Source: Takakia lepidozioides (taxonomy: Eukaryota; Plantae; Bryophyta). From it: a DNA stretch of 64,000 nt. The position numbers were made by a program, and so were the translations under genes. The notes under the pieces were generated by a model, which worked only from the letters and a program-made list of their open reading frames with translations, was not told where the DNA came from and did no database searches. This document shows, piece after piece, positions 1-64,000 of this stretch. The stretch is from positions 63,860,001 through 63,924,000 of the forward strand of contig CM060733.1 of the NCBI GenBank assembly GCA_030704615.1, in the 5' to 3' direction. Position 1 is the first letter of the stretch. Each line of letters begins with the position of its first letter.

Positions 1-79
1 TAATGAACCTTGTCTCAGGAATGCGGCCCTTGGTCTTTGCGCAATAACTGCCAACGGTATGCAGTCAGAAAGTGGGGGG

Positions 80-1150
80 CCGTCCGGATGATGTCGGCTG
101 AAGGGGAGAAGCCGGCACCGTGCTGTCACATTAACTACCCACTACCCACCGGATGAAAATTCGGCACCGAATATCCAGCAGGGGCCACACGTATGAAGTC
201 GCCTCGGGCAGAGAGGCCGGAACCTGTCCGACAGAGAACAACCCCCGGATGGAAATTCAGCGACGAATTTCCATTCGGATCCCCCCAAAGGAAGTCGTGT
301 CGGGGGGTCAGGCCGAAAACTGGCCGACATAAAAACCTCCCCGGATGGAAAAAAACGGCGCCGAATTTCATCCGAGGCCATTCGGATGCAGTCAGCTCGG
401 GGGAAAGGCCGCCACCTGGCCCTCACATTACAACCCCCGGACGGAACTTCGGCACCGTATATCCAACAGGGGAAGCCCGGATGAAGTTGCCTCGGGCGTA
501 GAGGCCGGCGCTAGTTCGACAGAGAGCATCCCCTAGATGGAGATTCGGCGCCGAATTTCCATCCGGGGCCATTCGGATGCAGTCGGGGAGGGGGGAGAGG
601 CTGGCATCAGGCCGTCACATTTCAACCCCCGGACGGAAATTCGGCACCGAATATCCAACAGGGGACGCCCGGACGAAGTCGCTCGGGCGGAGAGGCCGGC
701 ACCTGTCCGACAGAGACCATCCCTCGGATGGAAATTCGGCGCCGAATTCCATCCGGGCCCCCTCAAAGGAAGTCCGGTCGGGTGGTGAGGCCCAAAACTG
801 GACGATTTAAAAACCTCCCAGGATGGAAAAACGACGAAGAATTTCCGTGCGGGGCAGTTCGGATGCAGTCGGGGAGGGGGGAGAGGCCGGCACCTGGCTG
901 TCACATTTCACCCACCCCCTACGGAAATTCGGCACCGAATATCCACAGGGGACGCCCGGACGAAGTCGCCTCGGGCGTAGAGGCCGGCACCTGTCCGACA
1001 GAGACCATCCCCCGGATGGAAATTCGCCGCCGAATTTCCATCCGGGCCCCCTCAAAGGAAGTCCGGTCGGGTGGTGAGGCCCCAAACTGGACGATATAAA
1101 ACCCTCCCATGGAAAAAACGGCGCCGAATTTCCAATCCGAGGCCGTTCGG
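80..1150. repeat. ~96-bp-period tandem array built on a 30-bp palindrome, with three alternating spacer types (higher-order repeat of about 288 bp)
   Basis: Core consensus GGATGGAAATTCGGCGCCGAATTTCCATCC is a perfect palindrome; degenerate copies recur at about 151, 247, 343, 439, 535, 631, 726, 821, 920, 1014 and 1108. Spacers recur in the order A,B,C,A,C,A,B,C,A,B. Confidence 0.9.
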
Positions 1151-1269
1151 ATTTCCCTCTAGCAGTCAAGGATTCCATGAAAAAACGGTCTAAAAGTGGA
1201 CTTCAGCCACAAAACTAACAGTTTAGTTTGTTTTTCACCGAAAACCAAGCGGCCACGCTCAGAATTACC

Positions 1270-2150
1270 TGCAGGAAGTAATTCGGCGCTTCAACTTACC
1301 TGGCGAATGGAAATTCGGCGCCGGATTTCATCCATCCGGGCTTTCGAATTACCTGCATGATGGAAATTCGGCGTCGAATTTCCATCCTGATCCGCTCGAA
1401 TTCCCTTCATGAACGGAAATTTTTGCGCACCGCCCTACTTGCCGGATGGAAATTCGGAGCCAAATTTCCATCCATCCGCTCGCCCCCGAATACCTGCGTG
1501 GCGGAAATTTTGCGCGCCGCCCTACCTGACAGGATGGCGCCGGATTTCCATCCATCCGGCTCCGAATACCACCAACCGCGTGGCGGAAATTTTCGCGCGA
1601 GCCGCCCTAACCTGGCAGGATGGAAATCCGGGCGCCGGATTTCATCCATCCGCTCCGAATTTACCTGCGTGGCGGAAATTTCGCCCGCGCCGCCCTGCCT
1701 GACAGGATGGAAATCCGGCGCCGGATTCCATCCATCCGGCTCCGAATTACATACCTGCGTGGGCGGAAATTTCGCGTGCCGCCCTACCTGGGCAGGATGG
1801 AAATCCGGCGCCAAATTTCCATCCATCTGCTCTCCGACCAACCTGGCGTTGAAATCCGGCGCCGGATTTCCATCCATCCGCTACGAATACCTGCGTGGCG
1901 GAAATTTTTCGCTCGCCGCCCCTACTTGGCTGGATGGAAATCCGGCGACGGAAATTTTCGCACGACCCCCTACCCGGCAGGATGGAAATTCGGGCGCTGA
2001 ATTTCCATCCTGCTGGCTCTCCGAATTACTGCATGACGAAAATTTTTGGCCGCGCCCCGCCGTACCTGGCGGATGGAAATCCGGCGCCGGAATTCTATTC
2101 TGCTGCAACTCCGAATTAACTCTACGTTGGAAATTCCGGGCCGAGTTTGC
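1270..2150. repeat. Second, more degenerate palindromic array (about 50-90 bp period) sharing the same core
   Basis: Repeated GGATGGAAAT(T/C)CGGCGCC(G/A)(G/A)ATTTCCATCCATCC alternating with GGCGGAAATTTT..CGCCGCCCTACCTG. Confidence 0.85.
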
Positions 2151-2780
2151 ATCATATTTCATCCGACAGGGAGGGCTTCATCCGACATTTAATTGCTAGT
2201 TGGGCATTAAATGTCCACCGCCGTCCGTTTTTATTCGGGCTGGCGACACATGGCTTCCTCGTCGTACGTACCCTAAATCTGATGCTAATCTTGGATTAAC
2301 TTCTATTCGAGCATGTACCCCAAAAAACTGAGATCTTTTTCCATTTTGGCTGGGACTTATGCCGCCTGAAGGGCGTGGACTCTCCTGGAGAACCTCACAT
2401 CCACGACCGCCACGGAAGTTGAAAGCTTTGTACTACGGCCGACGGCCATCTCTCCTCCCGCATGGCCAACTAAGCTCCAGCAGGATTTCCAGTGTCTTGC
2501 TCACAACCCCGCCAATGAAGCCGAGTACTCTCAGGCAAGCCACTTCTGCTTTTCGCTTTGTTCGCTTTCACTTTGTTGTTTCGCTTTGTTTTTACATCTT
2601 CATCCTGGCATCGCTGAAGCGTATGGCTGCATCGCAAAAGCAGCAGCTGTTGCGAAGAATGATCAAGGTCTGAGTGGTTAAAATTAAGGAAATCCATGCT
2701 GAGCTGAGAAGATGAAGTGCCTTCAAAACATTTCACCCTGTTTTTGTTCATCGTGTTTCATATTACCGGTGGAGTGGAAC

Positions 2781-3280
2781 NNNNNNNNNNNNNNNNNNNN
2801 NNNNNNNNNNNNNNNNNNNNNNNNNNNNNNNNNNNNNNNNNNNNNNNNNNNNNNNNNNNNNNNNNNNNNNNNNNNNNNNNNNNNNNNNNNNNNNNNNNNN
2901 NNNNNNNNNNNNNNNNNNNNNNNNNNNNNNNNNNNNNNNNNNNNNNNNNNNNNNNNNNNNNNNNNNNNNNNNNNNNNNNNNNNNNNNNNNNNNNNNNNNN
3001 NNNNNNNNNNNNNNNNNNNNNNNNNNNNNNNNNNNNNNNNNNNNNNNNNNNNNNNNNNNNNNNNNNNNNNNNNNNNNNNNNNNNNNNNNNNNNNNNNNNN
3101 NNNNNNNNNNNNNNNNNNNNNNNNNNNNNNNNNNNNNNNNNNNNNNNNNNNNNNNNNNNNNNNNNNNNNNNNNNNNNNNNNNNNNNNNNNNNNNNNNNNN
3201 NNNNNNNNNNNNNNNNNNNNNNNNNNNNNNNNNNNNNNNNNNNNNNNNNNNNNNNNNNNNNNNNNNNNNNNNNNNNNNNN
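2781..3280. other. Assembly gap (500 N)
   Basis: Run of N; ORFs called across it are artefacts. Confidence 1.
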
Positions 3281-6200
3281 ACCATCCTCGTTCCTCTTCA
3301 GTTCCCACATTCACTTCCCTCACCTGCCTCATCACAGCTGTGATTGTCCAGCCGTCACCACTTCATCCTGTAAACTACACAGTGGCTGGTTCCTCTAGGA
3401 TTTCCATTTCTCCTTCTCTTTCTTCATAGAAATGTGATGGGAACTGCTGGTTTCCTCTTCAATTGATTTGCTGACACTACACCACAGCAGATACCTCTTA
3501 ACAACTTAGGCCTTCCAGCCGCATCTCTGCAACCTGCTCCCACTCTGGGTGGTGCAGCGACAGGGTAGCTTCCTGCGCCTCATCCAGTCCTCCCCTTTAA
3601 TCATACTCTCTGACCTCGAGGTCTTCTTGTAGCAGGTAATCTACTAGATTCTTAGTGGTACTTTGTAATCTCGTGCATCCCATTATGCACGTTAGTACTG
3701 AGAATTCCAGTCATGGAATACCCTGGCCTGTTTCAGCCACGGACGTCCCAATAATAAGGAGTAAGCCTCCATGACTTCATCCATCTTCAACACAGTTACT
3801 GTGATCATAAAGATCATCTTCTGTATCTGTATCTAACTTAACTCCTCTTATCAATCCCAATTCTTGTACACTTCTTTGATCTGCCATTATTACTGTAAAT
3901 GGGGCTGGTTTCATGTTACTTAGACCAAGCTTCTTCCTTAATTGGTCTGTCATGATATTTACTCCAGAGCCTCCATCTATCAGTACATCAATTAGTTCTG
4001 TGCTTCCAATTCTCAATTGGATTACTGGCATAGAATCATCAAAGTCCATGACTGTTTCTCGCCCTTCCGGCTTCACATTATAACTGGTCACCTTGCTGTT
4101 CAGGTCTATGTTTCCTGTCTCCTGGGCAATTCGATGATTGCTTGATACAGCCTGTGTCTACAATAAGGTGCCACAGCCAATAGCTGTCCAATGGTAATCT
4201 CTGCTTTGGTCTGGCATATTACTTCAGCCAAAGTCCCTTCATTACTTTGCATGTCTGCAACTTCTTTCTTCCTTTCATCCTCACTCACTTCTTCTTCTCC
4301 ATCAGAATCAGAGGAATCTGCCACAAGAATATCAGTACTCTTCTGCATTTCCCTTATGGTATCTACCACTTCCTTGTGCAGTTCCTTCTCATCTCTCCAA
4401 GCCTCATTATCTTCAGGCATATCACTGCCATCTTCATTATCATCATCTTCCTCAACTACTGGAGGTATTAGTTTGGCTTTGCTTCTTGTTACTATCATTG
4501 TACTTACTTCTGGTACAAACATGGCCTAACCATGTGAGCTGCCACCACTGGGCCCTCATTCACAAGAGCTCTCATCTCATTCTGGTGTCTAATCTAGAAT
4601 GAACAGGCTGCCTTGCGATGTCCTGGCTGATTACAATAGTAACATAGTTCTTCACCATTGGGTCCTCGCCCTTGGTTTGCTCTTGGATAATTTCTGTAAT
4701 CCTGATTCCTGGGCTGGTAATTCCCCCTTGGATTACCCTAATAGTTGCCTCTGGAATTTCCTTGGTAATTCCCTCTTGAATTACCTCTCCCTTCCATGCC
4801 ATTGTTATAACCACCAGGCCTACCATAGTGGTCCTGATCACTGTTTCTTCTTGGCTAGGGCTGCACTTGATGCACCCTTACTTGCCTAGGTTCTCTAGCT
4901 ACTGTCCTTCTGTTGTAGTAACAATTCTCAGTAGAATGGTTATCCATTTTACAGATAGTACAGTGTTTCTCCTTCATGTGGCATTCAGTGGTGGTATGGC
5001 CTTCATTCTGGCTCTTTGCACACCAAACACCCTTCCTCCAATGTGTTGCAGCCTCTGTGGCATACTTCTTCAAGATTTCTTCTAATCTTTTCTCATAGTT
5101 ATCCCTCTTCAACTTCTCCTTTCTCTTACTCTTCCTTTTCAGTTCTTGCTCTTCTTCTTCATCTGACTCATCCTCAGAGTCCTCATCATCCCTTTTCTCT
5201 CTCCTGAGCATTCCCAATTGCTCAATTCTGTTTGCAGTTTCAAATGCCTCCTCCACTGTATTATGGGGTAACATATCCATTTTCTTCTGCAACTCTGGTC
5301 TTAGTGCACTCACAAACCAAGTCTTCTGTAAACCTGGTGCTGGTACAGCAGCCAGCTTTTTCATCATCAATTCCATCTTTTCCATATACTCCTCAACAGT
5401 TTCATGCTTCTTTTGCTTTAACTGTTGTAAACTTCCATACACTTCATCCTCAGTTTTACTTGTCCTGAACCTATTTCGGAATGTTGTATTCAGGCCATTC
5501 CAGGTTAGGAAATGATTATCAGGAATCTTGCATACCATTCACTTGCTTTCTTGATAAGTGAACAAGGAAACAATCTCATCTTGGCATCATCGCCATTCTC
5601 ATTGTTCACTATACACATGTGCTCAAATTGGCTAATGTGTACATCGGGATCCCTTTTTCCTGAATATATTGGAAAAGGTGGTTTTGCCCGTGTTGGTTGT
5701 AACGCCATCTGTGGCCCTACCTTCTGCCCACTGACAGGTGCTTGCACCCTTGCTGGTGCTGGTCATTCAGGACCTGTTGTTGTTGTGGTGGATCTTCCAC
5801 CAAGTGGTGGCCCTTGAGCACTCCCTGCTACTGGCCCCACGATATTCACAGTATTCCCAGCTCCAGTTGCACTACTTCCCACACTCCCTGTCCCCCCAGA
5901 GCCAGATCCAGGCAGCCCGCCTGATCCCCCTGAGCCGACACCTTCGTTGGCCTAGGATCCAAGTGCTCCACTTGATCCAGGTCCAACGGGTTGGGATATC
6001 CTGGCTGTAGTCTCAACCTCAGCTGTTGGGTCTACTTCTTCATACTCTTCCTCTTCCAATTTCTTCTCTCTATTTTCATCCTCCAAGTTCTGCCCTTGGG
6101 TTTCTTCTTCACTCATGTAACTCAACTGCAATGGTGTTGGAGAGTCTGAACTCTCCGTTGGCTCTGCCACATCCCCTCCTCCTTCTTCACCTTCCGCTTC

Positions 6201-6539
6201 AGAAACTGGAGTTCCTGCTTTTGGTGTTCCATGCCAACTCTTATCAAAGATTTCTGTCAAATCTTTTATCTTGGGATGTACCTCAGATCTTTCACCTCGT
6301 GATTGATCTTCTTCCCGTACCAATTCCCTTAATCTTTCTTGCAAAGAAAAAGAAGGAGTGGCATCCAACTCTAGTTCTTCCGATATGGGTGATGTACTCT
6401 CTGATCTTAATGGTGTGAAAGGTCCAGATGATTCCCCTATGTCTATTCCTCTCTCCCAAAGATATGGATAATTAGCTTTCAGATAGCTTTCTCTTTTTGC
6501 TGAATATCTCTGGCGTCTAGCTTCTCTTTCATCACTCAT
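3281..6539 (-). pseudogene. gag-protease polyprotein of element A (frameshifts and stops)
   Basis: Retrotrans_gag-like PIYSGKRDPDVHISQF...W..L...F..RF and LQQLKQKKHETVEEY; knuckles CTICKMDNHSTENC and CYYCNQPGHRKAAC; protease motif VLIDGGSGVNIM (3777-4091). Confidence 0.88.
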
Positions 6540-6560
6540 GTCCCATGTCTTTCATTTCTT

Positions 6561-7202
6561 TTAATGTGGCAATAACCAAAACTCTCTTCTGTAATATCTC
6601 TCGTATATGCTTGGGTTTCTTTCAAGCTTCAATGCACCCTTGGCTATATTAGAAGTCTCCGTTACCATATAACCATATGGCAAACAAGTCTGGAAAGCTG
6701 TTCTTGGTGTGAGTTTGATCCACAAAATATCCTTTGGAATCCAATTCTTTACCAGTACAAGCTCTTCATGCATATGAGTAAAAACATTCACCTTTCTTTC
6801 CTCCCAACCTTCAAACTCTACTCGCTTAATGGATAGCAATGCTATCACATAAACCAGTGTTGGTAACCAACGTGCTCTTCCTCTACAGGCCACCTGATAA
6901 ATCTTTATCACTCCTTTCTCCAGATCCCATTCAGGGTCAGCATCATGCACTCTCTTAAGAATGTTTTCTTTACAACCGTCTGGCAATTCCAAGAACCTCT
7001 GAAAGAATCGTTTGGACAATCTTTCCTTCTCAGTTTCACAAGGAATTTGATTCACATCAAATTCTTTAATTCTCCAACCACCATGATCCCACCAGATGCC
7101 TGTCACATCTGGTTGTTCATGACCCAGTTCCCCAGTATGGTCGCCAAATGTCGCGCGGCTTTTACTCACCCATCCCTTCGCTATCCGAGGTGGGAACTCC
7201 AA
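6561..7202 (-). CDS. Extra ORF upstream of gag (unknown function), copy A
   Basis: 213-codon open frame running from the LTR end across the PBS and stopping 21 bp before the gag ATG; near-identical copy at 8752-9447. Confidence 0.5.
   Translation of the reverse strand: MEFPPRIAKGWVSKSRATFGDHTGELGHEQPDVTGIWWDHGGWRIKEFDVNQIPCETEKERLSKRFFQRFLELPDGCKENILKRVHDADPEWDLEKGVIKIYQVACRGRARWLPTLVYVIALLSIKRVEFEGWEERKVNVFTHMHEELVLVKNWIPKDILWIKLTPRTAFQTCLPYGYMVTETSNIAKGALKLERNPSIYERYYRREFWLLPH
7129..7146 (-). promoter_or_regulatory. Primer-binding site (tRNA-Arg-like) of element A
   Basis: TGGCGACCATACTGGGGA lies 2 nt after the LTR-terminal CA and resembles Tat/Ogre Arg-type PBSs. Confidence 0.75.
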
Positions 7203-8081
7203 GATAGAAGAGTTGGAAATCTCTTAGCACTCAGCCCGCTCAGAACAATCAGTCATGACCTACAGCTAGTGTATCATGGGGGTGTTTCCTATTTGTTTTC
7301 CTTCCCGCATTCATGTTAGCTAGTTACCTTACTGTTGGTAATTAAGTATCAGTTTGCTTCAGCAATCTATCGGATTCCATCAACTCATCCATTCATTCCA
7401 CAGCTTCACTCAGATCTCTCTACACAGTGTGAGTATGAAGTATGTATCAGATTAATATCTATCAAGTATCAGGCTGAAGCCTTGGAGTCTCTAATCGGCT
7501 CTACATTACAACTCTACTGCTTGCATTCATCAAGCATCAACAGATCGTCCTCCTCCTACTCCGTGCTCTCCCTCTTTCTGCTCAAAGATGCGCTCTGCCT
7601 CATTTCCCCCCAGTGATGTCCGAAGTCCTCCCCAAGAAGTGATCGTTTTCTAGTCCTTGCTCCTGGCTTTATCTTCCTACCCGTTGTTCTAACCGTTTCC
7701 CTCACTAACCGTCATCCGTGAACTAACATGTTCCATTCGTAGATGTTGTTCCCCACAGTCGTTCCCTGTCCTGCTATCCGTTCCCTATGGTCGTGACAGC
7801 TTTGTCAAGCTGTGACTGGCTGTGCGACTGTGTTGGGCTGTGTCGGCTGTGTCGGCTGTGTCGGACTGTGACGGGTTGTGTTGGACTGTGACGAGCTGTG
7901 TTGGCTGTGACGGGCTGTGTCGGACTGTGACGGGCTGTGCTGGCTGTGACGGGCTGTGTAACCCCCCCCTAAAGTGCGCTGCTGTCACCCCTAAGGCTCC
8001 TGTTGGTCTCAGTCTGTGCAAAAATTAAGGGTACCCCACAGATCCCGTAAAAGTGCCTAAGTCCCAGACAGTCCTCTAACA
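7149..8081 (-). repeat. LTR (933 bp) of element A
   Basis: TGTTAGAGG...GCCGCGCGACA on the minus strand; homologous to 9340-10346 and 13995-14934; contains a 10-bp minisatellite (CTGTG-rich on the plus strand) at about 7790-7960. Confidence 0.92.
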
Positions 8082-10346
8082 TCCCTTCAGAGCTAGATCC
8101 AGGCAGCCCGCCTGATCCCCCTGAGCCGACACCTTCGTTGGCCTGTGATCCAAGTGCTCCACTTGATCCAGGTCCAACGGGTTGGGATGTCCTAGTTGTA
8201 GTCTCAACCTCAGCTGTTGGGTCTACTTCTTCATACTCCTTCTCTTCCAATTTCTTCTCTCTATTTTCATCCTCCAAGTTCTGCCCTTGGGTTTCTTCTT
8301 CACTTATGTAACTCAACTGCAATGGTGTTGGAGAGTCTGAACTCTCCGTTGGCTCTGCCACCTCCTCTCCTCCTTCTTCACCCTCCGCTTCAGAATATGG
8401 AGTTCCTGCTTTTGGTGTTCCATGCCAACTCTTATCAAAGATTTCTGTCAAATCTTTTATCCAGGGATGTACCTCAGATCTTTCACCTCGTGATTGATCT
8501 TCTTCCCGTACCAATTCCCTTAATCTTTCTTGCAAAGAAAAAGAAGGAGTGGCATCCAACTCTAGTTCTTCCGGTATGGGTGATGTACTCTCTGATCTTA
8601 ATGGTGTGAAAGGTCCAGATGATTCCCCTATGTCTATTCCTCTCTCCCAAAGATATGGATAATTAGCTTTCAGATAGCTTTCTCTTTTTGCTGAATATCT
8701 CTGGCGTCTAGCTTCTCTTTCATCACTCATGTCCCATGTCTTTCATTTCTTTTAATGTGGCAATAACCAAAACTCTCTTCTGTAATATCTCTCGTATATG
8801 CTTGGGTTTCTTTCAAGCTTCAATGCACCCTTGGCTATATTAGAAGTCTCCGTTACCATATAACCATATGGCAAACAAGTCTGGAAAGCTGTTCTTGGTG
8901 TGAGTTTGATCCACAAAATATCCTTTGGAATCCAATTCTTTACCAGTACAAGCTCTTCATGCATATGAGTAAAAACATTCACCTTTCTTTCCTCCCAACC
9001 TTCAAACTCTACTCGCTTAATGGATAGCAATGCTATCACATAAACCAGTGTTGGTAACCAACGTGCTCTTCCTCTACAGGCCACCTGATAAATCTTTATC
9101 ACTCCTTTCTCCAGACCCCACTCAGGGTCAGCATCATGCACTCTCTTAAGAGTGTTTTCTTTACAACCGTCTGGCAATTCCAAGAACCTCTGAAAGAATC
9201 GTTTGGACAATCTTTCCTTCTCAGTTTCATAGGGAATTTGATTCACATCAAATTCTTTAATTCTCCAACCACCATGATCCCACCAGATGCCTGTCACATC
9301 TGGTTGTTCATGACCCAGTTCCCCAGTATGGTCGCCAAATGTCGCGTGGCTTTTACTCACCCATCCCTTCGCTATCCGAGGTGGGAACTCCAAGATAGAA
9401 GAGTTGGAAATCTCTAAGCACTCAGCCCGCTCAGAACAATCAGTCATGACCTACAGCTAGTGTATCATGGGGGTGTTTCCTATTTGTATTCCTTCCCATA
9501 TTCATGTTAGCTAGTTACTTTACTGTTGGTATTTAAGTATCAGATTGCTTCAGCAATCTATCGGATTCCATCAACTCATCCATTCATTCCACAGCTTCAC
9601 TCAGATCTCTCTACACAGGGTGAGTATGAAGTATGTATCAGATTAATATCTATCAAGTATCAGGCTGAAGCCATGGAGTCTCTAATCTGCTCTACATTAC
9701 AACTCTATTGTTTGCATTCATCAAGCATCAACAGATCGTTCTCCTCCTACTCCGTGCTCTCCCTCTTCCTACTCAGAGATGCGCTCTCTGCTTCATCTCC
9801 CCCCCCCCGTGATGCCAGAAGTCCCCCCAGAAGTAGTGATCCCCAAGAAGTGATGATTCTTTTCCAGTCCTCGCTCCTGGCTTTATCTTCCTACCCGTTG
9901 TTCTAACCGTTTCCCTCACTAACCGTCATCCGTGAACTAACATGTTCCATTCGCAGATGTTGTTCCCCACAGTCGTTCCCTATCCTGTTATCCGTTCCCT
10001 ATGGTCGTGACAGCTGTGTCAAGCTGTGACTGGCTGTGTGAAACTGTGACGGGCTGTGACTGGCTGTGCGACTGTGTTGGGCTGTGTCGGGCTGTGTCGA
10101 GCTATGACTGGCTGTGCGACTGTGTCGGGCTGTGACTGCATGTGCGACTGTGTTGGGCTGTGTCGGGCTGTGTCGGACTGTGACGGGCTGTGATGGGCTG
10201 TGATGGACTGTGTTGGGCTGTGTATCTCCCCCCCTAAAGCCTGTTGCTGTCATCCCTAAGGCTCCTGTTGGTCTCAGTCTGCGTAAAAATTAAGGGTACC
10301 CCACAGATCCCATAAAAGCGTCTAAGTCCCAAGCAGTCCTCTAACA
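8082..10346 (-). mobile_element. Element B: same family, comprising 5' LTR (9340-10346), PBS, extra ORF and the gag N-terminus, cut off by LTR A
   Basis: 8082-10346 is a near-identical copy of 5891-8081 (offset 2191 in the internal part); PBS at 9320-9337. Confidence 0.9.
8752..9447 (-). CDS. Extra ORF upstream of gag, copy B (231 aa, ATG inside the LTR)
   Basis: Open frame spanning the LTR 3' end and the PBS. Confidence 0.5.
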   Translation of the reverse strand: MTDCSERAECLEISNSSILEFPPRIAKGWVSKSHATFGDHTGELGHEQPDVTGIWWDHGGWRIKEFDVNQIPYETEKERLSKRFFQRFLELPDGCKENTLKRVHDADPEWGLEKGVIKIYQVACRGRARWLPTLVYVIALLSIKRVEFEGWEERKVNVFTHMHEELVLVKNWIPKDILWIKLTPRTAFQTCLPYGYMVTETSNIAKGALKLERNPSIYERYYRREFWLLPH

Positions 10347-10347
10347 G

Positions 10348-13300
10348 GAAGCTTTACTTCCAGTAGAATTCTTATTACCTACTATGAGAACGGAATGGGG
10401 AAGAAGAATGGAATTGGAGGATTCAATTAAAGTCAGGAAACATGAGTTATATCATGTGGAGGAAGTACGTGCGGATGCAGCAGATAACATGACCAGAATT
10501 CAGATGAAGAGGAAGGATCAGTTTGATGAAGGTAAATTGAAGACTTTTAAGACGGGTGATTTGGTACTGTGGTTGCAGAAGAAGGGAAAGAATAAAGCTT
10601 CTAAGCTTAAGTCGCCATGGAAAGGACCTTATGTCATACAGAAGATGTATGATAACAACACAGTCATGTTACAAACCATTAACAAAGAGATACTTGGAAG
10701 AGTCAATGCCAATAAGTTGAAGGGATATAGTGGTATCCATGACAAACCATTGCAGCATGATTTGCATCTTGAAACACAGATGCCATCACAGCCTACACCA
10801 GTAACACCAATGGAGCATGAAGCACTTGTTGTTAAACCGAATGTGTATGGCCATAACAAAGAACACGGGTGTTCACACAGCCCACCACAATGTAACACAG
10901 CCTATCACAGCTCACCACAGTTTAACACAGTATATCACAGCTCACCACAATGTAACACAGCCTATCATAGTTCACCACAGTTTGACACAGTCTGTCATAG
11001 CCCAACACAGTCCATGCGGGTTGCACAGTCCATAGGGTCGGTGACAAGTGGACGCGGGTTAACGTCAGGAAAGTAGCCGGTAAGTGTAAGGTCAGCTTGG
11101 GAGTCAAACTCGGAGAAAAAGCCATGCGGACAGAGGGAGACGGGAGAGAGTTTAAATTTGAACACGTGGCCTAAGGGGCAAAGCACTCCACTTTGCATGT
11201 ACTGCAATAGCGGGTGTTATCATGCAAAAAGACAAACTGGGCCATCAAAGTACCTACCCGGTACAGCAGCCAAAATTAATTGCGGGCCCATTAATGCATC
11301 CAGGGAGCAGGTAACGGAACCCTTTACGCGTACAACAAAGGGGGACCTTTGCCACATGTGTTGTCCTAGTGGGCATTCCAAGTGGGAATGTGAGCAGATG
11401 GGGGTAAAATTGAGAAGTTACCCGAGGAGGCAACAGCCAATCAGGAACGTGAATTTCATGCAGGTGGTTCCCTCCAAGAAACAAGAACAACAAATTAGAA
11501 AAATTATGAGCGGAAGAGTCGGGGTTGCTCCGAAAGTCATGCCCAAATCTCTGACAGAGGTTCAAGGGGTAGAGTGCAAGGGCACTGCTGCACCTGTGGA
11601 GGATCAGGTTGCTCAGGGAGAAGATCTTGTAGGATCATGGCCTGACTGGTTTGTGAAACATCAAACAATGGAGGATCAGGGAGAACAATAGCAAGTTCTT
11701 CATGAAGACCCACAGCAGGCCATGCTTATGAGTTCCATAACCAGGACACTAAATTTGTTGGGCACTTGTGTGAAATCCCATGTTCCTTCCACACAATTGG
11801 CAGCATTGAGGGAGGAGCTCAAGCAAGAGTTTGAGGCAAGAATTGCCACTGAGTGTGCAAATAAGGTGGATGTGGAGGCCAACCATAAGTTGCGGAAAGA
11901 GTTGGAGGACGCTTAGTCTGCCCTACAGTTTGCAAAGGAAAACCTGATTGAAGCAGGTCTGGAGCAGGAGAAGTTGCATGAAGTGCAGAAGCAGCAGTTA
12001 TACCAGTTGCAAGTGAAGCATGAGGGCAAACTATAGGAAGTGAAGTTGCTTCATACAGAGTCGGAGGCAGTTCATCAGAGAATGACCATCCAATGTGCCT
12101 CACTAACAATTACTCTGGAGCAAACTGCATTAGAAGTTAACAAACAAGCAGAGAGATGTATGATGGTGGAGGCCGAGTCAGTCGAGCAGGGAAAACTCAT
12201 TGCTGACTTGAAGGCTACTATTTGTTGCAATGAGGATACCTTTCAACAGTACAGTCGGATTGAGGCTGAGAAGGACAGGTATATCCTGGAGTTGCAGCAA
12301 ACACTCACATCATGAAAGAATGAGCTTTCTGTGACTACCAAGGCTTGGAAGGAAGCCAATCTGACTGCTGCCTATGCAACCTTGGTTGAACCTCATGCAA
12401 AGCGTATGGAGGCTTTACAACAGCAGTTGGACATGTACAGACTCAAGGAGGAGCAGGCTCTTCGGGGTGCTACACAGAACTTGGTGGATAATCATCTTAT
12501 GCAAGTGTGGTTAACGCAAGGGCCGGTAGAAGGGAAGGCACCAAGGAAGCTCACCCAGGAGGAGATGAATGATCTCAGGCTGCAGGTGCAAAACATTGCC
12601 ACAACCACTATAGACAATGTCTATAGTAGAATAGCTGAGTTGCAGGATGATGTGGAAGGGCTGCAGACTCAAGTGGATGACTTGAGCTCCAACATTGACA
12701 AAAGAGCCTTTGTTCCTGAGGAACAGCTGGTGGCTACTTATTTGCATGCGAGGACTCTGATTTTCCAATCTTCATCACCGGAGGTGCAGGACTTGCCAAC
12801 CATAGGAGGGACAGTGGCGGCCATATCACAGCAGCCACAGCCGGTCGACACTGTTGATACCATGGCACTGCAGCAATTTGAGGTTTGGGGGGATGCATCT
12901 TTTAACCCACCTAGGACTCCTGCTGCACTTGAGTACAATCGGGCTATGATTATGCCCTTCAACCAAATTCCTATTTTGATGGATATGGCTCGGAAGGATT
13001 CAGTCCAGTTATTTGTGATAACGTGCAATGAAACAAGCAACATAGTATAATCCACAGCCCATGACCAAACTAGGTACCTCCTTGGTCTTGGTATAGATGT
13101 ACCCATGAACACTCCGGAAGGCAATTAATTCCCTCAGCATGGTGCCTACCTCAGACCAGTACCTCGCAAAATGGTGATCCTCAATGGGTCGGTTATTCAG
13201 AAGAACCTTAGTCCGAGTTGCCACCGGCAACCAAATGTGCATGATCTAGTAATAGTGTGCCAAAGACTCTGAGCAGCAGAAGATGCAGTCCAGATTTCAG

Positions 13301-13759
13301 AGTTATTCCACTGGGGATCATTGGATCTTACCTTCAGTTCCACCCCATACGTATCTGTATGATGTGAAGGTCATGCTGCAGAAGGATCCCCAGCTTCGTT
13401 CTTGGTTCCATTTTGCTTTGGACAGTTTGGCCAAGGAAAAATTTGGCTTTGACGATATTTTTTATAAGGGACATGAAGCCTGGAAATACTTACACTGTTC
13501 TAAGGTCATTGGCACACCTCTCACCTATACGGACAAGAAGCTTCGCGAGTATACTAATTTTGCTCGCAAGAGATTGATGCAAGTTCTAAAATTTAAGCTT
13601 CCAGACATGGTGGGCAAACACTGTGTGCCATGCAAGATTCCCGAGAAGCCCCATAAGATCAGAGCACCGAAAGGCAACAGCGGGGACGATGATTCGGATA
13701 CAACTGGTTCTATGGAGGAAATTTTGACATGGCGGAGGACTATGCACTACAGATGGTAG
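10348..13759 (+). pseudogene. Integrase C-terminus plus in-frame extension (zinc-knuckle-like motif, long predicted coiled coil, unknown domain)
   Basis: ORFs starting at 10384, 11158, 11722, 12040 and 12331 share one frame and are separated only by isolated TAG/TGA/TAA codons; CHMCCPSGHSKWEC; E/Q/L/K-rich segment; a frameshift precedes ORF 13283-13759. Confidence 0.7.
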
Positions 13760-13994
13760 AGAAGAAATGACGGGGATTTCCTATGCCAGAGAAGTTACCT
13801 CCTTATCAACCAAAGGAAGGACAGACATTTCCATTTGGTGATTAGTCATCTCCACCAGCCAGTGACAGGGCTCGGGCTCGCACACAAAGCCCTCCACGGG
13901 ACTCTCACCGACAGAAGGGTGCTCGTTCACAAAGGTTTGCTGATCCTAAACAGTAAACCGTGAGGACACGGCTTTTTGAGAGGGGGAGGGGTAA

Positions 13995-14934
13995 TGTTAG
14001 AGGGTTGTCAGGGACTTAGATAGTTTTACGGGTTTTGTGGGGTACCCCTAATTTTTGCACAGACTTATGGATGGTAGACTTAGACCAACACAGGCCTTAG
14101 GGGTGGTATACAGGCTTACACAGTCAGTCATAGACTTATACAGTTAGACACAACTTGACACAGCTAGTCGCAGTCTGACACAACCTTACACAGCCTATCA
14201 CAGTCTATCACATCCTGACACAGCCCGACACAGTTAGTCACAGCCCGACACAACTCGACACAGCTCAACACAGCCAGTCACAGCCGACACAGTTGGGCAC
14301 AGCCTGTCACAACATTTGCAGGGAACGGTTACCAAGGCAGGGAACGACTGTGTGGGAACGACATCGGCAGCAGGAACGTGTATTCTATCTGGATGACAGT
14401 TAGTTAGAACAGCTTGCAGGTAGAAAAGGCAGAGTAGCAATGGAGGGAGGACACTTCTGGGATCACGACTTGGCCATCGGGAAAGGAAGGACGATCTGGA
14501 GCTGAGGAATGGAGAGTGCAGTGAAGGAGGAGTCGCGAACTGTTGATGCTTGAATCATGCAAGCCGTAGAGTTATACTGTAGAGCAGACTAGGGACACCA
14601 TGGCTTCGGCCTGACATTTGATAGAGCATAATCTGATACATATTCCATACTCACACTGTGTAGCGAGACTTGAGTGAAGCTGTGGAATGAAGGGATGAGT
14701 GATTGGAACATGGTAGATTGCTGAAGCAATCTGATGCTTAAATATAAATAGTAAGGTAATTTGCTGACATGAAGGCAAGAAAGAATACAAACAAGAAGCA
14801 CTTCCATGATACATTAGTTGTAGGTCCTGACTGATTGTTCTGAGCGGGCTGAGTGCTTAGAGATATCCAACTCTTCTATTTTGGAGTTCCCACCTCGGAT
14901 AGCGAAGGGATAGGTGAGTAAGAGCCGCTCAACA
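13995..14934 (+). repeat. 3' LTR (940 bp) of element C
   Basis: TG...CA ends, preceded by a PPT; diverged homologue of LTRs A and B with the same CACAG minisatellite. Confidence 0.9.
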
Positions 14935-16761
14935 AGGTCCATGGCGACATCTTGAGAGCTGGAATTGTACCAAGGTGAATGCCTATCAGATTACCAGATG
15001 CAAAGAGGTGCATGGTTGCATCGCCAAAGGCAGTAGCTGCAGCGGCACATTCTTCCTGGCATGGAGGAACCCTGGGGCTGACTCCATGTACACTGACGAT
15101 ATTGTGAAGGAGTGGCATTTGGAACATTTGTGTGATTGCCCTTGGTATGTGGACCTTCCGCCCGGCTCGCTCGACCCATCCGAGTTTCAATTGAAGCTGG
15201 ATGCTGAGGCCCGACGAAACCGGGCTCCGCTGCCTCCGCTGGGTGCAAAAGAGGCAAAAGCGCTTGCGAACTCCAGGAAAGCGGCGGAGCTTGCTCAGGC
15301 AGGAATTCAGGAGAAATTGAATGAGAAGAGTAAAGGCCAAAGGAAAAGGACAAGGAAACAGGTGAGTGCAGTAACACCCAAAAAACAGAAAACCATCGGG
15401 GCATCGGAGGAGGCGCAGGAGGGGACCCAAGAGACTGACTCGGACGATGACTTTGTTCAAGGTCCTGCGACTGCTGTTGCTGCTACCCAGTCACCGGTCG
15501 TCCGGGTTCCCAAGTCACTTCGGAGTGGGACTGGCTCTGCCAAGAAGTTGGCATTTGAGGGCGAGCCTACACGGCGGTGACGTTTACGCACAAGCCAAAG
15601 CTAGAACCTCCAACCATCATCCAATGTGTCAATGAGAGCTTCCTTGACGCTCTCGCTGCCAGGGCGAAGAAGGTGGCACACAACAAGTCTCTGGCAGAGC
15701 AGAAGGGGAAAGCCAAGAAGAGGGCTGCCGGTACAGAGCCTAAAGACACCCCTGGTTTTGAAGCCATGATGGAATTCTTCACGGCTGTGAGCACGGATTG
15801 CAAGAGCACTCGGGGGGGGGGGGGGGTGAGGTGGAGAGAGCTTGCGACATGATTCTCCTCGACATTCCAGATGGGGAGCTGCTGGAGGGCCTGGATGGTG
15901 TGCCCACTTGGAACAGGTTTACTGAGGACTACTGGAAAGCCGGGTTTGGGCTGGTGGGGATGCTTCTGGATGACGGTGGATGTGTGGTTGTCCTTGCCAC
16001 AAGAGGGAAGACCACAGAGAATGCGGTGGCAAGGTGGACACCGGAAAGTGTCACCCCGGTCCTCCTCAGAAAATGGTTCTGCATCAATACACAAGGGTTG
16101 CAAACAGAGGGCCAAAGTGTAAGTTATCAATCTATTGCATTCACCTCATATTGTGGTGTATCTAAACAAGATCCCGGAGTTGATCCCTCTTTTGTTGGAT
16201 GTACAGACATTGGTGTTTGAGGCATATTGCTTTGTGAAGAGAGGGTCTACGTTCAAATTCCGCAACGACGGTCGTCTTGTTGATGCCGCTGTGGACCCTG
16301 TTACCTACGATGTCCTCTACAACTATGTGCCCCACTCCAGTTTGCCGAAAGACACAAAGACAGGCAAACTGTGGCGGTACAGCCAGACCCGGAGCCCTGC
16401 TTTCATCCAAACCCTCATGGAGACGTGCTCGGATGTCCAAGGGCGGATTCTGGACCTCACATGCGGCACGAGTAAGCCTTCACGTGCTCAGTTTGTCCCC
16501 TGGCCCGATTGCAATTGCATGCCGCAAGCTATTAACCGCCCGCTTTGTTCCTCAGGTGCTTCAATGTGGGTAGGGACGTTGTCCGACAGGCATGTGTTCG
16601 CCTTCGAGCCAGATACTGCCCTCCACAACTCGGAACTTGCAGCGGCTGAACGTCTGCCGAAAGAGGAAGAGGCATCCTCGGAGGATGAGGAAAAATCCGA
16701 GAAGGAGCAGGGGGAGGAACAAGTTGGGATCGAGGCCGAGGAGCCCCCGGTGTACGAGTGA
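14935..16761 (+). pseudogene. Intron-containing beta-class N6-adenine/N4-cytosine DNA methyltransferase-like gene; 5' part disrupted by the LTR nest
   Basis: Motif IV-like CDMILLDIPDG (DIPD at 15861-15872) and LLDDGGCVVV precede RSPAFIQTLMETCSDVQGRILDLTCGT|SASM...RHVFAFEPD (motifs X, I and II). GT-AG introns 16119-16206 and 16472-16555 give a continuous frame. Frameshifts at about 15578 and in the G-run at about 15812-15826. Confidence 0.75.
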
Positions 16762-16789
16762 GTGGTTGCATTGTAAGTTGCCTCCAGAT

Positions 16790-19300
16790 TTCGTGAGGCA
16801 CCTCCCTTCGCTCTCTTATTTCATTGAAACCCCATACGATGTCTGAGGCAGTCAACGGGTGGGTTAAGTGCAGGATTGAAGATGGCTTTGTGAGCTTTTT
16901 TAGGAGGGTCGTGCAGTAACTGGTTAAAGGAGGAGACAATTTTTTTGTGGTTGTCAGTAGCTTTTTGTTTGGTAATAAGATAGGCAGCTTTTTGGCTTCC
17001 CTACCCAATTTGGAGAGGCAGCCATCCAATTGGGTATAGCGGAGGGGGCATAAGCGCTTGGCAGTTTGTCAGGGTATTTAAACAGGTAATGCGAGGGTCG
17101 GATTTCTAGTTGTTGCATGGGTGGGACGTGACGGAGGTGGGTATGATAATGAGGGCACGTCGAATCGTGTGATACACATTAAGGTGAGAGGTCCATGCAC
17201 GTTTTTGTGTACGAGTAAGGTAACCTCCGTTTTGTTTTGAGCGAGTAGTTTGCGGGATCTCCGAAGGGGCAGAACATGTGGCGATGACACTTTTGGTCAT
17301 TTGTTGCATTATACATGTAAGCGCGACCTCAGCTTCAAGCTAGGTTCTGTCAGGGGACTGTGCTATGTTTGTATCGGTGAGGATGTAAGATAGTTTTAAT
17401 ATAAGGAAGGAGGCGGTTGGGTAGAAGTGATTGTGAAAAAACGACGATGTTGCCCTGAGGGAGTGGAGAGAGAATCCTAGATTGCGATGGTGGGATATGT
17501 ACTGCCAGTATGGGGCGGAAGGGAATGAGTGATGGCGGGAGGGATAGTGAGACGGGGTAGTGGTCAGAGTTGCATATACTGTCAATGTGATTGTGGCTGT
17601 GAAGATACTCCGGAATATTGTTCTGTATTCTAAGGTAGAAGCCATCAAGAAGACTTAGTGAGGAGTAATTGAGTCCGCCTTGTCTTGAGTAGTGGTGGTC
17701 GGCGGGTATATATCGAAATTTATGTAGTAGAGTAAATTTTGCCCATTCATGGTCAGTGAGGATGGGGGTTTGTGTGAGCCATTGTAAGTGTGGTCAAGTA
17801 GGGCGATATCTCGATTGAAGTCCCCTGCTAATATGAAGTGGTGATGTTGGTTTGTAGACTGGGTGACGGTATCTGAGATTGTGTATAGGAGGTCTGGGAT
17901 CAGCGGAAGGTCATCGATGTGTGAGGGCATGTATAAGTGTATGATGGTGATGGACTGGAGTGCAGGTAGATGTAGTTGGATGATTTGAAGATGGGAACGA
18001 AGAGGGATAGGAATAGGTAACTTAGTTGTGGTGTTGGGGGAGTGGTGAGTGCGGAGGATAGCTAGCGCAACTCCTCCTCGGGTAGGGTAATAAAGGAGTT
18101 TGTTTATATAGGAACTGTTAGGGTTATTTGTATTGAGTTTGGTTTCTTGTAAGAGAATAATATGTGGAGCCGTAGAGTCTGTGAGGAGACGTATGAGGCT
18201 TTGGATGCTGGTTGCAGCCAGCGAACCAACGTTCCAAGTGGTTATGGTAAGTGAGTTTATGGTTGCGGAGGGGATCGGTTGGGAGTGGCTAGATTCAGCG
18301 GGTGTTGGAGGAGCCCTGTGTGTAGGTTCAAGTGATGGGGGTGAGGGTGGGGGTGGGGTAGGTGGTGGTTGATAACCGGCAATATTGGAACTAGCTTGGA
18401 TGGTGGCGGCAAGGATGCTTTGGGATAGGAATGGGAATTTGCTGGTGATAGTGTCGGAGTCTAGTGTGGGGTTTGCTAACTGTTCACCGAGTATTTTGTG
18501 AACTTCCCCGGGCTTTGGATTGTAGGAGGTGAAGTGATGCGTGTAGGTCAAAGAGATAGTGTGGAGGGGCTAGGTATTGGTGAAGAACATGGAGGCACTA
18601 CGACATTAAGTACACTGGGATCTCTGTATTGCATAGATGAGTGGGCAATTGGAACATTATCATATATGTTTAAGCAGGGGCCATAGAATATTGCAACAAA
18701 GGTGGGCGGCCAAAGCCATTTTGGGAGTGTGATAAGTCTGGTACTTGACATGATAGCAGATTCAGGCAGGTGGTAACATTCATGTGGATCTATCATAGTT
18801 ACTTGCAGTGACACATAAGATTCATGGTGATATGCATCTGTGGCAGGTACAGCATAGCACGGGAGTAGAATTTGGGGAGTAAACTGACCTGAAACGTTGT
18901 GGGGCGCCTGGGGAGGGTGAGCTGGCCAATACCTTGTAAATGATGTTAAATTGAGTAGAATTTTGCCACCTATAGTATGGTGGGCGCCTGTAAATGAGTT
19001 TTGTGAGGTCTGATGAAGTTGAGATATGCAAATCTAAAGTATGCAATCTGCTCTGAGCAGTTAGCAAAAGACAGTCCCTAGAGTCACGAGTGTTGTAGCA
19101 GTAGGTAGTGAACCAGCAAGTAGAAAATTGAAGTAGGGGCATTCTTGGAAAAATACCTGGGTATGCTTCGTGTAAGAAGAGACACAGGTGAGAGAAGGGG
19201 TGCTTCCTGATGGTGTTCAGAGGATTGTAGTGAGTGGCTTTATAGAAAAGATGGGGGAGGGTGTAAGAACCTGCTGGGGCAGCGAATCTGCCAATGTAAG
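16790..19300 (-). mobile_element. Degenerate LINE fragment containing the ORF2 APE endonuclease region
   Basis: ITTWNVGSL, IILLQETKL, GGVALAI, HLYMPS and ILAGDFN motifs in ORF 17655-18551; boundaries approximate. Confidence 0.85.
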
Positions 19301-20729
19301 AGAGTGTGCACCGTGGGGGGGAAACAACGGGCACCACCTGGCATTCCCAATGCACAATGGCCTCCAGCAGCTCCCTTAACTTTTGGGGCTTCATTAGGGG
19401 TGAGAAGCCCCCACTCGGAGCCTCCGACCTCCTCAGACTTTCCCCAACCATTCTCGCATTTGTCCATTTGTCCAGCACTAGGTAAACTGAATGGGAATTA
19501 GGGCTCTATCTTGTTGTCCGATTGCTCCATGTTCAACAGATCTTGAGCCGGCTATAAGGTCCATCTTCTTGCCTTGGGCGGGCATAGGTACGAGTAGCAC
19601 ATTGCTCATTGTGTCCAGATCTAATGCCAATTACCAGCACCCCGTAATGAGGTGACAAAGTTGCCATTTCATGGCTGGCTGCCACTTTCTGCTGTTTACT
19701 GCCATGCTTCTTTGGTATATTTTGCTGAAGATGGCCTTCAAAACAAGGTCTTGGTTTGGGGCGCTCCAATCCTCTAGTGGCAGACCTGTATGTCTTTCGG
19801 AGGGCATTGGTGAAGGCCATTCTCGAGTCTTCAGGGACATTTGACCCATAACTAATGGCATCGTGCTTTGTATGTAAGACAATCCGAGTGGCAGGGACTT
19901 CATAGGAGTGGTGACCAGCCAGGGATATAGTCATCTTGTTATTTATCATGGCCATCGCGTTGGAAGGCACGACTGCCTCTTTCAGCCAATTATGCATTTT
20001 GATATGATCAGGTAGGCAGAGATTGTTCCAGATGGTAATTAGGGGGGCCTGCTGCTCGGCGTTGCGGCTGGTTCTACTAGTTGTTTCCAATTTCTCTCCC
20101 ATTTTCCAGAAATCATCAGCTAAAGCACGTTCAAGGTTGTGCGATCTGGCTTCCATATCAATAGCCCTGACCACATCATGCTAGAGTTTTCCATTGTTCA
20201 CGACATCCCATAAAGTACTTGTGAACGAGTTATTCATGGCAGCAATACATACCATTTGGTTGTCGTGTGCTGGCATTTTCAGACAGTGTGTGGCAATATG
20301 CTCGTTTGCAAGCTCCTGCCCGCAAGCTGGTAGCTCTTTTGGGAATACTTTTGTTGCGTTGGAGTTGAGCAAGAGACATATAAGTTGCACGGTAGCAGCG
20401 GCAGTTAGATTTCCCATTTGGATGTCCCGAGCGGTGGAACTTTTGCATTGCAGAGAGTTCGGAGCAGGGATCCCTGCTGCTGGGGAGGCTCCACGACGGC
20501 CGGGCGCATCACAGGCGGGGCCTGTCCCCGCAGATCGACTGATGTTGTGGTGCTCCGGCATCTTCTCTCCTTGATGGTGAGCTCTGGCCGCCAGTGAGGT
20601 GGAATAAACCAACGGAAATTACCCAACCAAGCCAGAAGCCAGGGTTTTGGGGGTCTTATCTTCCAAATCCAAGGAGGTCCGCCATGGTCCATGGAGGCAG
20701 GCTGCATGTCAAGCAGGAGCAAAGAACTG

Positions 20730-21480
20730 GTCTCTTTCCACTGGTTGAGGATAGGTCCTCCACACAACAACATCTGGTTTAATTGGCATTTTGTCAATGA
20801 AGTCCTCTGCCTCATCCGCATGACCAAGAAGGTCTACCATGCAGACGAAGTGCTCTACTGTTGGAGTAACACCATGATCTTGACTCAGTGAATCAAAGTA
20901 GTGTTTTCCTTCATCCACTAGGCCAACATGGCTACATGCACAGAGTATTGTCTAGCTTCAAGCCTTCCTTTTGCATTCCTTCAAATAGTTGCAGGGCCTT
21001 CCTGTGACAACCATGCTGGGAATACCCTGCGATCATCGCAGTCCATGACACCACATTCCGTTCAGCCATACTGTCGAACACTCCCTTTGCATCTGCGATG
21101 CTGCCACATTTGGCATACATGTCCACCAGGGTATTGTTCAGACTGATATCAGGTACAATTCCAGCTTTGATTATGTCACAATGGACCTGTTTGCCCTTTT
21201 CCAGGGCTGCAAGGCTACCACACGCATTGCAAACACAATCCACCGTAACCTGGTCTCGCTTCACCCCTTCCCGCTTCATTTGTTCATAAGTTTCCAAAGT
21301 CTCCATCCCACACCCATGCTGGGCATATGCTTCAATCATCACGTTCCTGCATGACACTACATTTCGTTCAGTCATATTTTTGAACACTCCCTTTGCATCT
21401 TTGATGCTGCCGCATTTAGCATACATGTCCACGAGGCTATTATTCAGAATGACATCGGGTAGAATTCCAGCTTTGATGGC
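20730..21480 (-). pseudogene. PLS-class PPR gene fragment (P-L-S repeats and start of the E domain)
   Basis: LVDMYAKCGSI.DAKGVF..M.ERNVVSWTAMIAGY repeats; EHFVCMVDLLG..DEAEDFIDKMPIKPDVVVW; internal deletions; truncated at both ends. Confidence 0.92.
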
Positions 21481-21811
21481 GGCGATATGATTGGACTTTT
21501 TAGCTGAAACTTTGGGAGTCGTTGTCGTGGGGACAAGTGTGGAAATTTGAGTGGCCTATGAGTTAATCGACACGACATCTAGGCTGTCAGCCACCACTCC
21601 GCATTTGGGCGCTCAATGACCATACATTGGTTCTCATGTCTATCCACCTGTGTACCGTTTAATTTCGCATTTAAAGACCATTCCTTCCAAAGCAACTACT
21701 ACAATTGTGCAAATACTTCTTACATCCACCCCGGAAGCACCACCCCAGTAGACTCTGCACTCAGAAGCAACATTGGACTCTGGAATGTGCACTCTGAAGC
21801 AACATTGACAG

Positions 21812-23571
21812 ATGACCTCCCAGGCCATGGGCTCCCTGGACGCAGAGTTCTTCACTGAGGGTCACCCAGTGCCTTTTTCGTACGAACTGGATGATGATGG
21901 TTTTGTTGTGGTGCAGGAACATGTGCTTGCAACGCAGTTTCGGCTGGAGAATGTCACTCTTTTCCTCGAGAGGGAAGTGTACGATGCCAACGGAAATCTA
22001 CTCAAGTACGCGTTCCAAAAACCCTTGGAGACTGCGCATACCACACAATGGAGAGTGCCTCCAGGCCAATACAGGGTGCTGAGTGCTCCTCGTCGACGGT
22101 CTGCAGGATCGTTTCTTACTCCTGGAACTGCAGCTTCAGTGGCCCAGGAGAAAACACCCATGGTTGTTAAGGAGTCAATTAGCGTTAACACAGTCGTGGA
22201 GTTTTCCGACTCATCTTCCAAGGACGCATGTGAAATACCACCTGTGGATCAGCCATCTCCAATTGTGGAAGCAGATGTAGAGGAGATCTCCAGTGTCATT
22301 CCCAAACTGAAAGCCATGGGTGGAATGGCAGGATTCAAGAGTGAGTTGAGGGGGATTGACTGGAGCACTTTCAGAGTTGAGCGTGTGAAGTTCCTGCCAG
22401 AATCATTTGATGGTAATATTCTTTTTGAGCTGCCCCCTCCGGGACGAGTGGGAGGCATTTCCAGTCTCATGCAAGGTTTGTGTCTAGAGTTCCCCATCTA
22501 GAAGGCGAAGATAGACTCGGGTCTTGCAAACAAAAATTGGACACCCCCCCTGGATCGGATGCAGCTTCCCGTAGGGCGGACAGGGTCAACTTCTCCCCGC
22601 CACGTGTTGCTTTGAATCAGAGATGGAATTGCGGAACATCCACAGGGGAGGGCCATTCAGCCCCATGCCAGACCCCAGCATCAAGCACTCTTACTGCAAT
22701 GGTTGAAGAACGGAACATGGTGTCGGATGTGATGGAGTCCATGTGCTTGGACAAGGTTTGGCATATAGAACGCATAGGTGCTGGATCTCGTGTGAAATGC
22801 GCGGCGATCAGGGCCACCAATCATGAAAAGTGCGCGTCTTTAATATCTAGAGGCAAAGAACGGACTCCAGCTCCTACATTCACTGGTTTGTTTTTCCCTT
22901 ACGGACAAGGAGAGGCAAAGAACCACAAGTTCTGGTTCTGCGCTGACAATTGTGGGAGATGTGTGCGTGGGACTATGCGGCCCTCAGTGGTGATGAAGCC
23001 TCCTCCACCAAACGTGTGGCCTATCAAGATGGGCACAGGTCTCACTCATCAAGAGATCGCAATGCTGGAGGAGGCGGGTTTCTCCCTCGCCAAACATTCC
23101 ATTACATGTGGAGGTGCTTCAAGTTCAAGCACTTCACGGGTGTCTCCTCCTGACACTCACTTGTGGCCAACCAGAGGGGATGAGAAGTTGGTTTGACGAT
23201 TCCCTCCAACTGCAGAACACTTCGGCAAGGTCGAGTCCGCGAGAATGCTTCACGCTCGTGTTGCAGGCACGATGGAAGTGCTTGATCCGGGGTATGGTCA
23301 GGTCTACACCATGATCACATCCGCATCTGCCTTGCAGGACATGACGTACGACATCACTGTTTCCAATTTTCCCAATTGCACCTGTCCTGATTTTGTTGGT
23401 ATGCTTTCAAGTAGTTTGGGAAAAAGAGGGAAATTCATACCGTGCAAACATCTTTATTTCGTGTTCTTGAGAAGGATGGTTTGTGATCCGAAGCGCGACT
23501 TCTTCATTCACCAAGCCACTATGAGTTTCAACGAAGTCAACACACTTCTGCAGCGGGATACAAGCACATAG
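21812..23571 (+). pseudogene. Frameshifted TE-like gene ending in a SWIM zinc finger
   Basis: YDITVSNFPNCTCPDF...PCKHLYFV fits SWIM CxC-x(n)-CxH; three consecutive ORFs in shifted frames. Confidence 0.65.
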
Positions 23572-23759
23572 TCAACATGCACTTGCCATGAAGAAATCTG
23601 AATTTTCCTTGACTACTACTTGTAATGAGTGTTGAAGTCCAATGTCTCTCAGTGTATGTCCGCCAACATCTTCCCAATGCGTGCGTCTACAAATTTGTCG
23701 CATTCGTTCGTCATCCTCTGTTCATTTGCGAACACAACAAGCTTCCTTCAAATGGACAT

Positions 23760-24263
23760 TCTCGGAAATCAACCTCGTGTTAACACAAGGTTGATTTGAA
23801 GTTCTCCAAATCAACCTTGTGTTGATACAAGACCTCCCTTGCGTTTTGATTGACAAAGCTGCTCCCAAGATACAAGTGTTCGTCTAATATGAGATTGAGT
23901 GGTTGCACCCCAAATGAAGTTTCGGATTAGAGCCTTAATCTCCTTCACCATTGCTGTACCTGGGTCCCAAACAACTGTTGAAAACCAACAGGAACCAAGT
24001 AGCACTTGGTTGGCCACCAATGCTCTGACGAACTCCAATGGTGCGCTAGAGATCTCTTTAACCTTATAGGCACAGCTTGCATTATGCTCTGCTGAGACAA
24101 GTTAAGTCCAATTGGATGGCCTAAGAGTGTGTGTGACTCACCATCTTGAAGCCATTGCAAGCCCAAGTCTTGCCCCCAAATATTGCAATGCGAAGATGAT
24201 GCTTGATTTTGTAACTGCGAGAGAATACCCATAGATTTCCCCAGTTGATCCTTAGACTAGAGC
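23760..24263 (-). mobile_element. LINE (L1/Tx1-like) RT C-terminal fragment
   Basis: SLRINWG; EIKALIRNFIWG...VSWEQLCQSKRKGGL. Confidence 0.8.
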
Positions 24264-25461
24264 CATAGTTATCATTCCTGACGTGACGTGGCGCTGACAC
24301 TCGGCCGTCATGTCCGACATGCGTCACGTCACGTCGAATCCGGACGTTTATCCATGTAATTGTTTTTTACATTTATCTTTTACGATTTACTTCTACCCTT
24401 TCTAATGACATGGCAGCCACGGTGTAAAACAGACGTGGCCAATTAATAATATTTATTAATTCATTTAAAAAAATGCATCCGCCTATATTGGCGGTCGCTT
24501 ATAATTTATTATTTTTTAAATCAAACGACCGCCCATATTGGTGGTCGCTTGTAATTTAATATTTTGTTAAATTAAGCGACCGTCAACAACTTCCAAAATC
24601 GAGGGCCTACCTTGATATAAATAATTAGTTTGGGTTTTCCAAGTTTCCTCTAGAAAATTCCACTGCCTAGTAATATCGGGAACTAACTGTCAGCATGTAT
24701 TACTCAACAGTTAAATGTATATCTAGATGTTTCCACTACATAGTAATGTACTCAATTACATGTCAGCATTGGTTTTACTCAGTAGTGAAATAGGTATCCA
24801 GATATTTCCATTGCGCCATAGTGATATTGGAAACTACCTGTTAGCATGTCTTACTCACTAGTGAAATTTATATCTGGAACTTGCCAACACATAATAATTT
24901 GTTCAACTACATGCCAGCATGGCTTGATAGTACATCTTACTCATAGTGCAATGTGTGTCTACATATTTTCACTAATAGTTTTACCATCAACTGCACGTCA
25001 GCATGGCTTGGTAATCATCTTACTCAATAGTAAAATGGATAACAAGATAATTCCCCTATATAGTAATACTTTCAACTACATATCAGCATGAGGTACATCA
25101 CTTCTCACTAAGGAGTGAAATCATGGTCATCAATATTCACTATATAGTAAATCACTCCACTACATGTGTACTGGTGTAATGAAACGTATTATTGCCATGT
25201 GTAGTGGTGTAGTGAAACCTCATTCACTGCTAGGTGTACTACTGTAGTGAAACCAAACACTGTCCGAACCCCTACCCGAAAAATTTGGTGGGCCCGACCG
25301 TAGTGAAATATTTTGTATAACTGACATGATTGTTATTTCTACTTCACTACGTGACTGAAATGACGCGCCTGAAACGATTGGTTGTCGGTAGTGAAACATG
25401 ACTGATACGACTCAAAAAATAGTGAAATGGGTAGTGGTAAAATCCAGATCCTGTTGTAGTG
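24264..25461. mobile_element. Non-autonomous DNA-transposon insertion splitting the LINE RT; CACTA-type right end
   Basis: Ends in ...CCTGTTGTAGTG (reverse complement CACTACAACAGG) with many TAGTGAAA subterminal repeats. The left end CATAGTTATCA is hAT-like and does not match it. AT-rich, with internal CGACCGCC.ATATTGG.GGTCGC hairpins. Confidence 0.6.
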
Positions 25462-25775
25462 GTTGTTTCTGACAGGTTCTCAGGGTTGGCTTGGAGATAC
25501 AATACTGTGTCATCAACGAATATGGGTCTTTTATTTCCGTTGTAGTGCCAGTGAGGGTTTGGGTTCGCAAACCATTGATGTTAGGATTGCTGTCCAAAAG
25601 GTAGTCAAGAGAGTCAGCCACAAGCAGAAATAGGAATGACCTGCCAGTGGGCAACCTTGCCGAGCAGAGTGCTGAAGCTGGAATGGCTTAAAGGTGAACC
25701 CATTGACCGTGACCCTGCTGGTGGCATTATTTAGAAGGATGGAAACATTGTTATTCTGAACATCCGCATGCATTC
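25462..25775 (-). mobile_element. LINE RT fragment (upstream continuation of 23760-24263)
   Basis: ATSRVTVNG...SARQGCPLA, followed by a degenerate DDTVLYL motif. Confidence 0.8.
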
Positions 25776-26054
25776 CAATGTTTGCTTATACTTCAAGAGA
25801 AAATGGAAGAACCCCTTGGAAGAAAGCGGCGGAAAGTGGAGCACAATCCCATGCTCGTAGGCGGTTTGGCGATAATAGTAGAGCACATTCTTTCGAAACT
25901 GGCACCATTGAGCATGCATGGCACGTCTTGGCACAACCATGAAAGCAACACCAGTCCGAAGAAACCGAATGATAACCCTATAGGAGCCTACATGACAACC
26001 CCCTGAATCATCGTTGGATGCTTGCCATTTGCCGCCACACCCGCCGCTAGATGT

Positions 26055-26707
26055 GTAAGTGGGGATGGAGATCGATGGGGATCGATTGGTCCACCGGGGA
26101 TCGACGGGGGGGGGGGGGGGGGTGGCGAGGGGCAGGGGACGGCGGGGATCAAGCAGGGGTGGGGGATCAAGGAGGGGTCTGGGGGATCTGTAGGCCCGGG
26201 GGATTGTCGGACGTGATGCCAGAGGGGGGACGGAGGGGATGGAATGAGGGTGGGGGATCGATATCCAAGGGGGTTCGGCGAGTAGGGGGATCGTGGGAGG
26301 AGGTGTCACGTGGCTCTAATGGGGACGGCGGGGATGAGCCGGGAGTGGGGGATCGCAGAGCCCGGGACCTGCGGCACCCTGGGGGACACGGGGTGCTGGG
26401 GGATCGTCGGAGGGGATGCCATGTTGGTCAGAAGGGGACGGCAGAGATCTCGTACGACGGGGGGATTCATAATCGAAGGTGGATCGCCCCGGCCGGATGG
26501 GATTCGGCTGGGGATGGACGGAAATTGCAACACGTGGGCGAAGGGACGGCGGGGATCAGCTGGGAGTGGGGGATCTGTGGCCCGAGGGATCTGCGCGAAC
26601 CGGGGGGACACGGCCGGGGGATGGTGTGGGGGGTGCCACTTGGACAGGTGGGGGACGGCGGGGATCGGCCAGGACTGGGGGATTTGTGAGCCTTGGGGAT
26701 TGGCGCA
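26055..26707 (+). repeat. G-rich GGGGATC-motif repeat element; continues at 33263-33378 and 47589-47940
   Basis: Same-strand G-rich GGGG(G)ATC(G) motifs on both sides of the chromovirus and of the TIR element. Confidence 0.7.
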
Positions 26708-29700
26708 GTGAGTCTTGGCCCACCCACCACGGTCCCATTGGACCGTGATGAGTCCCAAGACTCCCCACGACTCCCACCACAAGGTCTCCGCCCCCATGGT
26801 GAGTCCTATGCCACCCCCACTAAGTCCCACTAAGCTACCACCACCCCTTGTGGAACCACCCCCACCGCAACCCGGTGTGCGGGGCTCCACCTAGTGAGCG
26901 CCTCCGTCTCCTTGAGTGCCTTGGGCACTCAAGGGTGCTTCAGCCCCCGCAACTAATGTTGCCACTGCCCCCACCACAGGGGCAGCCCCTCATGTGTTCC
27001 GACCCCCTGCCCTCAAGGCAAAGGGCCGCGACACACACCCCTACCCACAGGGAGTCGATGTCCTCATCGACTTGTCCATTTTGTAGAAACGAACATCCAA
27101 GTTGTGGCGTCCCACATCAAGGAGTTTGTTTCCACACCATGGCGTCCCATGGCTAAGAACCAAACCCCCACTTGACTCTACTCTCCACTAGCTAGTTCGG
27201 CCGACTTCCTCCAAGTCCCGGCCAAGGGTGGAGCCTCTTAAGCTCCTCCCAGTGCACTCTTCTTGACCCACTGCAGGGCCAAGGAACGATCCTCCTCGAG
27301 GATCGAATCGCCTTACTGCAACAACATTTGCTTGCGACCGCTCGTGATGTCGCTTTTGGCATCACCTTGAGCAAGGGTTCGCCTTGAACCCTTTTTGACT
27401 AGGAAGATAACCTTGAACCAACCGTGTGCCTCAATCACTACAATTCGGTCCGCCTTAGAATGCTGGCCTGAGGTACGGGAACACGCCGAAGCTGCATTAC
27501 GACTTCGTCCCGAGGCTACACGATTATAGTACGTAAACGGAAGCACGTAGCTTCCGCGTTAGCCCGCACTACAAGGCAACCCCCTCGGTAGCGCAGTTAT
27601 AGTATGCGCATGCGCCACGTGCGCACTAGCACGTGAACTCCCAACGAAGGTGTAAGTTTCCTTACCCCTTGGGTGAGAGTATCCCGATTTCGGCACTACA
27701 CAAACACATGATTAATCCAATTTACCTCTCCCACTTTGTAAGCTTAGCATGCATTCTACACACTAGCCAACCATACCATGCATCACCATTCCAAACAAAA
27801 TAGGACACACAACATTTGGAAACCATTTCATTTATAACAAAATTTGTACAATACAAGTTTTTGCAATCGGATTCCTGAGCTATCTAAGCCGGGCTAAGCA
27901 TGCATTTCCTCCCCCACGATCCAAGGTTGATGTCCCCATCAACGCTTCTTCCGCTTTTGAGGTCGCCCTTCGAAAGCTGTAACTGCCTCGGATGCGTTTC
28001 CCATTTCTGAGGCACGCACCCAAGATGCCTCCACATGATGATAGCCCTTCTATTTCACGAGATACTCTGTTTCTCGATTCTTGAACCTCCTCGACTTAAG
28101 CACTGCCTCCACCTCGTACTCAGGTTCATTTTCATGATCTAACAGCACATGTGGCGGACGCAACACTTGATGCCGATTCGGATGCGCTTCATCTTTAAAA
28201 TAAGGCTTCAAAAGGGAGACGTGGAATACCGGATGCACCTTGCTATTTGCCGGCAACTCCAATTCATACACATCCTTATTCATAACCTTCCGGATGCGAA
28301 AGGGTCCCGCATACGGAGGTACGAACTTCGGACTCACTTCCGGAGGTAGTCGAAAATTCTTGATGTTCAATCAGACCTCCGTGCCTGCCTCAAACTTAAC
28401 CTCCCTCCGCTTCCGATTCGCCTGCCGTTCATACCGTTTCCTAGCTTTGGCAATGTTGTACTTTGCGAGCTTCAACAAACGCTCGCATTCTTCCAGCACT
28501 GCCGCTGCTGCCGGTTCCTCAACGTCTTGGGCGGCCCAACTTGTCGGCACCAGAGGTGCTTTTCCATAGACCAATACGAAAGGGGAAACTCCCGTTGCGG
28601 AGTGTTTTGTGTTATTATAACAGAACTCTGCCGCATCCAAGTGCTCCACCTAGTCTGATTGATCCGCCGACACGTAATTCCGCAAGATCTGCTTCACCAC
28701 GGAATTCACCCTTTCCGTTTGGCCGTCTGTCGTAGGTCGGAAGGCGGTGCTCATTTTGAGCCTCGTCCCCATTTTCTTCCAAAATACCCTCCAAAATTTA
28801 CTAGTAAACTTTGGATCACGGTCCGAGACAATATCCTTCGGGAGTCCATGATGCTTGAAGACGTGGGCGAAGTAAAGTCGCCCCGTCTCCTGCCCCGTTG
28901 CCGTCTCCTTGGTGGGGATGAAATGGCCCATTTTACTGAACCTATCCACCACCACCATGATTGCATCGAATCCTTTTGACAGTGGCATAGCAATCATGAA
29001 GTCCATCGAGACACTTTCGCAAGACCCCTCTGGAATCGGCAAGGGTTGTAACAGCCCCGCTTGCTTTTTGTACTCGCTCCGGTTTTGTTGGCATGTGGTG
29101 CATGTCTTGACATACTCCTCGGCCTCCTCCCTTAGTTTGGGCCAGAAATACTCTTTTTTCAAGAGTGCTGCGGTGCGCTTGACTCCGCCGTGGCCCGCAA
29201 GCGGGCCATCATGGCATTCTCTCAAGAGACTATCTTTGATCCCTCCCTTCAGCACGTAGAGACGCCTTTGCTTGTACCGGAGTAGTCCATTTTGCAAGTA
29301 GAACTGCGATTTAACCCCCATCCTCAAGTCCCGCATCACGGACTTCGCCATCTCATCCTTCCGGTAAGCCTTCCGGATCTTCCTCTGGAGCGCCGACTCG
29401 CCCTTGTACATTAACATGAGCTGCTGCTTTCTACTTAAAGCATCGGCCACCACATGTACTGGATATCCACGTCGAACACCGCCAAAGTGTCTTGCCACCT
29501 AAGTTGTTTTGGGGACAACTTAGGCTACGTGGCAAAATACTTCACCGTGACATTGTCCGTGAACACCTTCACCGGGTTGGAACCAACATAGTGGCGCCAA
29601 AGCTCAAGGCAATGCACCACCGCCTTCATCTCTTTCTCGTGCGTTGGCCACCGCCGCTCCATTTCATTCAGTTTCTTACTTTCGTAAGCCACTGGACGTC

Positions 29701-32700
29701 CATCATGCATGAGCACACCTCCAATCGCGAAGTCCGACGCATCCGTATGAATCTCAAATGGGCGGTCGAACTCCGGGAGTTTTAGGACTGGAGCTTCCGC
29801 CATCCGCTGCTTCAACTCGGCAAAAGCTTGGCCACAAAAGGTGTTCCATACCCAGACTTTGGATTTACACAGGAGGTCTGACAGCGGCCCCGCGATCTTG
29901 GCGAAATTTCTCACATACTTTCGGTAATAGGAGGCGAGTCCTAAAAATGATCGCACTCATGGGACCAAAGTCGGAGGCTCCCAGTCCAAGATTGCTCTCA
30001 CCTTTCTGTCATCCATTTTGATCCCATCCTGTGTAATCACATGCCCCAAGAACTCCATTTTTGTGACCCCGAATTCGCACTTTGAAGCTTTGGCATACAG
30101 CTTCCCTTCCCGTAATTTCTGGAATACCCTTTTGAGATGCTCCAGGTGCTCTTCCTTTGTTTTCGAGTACACCAAGATGTCGTCGATGTACACGATCACA
30201 AAGTCGTCCAACCACTCCTGGAAAAGACTGTTCATTAGCGTGCTAAAGGTTGCGGGTGCGTTGGTGAGCCCAAAAGGCATCACCAAGAACTCATAGGAAC
30301 CATACCTTGTCCTGCACGCGGTCTTTTCCTCATCTCCTTCCGCCACTCGAATTTGATGATACCCGGAGGGCAAATTGATCCGGCTGAAATACTTCGCTCT
30401 TGCCAACCGATCGAGGTCGTCGATCCTTGGCAAAGGGTATCGGTTTTTGATAGTCACCTTATTCAGAGCCCTGTAATCGACACACATCCGCAGCGTCCCG
30501 TCTTTTTTATCCGCGAATAGCACCGGGGCTCCGTAAGGTGACTTACTCGGCTGGATGTACCCCTTTGACATTAGATCCTTGAGCTGAGTCTTCAGCTCGA
30601 CCAACTCTCTGTGGCTCAACCGGTAGGGCGCCTCGGCAGGCGGCTCCGATCCCGGTATCACCTCAATCTTGTGGTCAACTCCTCTTCGCGGTGGCAAGCC
30701 GCTTGGTAAATCCTCCGGCATCACATCCTAATATTTCTCCAAAATCCCCTTGATCCAATCTGGGCTCGGCTCCCCATCACCTTCTCCCTTCACTTGTCTT
30801 ACATAGAGCAAACACTGGGGCTCGTGTGGCTCCTCCACGGCCCACTCTTTCGCTGACAACAGGTTTATTCGCCCTCCCACTGGGTTGGGCGTTTCCGACA
30901 CTCTTAAAACTTCGCCACCATTCCACACGGTAGCGTGACTATTCTCTTGCGGCCATCTATGACCGCTCCTGATTTGCTCAAAAAGGTCATCCCCAAAATG
31001 AGATCCACTCCATCGATCTCGCAAATGGTGAAGTTCTCGCGTCCCTCCCAACTCCCGAGCTGAAGATGAACATCGAACGCCAACCTCGTCGCCAATTGTG
31101 GTTCTCCTTTAGCATAATGCACCTCAATAGAAGCCCCCACTTCACTTGTCGGGAGTCCCAGCTTCCGTGCCATTGCCGGTGTCATGAAGGAGTGTGACGC
31201 TCATGTGTCCACCAACAACGACACGTTAGTTCCAAAAATTATCCCACTCACGAACAATAACTGACTCCCTTTGCGCAGGGCGCCAGTTTCCTGGTACAAC
31301 TCACAAGAGTAGTTGCCTACCTTGCAAGTCTTGGCAACCACTGCCTCCACCAAGCGGCTAATGGAATCCTCGGACAACTCCGTGGTTGCCCGAGTCATGT
31401 TCAATTGTCGGGGTTTCGCGCATTTTTTGGCCATGTGCCCGGGTTCCCCGCAATTAAAGCACACTCCATCAAAGGTCGCCTTCTGCTCGCCATAAGCCGT
31501 CGCACCTGGTTTTCCTTTCGGGGCACCGGGTGCCGTCTTGACGTGTGAGGGCCCTCCTTTCGATTTCCATGTGCCATTGTCGCTGCGTGGCCTATCCCAC
31601 TTCTTTTCCGGTCAGAAGGAGTCATCCTCCCGCCGGACCTTCTTGTGGTTCAGCTCCATACGGCCTTGCCTTTCGCCCCTAGGGACGTCCGAGAAACATT
31701 CAGCCCTTTCAATTGCCTCGTTCAAAGTCTTAGGTGGCTTCTCCTCCAACTTCCGCCTGGCCCATGGGGCCAATCCCGCCACAAAGTTGAAGACCATTTC
31801 TGGTTCTGCCATGTCCGCGACTTTGAGCAACAGCACATTGAAAGCCTGAAACATATCCCCGGATGTCATCCGTTTGCTTCAAATTCCTCATCTTGTCCCG
31901 GGCGAGCCAGGACGCGTTTAGGGGCACAAACTGTCTCTTCATAAGTTCCTTGAACCTACCCCAATTCAAGGTTTCCGGGTTTGGACCTCGGTCGTGAAGG
32001 CGTTTCTGCCACCATTGTTGAGCATAACCCCTCAAATAGATGGGAGCCACTTCCACCCGATCCTCGTCACTCAACTTGGCCGCCCGGAAGTACTACTCTA
32101 GCTCCAAGAGCCAGGTGTTGAGTGCTTTTCAATTTCGGATGCCCTCAAAGGTGTCGGGTTCCTTAGGCTTCACCTTAAACTTTGCCTTAGTGGAAGTGGC
32201 ATTAGCCGCCTTCAACACGTTTTTTAATGTCCCGCCAAACTGCGCCAACAACCCTTCCTAAAAGGCTGCTGGCATGGGAGGCATCTGTTGGTCTGTCGGA
32301 GCTCTCAGGAATTCCTCGGGCTCCGACTCCTCAGATTCCTCCCGTCCTTGAACGACCTCGCTTCCAAAGGCATGAATTGCTTCCTCAAATGGCCGCTTCG
32401 GTGACACGTCGCCCCCATCGGGCTCACCAGGATCATCATCTTTCGGGCCGTTCCACTTTAGCTTTGGCTTGCCTGACCCCATGATGAGGCCGATCCCAAG
32501 GACGATCGCGTATTGAACTCTAAGCTCTGATACCAAGTGTCGCGCACCTCACTTCGGTAAGCTCCCCTTCAAGTCATAGTTACTCGCTTAGATGCGCGTG
32601 CCTAACTCCCTAACTGGCCGCCGGGCCAACTCGGAGCTTCGGCTGCTCACCGGGACATAACGGTCCCCCTTTACTCCCCCACAAGACCCTCTCCCAATTT

Positions 32701-33262
32701 GGGCCTAGTGGAAATTCCCTTTGGTCGATGGCAGTCCGAAATAGCTCCCCACACCTTGGTCGGTTTCCGGCTCGCATGCTTACTCACTAGTTTTTGGACA
32801 CCAACGGGCTTGCACCGTTCTCGGGGTTACTACTCCCTATATATACTTCTGTGACTGTCCGCGGGGGTTTCACAAACAATCATGCCATTTTATGGCGAAC
32901 CACCACGAAAACCCTCGATTCCCGGTGATGAGTCGTGGTGAGTCTTGGCCCACCCACCACGGTCCCATTGGACCGTGATGAGTCCCAAGACTCCCCACGA
33001 CTCCCACCACAAGGTCTCCGCCCCCATGATGAGTCCTATGCCACCCCCACTAAGTCCCACTAAGCTACCACCACCCCTTGTGGAACCACCCCCACCGCAA
33101 CCCGGTGTGCGGGGCTCCACCTAGTGAGCGCCTCCGCCTCCTTGAGTGCCTTGGGCACTCAAGGGTGCTTCAGCCCCCGCAACTAATGTTGCCACTGCCC
33201 CCACCACAGGGGCAGCCCCTCACGTGTCCCGACCCCTGCCCTCAAGGCAAAGGGTCGCGACA
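26708..33262 (-). mobile_element. Ty3/gypsy chromovirus (possibly Galadriel-like), near full length, inactivated
   Basis: 5' LTR 32538-33262 (TGTCGCG...CGCGACA); tRNA-iMet PBS TGGTATCAGAGC at 32524-32535; gag, PR, RT, RNase H, integrase, chromodomain; 3' LTR truncated to 26708-27033. Confidence 0.95.
27940..32482 (-). pseudogene. Chromovirus gag-pol
   Basis: CFNCGEPGHMAKKC; LVDT*ASH; [10 protein letters not shown]; IHTDASDFAIGGVL; integrase HHCC zinc finger and VSDRDPKF/DGQTE core; YAGPF; chromodomain EYEVEAVL...EYLVK*KGY. Multiple stops and frameshifts. Confidence 0.95.
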
Positions 33263-34903
33263 CCCAGGCACGAGCGGGGGATCGTCGGAGGGGGTGATGC
33301 GTGGATGTGAAGGGGGATGCGGGGATCGGCCGGCCGTGGGGGATTTGTGAGGCCGGGATATCGGCGGCAGGTGGTGACTACGGAAGCCCAAAAAGGCCAT
33401 ACTCGTATACTACCCCGGAACATGGAATATTTTTGAGCCCGGGCTTAAGATTCCAAAAGCCCGGGACAAGATTCTCTTGCCTATGGTGTGGTTGAAGAAC
33501 ATGACGCATGTCTTATGTACCCTAAGTAACCTTAGTTGACCAAGGGTCTAAGTATATACCATGTATTTAACTTGTATATCTTTAAAATACAAATAACTCG
33601 TATGTACCTAGTAGTTGTACCTCATAGCAGGAGCACGATAACTGGACCTTGGAATGCCCGAGCTTTCTCCAGGCAGGTTTTGTGGAGAGTCTGAGTAAGA
33701 TTTTGGTTTTCTCCATCTATTGACAATGTTGAGTACTCAACACAGGTGATTCCAAAGACTGTTGCTGATTCGGGAGGTAGGGCATGTATGTCAACTGAAG
33801 GCATCATTGAGGTGATTTGCAATTAAAATCCAGTACCTTGCTCTTGACCAGCTTTTTATCTGGAGATGTTTCTATCCATCATCACTAGCATGCACGCTTT
33901 CTCAGTAAGATAAGGTCCTTGCAGACGAGATGGAGATGACATAGTGTGGACTAAGGATCCCATGTTTTCCATCTTACCCTTGAGATTCTGGTAATTCGCC
34001 AATTGGTACTCAACATTAGTGTTTAGCCCTGATTCAGTAGTCAACAAATCTTGTGACCCCCCCTCGCCGTGTTTATTTGACCAGCTTACTTCAGGTCAGG
34101 TAGTGCATGGGTTTTAGTTGGAGAAGGGGTCTCTCCTTTAGAGTATGCCTACATGGGCCATCCCCTATGGATTGATGATCTCTGAATGCTGGATGCTCAA
34201 CAATTGGGCTAAGGTATGCCCTGTTTTTCATTTCTTGCCTGCTATAAATACATCCTCCTAATCCCCAGGCCGATTTCTGGTGATCTGTCTAAAGAATGCA
34301 TTGACAGGTAGGGTCCCACATCAAGATATTTTCTGGGAAGCTTGACGCTTGACTGGTTGGAGAGGTACCTTAGACACAGGTGATTCAATGTGGGGGCCAG
34401 AGGTAAGACAGTCACCCAAAACTGACTACTACGGATGGCAAACCTAGTGGTAAGCCAACCCCTCAGGTGTATGCAAGAGTGTCATGTCAGTCAGATCTGG
34501 CTTTGTGTGCAGTGATGTGAACAAATGATATGGCATGATTAGGCATTAATGGGTCAGGTTCTTTGCATGCAGGCTTTTGATCGCCTTGTGTAAAATGAGG
34601 ATGCATTGAAAAGCTGAACCCAGACCACAGACAAGTACTGCACTGATTGCAGGATGTACTCATCAAGCTTGGAGTGCCCGAGCTTTCCTATAAGCTGATT
34701 GCCAGCACGCAGCAACAACCAACAGCAGAGTGAGTGCCCTGGATGCATGGCAGGTGATCAACAGCGTCAAAGAGTGGTCTCATGTACTGCACTGATTGTA
34801 GGATGTACTCATCAAGCTTGGAGTGCCTGAGCTTTCCTATATGCTGATTGTCAGCACGCAGCAACAGTGCCCGAGCAGGAAGGTTCTCCGTTGTTAGAGT
34901 ACA

Positions 34904-37097
34904 ATGGAGCCTCAAAGTGACATAGTAGAGTATGTTCAGAGAATGCTCAGAGATAGGGTCCCCTTAAAGAACATTGCTGAAGCATTGGGTATCCAAGATC
35001 CCAGACAATTGAAGAGATTCATGTCTAAAGCTTTGGGCCATCTCTTCAGGGTCTACCACCAATTCACTGTGGAAGAATTGTGCCAAAAGATAAGGGAGCT
35101 ACTTCCGATTGAAGAAAACGGGGTAAATTGGGGTATCAAACATGTCAAGGTGGCCTTATGTAGGCATAACATCAGGGCTTCTGGACGGAAAGTAGCTGCT
35201 GCCCTGACGATCATTTCAGGTTACCATTACGATCGCAGGCAATTGCAGAGGCTTCAGTACAACGTAACATTGCCAATGGCACTTTGGCATATCGATTGTG
35301 AGTAAATTCTTTGACAAAAATCAAAATCTAATAGTTTTCAAGAGTGTTTCCTATCTCTCATGCCCAGCATAGATATGAATATCTTTAGCCCGAAGGACTT
35401 GTCCCACTTCGAGTTGTTTCCTTTGGTTAGTCAATCCTTAGAGGTTGACAGTGCCCAGCCTCAAGCCAGCCCTTTGCATGTTGCCAGCCCCTTGTCGTCT
35501 AGGTAGCCTATGGTTGTAGAGAGACAGAGAGGGGGGAAGAGCATCGGAAGTTACAGGGGGGAGACCTGCATAGACCTGCATATAGACGGCGCATACACCT
35601 TTCTTGTCACTTCCCTTTCAGGATATGGAGAAGAAATAGCGCACCTGAAACTCAAATGTAGCTATAACTGCAGTGAGGCCTGGAAGTACCCCCCTTACAC
35701 ACTTCTCACCTGCTGCCAAAACTAATGTGGTGGGTCTCCTGTCCCATTATCAGTTTTTGGCAGGGTGGTGACATCATGCAATGGCAGGTTCCTCCCACCC
35801 TGCCCCACTGTCAGAACAATCCTCATTTGAAGGGCCTTGAGGAGTGCCGTGGGCACCCAAAATCTCTAGGAATGGTTGTGGAAACATATATTGTCGAGGA
35901 GATAGACGGATGATGTAGAGTATTGTACAAGTGTTTTCAGAAAATGCCAAGCACAAAATTTCACAATATATTTGACTTGTTCGTGTTTGTTGCAGCTTAT
36001 GATAAACTGGTGATGTATGGTCTTCGAGTTCATGCTGGGATCGATGGTGCATCCCACTTTGTGTTATGGGCAAAAGTTGCTCGAGATAAGAAAAAACAAA
36101 CAATCTTTGAACGATACAATGAAGCTGTCATGAAATTTGGACCTCCGTTAAGGATTCGATCTGATTTTGCAGCAGAGCATGTCCTCATCAAGCAACACAT
36201 TGAGTCTGCACGCCCTGACACGCCCAATGGTGCCTTTCTGACAGGGTCTTCCACCAAAAATCAAAGGATTGAGCATTGGTGGCGACACTTGTGGGAGAAG
36301 GTGATGTTCTTCTATAAGAACTGCTTTCAAGCTATGGAGGACAGAGGTTTGTTGGACAGAGACGATCCATTTCAACTGGAATCTTTTATCGCAATCTATC
36401 TTCCCATTGTCCAAGCAGCCGTGGAGGAGTATGTGGGCATTTGGAATGCCCACCTTGTTCGTAGGATCAACGAAAATGGGCGTTTTCGTCTAATGCATGT
36501 TCCAGCACGGTATTTCAAGGAGTATGAGCGTCTCCAAGGGTATAACCATTATCTCATTTGCTTTTTAACTTGTGTTTTGGTTGGTCTGGTTCCTCTTCAC
36601 CACATATACTATCTTCGTTCAGAGATGGGTTGAGCTTTCAACTTCCAGTTTGTAATTTTTGCACCAGCCAGCGAATTTTCAAAAGAGAGAGGGAGAGAGC
36701 TGAGAGGTAGGTTACTTTATTTTACATGTGTGATGATTGAATTGTGTGCAGGTGGACCAGCCACATTGAGGATTTACATCATTTGGAGATAGCTGATCGC
36801 ATAGGTTCACAAGACTTGGGGCCTCGTGGGATGCAACAGTGGAGGCCGAGGATCACGCGAAATCGAGTTACACCTCCAAAAGTTCCCGAGCTTCCTCCAA
36901 ATCTTATTATATTAAGGGATGCAGCATATAAGATTGGAAAGGTCGGAAAAGACTCAGTGCAGTGCTTTCAGCTTCATTACTACTTATCAGGTTGTCATAT
37001 TGCGACTCAAGCACAGATATATCTGGACAAAATTGATGTCACAGAGGTATGTGCAGCAAGCCAGGAGGCTCACCAGTTGCTGATTGCTCATAGGTAG
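34904..37097 (+). CDS. IS3/integrase-like DDE transposase; 3 exons (34904-35297, 35996-36539, 36752-37097), about 427 aa, apparently intact
   Basis: HTH-like N-terminus; spliced LWHIDSYDKL...VHAGIDGASH, FGPPLRIRSDFAAE and GSSTKNQRIEHWWR give a D-D-E triad; GT-AG introns with compatible phases (1 and 2). Confidence 0.85.
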
Positions 37098-39512
37098 ATA
37101 CTAGCAAGAGTGGCAGCCTTGGAAAAGGCCAAAGAGGTTCATGGTGACTAATCAAAGCTGGAGCGATAGACCTCGGACCGAGTTTGGACGGAAGAGAGAG
37201 AGTTGACAGAGAACTGCAGGGCATCTCACCTTGAAATGAAATCACCATCGCTATATCAGATACTGAAAGTACGACAGTTGCCCGAATTCTCTCTTTCAAG
37301 GACAAAGAGAGATGTGTGGTTTGGTTTTTCTTGGGCGCATGCAGCTGGAGAGATGGGGAAGAGTGGGTGGCTACAATAGCAGAAGGGGGTTCGGCAGGAG
37401 ACTGGCTGAGCAACTCAGTCTACAGTGCAGGACAACAGGCCAATAACCTTGTACAGCTCCAACTCACTGGCGCCCTCACTTCCGCCATGTTACTTTGTGT
37501 CCTGTGTTCAGTAGCCAGGGCAGTTCCATGTGAACACATTAAGCTGTGCTTGATTGGGAGCCTGGAGTGGGTGGTAGCTAGAACAGTGAAAGGAGCTTCA
37601 GAGAGCTTAGTTGTGAATTTGTCTATTGCAACTTCCATTGAGCTTTGAGGGGCACACTCTGATGCATTTTGGGTTTGTTGTCATTGATTTAGACTTGGCC
37701 AGTTTTTGGCTCCTCCATCCCATGCATGCAACTATCCCAAAGCTCTATAATTTGCTGAACAAGTCTGGCTTTGGGTGAAGGGTGATTTGAATTCACTACT
37801 CTCCTTTACCTTCAACCTATGGCTTGCTGCAGCAATGGTGGGAGGGGGGAAGCTCACTACCTATAGTGAACTGCCATAGCTTATGAACTCTGGTTAGGTA
37901 TGGACATTGTCTGGGTGGTTCTTTTGCCATTATTTCTATAATGCAATTGAGAGACGGGTTAACTATCAGTGGCGAGGGTGTGACAGTGTGGTCATAATTC
38001 TGGGAATGCTATTGTTTAGTTTCTGAATACCACAGACATTCTTGCTTGTTTCAACATAATGCAGCGATGTGAATGGAACTGCCCTTCCCTACATGCTTTT
38101 CAATGAAGACAAGGTATTGAATTACAGATCCTTCGAAAACTGTTTACTCCGCACACCCCAAAGAGAAGAGAAACATGACCTCTTGTCACATCTCCTTTGA
38201 TGGCGCAGAACAACGTTGTGCTGGAGTGAAATGTTGAATTGAGAAGCTATCCTGGATGACACATTATTATAAGAGTATTTAATTAACTGCCAATTGCAGT
38301 TTCAATCTAACCCTGCCTGTGGGTCCTACCCAAATCCATAATTTTAACATTATTATGTAATCTAAAATCCAGTCTTACCAGCAGCTTTGTTAAGCTGCAC
38401 CTGGTAAGCAGGTTAAGTACAAGTGCCCTTGATGGTGAGAGATCACCACTAGACCTGCACTCTAAAAGTGAAGGTGTCTTGTCCAACTGAGCTTTCAGGG
38501 GAAGGCACAATTCAAGTGAGCTTGATGCCTGGGAAAACGGGCCTTCAGGGTGCCTTCTGACATCTTTTCTATTCAATCCATACATGCTACAGTGTTGTCC
38601 TTCTGCACACTTAACTCTTGTTCAGTTAGGACCTACAAAAGTTCCACCCTTCAGCATATACAACGCTCCAGACAGATAAGAGGCACTATCTAACTGTCAA
38701 CTGCAGTTGAACCATTGACACTTGTACACAACAATTGGGTGGTGGAAGCAGACAAAAGTACTATCAATCTTCATCCAAAATTTCTTAACCTCTTTTGCAA
38801 GACTACTAATAATAATTATCTTTCATCTCAAAACTCATTTATCAGTTTCAGCTTTGAATATTCCATTCATCCATACCAATTTTAGATGTAAAAGATTCAA
38901 GAAAGTTCATTGTTCATCTATCAATTTCAACGTATGTAGCTTTGAATATTAAATTGATCCATACCAATTTGAATGTAAAAGATTCAAGAAAGCCTTCTTC
39001 CTCTTGCATACTGGTTGTGTGGCCCTTCAGGAGCAGCAAGTCCATCAGCACATTTGTCAGCAGTGGATAGTAGGTCTGTAAGATACTAAGATGACAACAG
39101 AAGACATTGATGGCTGCAATCAAGAGGCGTCTACTCCACCTTTGCGGGTAGCTGTCTTTCCCAGGGAAATTCAGGCTAGAGGGCAGCAATTTGCCTTCCC
39201 CCCACGTTTTGGATCACCTACAACACCTTCTACTTCTAGGCCACGTACTCCCCGCCCTAAACAAATTGGCAGGAGGATTTACTTTTGGCCCAGGTCTGCC
39301 CAATGGACTCAAATCAAAGGCATACTGGTACCTCTTTTTGGTTGAATGGCCAAAGGACCTCCCCTCAGTGCTAGTATCTCTTCCTGCATCAACTATTTGG
39401 GGAGGGTTCACTTACCCAGAGCCATTTTCAGTGGACAGTGTATTGTTCCAGGTTGCAAAGTCGTTTTCAACTCCTCCAACTGCCTCGGGCCTTTTTTTCA
39501 AGAGGTCAAAGA

Positions 39513-40182
39513 TTGTACTCATAAGACGTTGTTTGCCGTAGCCTTGTGGCCATCGACCCCGCGCCCAGTTTGAGCGGGAACAAAAGGGACAGAACCTACC
39601 TCTGTCAGGGGCTGACGTTGGTAGTAAGACTTACCTCCATATAAAGAATTAATCCGGGTTTTCCAGATATCCTCTAGAAATCCCTTCACACAAGCATCAA
39701 TCTGCTGTGTGTGATTTGCCCAAAAACTAGGCCTCAGGAGGGCCTGGGCTTTTGGCTCAGCCTCGAGACTCTCAAAGTTGGTAAACAGGGGTACAGGCAC
39801 AATTCCCTTAATAGATTTGAAGAGAGCGTCTCTTTGGTGAGAAAACCCCGGACAGTGTATCAGAAAATGAATACTGTCTTCAGATTGCCCACACAACGGG
39901 CAATTGCACTCTCCCTTTCCTCTCTGCTTCTGTTTGCTGTTCAAAGGTAGGCTTCCTGCCCTGAGTTTAAATTTCAGTCTAGTGCCGAGAGTGGGTAGAC
40001 CCTTGAGGTCATCCAAGATGTCCTCCCCCATGTCACAGACTGGAAACAAGTTCAGGGAAGTTTTCTGCCTAACTTCATTTTCATCAGACAATCTCATGGC
40101 AACAGACATGGCTGAGGACACTACAGCCTCTAAGTCAGATTTATCCAGCAGGGTCAAGACTTGCGGATCCAGGTCCAGGTCC
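39513..40182 (-). mobile_element. 5'-truncated LINE 3' end with a 17-bp TSD
   Basis: TTTCAAGAGGTCAAAGA at 39496-39512 and 40183-40199; C-terminal CCHC motif CPLCGQSEDSIHFLIHCP. Confidence 0.88.
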
Positions 40183-41569
40183 TTTCAAGAGGTCAAAGAG
40201 ACCACAAGGATCAGCCCCTCATAGGGGTTTGATGTTGACACAATCCTCCAAGATCCTGCCTTCACTAAGTTCACAAAGAGCCAACTAGGTCTTATGTGTA
40301 AGCCAACCACAGAAAACAGGAGGGAGGAGGAATCTTCTTTACTTGATGCCCGAGAGAAGGTAGATGACGCGTTGCTGGCATATCAACGCTACTATCTTTC
40401 TCACACTGTTTTTGAAGGCTACAACCATATGCTCAGGACCTCTACACAGATTCAGGACACACATATCCAGGTACATGTGTACTACTATGTGGCATATGCC
40501 TACTATGCCACCACTCTGGTTTAAGCCAATCCTTGACTTCCTTGCTCAGACTAGTTCATTCATGATGATCAATGCCTACCGCTACTTTGCATATAGGGAT
40601 AACCAGAAGGTCATTCCCATTGATTCTGCAATCCTAATGAGCCTAGTTTAATGCCTGTTTTATGCTCTATACGTAGGTACACCAAGGGCGGGAGTTTCTA
40701 ATATTTGCCACACACTGGGGGGATGGTTTGCGCACCAACAAACTCTGCTATAGACCAAAAATCAACTATGTTCACGGGAGTGGAATAGAAGAGATGGGGA
40801 CAATTGACGAGAATGGTTTGAGAGATAGTTGGTTGACGAACATTTGGGAACAGTTCTGGTCCCTCCCTTAGGTAAGAATACGCTCCCTGCCCACTAGGAA
40901 GCCTAGGAAGCCCCTTCTAGTTTGAAGTGCCCATTGTGCCACAACTAACAGAGGGAAACCCAAAGAGACAAGAAGACAACACAAAAAATAGATAGCGAGA
41001 GCAAGATACCTTTCATGAAGGAAAGAGATGAGCCAGCATTGGAGGTTGCAAAGGACAACAGTGAGGAGCCAGCCAGTAGGAGGCTGCCACCACTGCCACC
41101 ACTGCCCCCTGATGATGGTGGCGTGGTGTTGCCAGTGGCTGAGGTGCCCATACCCATAGCATCACCATGTGCATCTTCAGTTGTAGGCTTCAGACCAAAC
41201 ACGTGAACTGTGCCTTTGTCACTGGAGAGCCCCAGCCATTGAGCATTTGCTGAGAAAGCGATACTGTAAATGTTTTGGTCAGCTCCTCGCCGAAGCTGCT
41301 CACAAAACCACAGGGCTCTTTAGTATCTCTACAATAACATACTTCAATATCCCTTCTATGACTGTCAATCCATTGGCATCACAGCCAATCATGGTTGGTT
41401 TGCTGTCTTTCCTGAATGCAACATGGAAAGAAAGATTACAACAATTTTGGTTGGTTACAAGGAGTTCACTCATCTAAGGATCACTTTGTTTTGCTGGCGA
41501 TGTACTGTTTAAGTTCCCAATGTGCACTTCACTCTTAAAAGGAAGCGCTCATTTTTTTTTTTATATCAG

Positions 41570-42995
41570 AACCAGCAGTTGGGGTGAGACTGACAGATTT
41601 CGATATAGAGAATTGCATCTACAGAGTGAGAGAAAATGTGGCTGGTGAGGAGGGAGAGGCAAAAAGACAGACTTGTGGATTTCACTACATTTCTTTAATC
41701 TCCAAGGTGTGCATGTGGACAGTTGCTTGTGTGCATAAAAAATTCAACCTTACTGATATCTTTCATCAGGGACCTCTTTCATCTAGAGGTAGCTTCCATG
41801 AAGGCTAGGCTGGGGTGTGTTACTAAGTGTTTGGTGTGGGGGTCCCTTGCAGAATCATCAAGGGATATTTGATAACAGCCACGGAAAAATCTTGCATCCC
41901 AAGAGTGATGAAGATATCTTGAGGCCTGAGCAAGTAGACACGGTAAGTGCCATAATCAGCTACATCTTTAAGTTTTTCAAATCAGCCATGGTAAATTCAA
42001 CTTATTTACGTTAATTGTAACTGATGTGCACATTGTGTCATCCACAGGCACAGATGCTAGGACACCTCCTCTTCATGATTGCCTCATGTGGACTGGAGGT
42101 GTCTAGGAACTTTTCATTTGCAACACTGCTGATGATATGTGATCAAGTCCCTTCTTCAATGGACTTGTCAAAGGGGGGGTGTCCCAAGCTCCGCGGAGAC
42201 TTGGAGCGGGATTTCAGATTGGGATGGACTTCAAAATGGTCATTTCTTCAGCAGCTGCGCAAATCTAAGAACTATGAAGCTGCGCAAGAGATTGTCCACC
42301 AACTGGCTGCAAATGAATTGAACGAGGACCTTGGGTGGAGTTTTGAAAGTTTCAAACTGGATGAAGAAACTTGGCCTTCACAGGTATTGTCTTATATGCA
42401 ATGAAAACAAATGCATAAAAACAATATTTGTGCTTCAATTGCTTTTGATTGATATTTTTTGTCTTGATTGGTGGGTTCCAACAGGTGGAGGATAAGCTAG
42501 GAGCGATTGTGTACAGTCACCTTTTCAGTGGAAGGGAGACGGTAGGGAAAGCCCTACGCGAGGGCTTTTACGTGTCAGTTGCAACAGCTCCAACGTCCCA
42601 AGCAGTAAAGGAGAAATTGAAGGATTCTCTTCGAGACCGTCTGAGCCCCGAGAACCTCAGGGTGGTCTTCAATGGCGCTTGTGCCACTGAGGCACAAGAC
42701 TTCCTAAGGAAATGCAACTTTTGCTCGTCTGTGGATAAAACACAGCAAGACTTTTTCAAAAGTTGCATTGAGAAGATGACCTACACCGAGCGATCGCGCC
42801 TCTGTCTTCATCACGGGCCTCGAGTACTTTGGAGGCAAGGAGATTACCATCGACCTGTTAAACAGGATGGACGAGCCATGTGTTCAGGCGTCCACTTGTT
42901 TTTCACAGCTGTATCTCCCTCCTTACTAGGATGCGGACACAATGCTGAGAAAGATAAACTACTCAACTATGGACACTAGCTATGGGAGACCTTAG
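41570..42995 (+). pseudogene. HECT-domain E3 ubiquitin ligase (multi-exon, frameshifted); upstream exons may start at about 39050
   Basis: AGEEG; QMLGHLLFMIASCGLEVSRNFS; KALREGFY...LSPENLRVVFNG; FFKSCIEKMTYTERSRL-FITG...QASTCFSQLYLPPY*...MLRKI. Putative catalytic Cys codon at 42897-42899. Confidence 0.82.
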
Positions 42996-43369
42996 ATTTG
43001 CGTGCTGCCAGCACAAAATGGGGAAGGGCTTACCATAGCCAGCTTGTGAGTCGTGTGACTGGCCTTGGCCTCCTTTGACTGCGCATAGAAGGCTGTATAC
43101 ACTGCCGTAGCCTAGGTTGATTCCCCCACTGTCACCTGTAGCCCTCTACCTTGCAGCACATTGAGAAAACAATTGCTCACCTGTAAGCGCTGTTGTGTGT
43201 TTCCATCCACATAAAACCTGCCACCCCAAATCAAGGGCGTACATAGCATAAGATCATTTGGTAAGCATGGTGGTGTCTGAATCATTGTTTGGGTTACTTG
43301 CTTTCCCCACTGCCAGAAGTCTTTCAGGTGAAGCAGCCATTTGTTAAGGGTCAGGGAGGCCTCATGACA

Positions 43370-43660
43370 TGGATGGAGCTGTCAGAGGCCGTATTCATTG
43401 GAGCCCCACGTGTACAGCTCGCCACGCCCTTAGATCACCACACAGAAGAGCAAACTGATCCATAGTAAAAGATATCATAAATAGGAAAGAGAAGAAAAAA
43501 ACCTATAGTACATTCCAATGCATGTGCAAAACTTCCCAGGCCTTTCTCAGCACTAGCCCCATGATGAGGACACCAAGAATGTGACTTACAGGTGATAGCG
43601 CCCGTGTGGTAGCCACTGCAAGAAACCTCCACAACAGCAGGAAGGGCAGGCACTTGAACT
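43370..43660 (-). pseudogene. RCC1-repeat gene fragment (2 exons) inside the transposon
   Basis: VPALPAVVEVSCSGYHTGAIT, an intron, then GELYTWGSNEYG. Confidence 0.75.
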
Positions 43661-43854
43661 GCCTCCCTTTCTCTGTGTCTGAGACAAAGTTCAAACGTCT
43701 CTCTTCCCCTCAACCCTAGGATGTAGGTTCCAAGGATCATCTTATGACAGCCCTACAGATAGGTCTAAACAGATAAAACTTCAGCAAACGAAAGGAAGCC
43801 ATATCCATAAGACCGAGAACAAACATCCAATTGACATGGTCAGAAACCAGTGAC

Positions 43855-46800
43855 CTGCCTCATTGCACATTTCACTGGATTTTATGTACTCCCCAAGCTT
43901 CTGCTAACACGCAGCCACATTGAGAAGCAATGAACTCTGCCAAAAATTACTGCCTTGTTAGCGCCAGACAATCCACACTTGCATAATGGTGATCTCTTGC
44001 ATGAATTGCTAAATGCAACTGGCCAAAGATCTCCCACTTTTCTTGAACACACATGCATTACCAAGGGACATACATCTTTATTAGTTCAACCAAATAACAA
44101 GGGAACAACAATCCTAGAAACCAGCAACAATCACCTGGCTCTTTACAAGCTCCTCACCTTCCTCATCATTTTGTGGATTTACATGCTTGAAATCCCTAAG
44201 CCCCGGTCACGGCCATTAGAAGGTGTCCACCTTCAGACTACACTTGAAAGACCAGGTGTGGAAAATTGTTGTGTAGAAGTTTTACACACGTAAAGCAGGT
44301 CACTAAACTGGTCACTGATTACCTTATCATATTTGGCCTTGGCTACCTCAAACTTGGCTTCCTTGAATAGCCAGTTTCCCTGCACACACATTTGCAGAGC
44401 ATCACATACAGCATAAAGTCGATCTCATTCAGGCACAGAACATCTCCAGCAATTAGTATGTTGGTTTCCTTGCACCATCACTGAAGACAGCCTAAATCAG
44501 ATCTATACGCTCCTACTTCATACAAGAAAGTAGTAAAGTGAGTATAAAGGCATACCGTGGATTTGATTGTATCCACTTCAGCCATTATTTCTTTGAAATT
44601 GAGGCCTGTCCAATCCTGCCACCACAAAGAGTTAGCTTAAAATTCCGCTCATTGATGTTTATCATTGATAACATGAAGCAATCTTTCTATCTTTCTAAGG
44701 GACCAGAAACTACCTTTGTAAGGGGCTCACTCCGGTAGTATGACTTACCTTGATACAAACAATTAGTTCGGGTTTTCCAGATATCGTCTAGGAAGCCCTT
44801 CAAACAAGCATCAATCTGCTGTGTGTGAGCAGCCCAAGAGTTAGACTCCGACAGGGCCAGGGCTTTAGGCTCAACCTCAAGATTTTGGAAGTTGGCGAAC
44901 AGAGGTGCCAAGACATTGTCCTGAAGAGGGTCACTCTCTGGTGAGAATATCCCGGACACTATCAGAAAATGGATATTGTCTTCAGGTTGCCCACACATTA
45001 GGTGATTACAATCTCCTCTTCCTCTCTGCATCTGTTTATTGTTCAAGGGTAGGGTCCTGCCCTCAGTTAAAATTTCAGTCCAGTGCCAAGGGTAGGTATG
45101 CCCTTGAGATCATCCTTAAGGTCTGCCCATGTCACAGACTGGAAACAAGTTCAGGGAAGTTTTATGCCTAACTTCAATTTCATCGGACAGTCTTTGGGCA
45201 TCAGACATGGCTTTGGACACACCCCCCTCCAGGTCAGCTTCATCCAGTAGGGTCAATTCATCAGGACTGATATTCAGATACTTGAAAATCTCATCCACCT
45301 TTTCCCGCCAAGACTTGGCCTGTTTAACAGGACTGTCTTGCTTCCAATAAATAGATTTGATTACCTTAGGGTATCTGGTATTAGGGATGCGATTCAACCG
45401 ACCACACCATCTGACCTTGAATTTATCACGTCGAGAGCTTAAGAGAGGTACGCCAGATGCACCCCGAATAGCCACATTAGCTGTTCTAGAACAAGCTGAC
45501 ATGCTTTCTTTGAGCACTGCGGCCTGAATGGATTCTAGGGATTTAGCATAGTTGGAGTTGTCAACCCACACAGCAGATGCATGCTCCAAGGCCGGCCTTA
45601 TAACATTACAAGGATCAGCACAGGGTGAGTGTTGAGAGGCCCAGTCTCAAGCCTGTCGAAGATTAGCGAATGTACTCATCAGACGTTGCTTGCCTACGCC
45701 TTGTGGCCATAGACTCCACGCCCAGTTTGCGCGAAACAAAAGGGAACAGGCACTACCTTTGTGAGGGGGTCACTAGAGAGAGAGAGGAAAAGAGGAGTGA
45801 AGAACTGCACCAATGGTGTACAATTTTCCTGGAAGTATAGCCCGGCTTGAAAACTATCCAGAGTTGGCTAAAAAAACCTATGAAAGTACCTTCAAAGAAA
45901 ATATTTCGCCTTCACGATCACAGTCCAGCCATAGCACCAAATAGTCGCATCCACGGGCTTCTTGTTGCAGATGCTTACACACATGGGCCTGCCTTCATGC
46001 CAGTGTTCCATATGTTAAGAGGAAGCAAGTGTTCACTCATTATTTCCCAAATATCATTTACATTAGGAAGCCAACTCTGCTACTGGCATCCAATTCATTA
46101 ACTCCATCTCATCTAGCCTTTCTTTAGTGATGATAGAACTGATGACACGTGGCTTGAAGCAAATGGTGTCCCCTGATTAATCACAGGATTGAATGGTTGT
46201 ATCTTTTCCAACCAACTACAAATATTATGTAAACAGCAGATTCAAACAATAAAGGGTAACTTTAGTGCAAAACTTATCTACCTATCTATCTGGAAATTCC
46301 TTATTTGACAAGTGACTTCATGGCCTGCAGTGACTCTTCTATTTTGAAACAAGAAAAGCTGATGGTACAATAAAAATGATACAAATCCAGTGGCAGGAAA
46401 CCAAATCTTTCTATCTTTCAGGAAGCAATTAACTGGATAAGGCCAACTGGCAGAAGAATTGAGTGTGGGAGAAAGGGTTGATAAGCCAAAAAACCACCAA
46501 AAATTGCATAGATTATTCAAGCATGGACAGACTGTGGTCTGAGCTGTGAAAGGAATCGCTGGCCCACAGACTCATGTAGATGAGTATAAACAGTAAATGC
46601 ACTAATGTAAATGGATGACCCCTTGCCTGTTTCAAATCCTAACAATTCCACCTCCCATTGCACTGAAGCCCCTTCTGGAACAGCTTCTGGCCTGCACCCA
46701 ATCAATTTGTTTCCAGTTGCAATCATGGAGCAAAAGATAGCATGAGAGATCCCACTCACTAAAGTTTTAAAAATTGACCTTCATCTTTGTAAAGGACGTC

Positions 46801-47004
46801 AACCGCAATTAGACATCACGAGCTGGATTGGACACCAGCGTTGAGTTGGGAATTTGTCTGCAATGATTTGAAAGTGAGCCACATAGAAGTCTTCCCAGAA
46901 GAATACCTGGGAAACTTTTCATAGGCGTACTTGGAGACACTGTTGATAAGAGCAAGCTCCCCTGGAAGCATCAGTCGGAGACTCGTTTCAAGTCCCTCAG
47001 GTAC
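43855..47004 (-). pseudogene. PAS1: Internal fragment of PASTICCINO1/FKBP72 (end of last FKBP domain and start of TPR), 6 exons with introns
   Basis: Exons VPEGLETSLRLMLPGELALI...KFPR (46907-47004), PEAVPEGASVQWEVELLGFE (about 46622-46691), DWTGLNFKEIMAEVDTIKST (about 44556-44615), GNWLFKEAKFEVAKAKYDK, LRDFKHVNPQNDEEG and SSLLLNVAAC*QKLGEY; one in-frame stop. Confidence 0.85.
44687..45780 (-). mobile_element. LINE fragments (same family as 39513-40182) in a PAS1 intron
   Basis: EHASAVW...LESIQ; shared HKTSLNLFPVCDMG and HTQQIDAC(L/V)KGFL with the other copy; a short 3'-end copy at about 45670-45770. Confidence 0.8.
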
Positions 47005-50000
47005 CTGGAAAAGCATACAGACAACGGCTCATCCACAGAAGAAGTACATCAATCAATTCAATGTCCACAATGGTCACAACACTTACAGCAAAGACAGAAA
47101 CTGTAGGGTTGCAATCCTGTAACACTTGCTCCGCACCTTTCCTGGAACCAAAGTCACGGGAGAGACAAAAACGATTACCTTTAGAAAAGCCCAAAACCAA
47201 CGCCTTGTCTGTTAGGGCAGCGAACTCCAACTCAACATACACGTACTTGAGGTGTACTAGGTACAGGAGAAATATGCAGTGTATATGTTTAGATATACAA
47301 GAAGTATACGCTGACCCAAGGTCAACTAGGGTTAGTTACGGGACATGAGACATGACTCATGTTTTTCATCCAAGTCCCTGGGATGGGAATCTTATCCAGA
47401 ATCTTAAGCCCGGGCACTAGAATCTGTCCCGGGCTTTTGGAACATTAAGCCCGGGATAGAGAATAGTTTAAGAATATCTTTTGGCCCGGGCTAGAGAATA
47501 TCCTAGAGAATTTTAGAATCTTATGCCCGGAGAATCTTGTCCCGGGCTTTTGGAAAATTTACTAGTATGGCCTTTTTGGGCTTCCGTAGGTGACACGGGC
47601 GGGGGATCGTCGGCACGTGCATCAGGGAGGGACGGCGGGGATGAAGCGCGGGCGGGGGATCGGTTGGGTCCCGGGCTGGCGGGAGTCCGCTGGGGTCGGC
47701 GGAGATGAGGCCACGAGGCAAGAGAGGGGGCGGTGGGGATGTGGCGGGGGAGCGGGAGCGGGCCGGGAGAGGGGCCGGGGGGGCCGGGCGGAGGAGGATG
47801 GGGGTTGGGGCCGGGCGGAGGAGGATGGAGGTTGGGGCCGGGGGGGAATTTGACATTGGGCGCTCCGCACTTGGCCAGGGCTGCCGGAGGGGGGTCGGGG
47901 TGGGAGGCTCGGCTCCTGGCTGTTCTCGGGCCGTACCTGTCAGCTCAAGTGTGCGAAATAAAATCAAGCCACATCAATATGGCGACCGGTTTTCGCTTAC
48001 AATGCAGAACCTAGGATTATGAAAGAGAAGCTTCGGTTACCTATTCGTCAATTCAAAGTTCCAGTATGTCAAGTGTGGTTCACGGCCAGGGTCACGTGAC
48101 CCTACAATGAGACGATGAGAGGCAATGCTACAGTGGGTGGACGTGGAGGGGTCCTTGGAAAGAAGGAGCAAAACATGTCCCGGCTATGGGCTCTACAACA
48201 CCTCAAGCATGCTCTACCTCTTCCATCCCTACCTCAGCCAAGGTCTTTATGCGCATGTCTTCATCAGCAATGTCCTTGGGTCAAATCCTTTTTGTTGCAC
48301 TTTGTGCTGCAACCAGCTTGCCAACTTGAAAGCCTTATGGTTTGCTCGACTGAAGCAAGGCACTGCTGCAGGGCCTTGATGTGAAGCAACTTGAACAACT
48401 TACGAAGCATACGGCTCAACAGACACCCTCGAGATGCACATGATTAAGAGACACGTGTGCACCCCAAAACTGTGTGCGTCGACGCACGCATTTTGGGAGG
48501 GCCGCAGTTCGAAGCCTCTGCAAAGGTTTACAACCATCATCAATGTCAGACAGTCTTCAGAGATTTGCTGCAGACACACTAGTCATGACTGTACGTACGA
48601 GAACATATGTTACAACCTTGCGCTTCCCTTCAACAGTTTTGTCCTGCATGCAAGCACCTTCTTCACACTTTTCAAGCGGAATTCTCAGTATCATTAAAGC
48701 GACCAATCTGGAGGAGAGAGAGTAGAAGAGGACAGCATTCTGACACGAATTCAAGTGTGTGATACTCGTGACTACCGTTGCGAGGATGCTTCCCCAATTT
48801 TACTGCTCAACAGAACAACTCAAACTCCGGTTTGGACGAAGATTAACATTAAAAAGCTTGGATTTTGGTCAGAAACTGGGCAGTTGGTTGTCACCAGCAA
48901 AAAAAGGACCCAAGTTTATAGACAGTTGCAAACACAATCCTGCCCGTCAAGCAATGTTACATGATTGCTTTACACTGGACTGTAATAGTTCTCTGCCTTC
49001 GTGTTCATGACCAGGCACATGCAGGTATTACAGCTAAGAGGTGAGGTTTTTGATCGAATGACCAGAAAAACACTTCGAAAAATCCATTCTGTGGGAATAT
49101 TCAAAACTGTAATCAATCAATGCAGAGAAAATAATAGATTTATTAAAGACCAGTTGTGAGAGCTCTGCAGGTTTTCAGATAGCCAAGTTAATTGCAATTT
49201 GACAAGATCACAGGAAAGCCAATTTCCACAATGGGCAATCCAGATGAGTTCCCAGATGGATGGATCTCTGCTGGAAACATAAGTTGTTCCATTATCAACC
49301 ACGCACTTCACAAAGGAAATCTGTTTCTAACTAGAAATGAACAGGCATCAGCAGACCTGAGAATACAGGGGAGAAGATTTGGCTAGGAAAAGAGACAACA
49401 AGACTGACGACTTCCATTCTCACTCAACCATTAGTTGGGTAGTCCCTATGACATACATAGCAGGTTCTGGAGGTTCTGAAGTCTTAAACTTATCTAAAAG
49501 GTCAAGCATTTATGGGTTGGCCTTCACTCAGAAGCTTTAACTCCTGTACAGAAGAGTTGTGTTCTCTCACAGATGCCCGGATGGATCTGTGCAAGCCGCC
49601 ATACAAGAAGATTCCTCATAGGCAAAGGCAGGTCAAAGACATGTTGCACAGTGCCTTAACTCCGAAGTTTCAAACTTCCGCGTAGAAATCCAGCTCCAGC
49701 TAATTTTGCAACACAATTTTCTCTTGAACTATGGCTTAGTACTTAAGCTACTGTCACAATGGACCTTTCTTGTTATTGCAGAGAGGGATTGTACAGAAGG
49801 TGACACATTATAGGAACATAAAAACTCCACTGTCACCAAACAAATGGGACGTTTAAGGGCTCCGCAGAGGCCTCCCAAGAGATGGTTCACATCATACTGT
49901 CGTTATGGCATATCCACAAATACAGATACAAAGAAGGTCCTCCATTTCATGATAGAAATGATGGACCTTACCTTATTCCATTTGCGCCAAAAAGCATTGC

Positions 50001-50426
50001 CGAGAGTGATTAGTTTCATCCATATGACTCATGGAAGATCATGCCTTGCATTTTCCACAGCTCAAATGACTTCCCTCCAGAGAGATGATAATGGCCAGCT
50101 GTTGAAATAGTAGCCCAACAAAAGCTCATAGACTCAAAATGTGACAAACCAGATGCTATTTGCTGACCCTCACTCCTCCAGAATGAGTGACGATTTACAG
50201 CTTTCTTGCTGAGATGACGTGTGAATGGTGCTACCTCAACATTCAAGAAGAAAAGAGAACAGACTCACGAGCATCCAGATCCCAAAATTACAACTGAGGC
50301 TAAAACATGGACAGAAAATTAAAGCATAAAATACAAAGCCTACATGTGGGAGAACTCTTACCGATGTGGCTACAGCTTCATCAAGTCACAACGATTAAGG
50401 GGAAAATACGGACAAGGGCATGACAC

Positions 50427-51968
50427 CTACAACTTAATTGGTGCAGAGAACAGTTTGTCTGAGAACTCTACAGGGCCAGGTTTAAGAATTACGATGGGTG
50501 ATTTCCTCGTCGCCCGTGCCTTGTGCTCTAGCACAAGCTGCTCTGCAAACCAATCCAGGCGCTCTCGATTGCTCAGGGAAAGCGGCCTTCGCCCTCCGAA
50601 AGGTAGGTGCTCCATGCTCTTGTGGTCCAGCACTTCGTCTGCTAATTTCATCAACTTCTTCAAATTCGCGTGGCTTTCATCGTCGCTTTCTGCAGGCCCT
50701 TTAATAGGCAGCCCTGCCACCTGTTGCAAAGTGGCCAATTAATGGATGCAAGAGGAACGTAAGGCTATGGGTAAGCATAAACCGAAATCCACAACATCAA
50801 AGGGAGGTCAAGCAGTGACGCCATCATGCCTAATGCAACACGACTTGCAGAGTTCAATTCAAAGATATATACCGCAACAATTTTACGGTTCCAGAAAAGG
50901 AAACGAAAAGTAGGCCTGGGTTTTCAGTTCACAGAAACAGATATGTACCTGTATACGCACGTATTGTTTCCGATAGTCACCAAACGACATGCTGATGGTG
51001 TGATCCACCATATCTGAGATGCCATCCAGTACGATGTTTACAATTGGCTTGACCCATTGAAATACACCCCAACCACGCACTGTCTCGTACCCATATGTTT
51101 GGTCGAATTGCCCTGTTCCCAGAGACAGAACCAGCAAATCATTTACTCCCCGCACCCCAGGGAATTCCAACTTGTTGTGCAGAACATGTGTGATAGCTGC
51201 TGCTGTTGGATTGTTCATGACAGTGCCTCCGTCTATGGCTGTACAAGAAGTTCTTCCATCCACAGAGGTCATGTAGGCAGGCTTGAAAAAAGACGGGACA
51301 GCCAATGTTGCACGACAGATTTCCCAGAGATTGAAGTCCCAGGTTTGTGCATCCAAGGCATCGGCTCTCGAGAAAGGGAAAGGCCCTGCGCTTGCAAGAT
51401 CATAGCAGGGAATAAGAACCGGCTTAATGGTGTCACGAAGGGTGAGTGGCCGGCCGTCTCTCACCAAATAGTGCTTAAGCAATGCCTCCAGATACTTGGT
51501 GGAATACCGAGGGGTCATGACACCCCGCAGTCGTGCCCAAACACGCTGTGCTTTAGGAATTTTAAAAAGACCTCTTCCCTTCTCTACGATGAGCTTCCAG
51601 GTTTCCTCGGCTCTGAACAGGGGTTTGCCACTCTTATCACCAGTAAAGAGCATGGTAGCAAGTACACCACCAACATTGGTCCCCGCCGCCACATCGAAGT
51701 AGTCTGCAATGCGAGCCTCTGGATCGCCACTCTTTCTCTTAAGGCAATCCTCCAAGTAAGCGAGGACACGCCCGGGTATAATGCCACGCATCCCGCCTCC
51801 GTCGATGCTTAGAATGCAAACTTTGCCCCTCTCTGTGCTTTCCGAGCGCTCCATTGCTCCACCATTCTCTACCCTCATAGTTGGCCTTTCCCCATTCTCC
51901 TTGTGGTGGTAGAAGTTCTGCTCGGCAGTCTCTGGCTCTGCAAGGGCTTCCCATTCCATTCCCGGCAT
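50427..51968 (-). CDS. pPLAIII: Patatin-like phospholipase, group III-like; exons 51968-50949 and 50720-50427, 437 aa
   Basis: ILSIDGGGMRGI; RIADYFDVAAGTNVGG (non-canonical, lacks GxSxG serine); IDGGTVMNNPTAAAITHVLHNK; LLVLSLGTG; ERLDWFAEQLVLEH. Phase-0 GT-AG intron 50721-50948. Confidence 0.93.
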
Positions 51969-53351
51969 TTTTTCTTCCAACGGTGTTCGTGGCAGACTTG
52001 CTCTTAGTTCTTCGCAGACACAGCGGTGAGAAACACCTCACGTTAGGACGAATAAAAGGAGCTAATCACAGTTCACGTGCGATGAAGGAATTCAACAATC
52101 CAGCCTGCAATGCAGGTCTCTAAGATAACTCAATATATGCACCAAGACAGTCTCCCTGTCCCTGGGAGGCACAAGAGGCAACCAACCGGAGCCACCTTGG
52201 CTTGGGTGCGTCACCTTTTGATTCTCTCCTCTCCTATTTATTTGACCGTTCCAGCATTTGCTTCGCATTACTCCATGCAGTAGACTTCAGGCTCGAGGGT
52301 ATTCGTGCTGATTGCGGCTAAACTGCACCACCAACAAGTAAACCTTGACGCTATGCGAAGAATGATGCAGAGCCTTCTAATTCCCACGACGTCCTCAGAA
52401 GCACCAGAATTCAACAGACACTTCTATCTGGCCAGCAAAGCTTGAATCTTGGCAGCACCACACGGGTCCCTGCTAACGAACTGTCACAGATTTACAGCCA
52501 ACGGACAAGAACCTACAAAATATTCTAGATGTGCTTCTCCTTATACAAGTCTTACGCATAGATGACCGAACTCCGCCCGAGTGAGTGTATTAGCTAGATC
52601 TGTGCCATATCACAAATGTGCACACACGGGAAACTCCCTCTTTTCACTTTTCCTTCCACTCAGCGAAATCAAGCTACAATGTGTAAGTACCATACTATCC
52701 CATGCTGCTCAGTCCGCTCAGAAATGTGCGTAGCAAAAACTCTAATACACTTCAGGTGATGAAGTAGAAGACATTGTCATGCTGCCTCAACATATGCAGT
52801 CATTGAAGAAGTTTTGGAGAAGTTAGGAGCGTCACTAACGCGAGCGCATGATTATAATGTAGGAAACAAGCACGCAGAGGCGTTCGAAAGAGAAACCACC
52901 AATGCATTACTCCACCACACCTACTAATAAGACTACCAACTTCGTATTAAAGACTTCCAGTGTGCCATGCTATCAAGTGTTGCACTGAAATGCAAGGAAG
53001 AGAGGCAGTGGGGCAAGTAAGAGACGAAAGTCGGGGGACGTGGGAGCGAAGGCGAGCGGAGCGGAGCCCTTCTTCCTCTCACTTGCCACCCACCGCAACC
53101 TTCTGTCCACTCTGCTTCCAATTCAAAGGGATCCCACACCGCCACCTGCGGGTCTCTCCTAGGCCTTCACCGGGAGCAGCGGGTGTCCGCCTAAAACTGA
53201 AGCTCGCCAAAACACTGCGGCAACCGGCGAAAGAAGGTCGCCGGGCGGCGAGCTGTAGCCGGTGGTTGGCGAAAGGAGCGAGGCCCGTGGAAGCAGCGCG
53301 GGAACAGTTAAATCGCCGCAATCCCGCCTACTCTGTCGTGTTCGCGTTAAT

Positions 53352-53666
53352 TAGGATCGTTTTCATCCATTTCGCTCTCAGTTTACGTACTTAGTCGTGG
53401 ATGGATGGACCAGGCATCATCCATCTGACGAATGGCCGGTAGCAAGGGGTGGGGCCGGTGGTGGCGCGACCGACTTGACCGCTCATAGCCCGTGCAGAGT
53501 GGCGGGCGGCCACATCACCGCTTGACTTCCGCTCCAGTGGGCCCGACCCCACCCCGCCCACCCGGCCCACCGGGCGGCCAAGAATGTGCATACAATACCA
53601 GAATGTGTCGTAAGGCGTCTCCTGATGGACGGATGCTCTCGCAGATGGATGAAAAGATGAAACCTA
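53352..53666. mobile_element. Putative MITE (Harbinger-like)
   Basis: Imperfect TIRs TAGGATCGTTTTCATCCAT / ATGGATGAAAAGATGAAACCTA, in a TTA/TAA context. Confidence 0.45.
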
Positions 53667-54248
53667 ACTCTGTGGTGACTCAGATATTTATGTGATGAAT
53701 GATTTCTCAGGAAGGGGTCTAACAGAAAATAATACAGCGAGTGTAGTAAATGCTGAATTATGAGAATATATGACAGATATTATGCGGGTCATCACTGTAC
53801 CCTGCGCCTCCTGCAAAACGGCGCTTTCATCCCTTTCGTTACGGCTTCTTAATTATCCTACTTATGACTAACCCATCGCCCAATTCTGTTATTCATTACA
53901 CAACCTAGCACTAATTACTGTATTAGGGAGTTGACAAACTTGTGCTAAATGCTGTATTAGTGATTAGTTGACGTTTTGTTGCTCATTGGCTTCTAACTTG
54001 TCCGTACATAGTTGCATTCTCAAAGCCTAGGCTATGACACTACAATTGCTCACATTGTCAAGGCCGCATATATGTACCAGAATATCACTTGAATTTTCAT
54101 CAATGTTTGGCCTGACTGTCATCCGAGTGGATGCAGAAGTAATGAATGAATGAAATATTAGACTGCCAAACCAAGAATAAAATCCAAGTTTTAATAGAAG
54201 ATTTCAGGTATGTATAAATGATTTTTTCACCAGTATTCCTGCCAAAGC

Positions 54249-54416
54249 AAGCATGCGTAAATTATGGTTTCACAACCAAGCTGTAGCCGAGTGGTAATGG
54301 GCACATACCACCTCAGAAGTGGGGGTTTGATCCACCGATTGGTGTCACAAAGGTCTCCACCTTCCTGCCAGCAGTAGTCCTTCGGGGTCAAGAGACACCA
54401 TAATTTACGCTTACTT
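54249..54416 (+). mobile_element. Small inverted-repeat element enclosing a tRNA-like Pol III promoter
   Basis: IR AAGCATGCGTAAATTATGGT / ACCATAATTTACGCTTACTT; A-box-like TAGCCGAGTGGT (54284-54295); B-box-like GGTTTGATCC (54324-54333). Confidence 0.45.
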
Positions 54417-55333
54417 CGGGAGGTGTCATATATTACTTCATCCCTGAAGTGTTACACTGCTTCCATTCGGAAGATGGACACCTTATCATTACACTATTTT
54501 TTGTTTGCTCCGCCAAAACTAGTTTGATCGTTTGATCCCTCTTATATACACGGTTTCTAAGGGACAGCAATGGAGGCCAAAAAAAGGGTCGTACATATAA
54601 TACTGGATGGAGAAGAAATGGGACCATGGAAATTTTATAATATAAGTGGATAAATGTTATGAGTTTTTAAATCTATGATGGATGAAAGTAGATATCACTA
54701 TTCACAAGGATGAGACTAGCAGCTTGTTCAGGTTGAAAACTGCTGACCTAATCACACGGAAACAATGCCTCATGGGGTGGAATTTGCTCACCTGAAAATC
54801 AACAGGACCCACAGGCCTCTCATTTTAAGATAATAGGGTCTTCAATGGGCACGTGCGATGTGGCCGGTGGGCCCCGCGCACGGACGCCCGGCTCCCCAGC
54901 ACCCCGCCCGCCGCTCCGCGCGGTCGCTCAGCCGGGGCGCGGCTGCAGCAACCGCGCCCGCGCCCCCGTCCGCCGCGCGGCCAGTCCCCCGCCCATGAGT
55001 CCGCTGCCCTCCAGTCTGCCAGTCCGCTGCTGGCCAGTCTGCCCGCTAGTCCGCTGCCCAGCAGTCTGCCAGTCTGTCAGTCTGCCCGCCAGTCCGCTGG
55101 CCAGTCCCCTGCCATCCAGTCTGCTGACGGCGCAGGATCGCCACCGTCCATTCCCATAACCCATCCGAGCCCTCCATTTTTAGGGCTGCAATTCAAACCT
55201 GCATCCCTGCCGCCTGCCACTTGCCAGCAGCCGCGAACGTGCGCACTGTTCTCCTGGCACGTTGTCGATCGTGTCTTGTACTGCGGCGCGTTTCTTGCAT
55301 GTTCAGAAACGTGTCATTTGTACTGTATAGGGC

Positions 55334-58300
55334 ATGGACGTGGAAGCAAAACCCGATGATATACTGATCACGGAAAGCCCGCTTATACGGCCTCTTCGAC
55401 AATGTTTGCAAACAGCAAAACCAGGACCCTTCAATAGGAATGATCTCCATTGGAAGAGTGAGACGCAATATGGGTTTATGGGTGTACGAGTGAATGTTGA
55501 AAAGGCCTGCATACCTTGGGATAGAGTTGGTGACTTTGTCCTGGGAGAGGAGAGTTTGGAGGACTACCCCACTCAGTTTTGGATGAATGTCCATTCTAAA
55601 GTGGAACCCGGCTCGCGAAAAGCACCCAGAGCCAACACATTTCTGTCCAGTATTATGTGTGCACCATCCTCAGTCCTTTTGACGTTTCATTGCATGTCTG
55701 TTGCCATTTTTTGTTTCACGAGTTCTCTGATTTTATACTTCCTCAAGTTGTTGGATATCGATTTTAGAATATTATGTCCAGGTATCAATGCTGCTACGGT
55801 CCTGATGACAAGCGCACCAACAAGGCAATAGTGGAGGATCCAAAACAGAAGCGTGGAGGACCTCTTGTGGGTGCTGGAACATCTTGCCCTCATAAAGGCC
55901 CAAGGAGAAAGAAGTCGGAGTATGGAGAGTCTTACAAGCGTGGTTGTCAATGCTGTTTCAAGGTCCAGCAATGCTATCTCGCCCTAACATCTGTGTCCTC
56001 ATGTACTACAACAACATGGAGCATACAAATGCGCAAGGGAACCCTCGCATGGGAAGTCCGCAGAGTTCAGGAACACCCGCCACGCCTATGCACCACACAT
56101 TAGTGAGGAATTGAAAGCCTGGGTCGTCGAGTGTTTGTGCCGAGGCCTGTCGGTCGCCCAAATCATGATGGAGCATAAAGAGCACGTGATGAACAACATC
56201 GGCTTGGGCGATGCATGGACCCGCGATGATTTCTTGTTGGAGCGAGATGTTCGCAACCTTGCCAAGAAACGTGCGTGGCAAACCTTCAAAAAGCACGCCG
56301 ATGATGCGGAGAGTGTCATGTGGAGAGACCAGAATCCTGCGTCCGTTTTTTTCTATCAAGAGGAGAAATTAGAGCCAACATTCGAGCATTTTGATGGAGA
56401 TTTGACATTCACTATTGGCATACAGACTCCGTGGCAGAAACGACGAATGCTGGAACTAGGACATGACCGTATCGTTGCATGTGATGCAATCTTTGGGACA
56501 AATCATGACAAGGTACTATTCGAACGATTCCATGGACTTGTACGAGCAAGATAGCATAGTACCATGCAACATTCACATAAAATTTGGTGTGCTGAACCTT
56601 TCTGTATGTTTTCATGTGTACGTTGCGGAAGACCGAGGGGCAGACCCATTGTGAACCGCTGCAGACCTCATAACTCTTATGAAGTCTTCTCGTGTAGAAC
56701 TGAGCGGAATTTGCATGCTCTGACCATCTTACATTGTGCATTCCAACAGTTCCCATTGTACACGTTGATGGTCTTCGACGAGTGGTTGAATGGTATACCA
56801 GTTGCCTATATCCTATCCACGAGGAATCGGACAAGAGACCTGGTTCCGTGGATGAGAGCCTTGCGCGATTCACTCCTCGCAGATTTGCCGAGCTGGCAAC
56901 CCAATGCCTTCATTGTGGACGATGCCGAAGCAGAAATCAACACTATTCGGTAAGTCTGTTGGTCCACAGCACCGGTCCATTGTCGAGGTCCACTGCAGCA
57001 GTCCATTGCTACAGTCCACTGGCAGACTCCTGTGGCGAAACCCGATGGCAGTTCGCTGGGCAAATCCACTGGTAGTCCGCTGTCAAGTCCGCTCATCAGT
57101 CTGCTGGCAAGTCTGCTGGTAGTCCCCGGCAAGTCCGCTCGGCAGTCTGCTGGCAAGTCCACTCGGCAGTCCTTGGCAAGTCCGCTGGCAAGTCCACTCA
57201 GCAGTCCCTGGGGTCGGCCGTCCGCTGCCAAGTCCACTCGGCAGTCCCTGGCAAGTCCGCTCAGCAGTCTGCTGTGGCAGTCCAATGGGGCAGTCCGCTG
57301 ATGCAATCCGCTGCCCCAGTCCTAGCTAGGGGAAGTCCAATAGGGAAGTCCACTGGGTAGTCCAATGGGGTTATTCCAGCACATCAACGTCATGGCATTG
57401 TACTGTCCACTGGGCGAGTCCAGTGGCTCTGCCCGCTGATACAGGTTGCTGTTACAGTCCACTCCGGCAGTCCACCATTGCAGTCCGATCCCAAGACTCT
57501 AATGTGTACCATGTGTGTTGTGCAAAATTGTTTTTGAAGGAGTACTCATTTTCCTCTGCCTTTGGCATGTCTGCAAGGCATGGGTGAAGCAATCATGCAA
57601 GAAAACGACGAATCCGGTGACCGCTGTAAACTTGTTGAAGGATATGGGAGACCTCATGTACTGTAGAGGGGGACCACGCAACGAGAAAAGAGCGCTTCGG
57701 TGGGTTGCAAGGAGAATCCGTCGTATGAGGTCAAAATACCCGAAAGGACATGAATTTCTTGACTATATCGAACAGTACTGGAAGCCCAAAATAGCAATGT
57801 GGTGTACAGCAGCCCGCCATGTCCCTCATGCGAACCAAGACACAAACGCAAGCATTGAGGCATACCATGGAAATCTGAAGGCAAGACTTGTCATGGGGAA
57901 AGGCAAGATGAGTGTTCGTAGAGTGGACTGGCTTATATGGGAACTCACTGGCCGTGTGCTAACACACTACTGGTACGCAATCCATTTGAAGACCCACGGG
58001 TTCATAAGAAATGACAAACACAAAAAGTACATATCCAGTTCTATACTTGCGGCACGAGACATTCCTGCTGAGAGTGTTACTCTTCCCTTGGGTCCTGGTG
58101 AACCAGCCTACGTTCTCAGCAGCAACCACCCTGGCACAACATACATTGTTTACAATCCTGATTGCGATTGGGGTTGTTGCACGTGACCCATGGGCAATGA
58201 AGGGAAACTTATGCAAGCATCAGGTCCGTGTCCTGAAGATGCTTCACCCTGACCTGCAGGATGGCCTCCTTGTGCGCGCTTGTGGCACGGCGCTGGGAAC

Positions 58301-58781
58301 CATTCATGGAGGATTACCTAACTTGCTCTTGGGCAATGGTGCCGGCGGCAACGACGAATCCAATCAGTTCATGGAAAGACATCATCCGGACGACTTCCCC
58401 TACGACGAGGCACCTCTGGAGGTCTCAGCCTCAATGGAACAAGAATTCGCGGACATACTTCGCATTGTAGGTGATGACAAATACCTGGAGGCACATGCCC
58501 GATCTGCTCTTCGTATGTGCAAAGGGCAGCTCGTTGATATCCTGGCGAAAAGTGCGGCTGGAATGTTGCACCCTGCGGCAGCGAAGGCTTTCCGTCCTCT
58601 GAACGACAACAACAACATGTCTCTGAAAAGGAGACGAGATTTTGTGGAGGCCTGGAAAACTCGGCCTAGGGTTTTGTGGAGAACCAGCAAGAGGGTGTCT
58701 GCACCTGCACCTGCAGCACATATATACTCGAAAATTCGCAAGGTTTCAGGTCGTGTAGATGTCACAAAGAAGACAATATAA
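55334..58781 (+). pseudogene. MULE-type DDE transposase with SWIM finger (resembles the At4g13970/At1g60560 family)
   Basis: IPWDRVGDFVLGE; YQCCYGPDD; KRGCQCCF; FTIGIQTPWQ; ACDAIFGTN|FPLYTLMVFD; FIVDDAEAEI; LCLWHV; TNASIEAYHGNLK; RRVDWL; CT*PWAMKGNLCKH. Introns 55657-55780, 56513-56749 and 56950 to about 57525 (acceptor mutated). Confidence 0.85.
56950..57490 (+). repeat. AGTCC(A/G)CT(G/C)GC ~12-bp microrepeat tract in the transposase intron (also at about 54980-55130)
   Basis: Directly visible tandem degenerate units. Confidence 0.8.
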
Positions 58782-59479
58782 GTCTGCAATGCCTCGAAAA
58801 GAGACAAGGTTTCACGTCGTGTAGGTGTCACGAAGAAGACAATATAAGTCTGCAATTCCTCTGGTAGCATTGTCCCTTTCTGAAATACAAGTCCGCAATG
58901 GACTAATGCACAGTCTCCCAACGGACTCCTCCAATCTCCCAACTGACTCCCACACAGTCTCCAAGCATAGTCTCCCAACGGACTCACGCACAGTCTCCCA
59001 ACAGAGTCACAGTCAACAGACTGCGAGCGCCAGTAAGCCAGTCTGCTGGTCAGTCTGCTGCCCACTCCAAAAGTCTGCTCACCACACTTCCACCTCATCC
59101 CTGCAACTCTTCCAGCAGACTGCTGGACAGACTAAGTCTCAAGCAGACTCATCCACAACAGCAGACTCAAAATGGACAGGCTCCAGTGGACTACCTCCCT
59201 AACGACTCATGCCAATCCAGCGTCCCAGCGGACTCATGGACATGGTGCCTACCAGACTAGGTACCAGACCCACCAGTCCTAGCCTCGGCAGCATACTGCT
59301 CGCACATTCAAGCTTAGCAGACTCGGGTGCACAGTGCATGGAAAAATTGACACCATTGTGTCCATTGAGTTTAGTGACAACATTACAAAATATGCCAGCA
59401 CCCACAGTACACAAAAGTGCTCATCACCACTGGAATAGTAAGCGAAAAGACTCGCATTTTTTATTTCGGTACATAGACT

Positions 59480-62400
59480 TCACATGACAAGTACATCATA
59501 CTCATGAGAGCAGTTTCTCTACATTGTCCAACCCCCGCATGATATACTGGGCACACAGCATTCGCTGCCCAAGTGCAAACTTGAAAGTAAACCAGTCCTT
59601 CGTGAAAGGTATTCCTCTCTCTGGCTTTGCAGTCTTGGAGACATTTGCACTGACTTTTACCCACTCATAAAACACTTGAATGAATGACATGACATAAAAG
59701 CTACACTCCCAGCTGAATGGTTGCTAGGGCACATGACGCACGTGGAACTGAAATGCTTGGACAATCTCATGCCACTCCGGTGAGTCCATCGAGTACCCTA
59801 AGCACTCAGCATGAAGCTTCCGAATCCACCCTAGAACAAAGGGACATTTATGCGAGTCCCTGATAGAGTTCAGGTGAGTGTAACAGCCCTTGCGGAGGTC
59901 GATGATACAAACACTTCAGTGCCCCCTGCAATGGTATCAAACAACATGGCGTCATTGCACAATCATGATGGGTAGACTTAGTAGACTGACACTCAGCAGA
60001 CTCAATCTTCAAACCCAGTCCACTACACAAATACAGAGGTCAACTTAATCGCTCATAGTCAAGACGACAGTGCGAAACCAGACTATGACTCAGGAGACAG
60101 TCTCAGCAGACTCGGAAGAGTTCTTACTCGTCCCCAATTGGCACCAAAATGAAATCGCACTCTTTCAAGTCCTTGCCCACTCGTTCAGTGCTGAGGCAAC
60201 CTTTCAAGACCTCCAGAAGGCTTTCACGTTGCCCCACCCCCAATGACTTCAACACCGTCTATGTTGACATTGGAAAAACAGCAATAGTGTTGGTGAACGC
60301 AGCCTCAACCGACTTCTCATAGAATCGACACCACAGCTCCAGGAGTCTATCTGTGCACTCCGACTCAACCTTCTGGAGCGCCTTTATGTCATCCGGCGAC
60401 AGTCCGCATTCAAACCGTGGGTCCCCTTCAAAAAACATCAGCATGGAATTACCCGCCTTGACGTGCAGAGCATGTGCTTTGCCAAACCGAGCACCCATCC
60501 TACACAGAGCAGACCATCCTTCGGGAAGCCTCATGTACTGAACAGATTGACGTCAACATGGTACCAAACACTCTACAGGCTGAACATTTCATCAGACTGA
60601 CAAGACTAACCACAACAGACAATGATGAAATCAGCAGCAAACTGACCAGCGTGCAGACTGACCACAACAGAGCGCAAAGTACTTAACGACAAAGACAGAC
60701 GAGGAGACTGAGCACAGTACTCACCTGTGCTGCTCCAGGAAACGACCCACATCTTTCTCCATGTCCAAGGCCAGCTTGCGGTTCTTGTTCATAAAGACGC
60801 CAGACTTTTTCTTCGCCGGTCTCTTGGTACTCGGACCCTCCTCGACCTCCTCAGCATGGTCCACGACAGTCCGCTTCTTGGCTTTGCCTCTCCCCTGGGA
60901 AGCAGGGACAGCTGTAGGCGGGCTGGATAGAGCAGACAAACGCAGCGCTGCCGCCCTACTTCGCAATAGAGGCTGGTCAGCAGGTTTGTTTACACTTGCT
61001 GGACCTGTCTTTGCAGCTTCGTGGGTCGCATGCATAGAATTGACCCGCGCATCGGGGGGCGTGCTCACCCCCATACCTTTCTTGGTTGTCGATCCCACGT
61101 TTGCAGCATGGGCAGAAGATGTCATGTCCTCAGAAGTAGACAGTCTGCCGACGGAGGGACGAACATCCTGTGAGGATACCGAGCAAAATGGCGAATTAGC
61201 CCAATTTCACAATGTGCTAAAACATAAACAACAATGCTGAAAGAGGAAATGGCACAACCTGCCCAAGGGGTGAGGGAGCAGACTCCATGTAATCCAGCGC
61301 TATACCAGATGGTGTCTGCGCCGCATGTGGTTCCTTGTAAGTGTGCCTGCCAGCATGTTCAGTCTGTTGCTCAATGTGGGCAGTCTGCTCGGCCGCCGGT
61401 TCTTCGTCAGTTTTTTCGTCTGTGAACTGTGCAGTCTACTGGCAACTCTGCGGTTCGGTCTCTTCCTCAATGTGGGCAGTGTGCTCGGTGGCAGGTTGGT
61501 CATCAGTCCTTCCTTCTGTGAAGTGTGCAGTGTGCTGGTCAGGCCGTGCAGTCTAAACTGTGCAGTCAGAGCTGAGCTGTGCAGTCTGCCGCTCCGAGCC
61601 ATCCTGGTCAGTCCTTCCATCTGTGACCTGTGCAATCTGCTGGTTAGTCTGTGATTCAGTCTGCTCATCAATGAAGACAGTATGTTGCCCCGCCACAAGT
61701 TGCTCGGCAGTCCTTCCATGTGTCCACTGTTCAGTGTGCTGGTCAGTCTGGTGGACAGCCGGCTGGGTGTTCGGATCTCTATGGACTTGGGAAACATCAA
61801 GAACATGTATGGAAGACCCACCGGCAATTGCTTCCTTAGACTCTTCTGTAAGATCTATGATACGGTTTTGCGTTCCTAGATTGAGTTCGGTCATCACGTA
61901 AGACTCATCTATGGCTTTCGCCACTAAGCACACAAAAACGGGACTAAGCTGGAAGGTCATAGAAGGCAGGCCACGGGGAGCTGGATAAGAATGTTTTACC
62001 GGTGACCTGATGACATCGTCAGTGAATGTGCCTGGGGGAAAAGTGGACTCGGTCAAAACACTCATACTGGCAGATCCAAAAACATGTTGTTGGAAACTCA
62101 GCAGAAATTCGTCCACAGGGTCCCGGTGAGGCCAGTGCATCCGAGTCTGTTGCACAATCCAGGGAACAGACTGGCTGTTAGTCTCCTGGATAGTCTGCTT
62201 GGCCATCTGCTGAGTGGGTTCGTCAGTGTGCGGCACAGTCTGCTGAGGGGCAATCTGCTGGCTGGATTCGTCGGTCTGCTGCACGGTCTGCTGTACAGTC
62301 TGCTGAGGGGCAGTCTGGTGGCCATGTTCGCTGGTCTGCTGCACAGTCGGCTGAGGGGCAGTCTGTTGGCCGGTCTGTTCTCCGGTCTGCTGCAAAGTCT

Positions 62401-63949
62401 GCAAAGTTTGCTGCCCGCTTAGTACTATTTGCACATACTGAGTATGTGTGTGTGGGGCAGTCTGCTAGGAGTGATCCGGCCTATTACCCGGGACGGTCTG
62501 GTGTACATGCTCGATCTCCAGCACTTGGGCAGTCTGCCCACATGTGTCGTGGGGAATATGTTGTTGGACATTCTTGTGGCCAGTCTGCTGGACAGTCTCC
62601 CAAACTCCTTGTAAAGCCACGACAAGGTCCATTGCACCTCTGGCAAAAGAGTCGAAAGCAGCTTGCACTTGCTTGTCTCCCAGATCAACTTGCCCTGCAA
62701 CACATGTTTATGCAAATGTGAACTTCTAAAAAAGTTGGCAAAAGAAATTGAGCTGAAACACGAAAGTTGCCCATAACATTTTACCTTCCAAGAGATTTCC
62801 GACGAGGCCAATGTCCTTGATTTGCCGGCACAGGCATGCTCCATCGAGATGAGCAATGGCGCCGATGCGGTCTTTAGTTGGGATCCCACACCACAGGACT
62901 TTGAAGACATTGGGATTTTGCAAAACAATGTCGAATACTGCTCGCTCCATCACCAATGCAAACCAGTGCAATGCGTCATCCACCACAAACTTCTGTGAAT
63001 GGTCTGTTCCATGGAGTAAGTCCATCCTCAAACTATGCAGATCCTTCATCAACTTGTTGTATGAGCGGAAATTGCCAAATTGCATCCATCTGTGTTGTAG
63101 GAAGGAAGCTGCCATGCGCTCAAAGTCCTCCTCAGTCAATCCGAACAAAAGCTTTCTTCGCACCCCAAAGGTTGGATGTGCCATAGGCTTATATCTGAGG
63201 TCTTCAGGCCGTGGGTCATCCATGAGAATCAGCTGCACAAGTAGAGGCGGCGCATTTTGGACGCTTGTGGCTTCAATGGCAACAGCAGAGGCGGCTTCCA
63301 GAACATGGTTGGCTTCCTCAATAGAAAACTCCATGGAATAATGAAAAGGTACAAATGACCACCGGCGGTCCGAAACAATCCGGTGGAGCTCATTATGCCA
63401 ATCCAAATGGGGATTAATTTCTCCCACCCTAAGCCGGGGAAATGTGAGGTCTTCAGCTTCGGGTCGAATTACCGGTGATGGCGATCGCCAAACTGCAAAA
63501 AGCGTCATGCTATGTGAGAGAAATGCAATCTGCTGGTCAGTCTGCTGGTCCGTAGTCTGTTGGATGACAGGACTTCCCATTGGCATGGGCTGCATGATGG
63601 GCTCCTGGAGAGGAGTCTACAGGATGACAGGCTGCTCGTTGGGAGTCTGCTGGATGATGACCTGCTGAATGGGAGTTTGCTGGATGGCAGACTCGGCTGT
63701 CCCAGACGCATTCCCCCCCGACGCGTCTTGAATATGTAATGTCGCTATAGCAGCAGATGACCCATGATACTTCAATAATATGTACTCTCGCACGCGGTCC
63801 ACTTCCGCACGCACTGCAGTTGCTTGTAAATGAGCATCATTGCTAGGTATCCGCCAAGCCTGAATGGCCCTACGAATAGAAACACGTTCATCCTGGTACA
63901 CAGCAGAGAACTTGGACATCAGGAACATGGACATGGACTCTATATTCAC
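59480..63949 (-). pseudogene. Second TE gene: Q/T-rich repeats plus a C-terminal Ulp1/C48-like cysteine protease
   Basis: ECDFILVPI; GH*SVCIID (H-W...D with W to stop); HVP*QPFSW (Q-x-x-x-x-x-C region, frameshifted); QQT repeats in 61553-62434. Confidence 0.6.
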
Positions 63950-64000
63950 CTCATGCAGCGGACTGGATCACAGACCAGCAGACTGACAGACGTAACGTGC

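What the first reader, a model, noticed from the sequence alone, without database searches (positions are those of the whole stretch)
33379..47588. 14.2-kb IS3EU-like DNA transposon in a plant genome: intact spliced integrase-type transposase with exact TIRs and TSD
Seen: perfect 25-bp TIRs beginning TAC and ending GTA, 250-340 bp of imperfect subterminal inverted repeat, an exact 6-bp TSD (GGTGAC), and a 3-exon ORF of about 427 aa with LWHID / RIRSD / NQRIE motifs and no stop or frameshift. Recalled knowledge (should be verified): TAY..RTA termini, a 6-bp TSD and an IS3-like transposase define the eukaryotic IS3EU superfamily, which I know mainly from animals and fungi; it is not among the classical plant TIR superfamilies. 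Inference: this is a land-plant lineage of such elements, and the unmutated TIRs and TSD suggest fairly recent movement.
Basis: partly seen in the sequence, partly recalled or inferred. Interest (0 to 1): 0.92.

Follow-up and report, generated by a model that had tools for sequence, protein, structure and literature searches.

The report
Complete GingerRoot (IS3EU) transposon copy
This is a complete 14.2-kb copy of a GingerRoot/IS3EU cut-and-paste jumping gene, a kind already described in mosses and clubmosses since 2019, so it is an ordinary element whose one notable trait is that its transposase gene is still unbroken and appears to be transcribed and spliced.

Summary
The element has perfect 25-bp terminal inverted repeats (TAC...GTA) and an exact 6-bp target duplication (GGTGAC). 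About 260-350 bp of imperfect subterminal inverted repeat follows each tip. A three-exon gene of exactly 427 codons has GT..AG introns and no stop or frameshift.

The protein is an integrase-type DDE transposase (Pfam rva_4, E 3.6e-33) with all three catalytic residues. Its motifs match published GingerRoot (Selaginella) and IS3EU rows almost word for word. Contigs from two runs that the tool guesses to be RNA carry both splice joints.

It is IS3EU-like, but this is not an undescribed plant lineage. GingerRoot (Cerbin et al. 2019) has a 6-bp TSD and TA..TA ends, was reported in lycophytes and bryophytes, and was shown in 2023 to be one lineage with IS3EU. Relatives with the same three coding blocks occur in Ceratodon purpureus and other contigs.

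The other 10 kb is a mosaic: two LINE-like tails, a PROPPIN exon fragment, and a weak, broken HECT-like remnant. "Recent movement" is only loosely bounded.

This scan has already followed up several copies of this family elsewhere in this genome, all called broken. This copy has the intact transposase gene.

Verdict: new member of a known kind, low interest.

The parts
33373..33378 (.). Left copy of the 6-bp target site duplication, GGTGAC
33379..33403 (+). Left terminal inverted repeat, 25 bp, begins TA(C)
   Evidence: 25/25 identical to the right TIR; no other copy in the window
33379..33640 (+). Left subterminal region, imperfectly inverted-repeated with the right end. It holds 2 copies of the motif CCCGGG-N(2-3)-AAGATTC, 60 and 82 bp from the tip
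34904..35297 (+). Transposase exon 1: N-terminal helix-turn-helix-like region, ending in LWHID with the first catalytic Asp (codon 35294-35296)
   Evidence: aligns to the N-termini of full-length relatives P0077 and P0005. tblastx gives 53-56% identity to L001 and L004
35298..35995 (+). Intron 1 (GT..AG, 698 bp), enlarged by a high-copy repeat around 35200-35600
   Evidence: X5 has a joint at 35295>35996, and X6 record 17 ends exactly at 35297. The intron is about 90 bp in L001
35996..36539 (+). Transposase exon 2: integrase-type catalytic core with the second Asp (36163-36165) and the Glu (36271-36273)
   Evidence: Pfam PF24764 rva_4, E 3.6e-33. 2536 relatives at E<=1e-3. D56 and E92 are invariant in 41 sequences. 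Model pLDDT 92, and all 50 listed PDB matches are retroviral integrases (catalytic cores or intasomes)
36540..36751 (+). Intron 2 (GT..AG, 212 bp)
   Evidence: the joint 36538>36751 (GT..AG) is seen in X5 and in X6 (a 928-nt contig), and not in DNA runs X1 or X7
36752..37097 (+). Transposase exon 3: C-terminal tail of 114 codons plus TAG
   Evidence: Conserved at 39-53% in L001, L005 and L007
39511..40184 (-). Fragment of a non-LTR (LINE-like) retrotransposon ORF tail
   Evidence: Only a weak zf-RVT hit, E 0.08. About 79% identical to 44697-45256
41176..41298 (-). PROPPIN (WIPI/ATG18-type) exon fragment, apparently captured host sequence
   Evidence: E 1.1e-5 to WIPI4 residues 230-271. Pfam PROPPIN E 0.025
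42021..42977 (+). HECT-like remnant (weak call). The C-lobe piece at 42780-42926 carries a TCF...LPPY motif. It is broken by a frameshift near 42797-42803 and an in-frame TAG at 42927-42929
   Evidence: Pfam HECT E 0.0028, 17.8 bits, below the cut-off of 23.9. Frames read. No relatives found
43438..44424 (-). Possible RCC1-like and TPR-like exon fragments (not established)
   Evidence: all sub-threshold, E 0.045-0.4
44690..45768 (-). Second LINE-like tail fragment, with a frameshift between 45109 and 45119
46520..47028 (-). Possible FKBP-type exon fragments (not established)
   Evidence: FKBP_C E 0.068; no PDB match
47230..47588 (-). Right subterminal region with 4 copies of CCCGGG-N-AAGATTC, 43, 59, 156 and 175 bp from the tip, in the same orientation relative to the tip as on the left
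   Evidence: all such motifs in the 64-kb window lie within 200 bp of the two tips
47564..47588 (-). Right terminal inverted repeat, 25 bp, ends (G)TA
47589..47594 (.). Right copy of the 6-bp target site duplication, GGTGAC

Best explanation
The stretch 33379-47588 is one structurally complete copy of a GingerRoot/IS3EU DNA transposon in a bryophyte-type plant genome.

Shown: TA..TA ends, 25-bp perfect TIRs, a 6-bp TSD, and an unbroken three-exon gene for a 427-residue integrase-type DDE transposase. The protein has an N-terminal HTH-like region, an RNase-H-like core with D-D-E, and a lineage-conserved C-terminal tail. Both splice joints are present in contigs of two runs that the tool guesses to be RNA.

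Inferred mechanism:
- The transposase binds the ends, probably through the CCCGGG-N-AAGATTC repeats that occur only within 200 bp of the tips.
- It cuts at the terminal TA and joins the 3' ends to target DNA with a 6-bp stagger.
- Repair of that stagger gives the GGTGAC duplication.

The remaining 10 kb is passenger and debris: LINE-like tails, a PROPPIN exon fragment and a broken HECT-like remnant. This fits the gene-fragment capture published for GingerRoot. Whether this copy can still move is not known.
For: - Ends and TSD.
- Gene model and DDE residues.
- Family assignment: Pfam rva_4 at E 3.6e-33 against rve at E 0.058. The published alignment rows SL_GR-020, SL_GR-005 and IS3EU-1_CGi show LWH(M/I)DSYDKL..IDG and STxNQRIEHW. 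The window has LWHID-S-YDKL..GIDG and SSTKNQRIEHWW.
- Defining features in the literature: 6-bp TSD, TA..TA ends, no HHCC motif, gene fragments carried, GC-rich TSDs, gene-poor neighbourhoods.
- Relatives: the same three coding blocks occur in Ceratodon purpureus chromosome V and in ENA and JGI contigs at 50-60% identity.
- Tree: a clade with the Coccomyxa protein, support 100/98.
- Fold: integrase-core fold.
- Splice joints in X5 and X6 and many related DNA contigs in X1.
Against: - No second TIR-paired copy with its own TSD could be inspected, because the host genome is not searchable with these tools.
- X5 and X6 are only guessed to be RNA. Some of their contigs come from a paralogue with a 16-nt deletion, and others retain intron 1.
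- No tree was built with Repbase IS3EU, IS3, IS481, Ginger or LTR integrase references, because those sequences have no reference here.
- No sequence-level match was found to bacterial IS3/IS481 models or to solved structures. Foldseek E-values are weak, 4e-3 and above.
- The interior is a decayed mosaic, which speaks against a very young, fully autonomous copy.
Confidence: 0.88

Rival explanations
1. It is an undescribed land-plant superfamily or lineage, distinct from anything known in plants.
For: No sequence-level hit to IS3/IS481 NCBIfam models or to PDB chains. At 14.2 kb the element is larger than the 3.9-12.9 kb reported in Selaginella.
Against: The motifs match published Selaginella GingerRoot rows. 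GingerRoot was already reported in bryophytes and lycophytes with a 6-bp TSD and TA..TA ends. Moss relatives are annotated in Ceratodon purpureus.
Confidence: 0.04
2. It belongs to another integrase-bearing group with about 6-bp TSDs: Ginger2/TDD, Maverick/Polinton, or a rearranged LTR retrotransposon.
For: The core folds like retroviral integrase, and Pfam rve gives a faint hit at E 0.058.
Against: There is no HHCC zinc finger in exon 1. No polymerase B, ATPase, protease or capsid ORFs are present, and there are no LTRs. rva_4 outscores rve by 30 orders of magnitude. The ends are TA..TA.
Confidence: 0.03
3. The copy is a dead relic. It is complete in outline but unable to move or to supply transposase, and the open reading frame survives only because the copy is young.
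For: The HECT-like second gene is broken. The interior is full of fragments. All other copies that this scan followed up in this genome were called broken (unchecked notes). Cerbin et al. found no expression and no identical copies in Selaginella.
Against: All 427 codons are open and D-D-E and the nearly invariant residues are kept. TIRs and TSD are perfect. Spliced contigs with 0-1 differences from this copy exist (X6 record 17; X5 records 9, 13, 14).
Confidence: 0.5
4. The pairing of ends is an assembly artefact or chance, so the two TIRs belong to two different elements.
For: No single DNA contig spans the stretch, and the left flank is a very high-copy G-rich repeat.
Against: The 6-bp flanks are identical (chance 1/4096). 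The TIR occurs only twice in 64 kb, in inverted orientation. Perfect-match DNA contigs tile much of the left 6 kb.
Confidence: 0.03

Closest known systems
GingerRoot (Cerbin, Wai, VanBuren & Jiang 2019, Genome Biol Evol; PMC6839031), described from Selaginella lepidophylla and detected in mosses
   Same: It shares the 6-bp, GC-rich TSD, the 5'-TA...TA-3' termini, long imperfect TIRs and a DDE transposase without HHCC or GPY/F motifs. It also shares carriage of host gene fragments and location among other TEs. The catalytic motifs are nearly identical to SL_GR-020 and SL_GR-005.
   Different: It is larger than the published Selaginella range (14.2 kb against 3.9-12.9 kb). Only 25 bp of the TIR are perfect, followed by about 260-350 bp of imperfect repeat with a CCCGGG-N-AAGATTC motif array. 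It combines an intact DDE gene with apparent gene fragments, a combination that is the minority in Selaginella. It carries a weak, broken HECT-like remnant that the paper does not mention.
IS3EU superfamily (Repbase, since 2013; Kojima & Bao 2023, PMC10045372)
   Same: It has TA..TA ends and a 6-bp TSD, and the transposase has WHID / RxRxD / NQRIE motifs. IS3EU and GingerRoot form one lineage with bootstrap 99.
   Different: Most Repbase IS3EU families are from animals and fungi. In my tree this copy sits in a separate, well-supported branch with unnamed environmental (ENA/Logan) contig proteins and a Coccomyxa green-alga protein.
Prokaryotic IS3 / IS481 and retroviral/LTR integrases
   Same: It has an RNase-H-like DDE core. 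All 50 PDB fold matches listed are retroviral integrases, either catalytic cores or intasomes.
   Different: There is no detectable sequence match to NCBIfam IS3/IS481 models or to PDB chains. There is no HHCC zinc finger. The ends are TA..TA, not TG..CA.

Membership tests
IS3EU/GingerRoot | 6-bp target site duplication | tested here: met
   GGTGAC at 33373-33378 and 47589-47594. The definition is in PMC6839031 and PMC10045372.
IS3EU/GingerRoot | 5'-TA...TA-3' termini | tested here: met
   The element begins TAC and ends GTA.
IS3EU/GingerRoot | Terminal inverted repeats (100-150 bp in Selaginella) | tested here: met
   25 bp are perfect, followed by about 260-350 bp of imperfect inverted repeat.
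IS3EU/GingerRoot | DDE transposase of the IS3EU/GingerRoot lineage | tested here: met
   Pfam rva_4 at E 3.6e-33. D, D and E are present. Motif-level identity to the published SL_GR and IS3EU rows. The nearest named relatives are 'integrase core domain' proteins of the moss Ceratodon purpureus and the alga Coccomyxa.
IS3EU/GingerRoot | Placement inside the clade in a tree with IS3, IS481, Ginger1/2, Polinton and LTR integrase references | not tested
My tree holds rva_4-type proteins only.
IS3EU/GingerRoot | No HHCC zinc finger upstream of the core and no GPY/F motif | tested here: met
   Exon 1 has only two Cys, 26 residues apart, and no CxxC. Pfam finds no integrase zinc-binding domain.
IS3EU/GingerRoot | Multiple copies in the genome, each with its own TSD | tested here: inconclusive
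   DNA run X1 gives 479 contigs at 90-100% identity and at least three variant end sequences, but no TSD of another copy could be read. Earlier notes from this scan list further copies; I did not check them.
HECT E3 ligase (second gene) | HECT domain with catalytic Cys, above Pfam's threshold | tested here: inconclusive
   Only a 49-residue C-lobe piece matches, at E 0.0028 and 17.8 bits against a cut-off of 23.9. It is broken by a frameshift and a TAG. No homologues were found.
Maverick/Polinton, Ginger2/TDD | pPolB/ATPase/protease/capsid genes (Polinton); rve-type integrase with associated domains (Ginger) | tested here: not met
   No such ORFs or Pfam hits in 33379-47588.

The most novel reading that the evidence does not exclude
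This may be a still-functional autonomous GingerRoot/IS3EU element. It has an intact, transcribed and correctly spliced transposase gene, perfect ends, and a defined candidate binding motif (CCCGGG-N-AAGATTC). If so, it would be the first copy of this superfamily in a plant suitable for a transposition assay. No activity has been shown for the superfamily in the papers I read.
Probability: 0.25. Interest if true: 0.45.

Novelty: new member of a known kind. Interest (0 to 1): 0.22.

Why it matters
It matters little for classification. It adds one well-delimited, full-length example to a superfamily already reported in bryophytes and lycophytes. Its practical value is as a candidate source of an intact GingerRoot transposase and matching ends for a mobility assay, and as a clean example of the subterminal motif array. 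The finding should not be counted as a new plant transposon superfamily.

Tried and rejected
- Exact-product look-ups of exon 1 and exon 2 are not on record. P0169 is not on record either.
- The HECT-like pieces gave nothing: the search for homologous proteins on 42449-42976 and 42021-42401 had no hit, the ESM Atlas had no usable hit, and PDB phmmer found no HECT.
- A regex for the HECT C-lobe motif and tblastx of the 37.1-47.6 kb interior against L001-L007 found nothing comparable in the relatives' 10-kb flanks. I therefore could not confirm, from my loci, the earlier notes that related elements carry the ligase.
- NCBIfam gave no IS3/IS481 model hit. PDB sequence search of exon 2 gave only chance-level rows.
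- L001 gave no recognisable TIR pair; its inverted repeats are AT microsatellite.
- No paralogous empty site spanning the insertion point exists in the window.
- The FKBP, TPR and RCC1 readings of interior ORFs stayed sub-threshold.
- The 93-nt skip at 37678-37770 in X5 and X6 has no GT..AG within its slack, so I take it as a deletion variant and not an intron.
- Each exon was handled by reference.
Full report
**Observation**

The 25-bp sequence TACGGAAGCCCAAAAAGGCCATACT lies at 33379-33403 on the plus strand and at 47564-47588 on the minus strand, with no mismatch. Even at three mismatches these are the only two occurrences in 64 kb, where shuffles give none.

GGTGAC directly abuts both ends. 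The inverted repeat formally extends one base further (C...G). That placement would destroy the duplication, so TA..TA ends with a 6-bp TSD is the parsimonious reading.

An alignment of the two ends shows an imperfect inverted repeat of about 260 bp on the left and 350 bp on the right, with indels. Within it the motif CCCGGG-N(2-3)-AAGATTC occurs twice on the left and four times on the right. All copies have the same orientation relative to the tip and all lie within 200 bp of a tip. The motif occurs nowhere else in the window (for the CCCGGG core). I take these repeats as candidate transposase-binding sites. That is inference.

**Gene**

Reading the sequence and counting bases gives this model:
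- exon 1: 34904-35297
- intron 1: 35298-35995 (GTGAGT..TTGCAG)
- exon 2: 35996-36539
- intron 2: 36540-36751 (GTATAA..GTGCAG)
- exon 3: 36752-37097

The total is 1284 nt, which is 427 codons plus TAG. An in-frame TAG sits immediately before the ATG.

Each exon was used by reference.

- Exon 2 matches Pfam PF24764 (rva_4, "integrase core domain") at E 3.6e-33, against E 0.058 for rve.
- An exhaustive HMMER search found 2536 relatives at E<=1e-3.
- Exon 1 aligns with the N-terminal 130-140 residues of the full-length relatives P0077 and P0005. The gene is therefore not 5'-truncated.
- Exon 3 has no match among distant relatives. It is conserved at 39-53% in the closer loci L001, L005 and L007.
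- The catalytic residues are present: D at 35294-35296 (LWHID), D at 36163-36165 (RIRSD) and E at 36271-36273 (NQRIE). The last two are invariant in a 41-sequence alignment.
- The exon-2 segment folds with mean pLDDT 92.4. All 50 PDB matches listed are retroviral integrases, either catalytic cores or intasomes, although at weak E-values of 4e-3 to 5e-2. This segment lacks the first beta strand, which lies in exon 1.

**Expression**

Contigs of two runs that the tool guesses to be RNA (X5, X6) were laid on 33200-39199.
- Intron 2: the joint 36538>36751 (GT..AG) is seen in both runs, in X6 within a 928-nt contig. It is absent from the DNA runs X1 and X7.
- Intron 1: X5 has the joint 35295>35996 with two letters between. 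That equals the 35297|35996 splice with one variant base, and it comes from a paralogue that also has a 16-nt deletion. X6 record 17 matches 35069-35297 without a difference and stops exactly at the exon end.
- Intron-retaining contigs also exist.
- One X5 contig suggests an alternative GT..AG intron at 34730-35049 that would remove the ATG.

The introns are therefore supported. The RNA nature of the runs and the copy of origin are not proven.

**What it is**

The literature defines GingerRoot by these features (Cerbin et al. 2019, PMC6839031):
- a 6-bp, GC-rich TSD
- TA..TA termini
- 100-150-bp TIRs
- a DDE transposase without HHCC or GPY motifs
- frequent carriage of gene fragments
- residence in gene-poor, Gypsy-rich DNA

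In plants it was found in lycophytes and bryophytes. Eighteen moss species gave read matches, and Physcomitrella appears in the tree. Kojima and Bao (2023, PMC10045372) state that IS3EU families have TA..TA ends and usually 6-bp TSDs, and that IS3EU and GingerRoot form one lineage with bootstrap 99.

Their supplementary alignment prints these rows:
- SL_GR-020: ...LWHMDSYDKLA-VYGFRFHGIIDGATRF... and ...PSTHNQRIEHW...
- IS3EU-1_CGi: VWHIDSYDKLKP

The window has LWHID-S-YDKLVMYGLRVHAGIDGASHF and SSTKNQRIEHWW. This direct comparison, together with rva_4, the TSD and the termini, is why I file the element as a member.

A tree with IS3, IS481, Ginger and LTR references could not be built because those sequences have no reference here.

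**Relatives**

The closest database proteins are exon-sized ORFs from long ENA contigs and JGI metagenome contigs, at 50-63% identity. They also include "integrase core domain-containing" proteins on chromosome V of the moss Ceratodon purpureus. L001, L004-L006 and L007 all keep the same three coding blocks.

In a tree of 41 core domains the window groups with P0001, P0002 and P0003. That group is sister to P0005 (Coccomyxa subellipsoidea) and P0025. The combined clade has support 100/98 and is separate from the other 35 representatives. Of those 35, the three whose source I looked up are a priapulid worm (P0021), a mushroom (P0055) and an unnamed metagenome protein.

Earlier notes of this scan call the host genome a moss and list several other GingerRoot copies in it, all judged broken. 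I did not check those notes.

**Interior**

The 10 kb after the transposase is a mosaic.
- Two LINE-like ORF tails lie on the minus strand, at 39511-40184 and 44690-45768. They are about 79% alike. The only family hit is a weak zf-RVT match.
- A PROPPIN exon fragment lies at 41176-41298 on the minus strand. It is statistically supported, with E 1.1e-5 to WIPI4.
- The FKBP, TPR and RCC1 readings remain sub-threshold.
- On the plus strand, 42021-42977 reads like a divergent HECT domain. Only the 49-residue C-lobe piece (RASVFITG...ASTCFSQLYLPPY) hits Pfam HECT, at E 0.0028 and below the cut-off.
- The HECT-like frame is broken by a frameshift near 42797-42803 and by a TAG at 42927-42929, right after LPPY.
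- I found no homologue of these pieces and no such motif in the flanks of the five related loci.

In this copy the ligase-like gene is therefore at best a pseudogene. My data neither confirm nor refute the earlier notes that it is a conserved passenger of the family.

**Age and copy number**

Zero changes in about 62 bp of TIR plus TSD excludes only divergence above about 5%, since exp(-62d) falls to 0.05 near d = 0.05.

An open 427-codon frame argues for youth or selection. The fragment-rich interior argues against a pristine element.

In DNA run X1, 479 contigs lie on the left 6 kb at 90-100% identity. At least three variant end sequences share the terminal 19-29 bp and the first subterminal motif, so related copies exist. 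Away from two embedded high-copy repeats, the summed depth is only about one to three times that of perfect-match contigs. This suggests a low-copy family at 90% identity or more, but the tool warns that depth is not copy number.

X1, X5 and X6 share several differences from the window. One of them (X1 only) is His to Asn at a nearly invariant position. They therefore represent another strain or the nearest paralogue.

**Context**

The element sits in a G-rich, very high-copy repeat. It lies 115 bp downstream of a 327-bp direct repeat pair (26708-27034 and 32938-33263, 98-99% identical), which looks like the LTRs of a young retrotransposon.

**Verdict**

The element is a new member of a known kind. 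Its only modest point of interest is the intact, apparently expressed transposase gene, which makes it a candidate for a mobility test.

Noticed in passing
window 26708-27034 and 32938-33263: Direct repeats of about 327 bp, 98-99% identical and 6.23 kb apart, directly upstream of the element. They look like the LTRs of a young retrotransposon. The GingerRoot insertion lies 115 bp past the second repeat.
   Followed up: no
window 35200-35600 (inside intron 1) and 37111-37148: Two short stretches with very high summed contig depth in DNA run X1 (2600-7170 and about 3470, against about 100 nearby), with loose ends at 35433, 37111 and 37148. These are embedded pieces of high-copy repeats. Intron 1 is 698 bp here but about 90 bp in L001.
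   Followed up: partly
window 33200-33399 and 47589-47990: The G-rich flanks are extremely high-copy: summed depth is about 76,000 in X1. There is a 27-bp tandem repeat at 47780-47842, and similar G-rich units at 26136-26355.
   Followed up: no
window 34632-34717 and 34781-34866; 34730-35049: An 86-bp duplication (94% identical) lies just upstream of the transposase ATG. One X5 contig supports an alternative GT..AG intron at 34730-35049 that would remove the start codon.
   Followed up: partly
window 37678-37770: A 93-nt skip without GT..AG ends is seen in contigs of X5 and X6. It is probably a deletion variant of an expressed paralogue or allele, downstream of the transposase stop.
   Followed up: partly
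P0005 (KAK9918548.1, Coccomyxa subellipsoidea) and P0025: A full-length (407 aa) rva_4 transposase from a trebouxiophyte green alga is sister to the clade holding the window copy and its nearest relatives, with support 100/98. The 2019 paper reported GingerRoot as absent from charophytes and did not mention chlorophytes, so the green-lineage range may be wider than published.
   Followed up: partly
L007 = Ceratodon purpureus GCA_014871385.1, CM026426.1 (chromosome V) 89408721-89429179: A related transposase at about 57% amino-acid identity, with the exon-2 block split in two (9794-10066 and 10178-10450). It is annotated only as short 'integrase core domain-containing' hypothetical proteins. 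It shares no DNA similarity with the window.
   Followed up: partly
I did not look at it.
   Followed up: no
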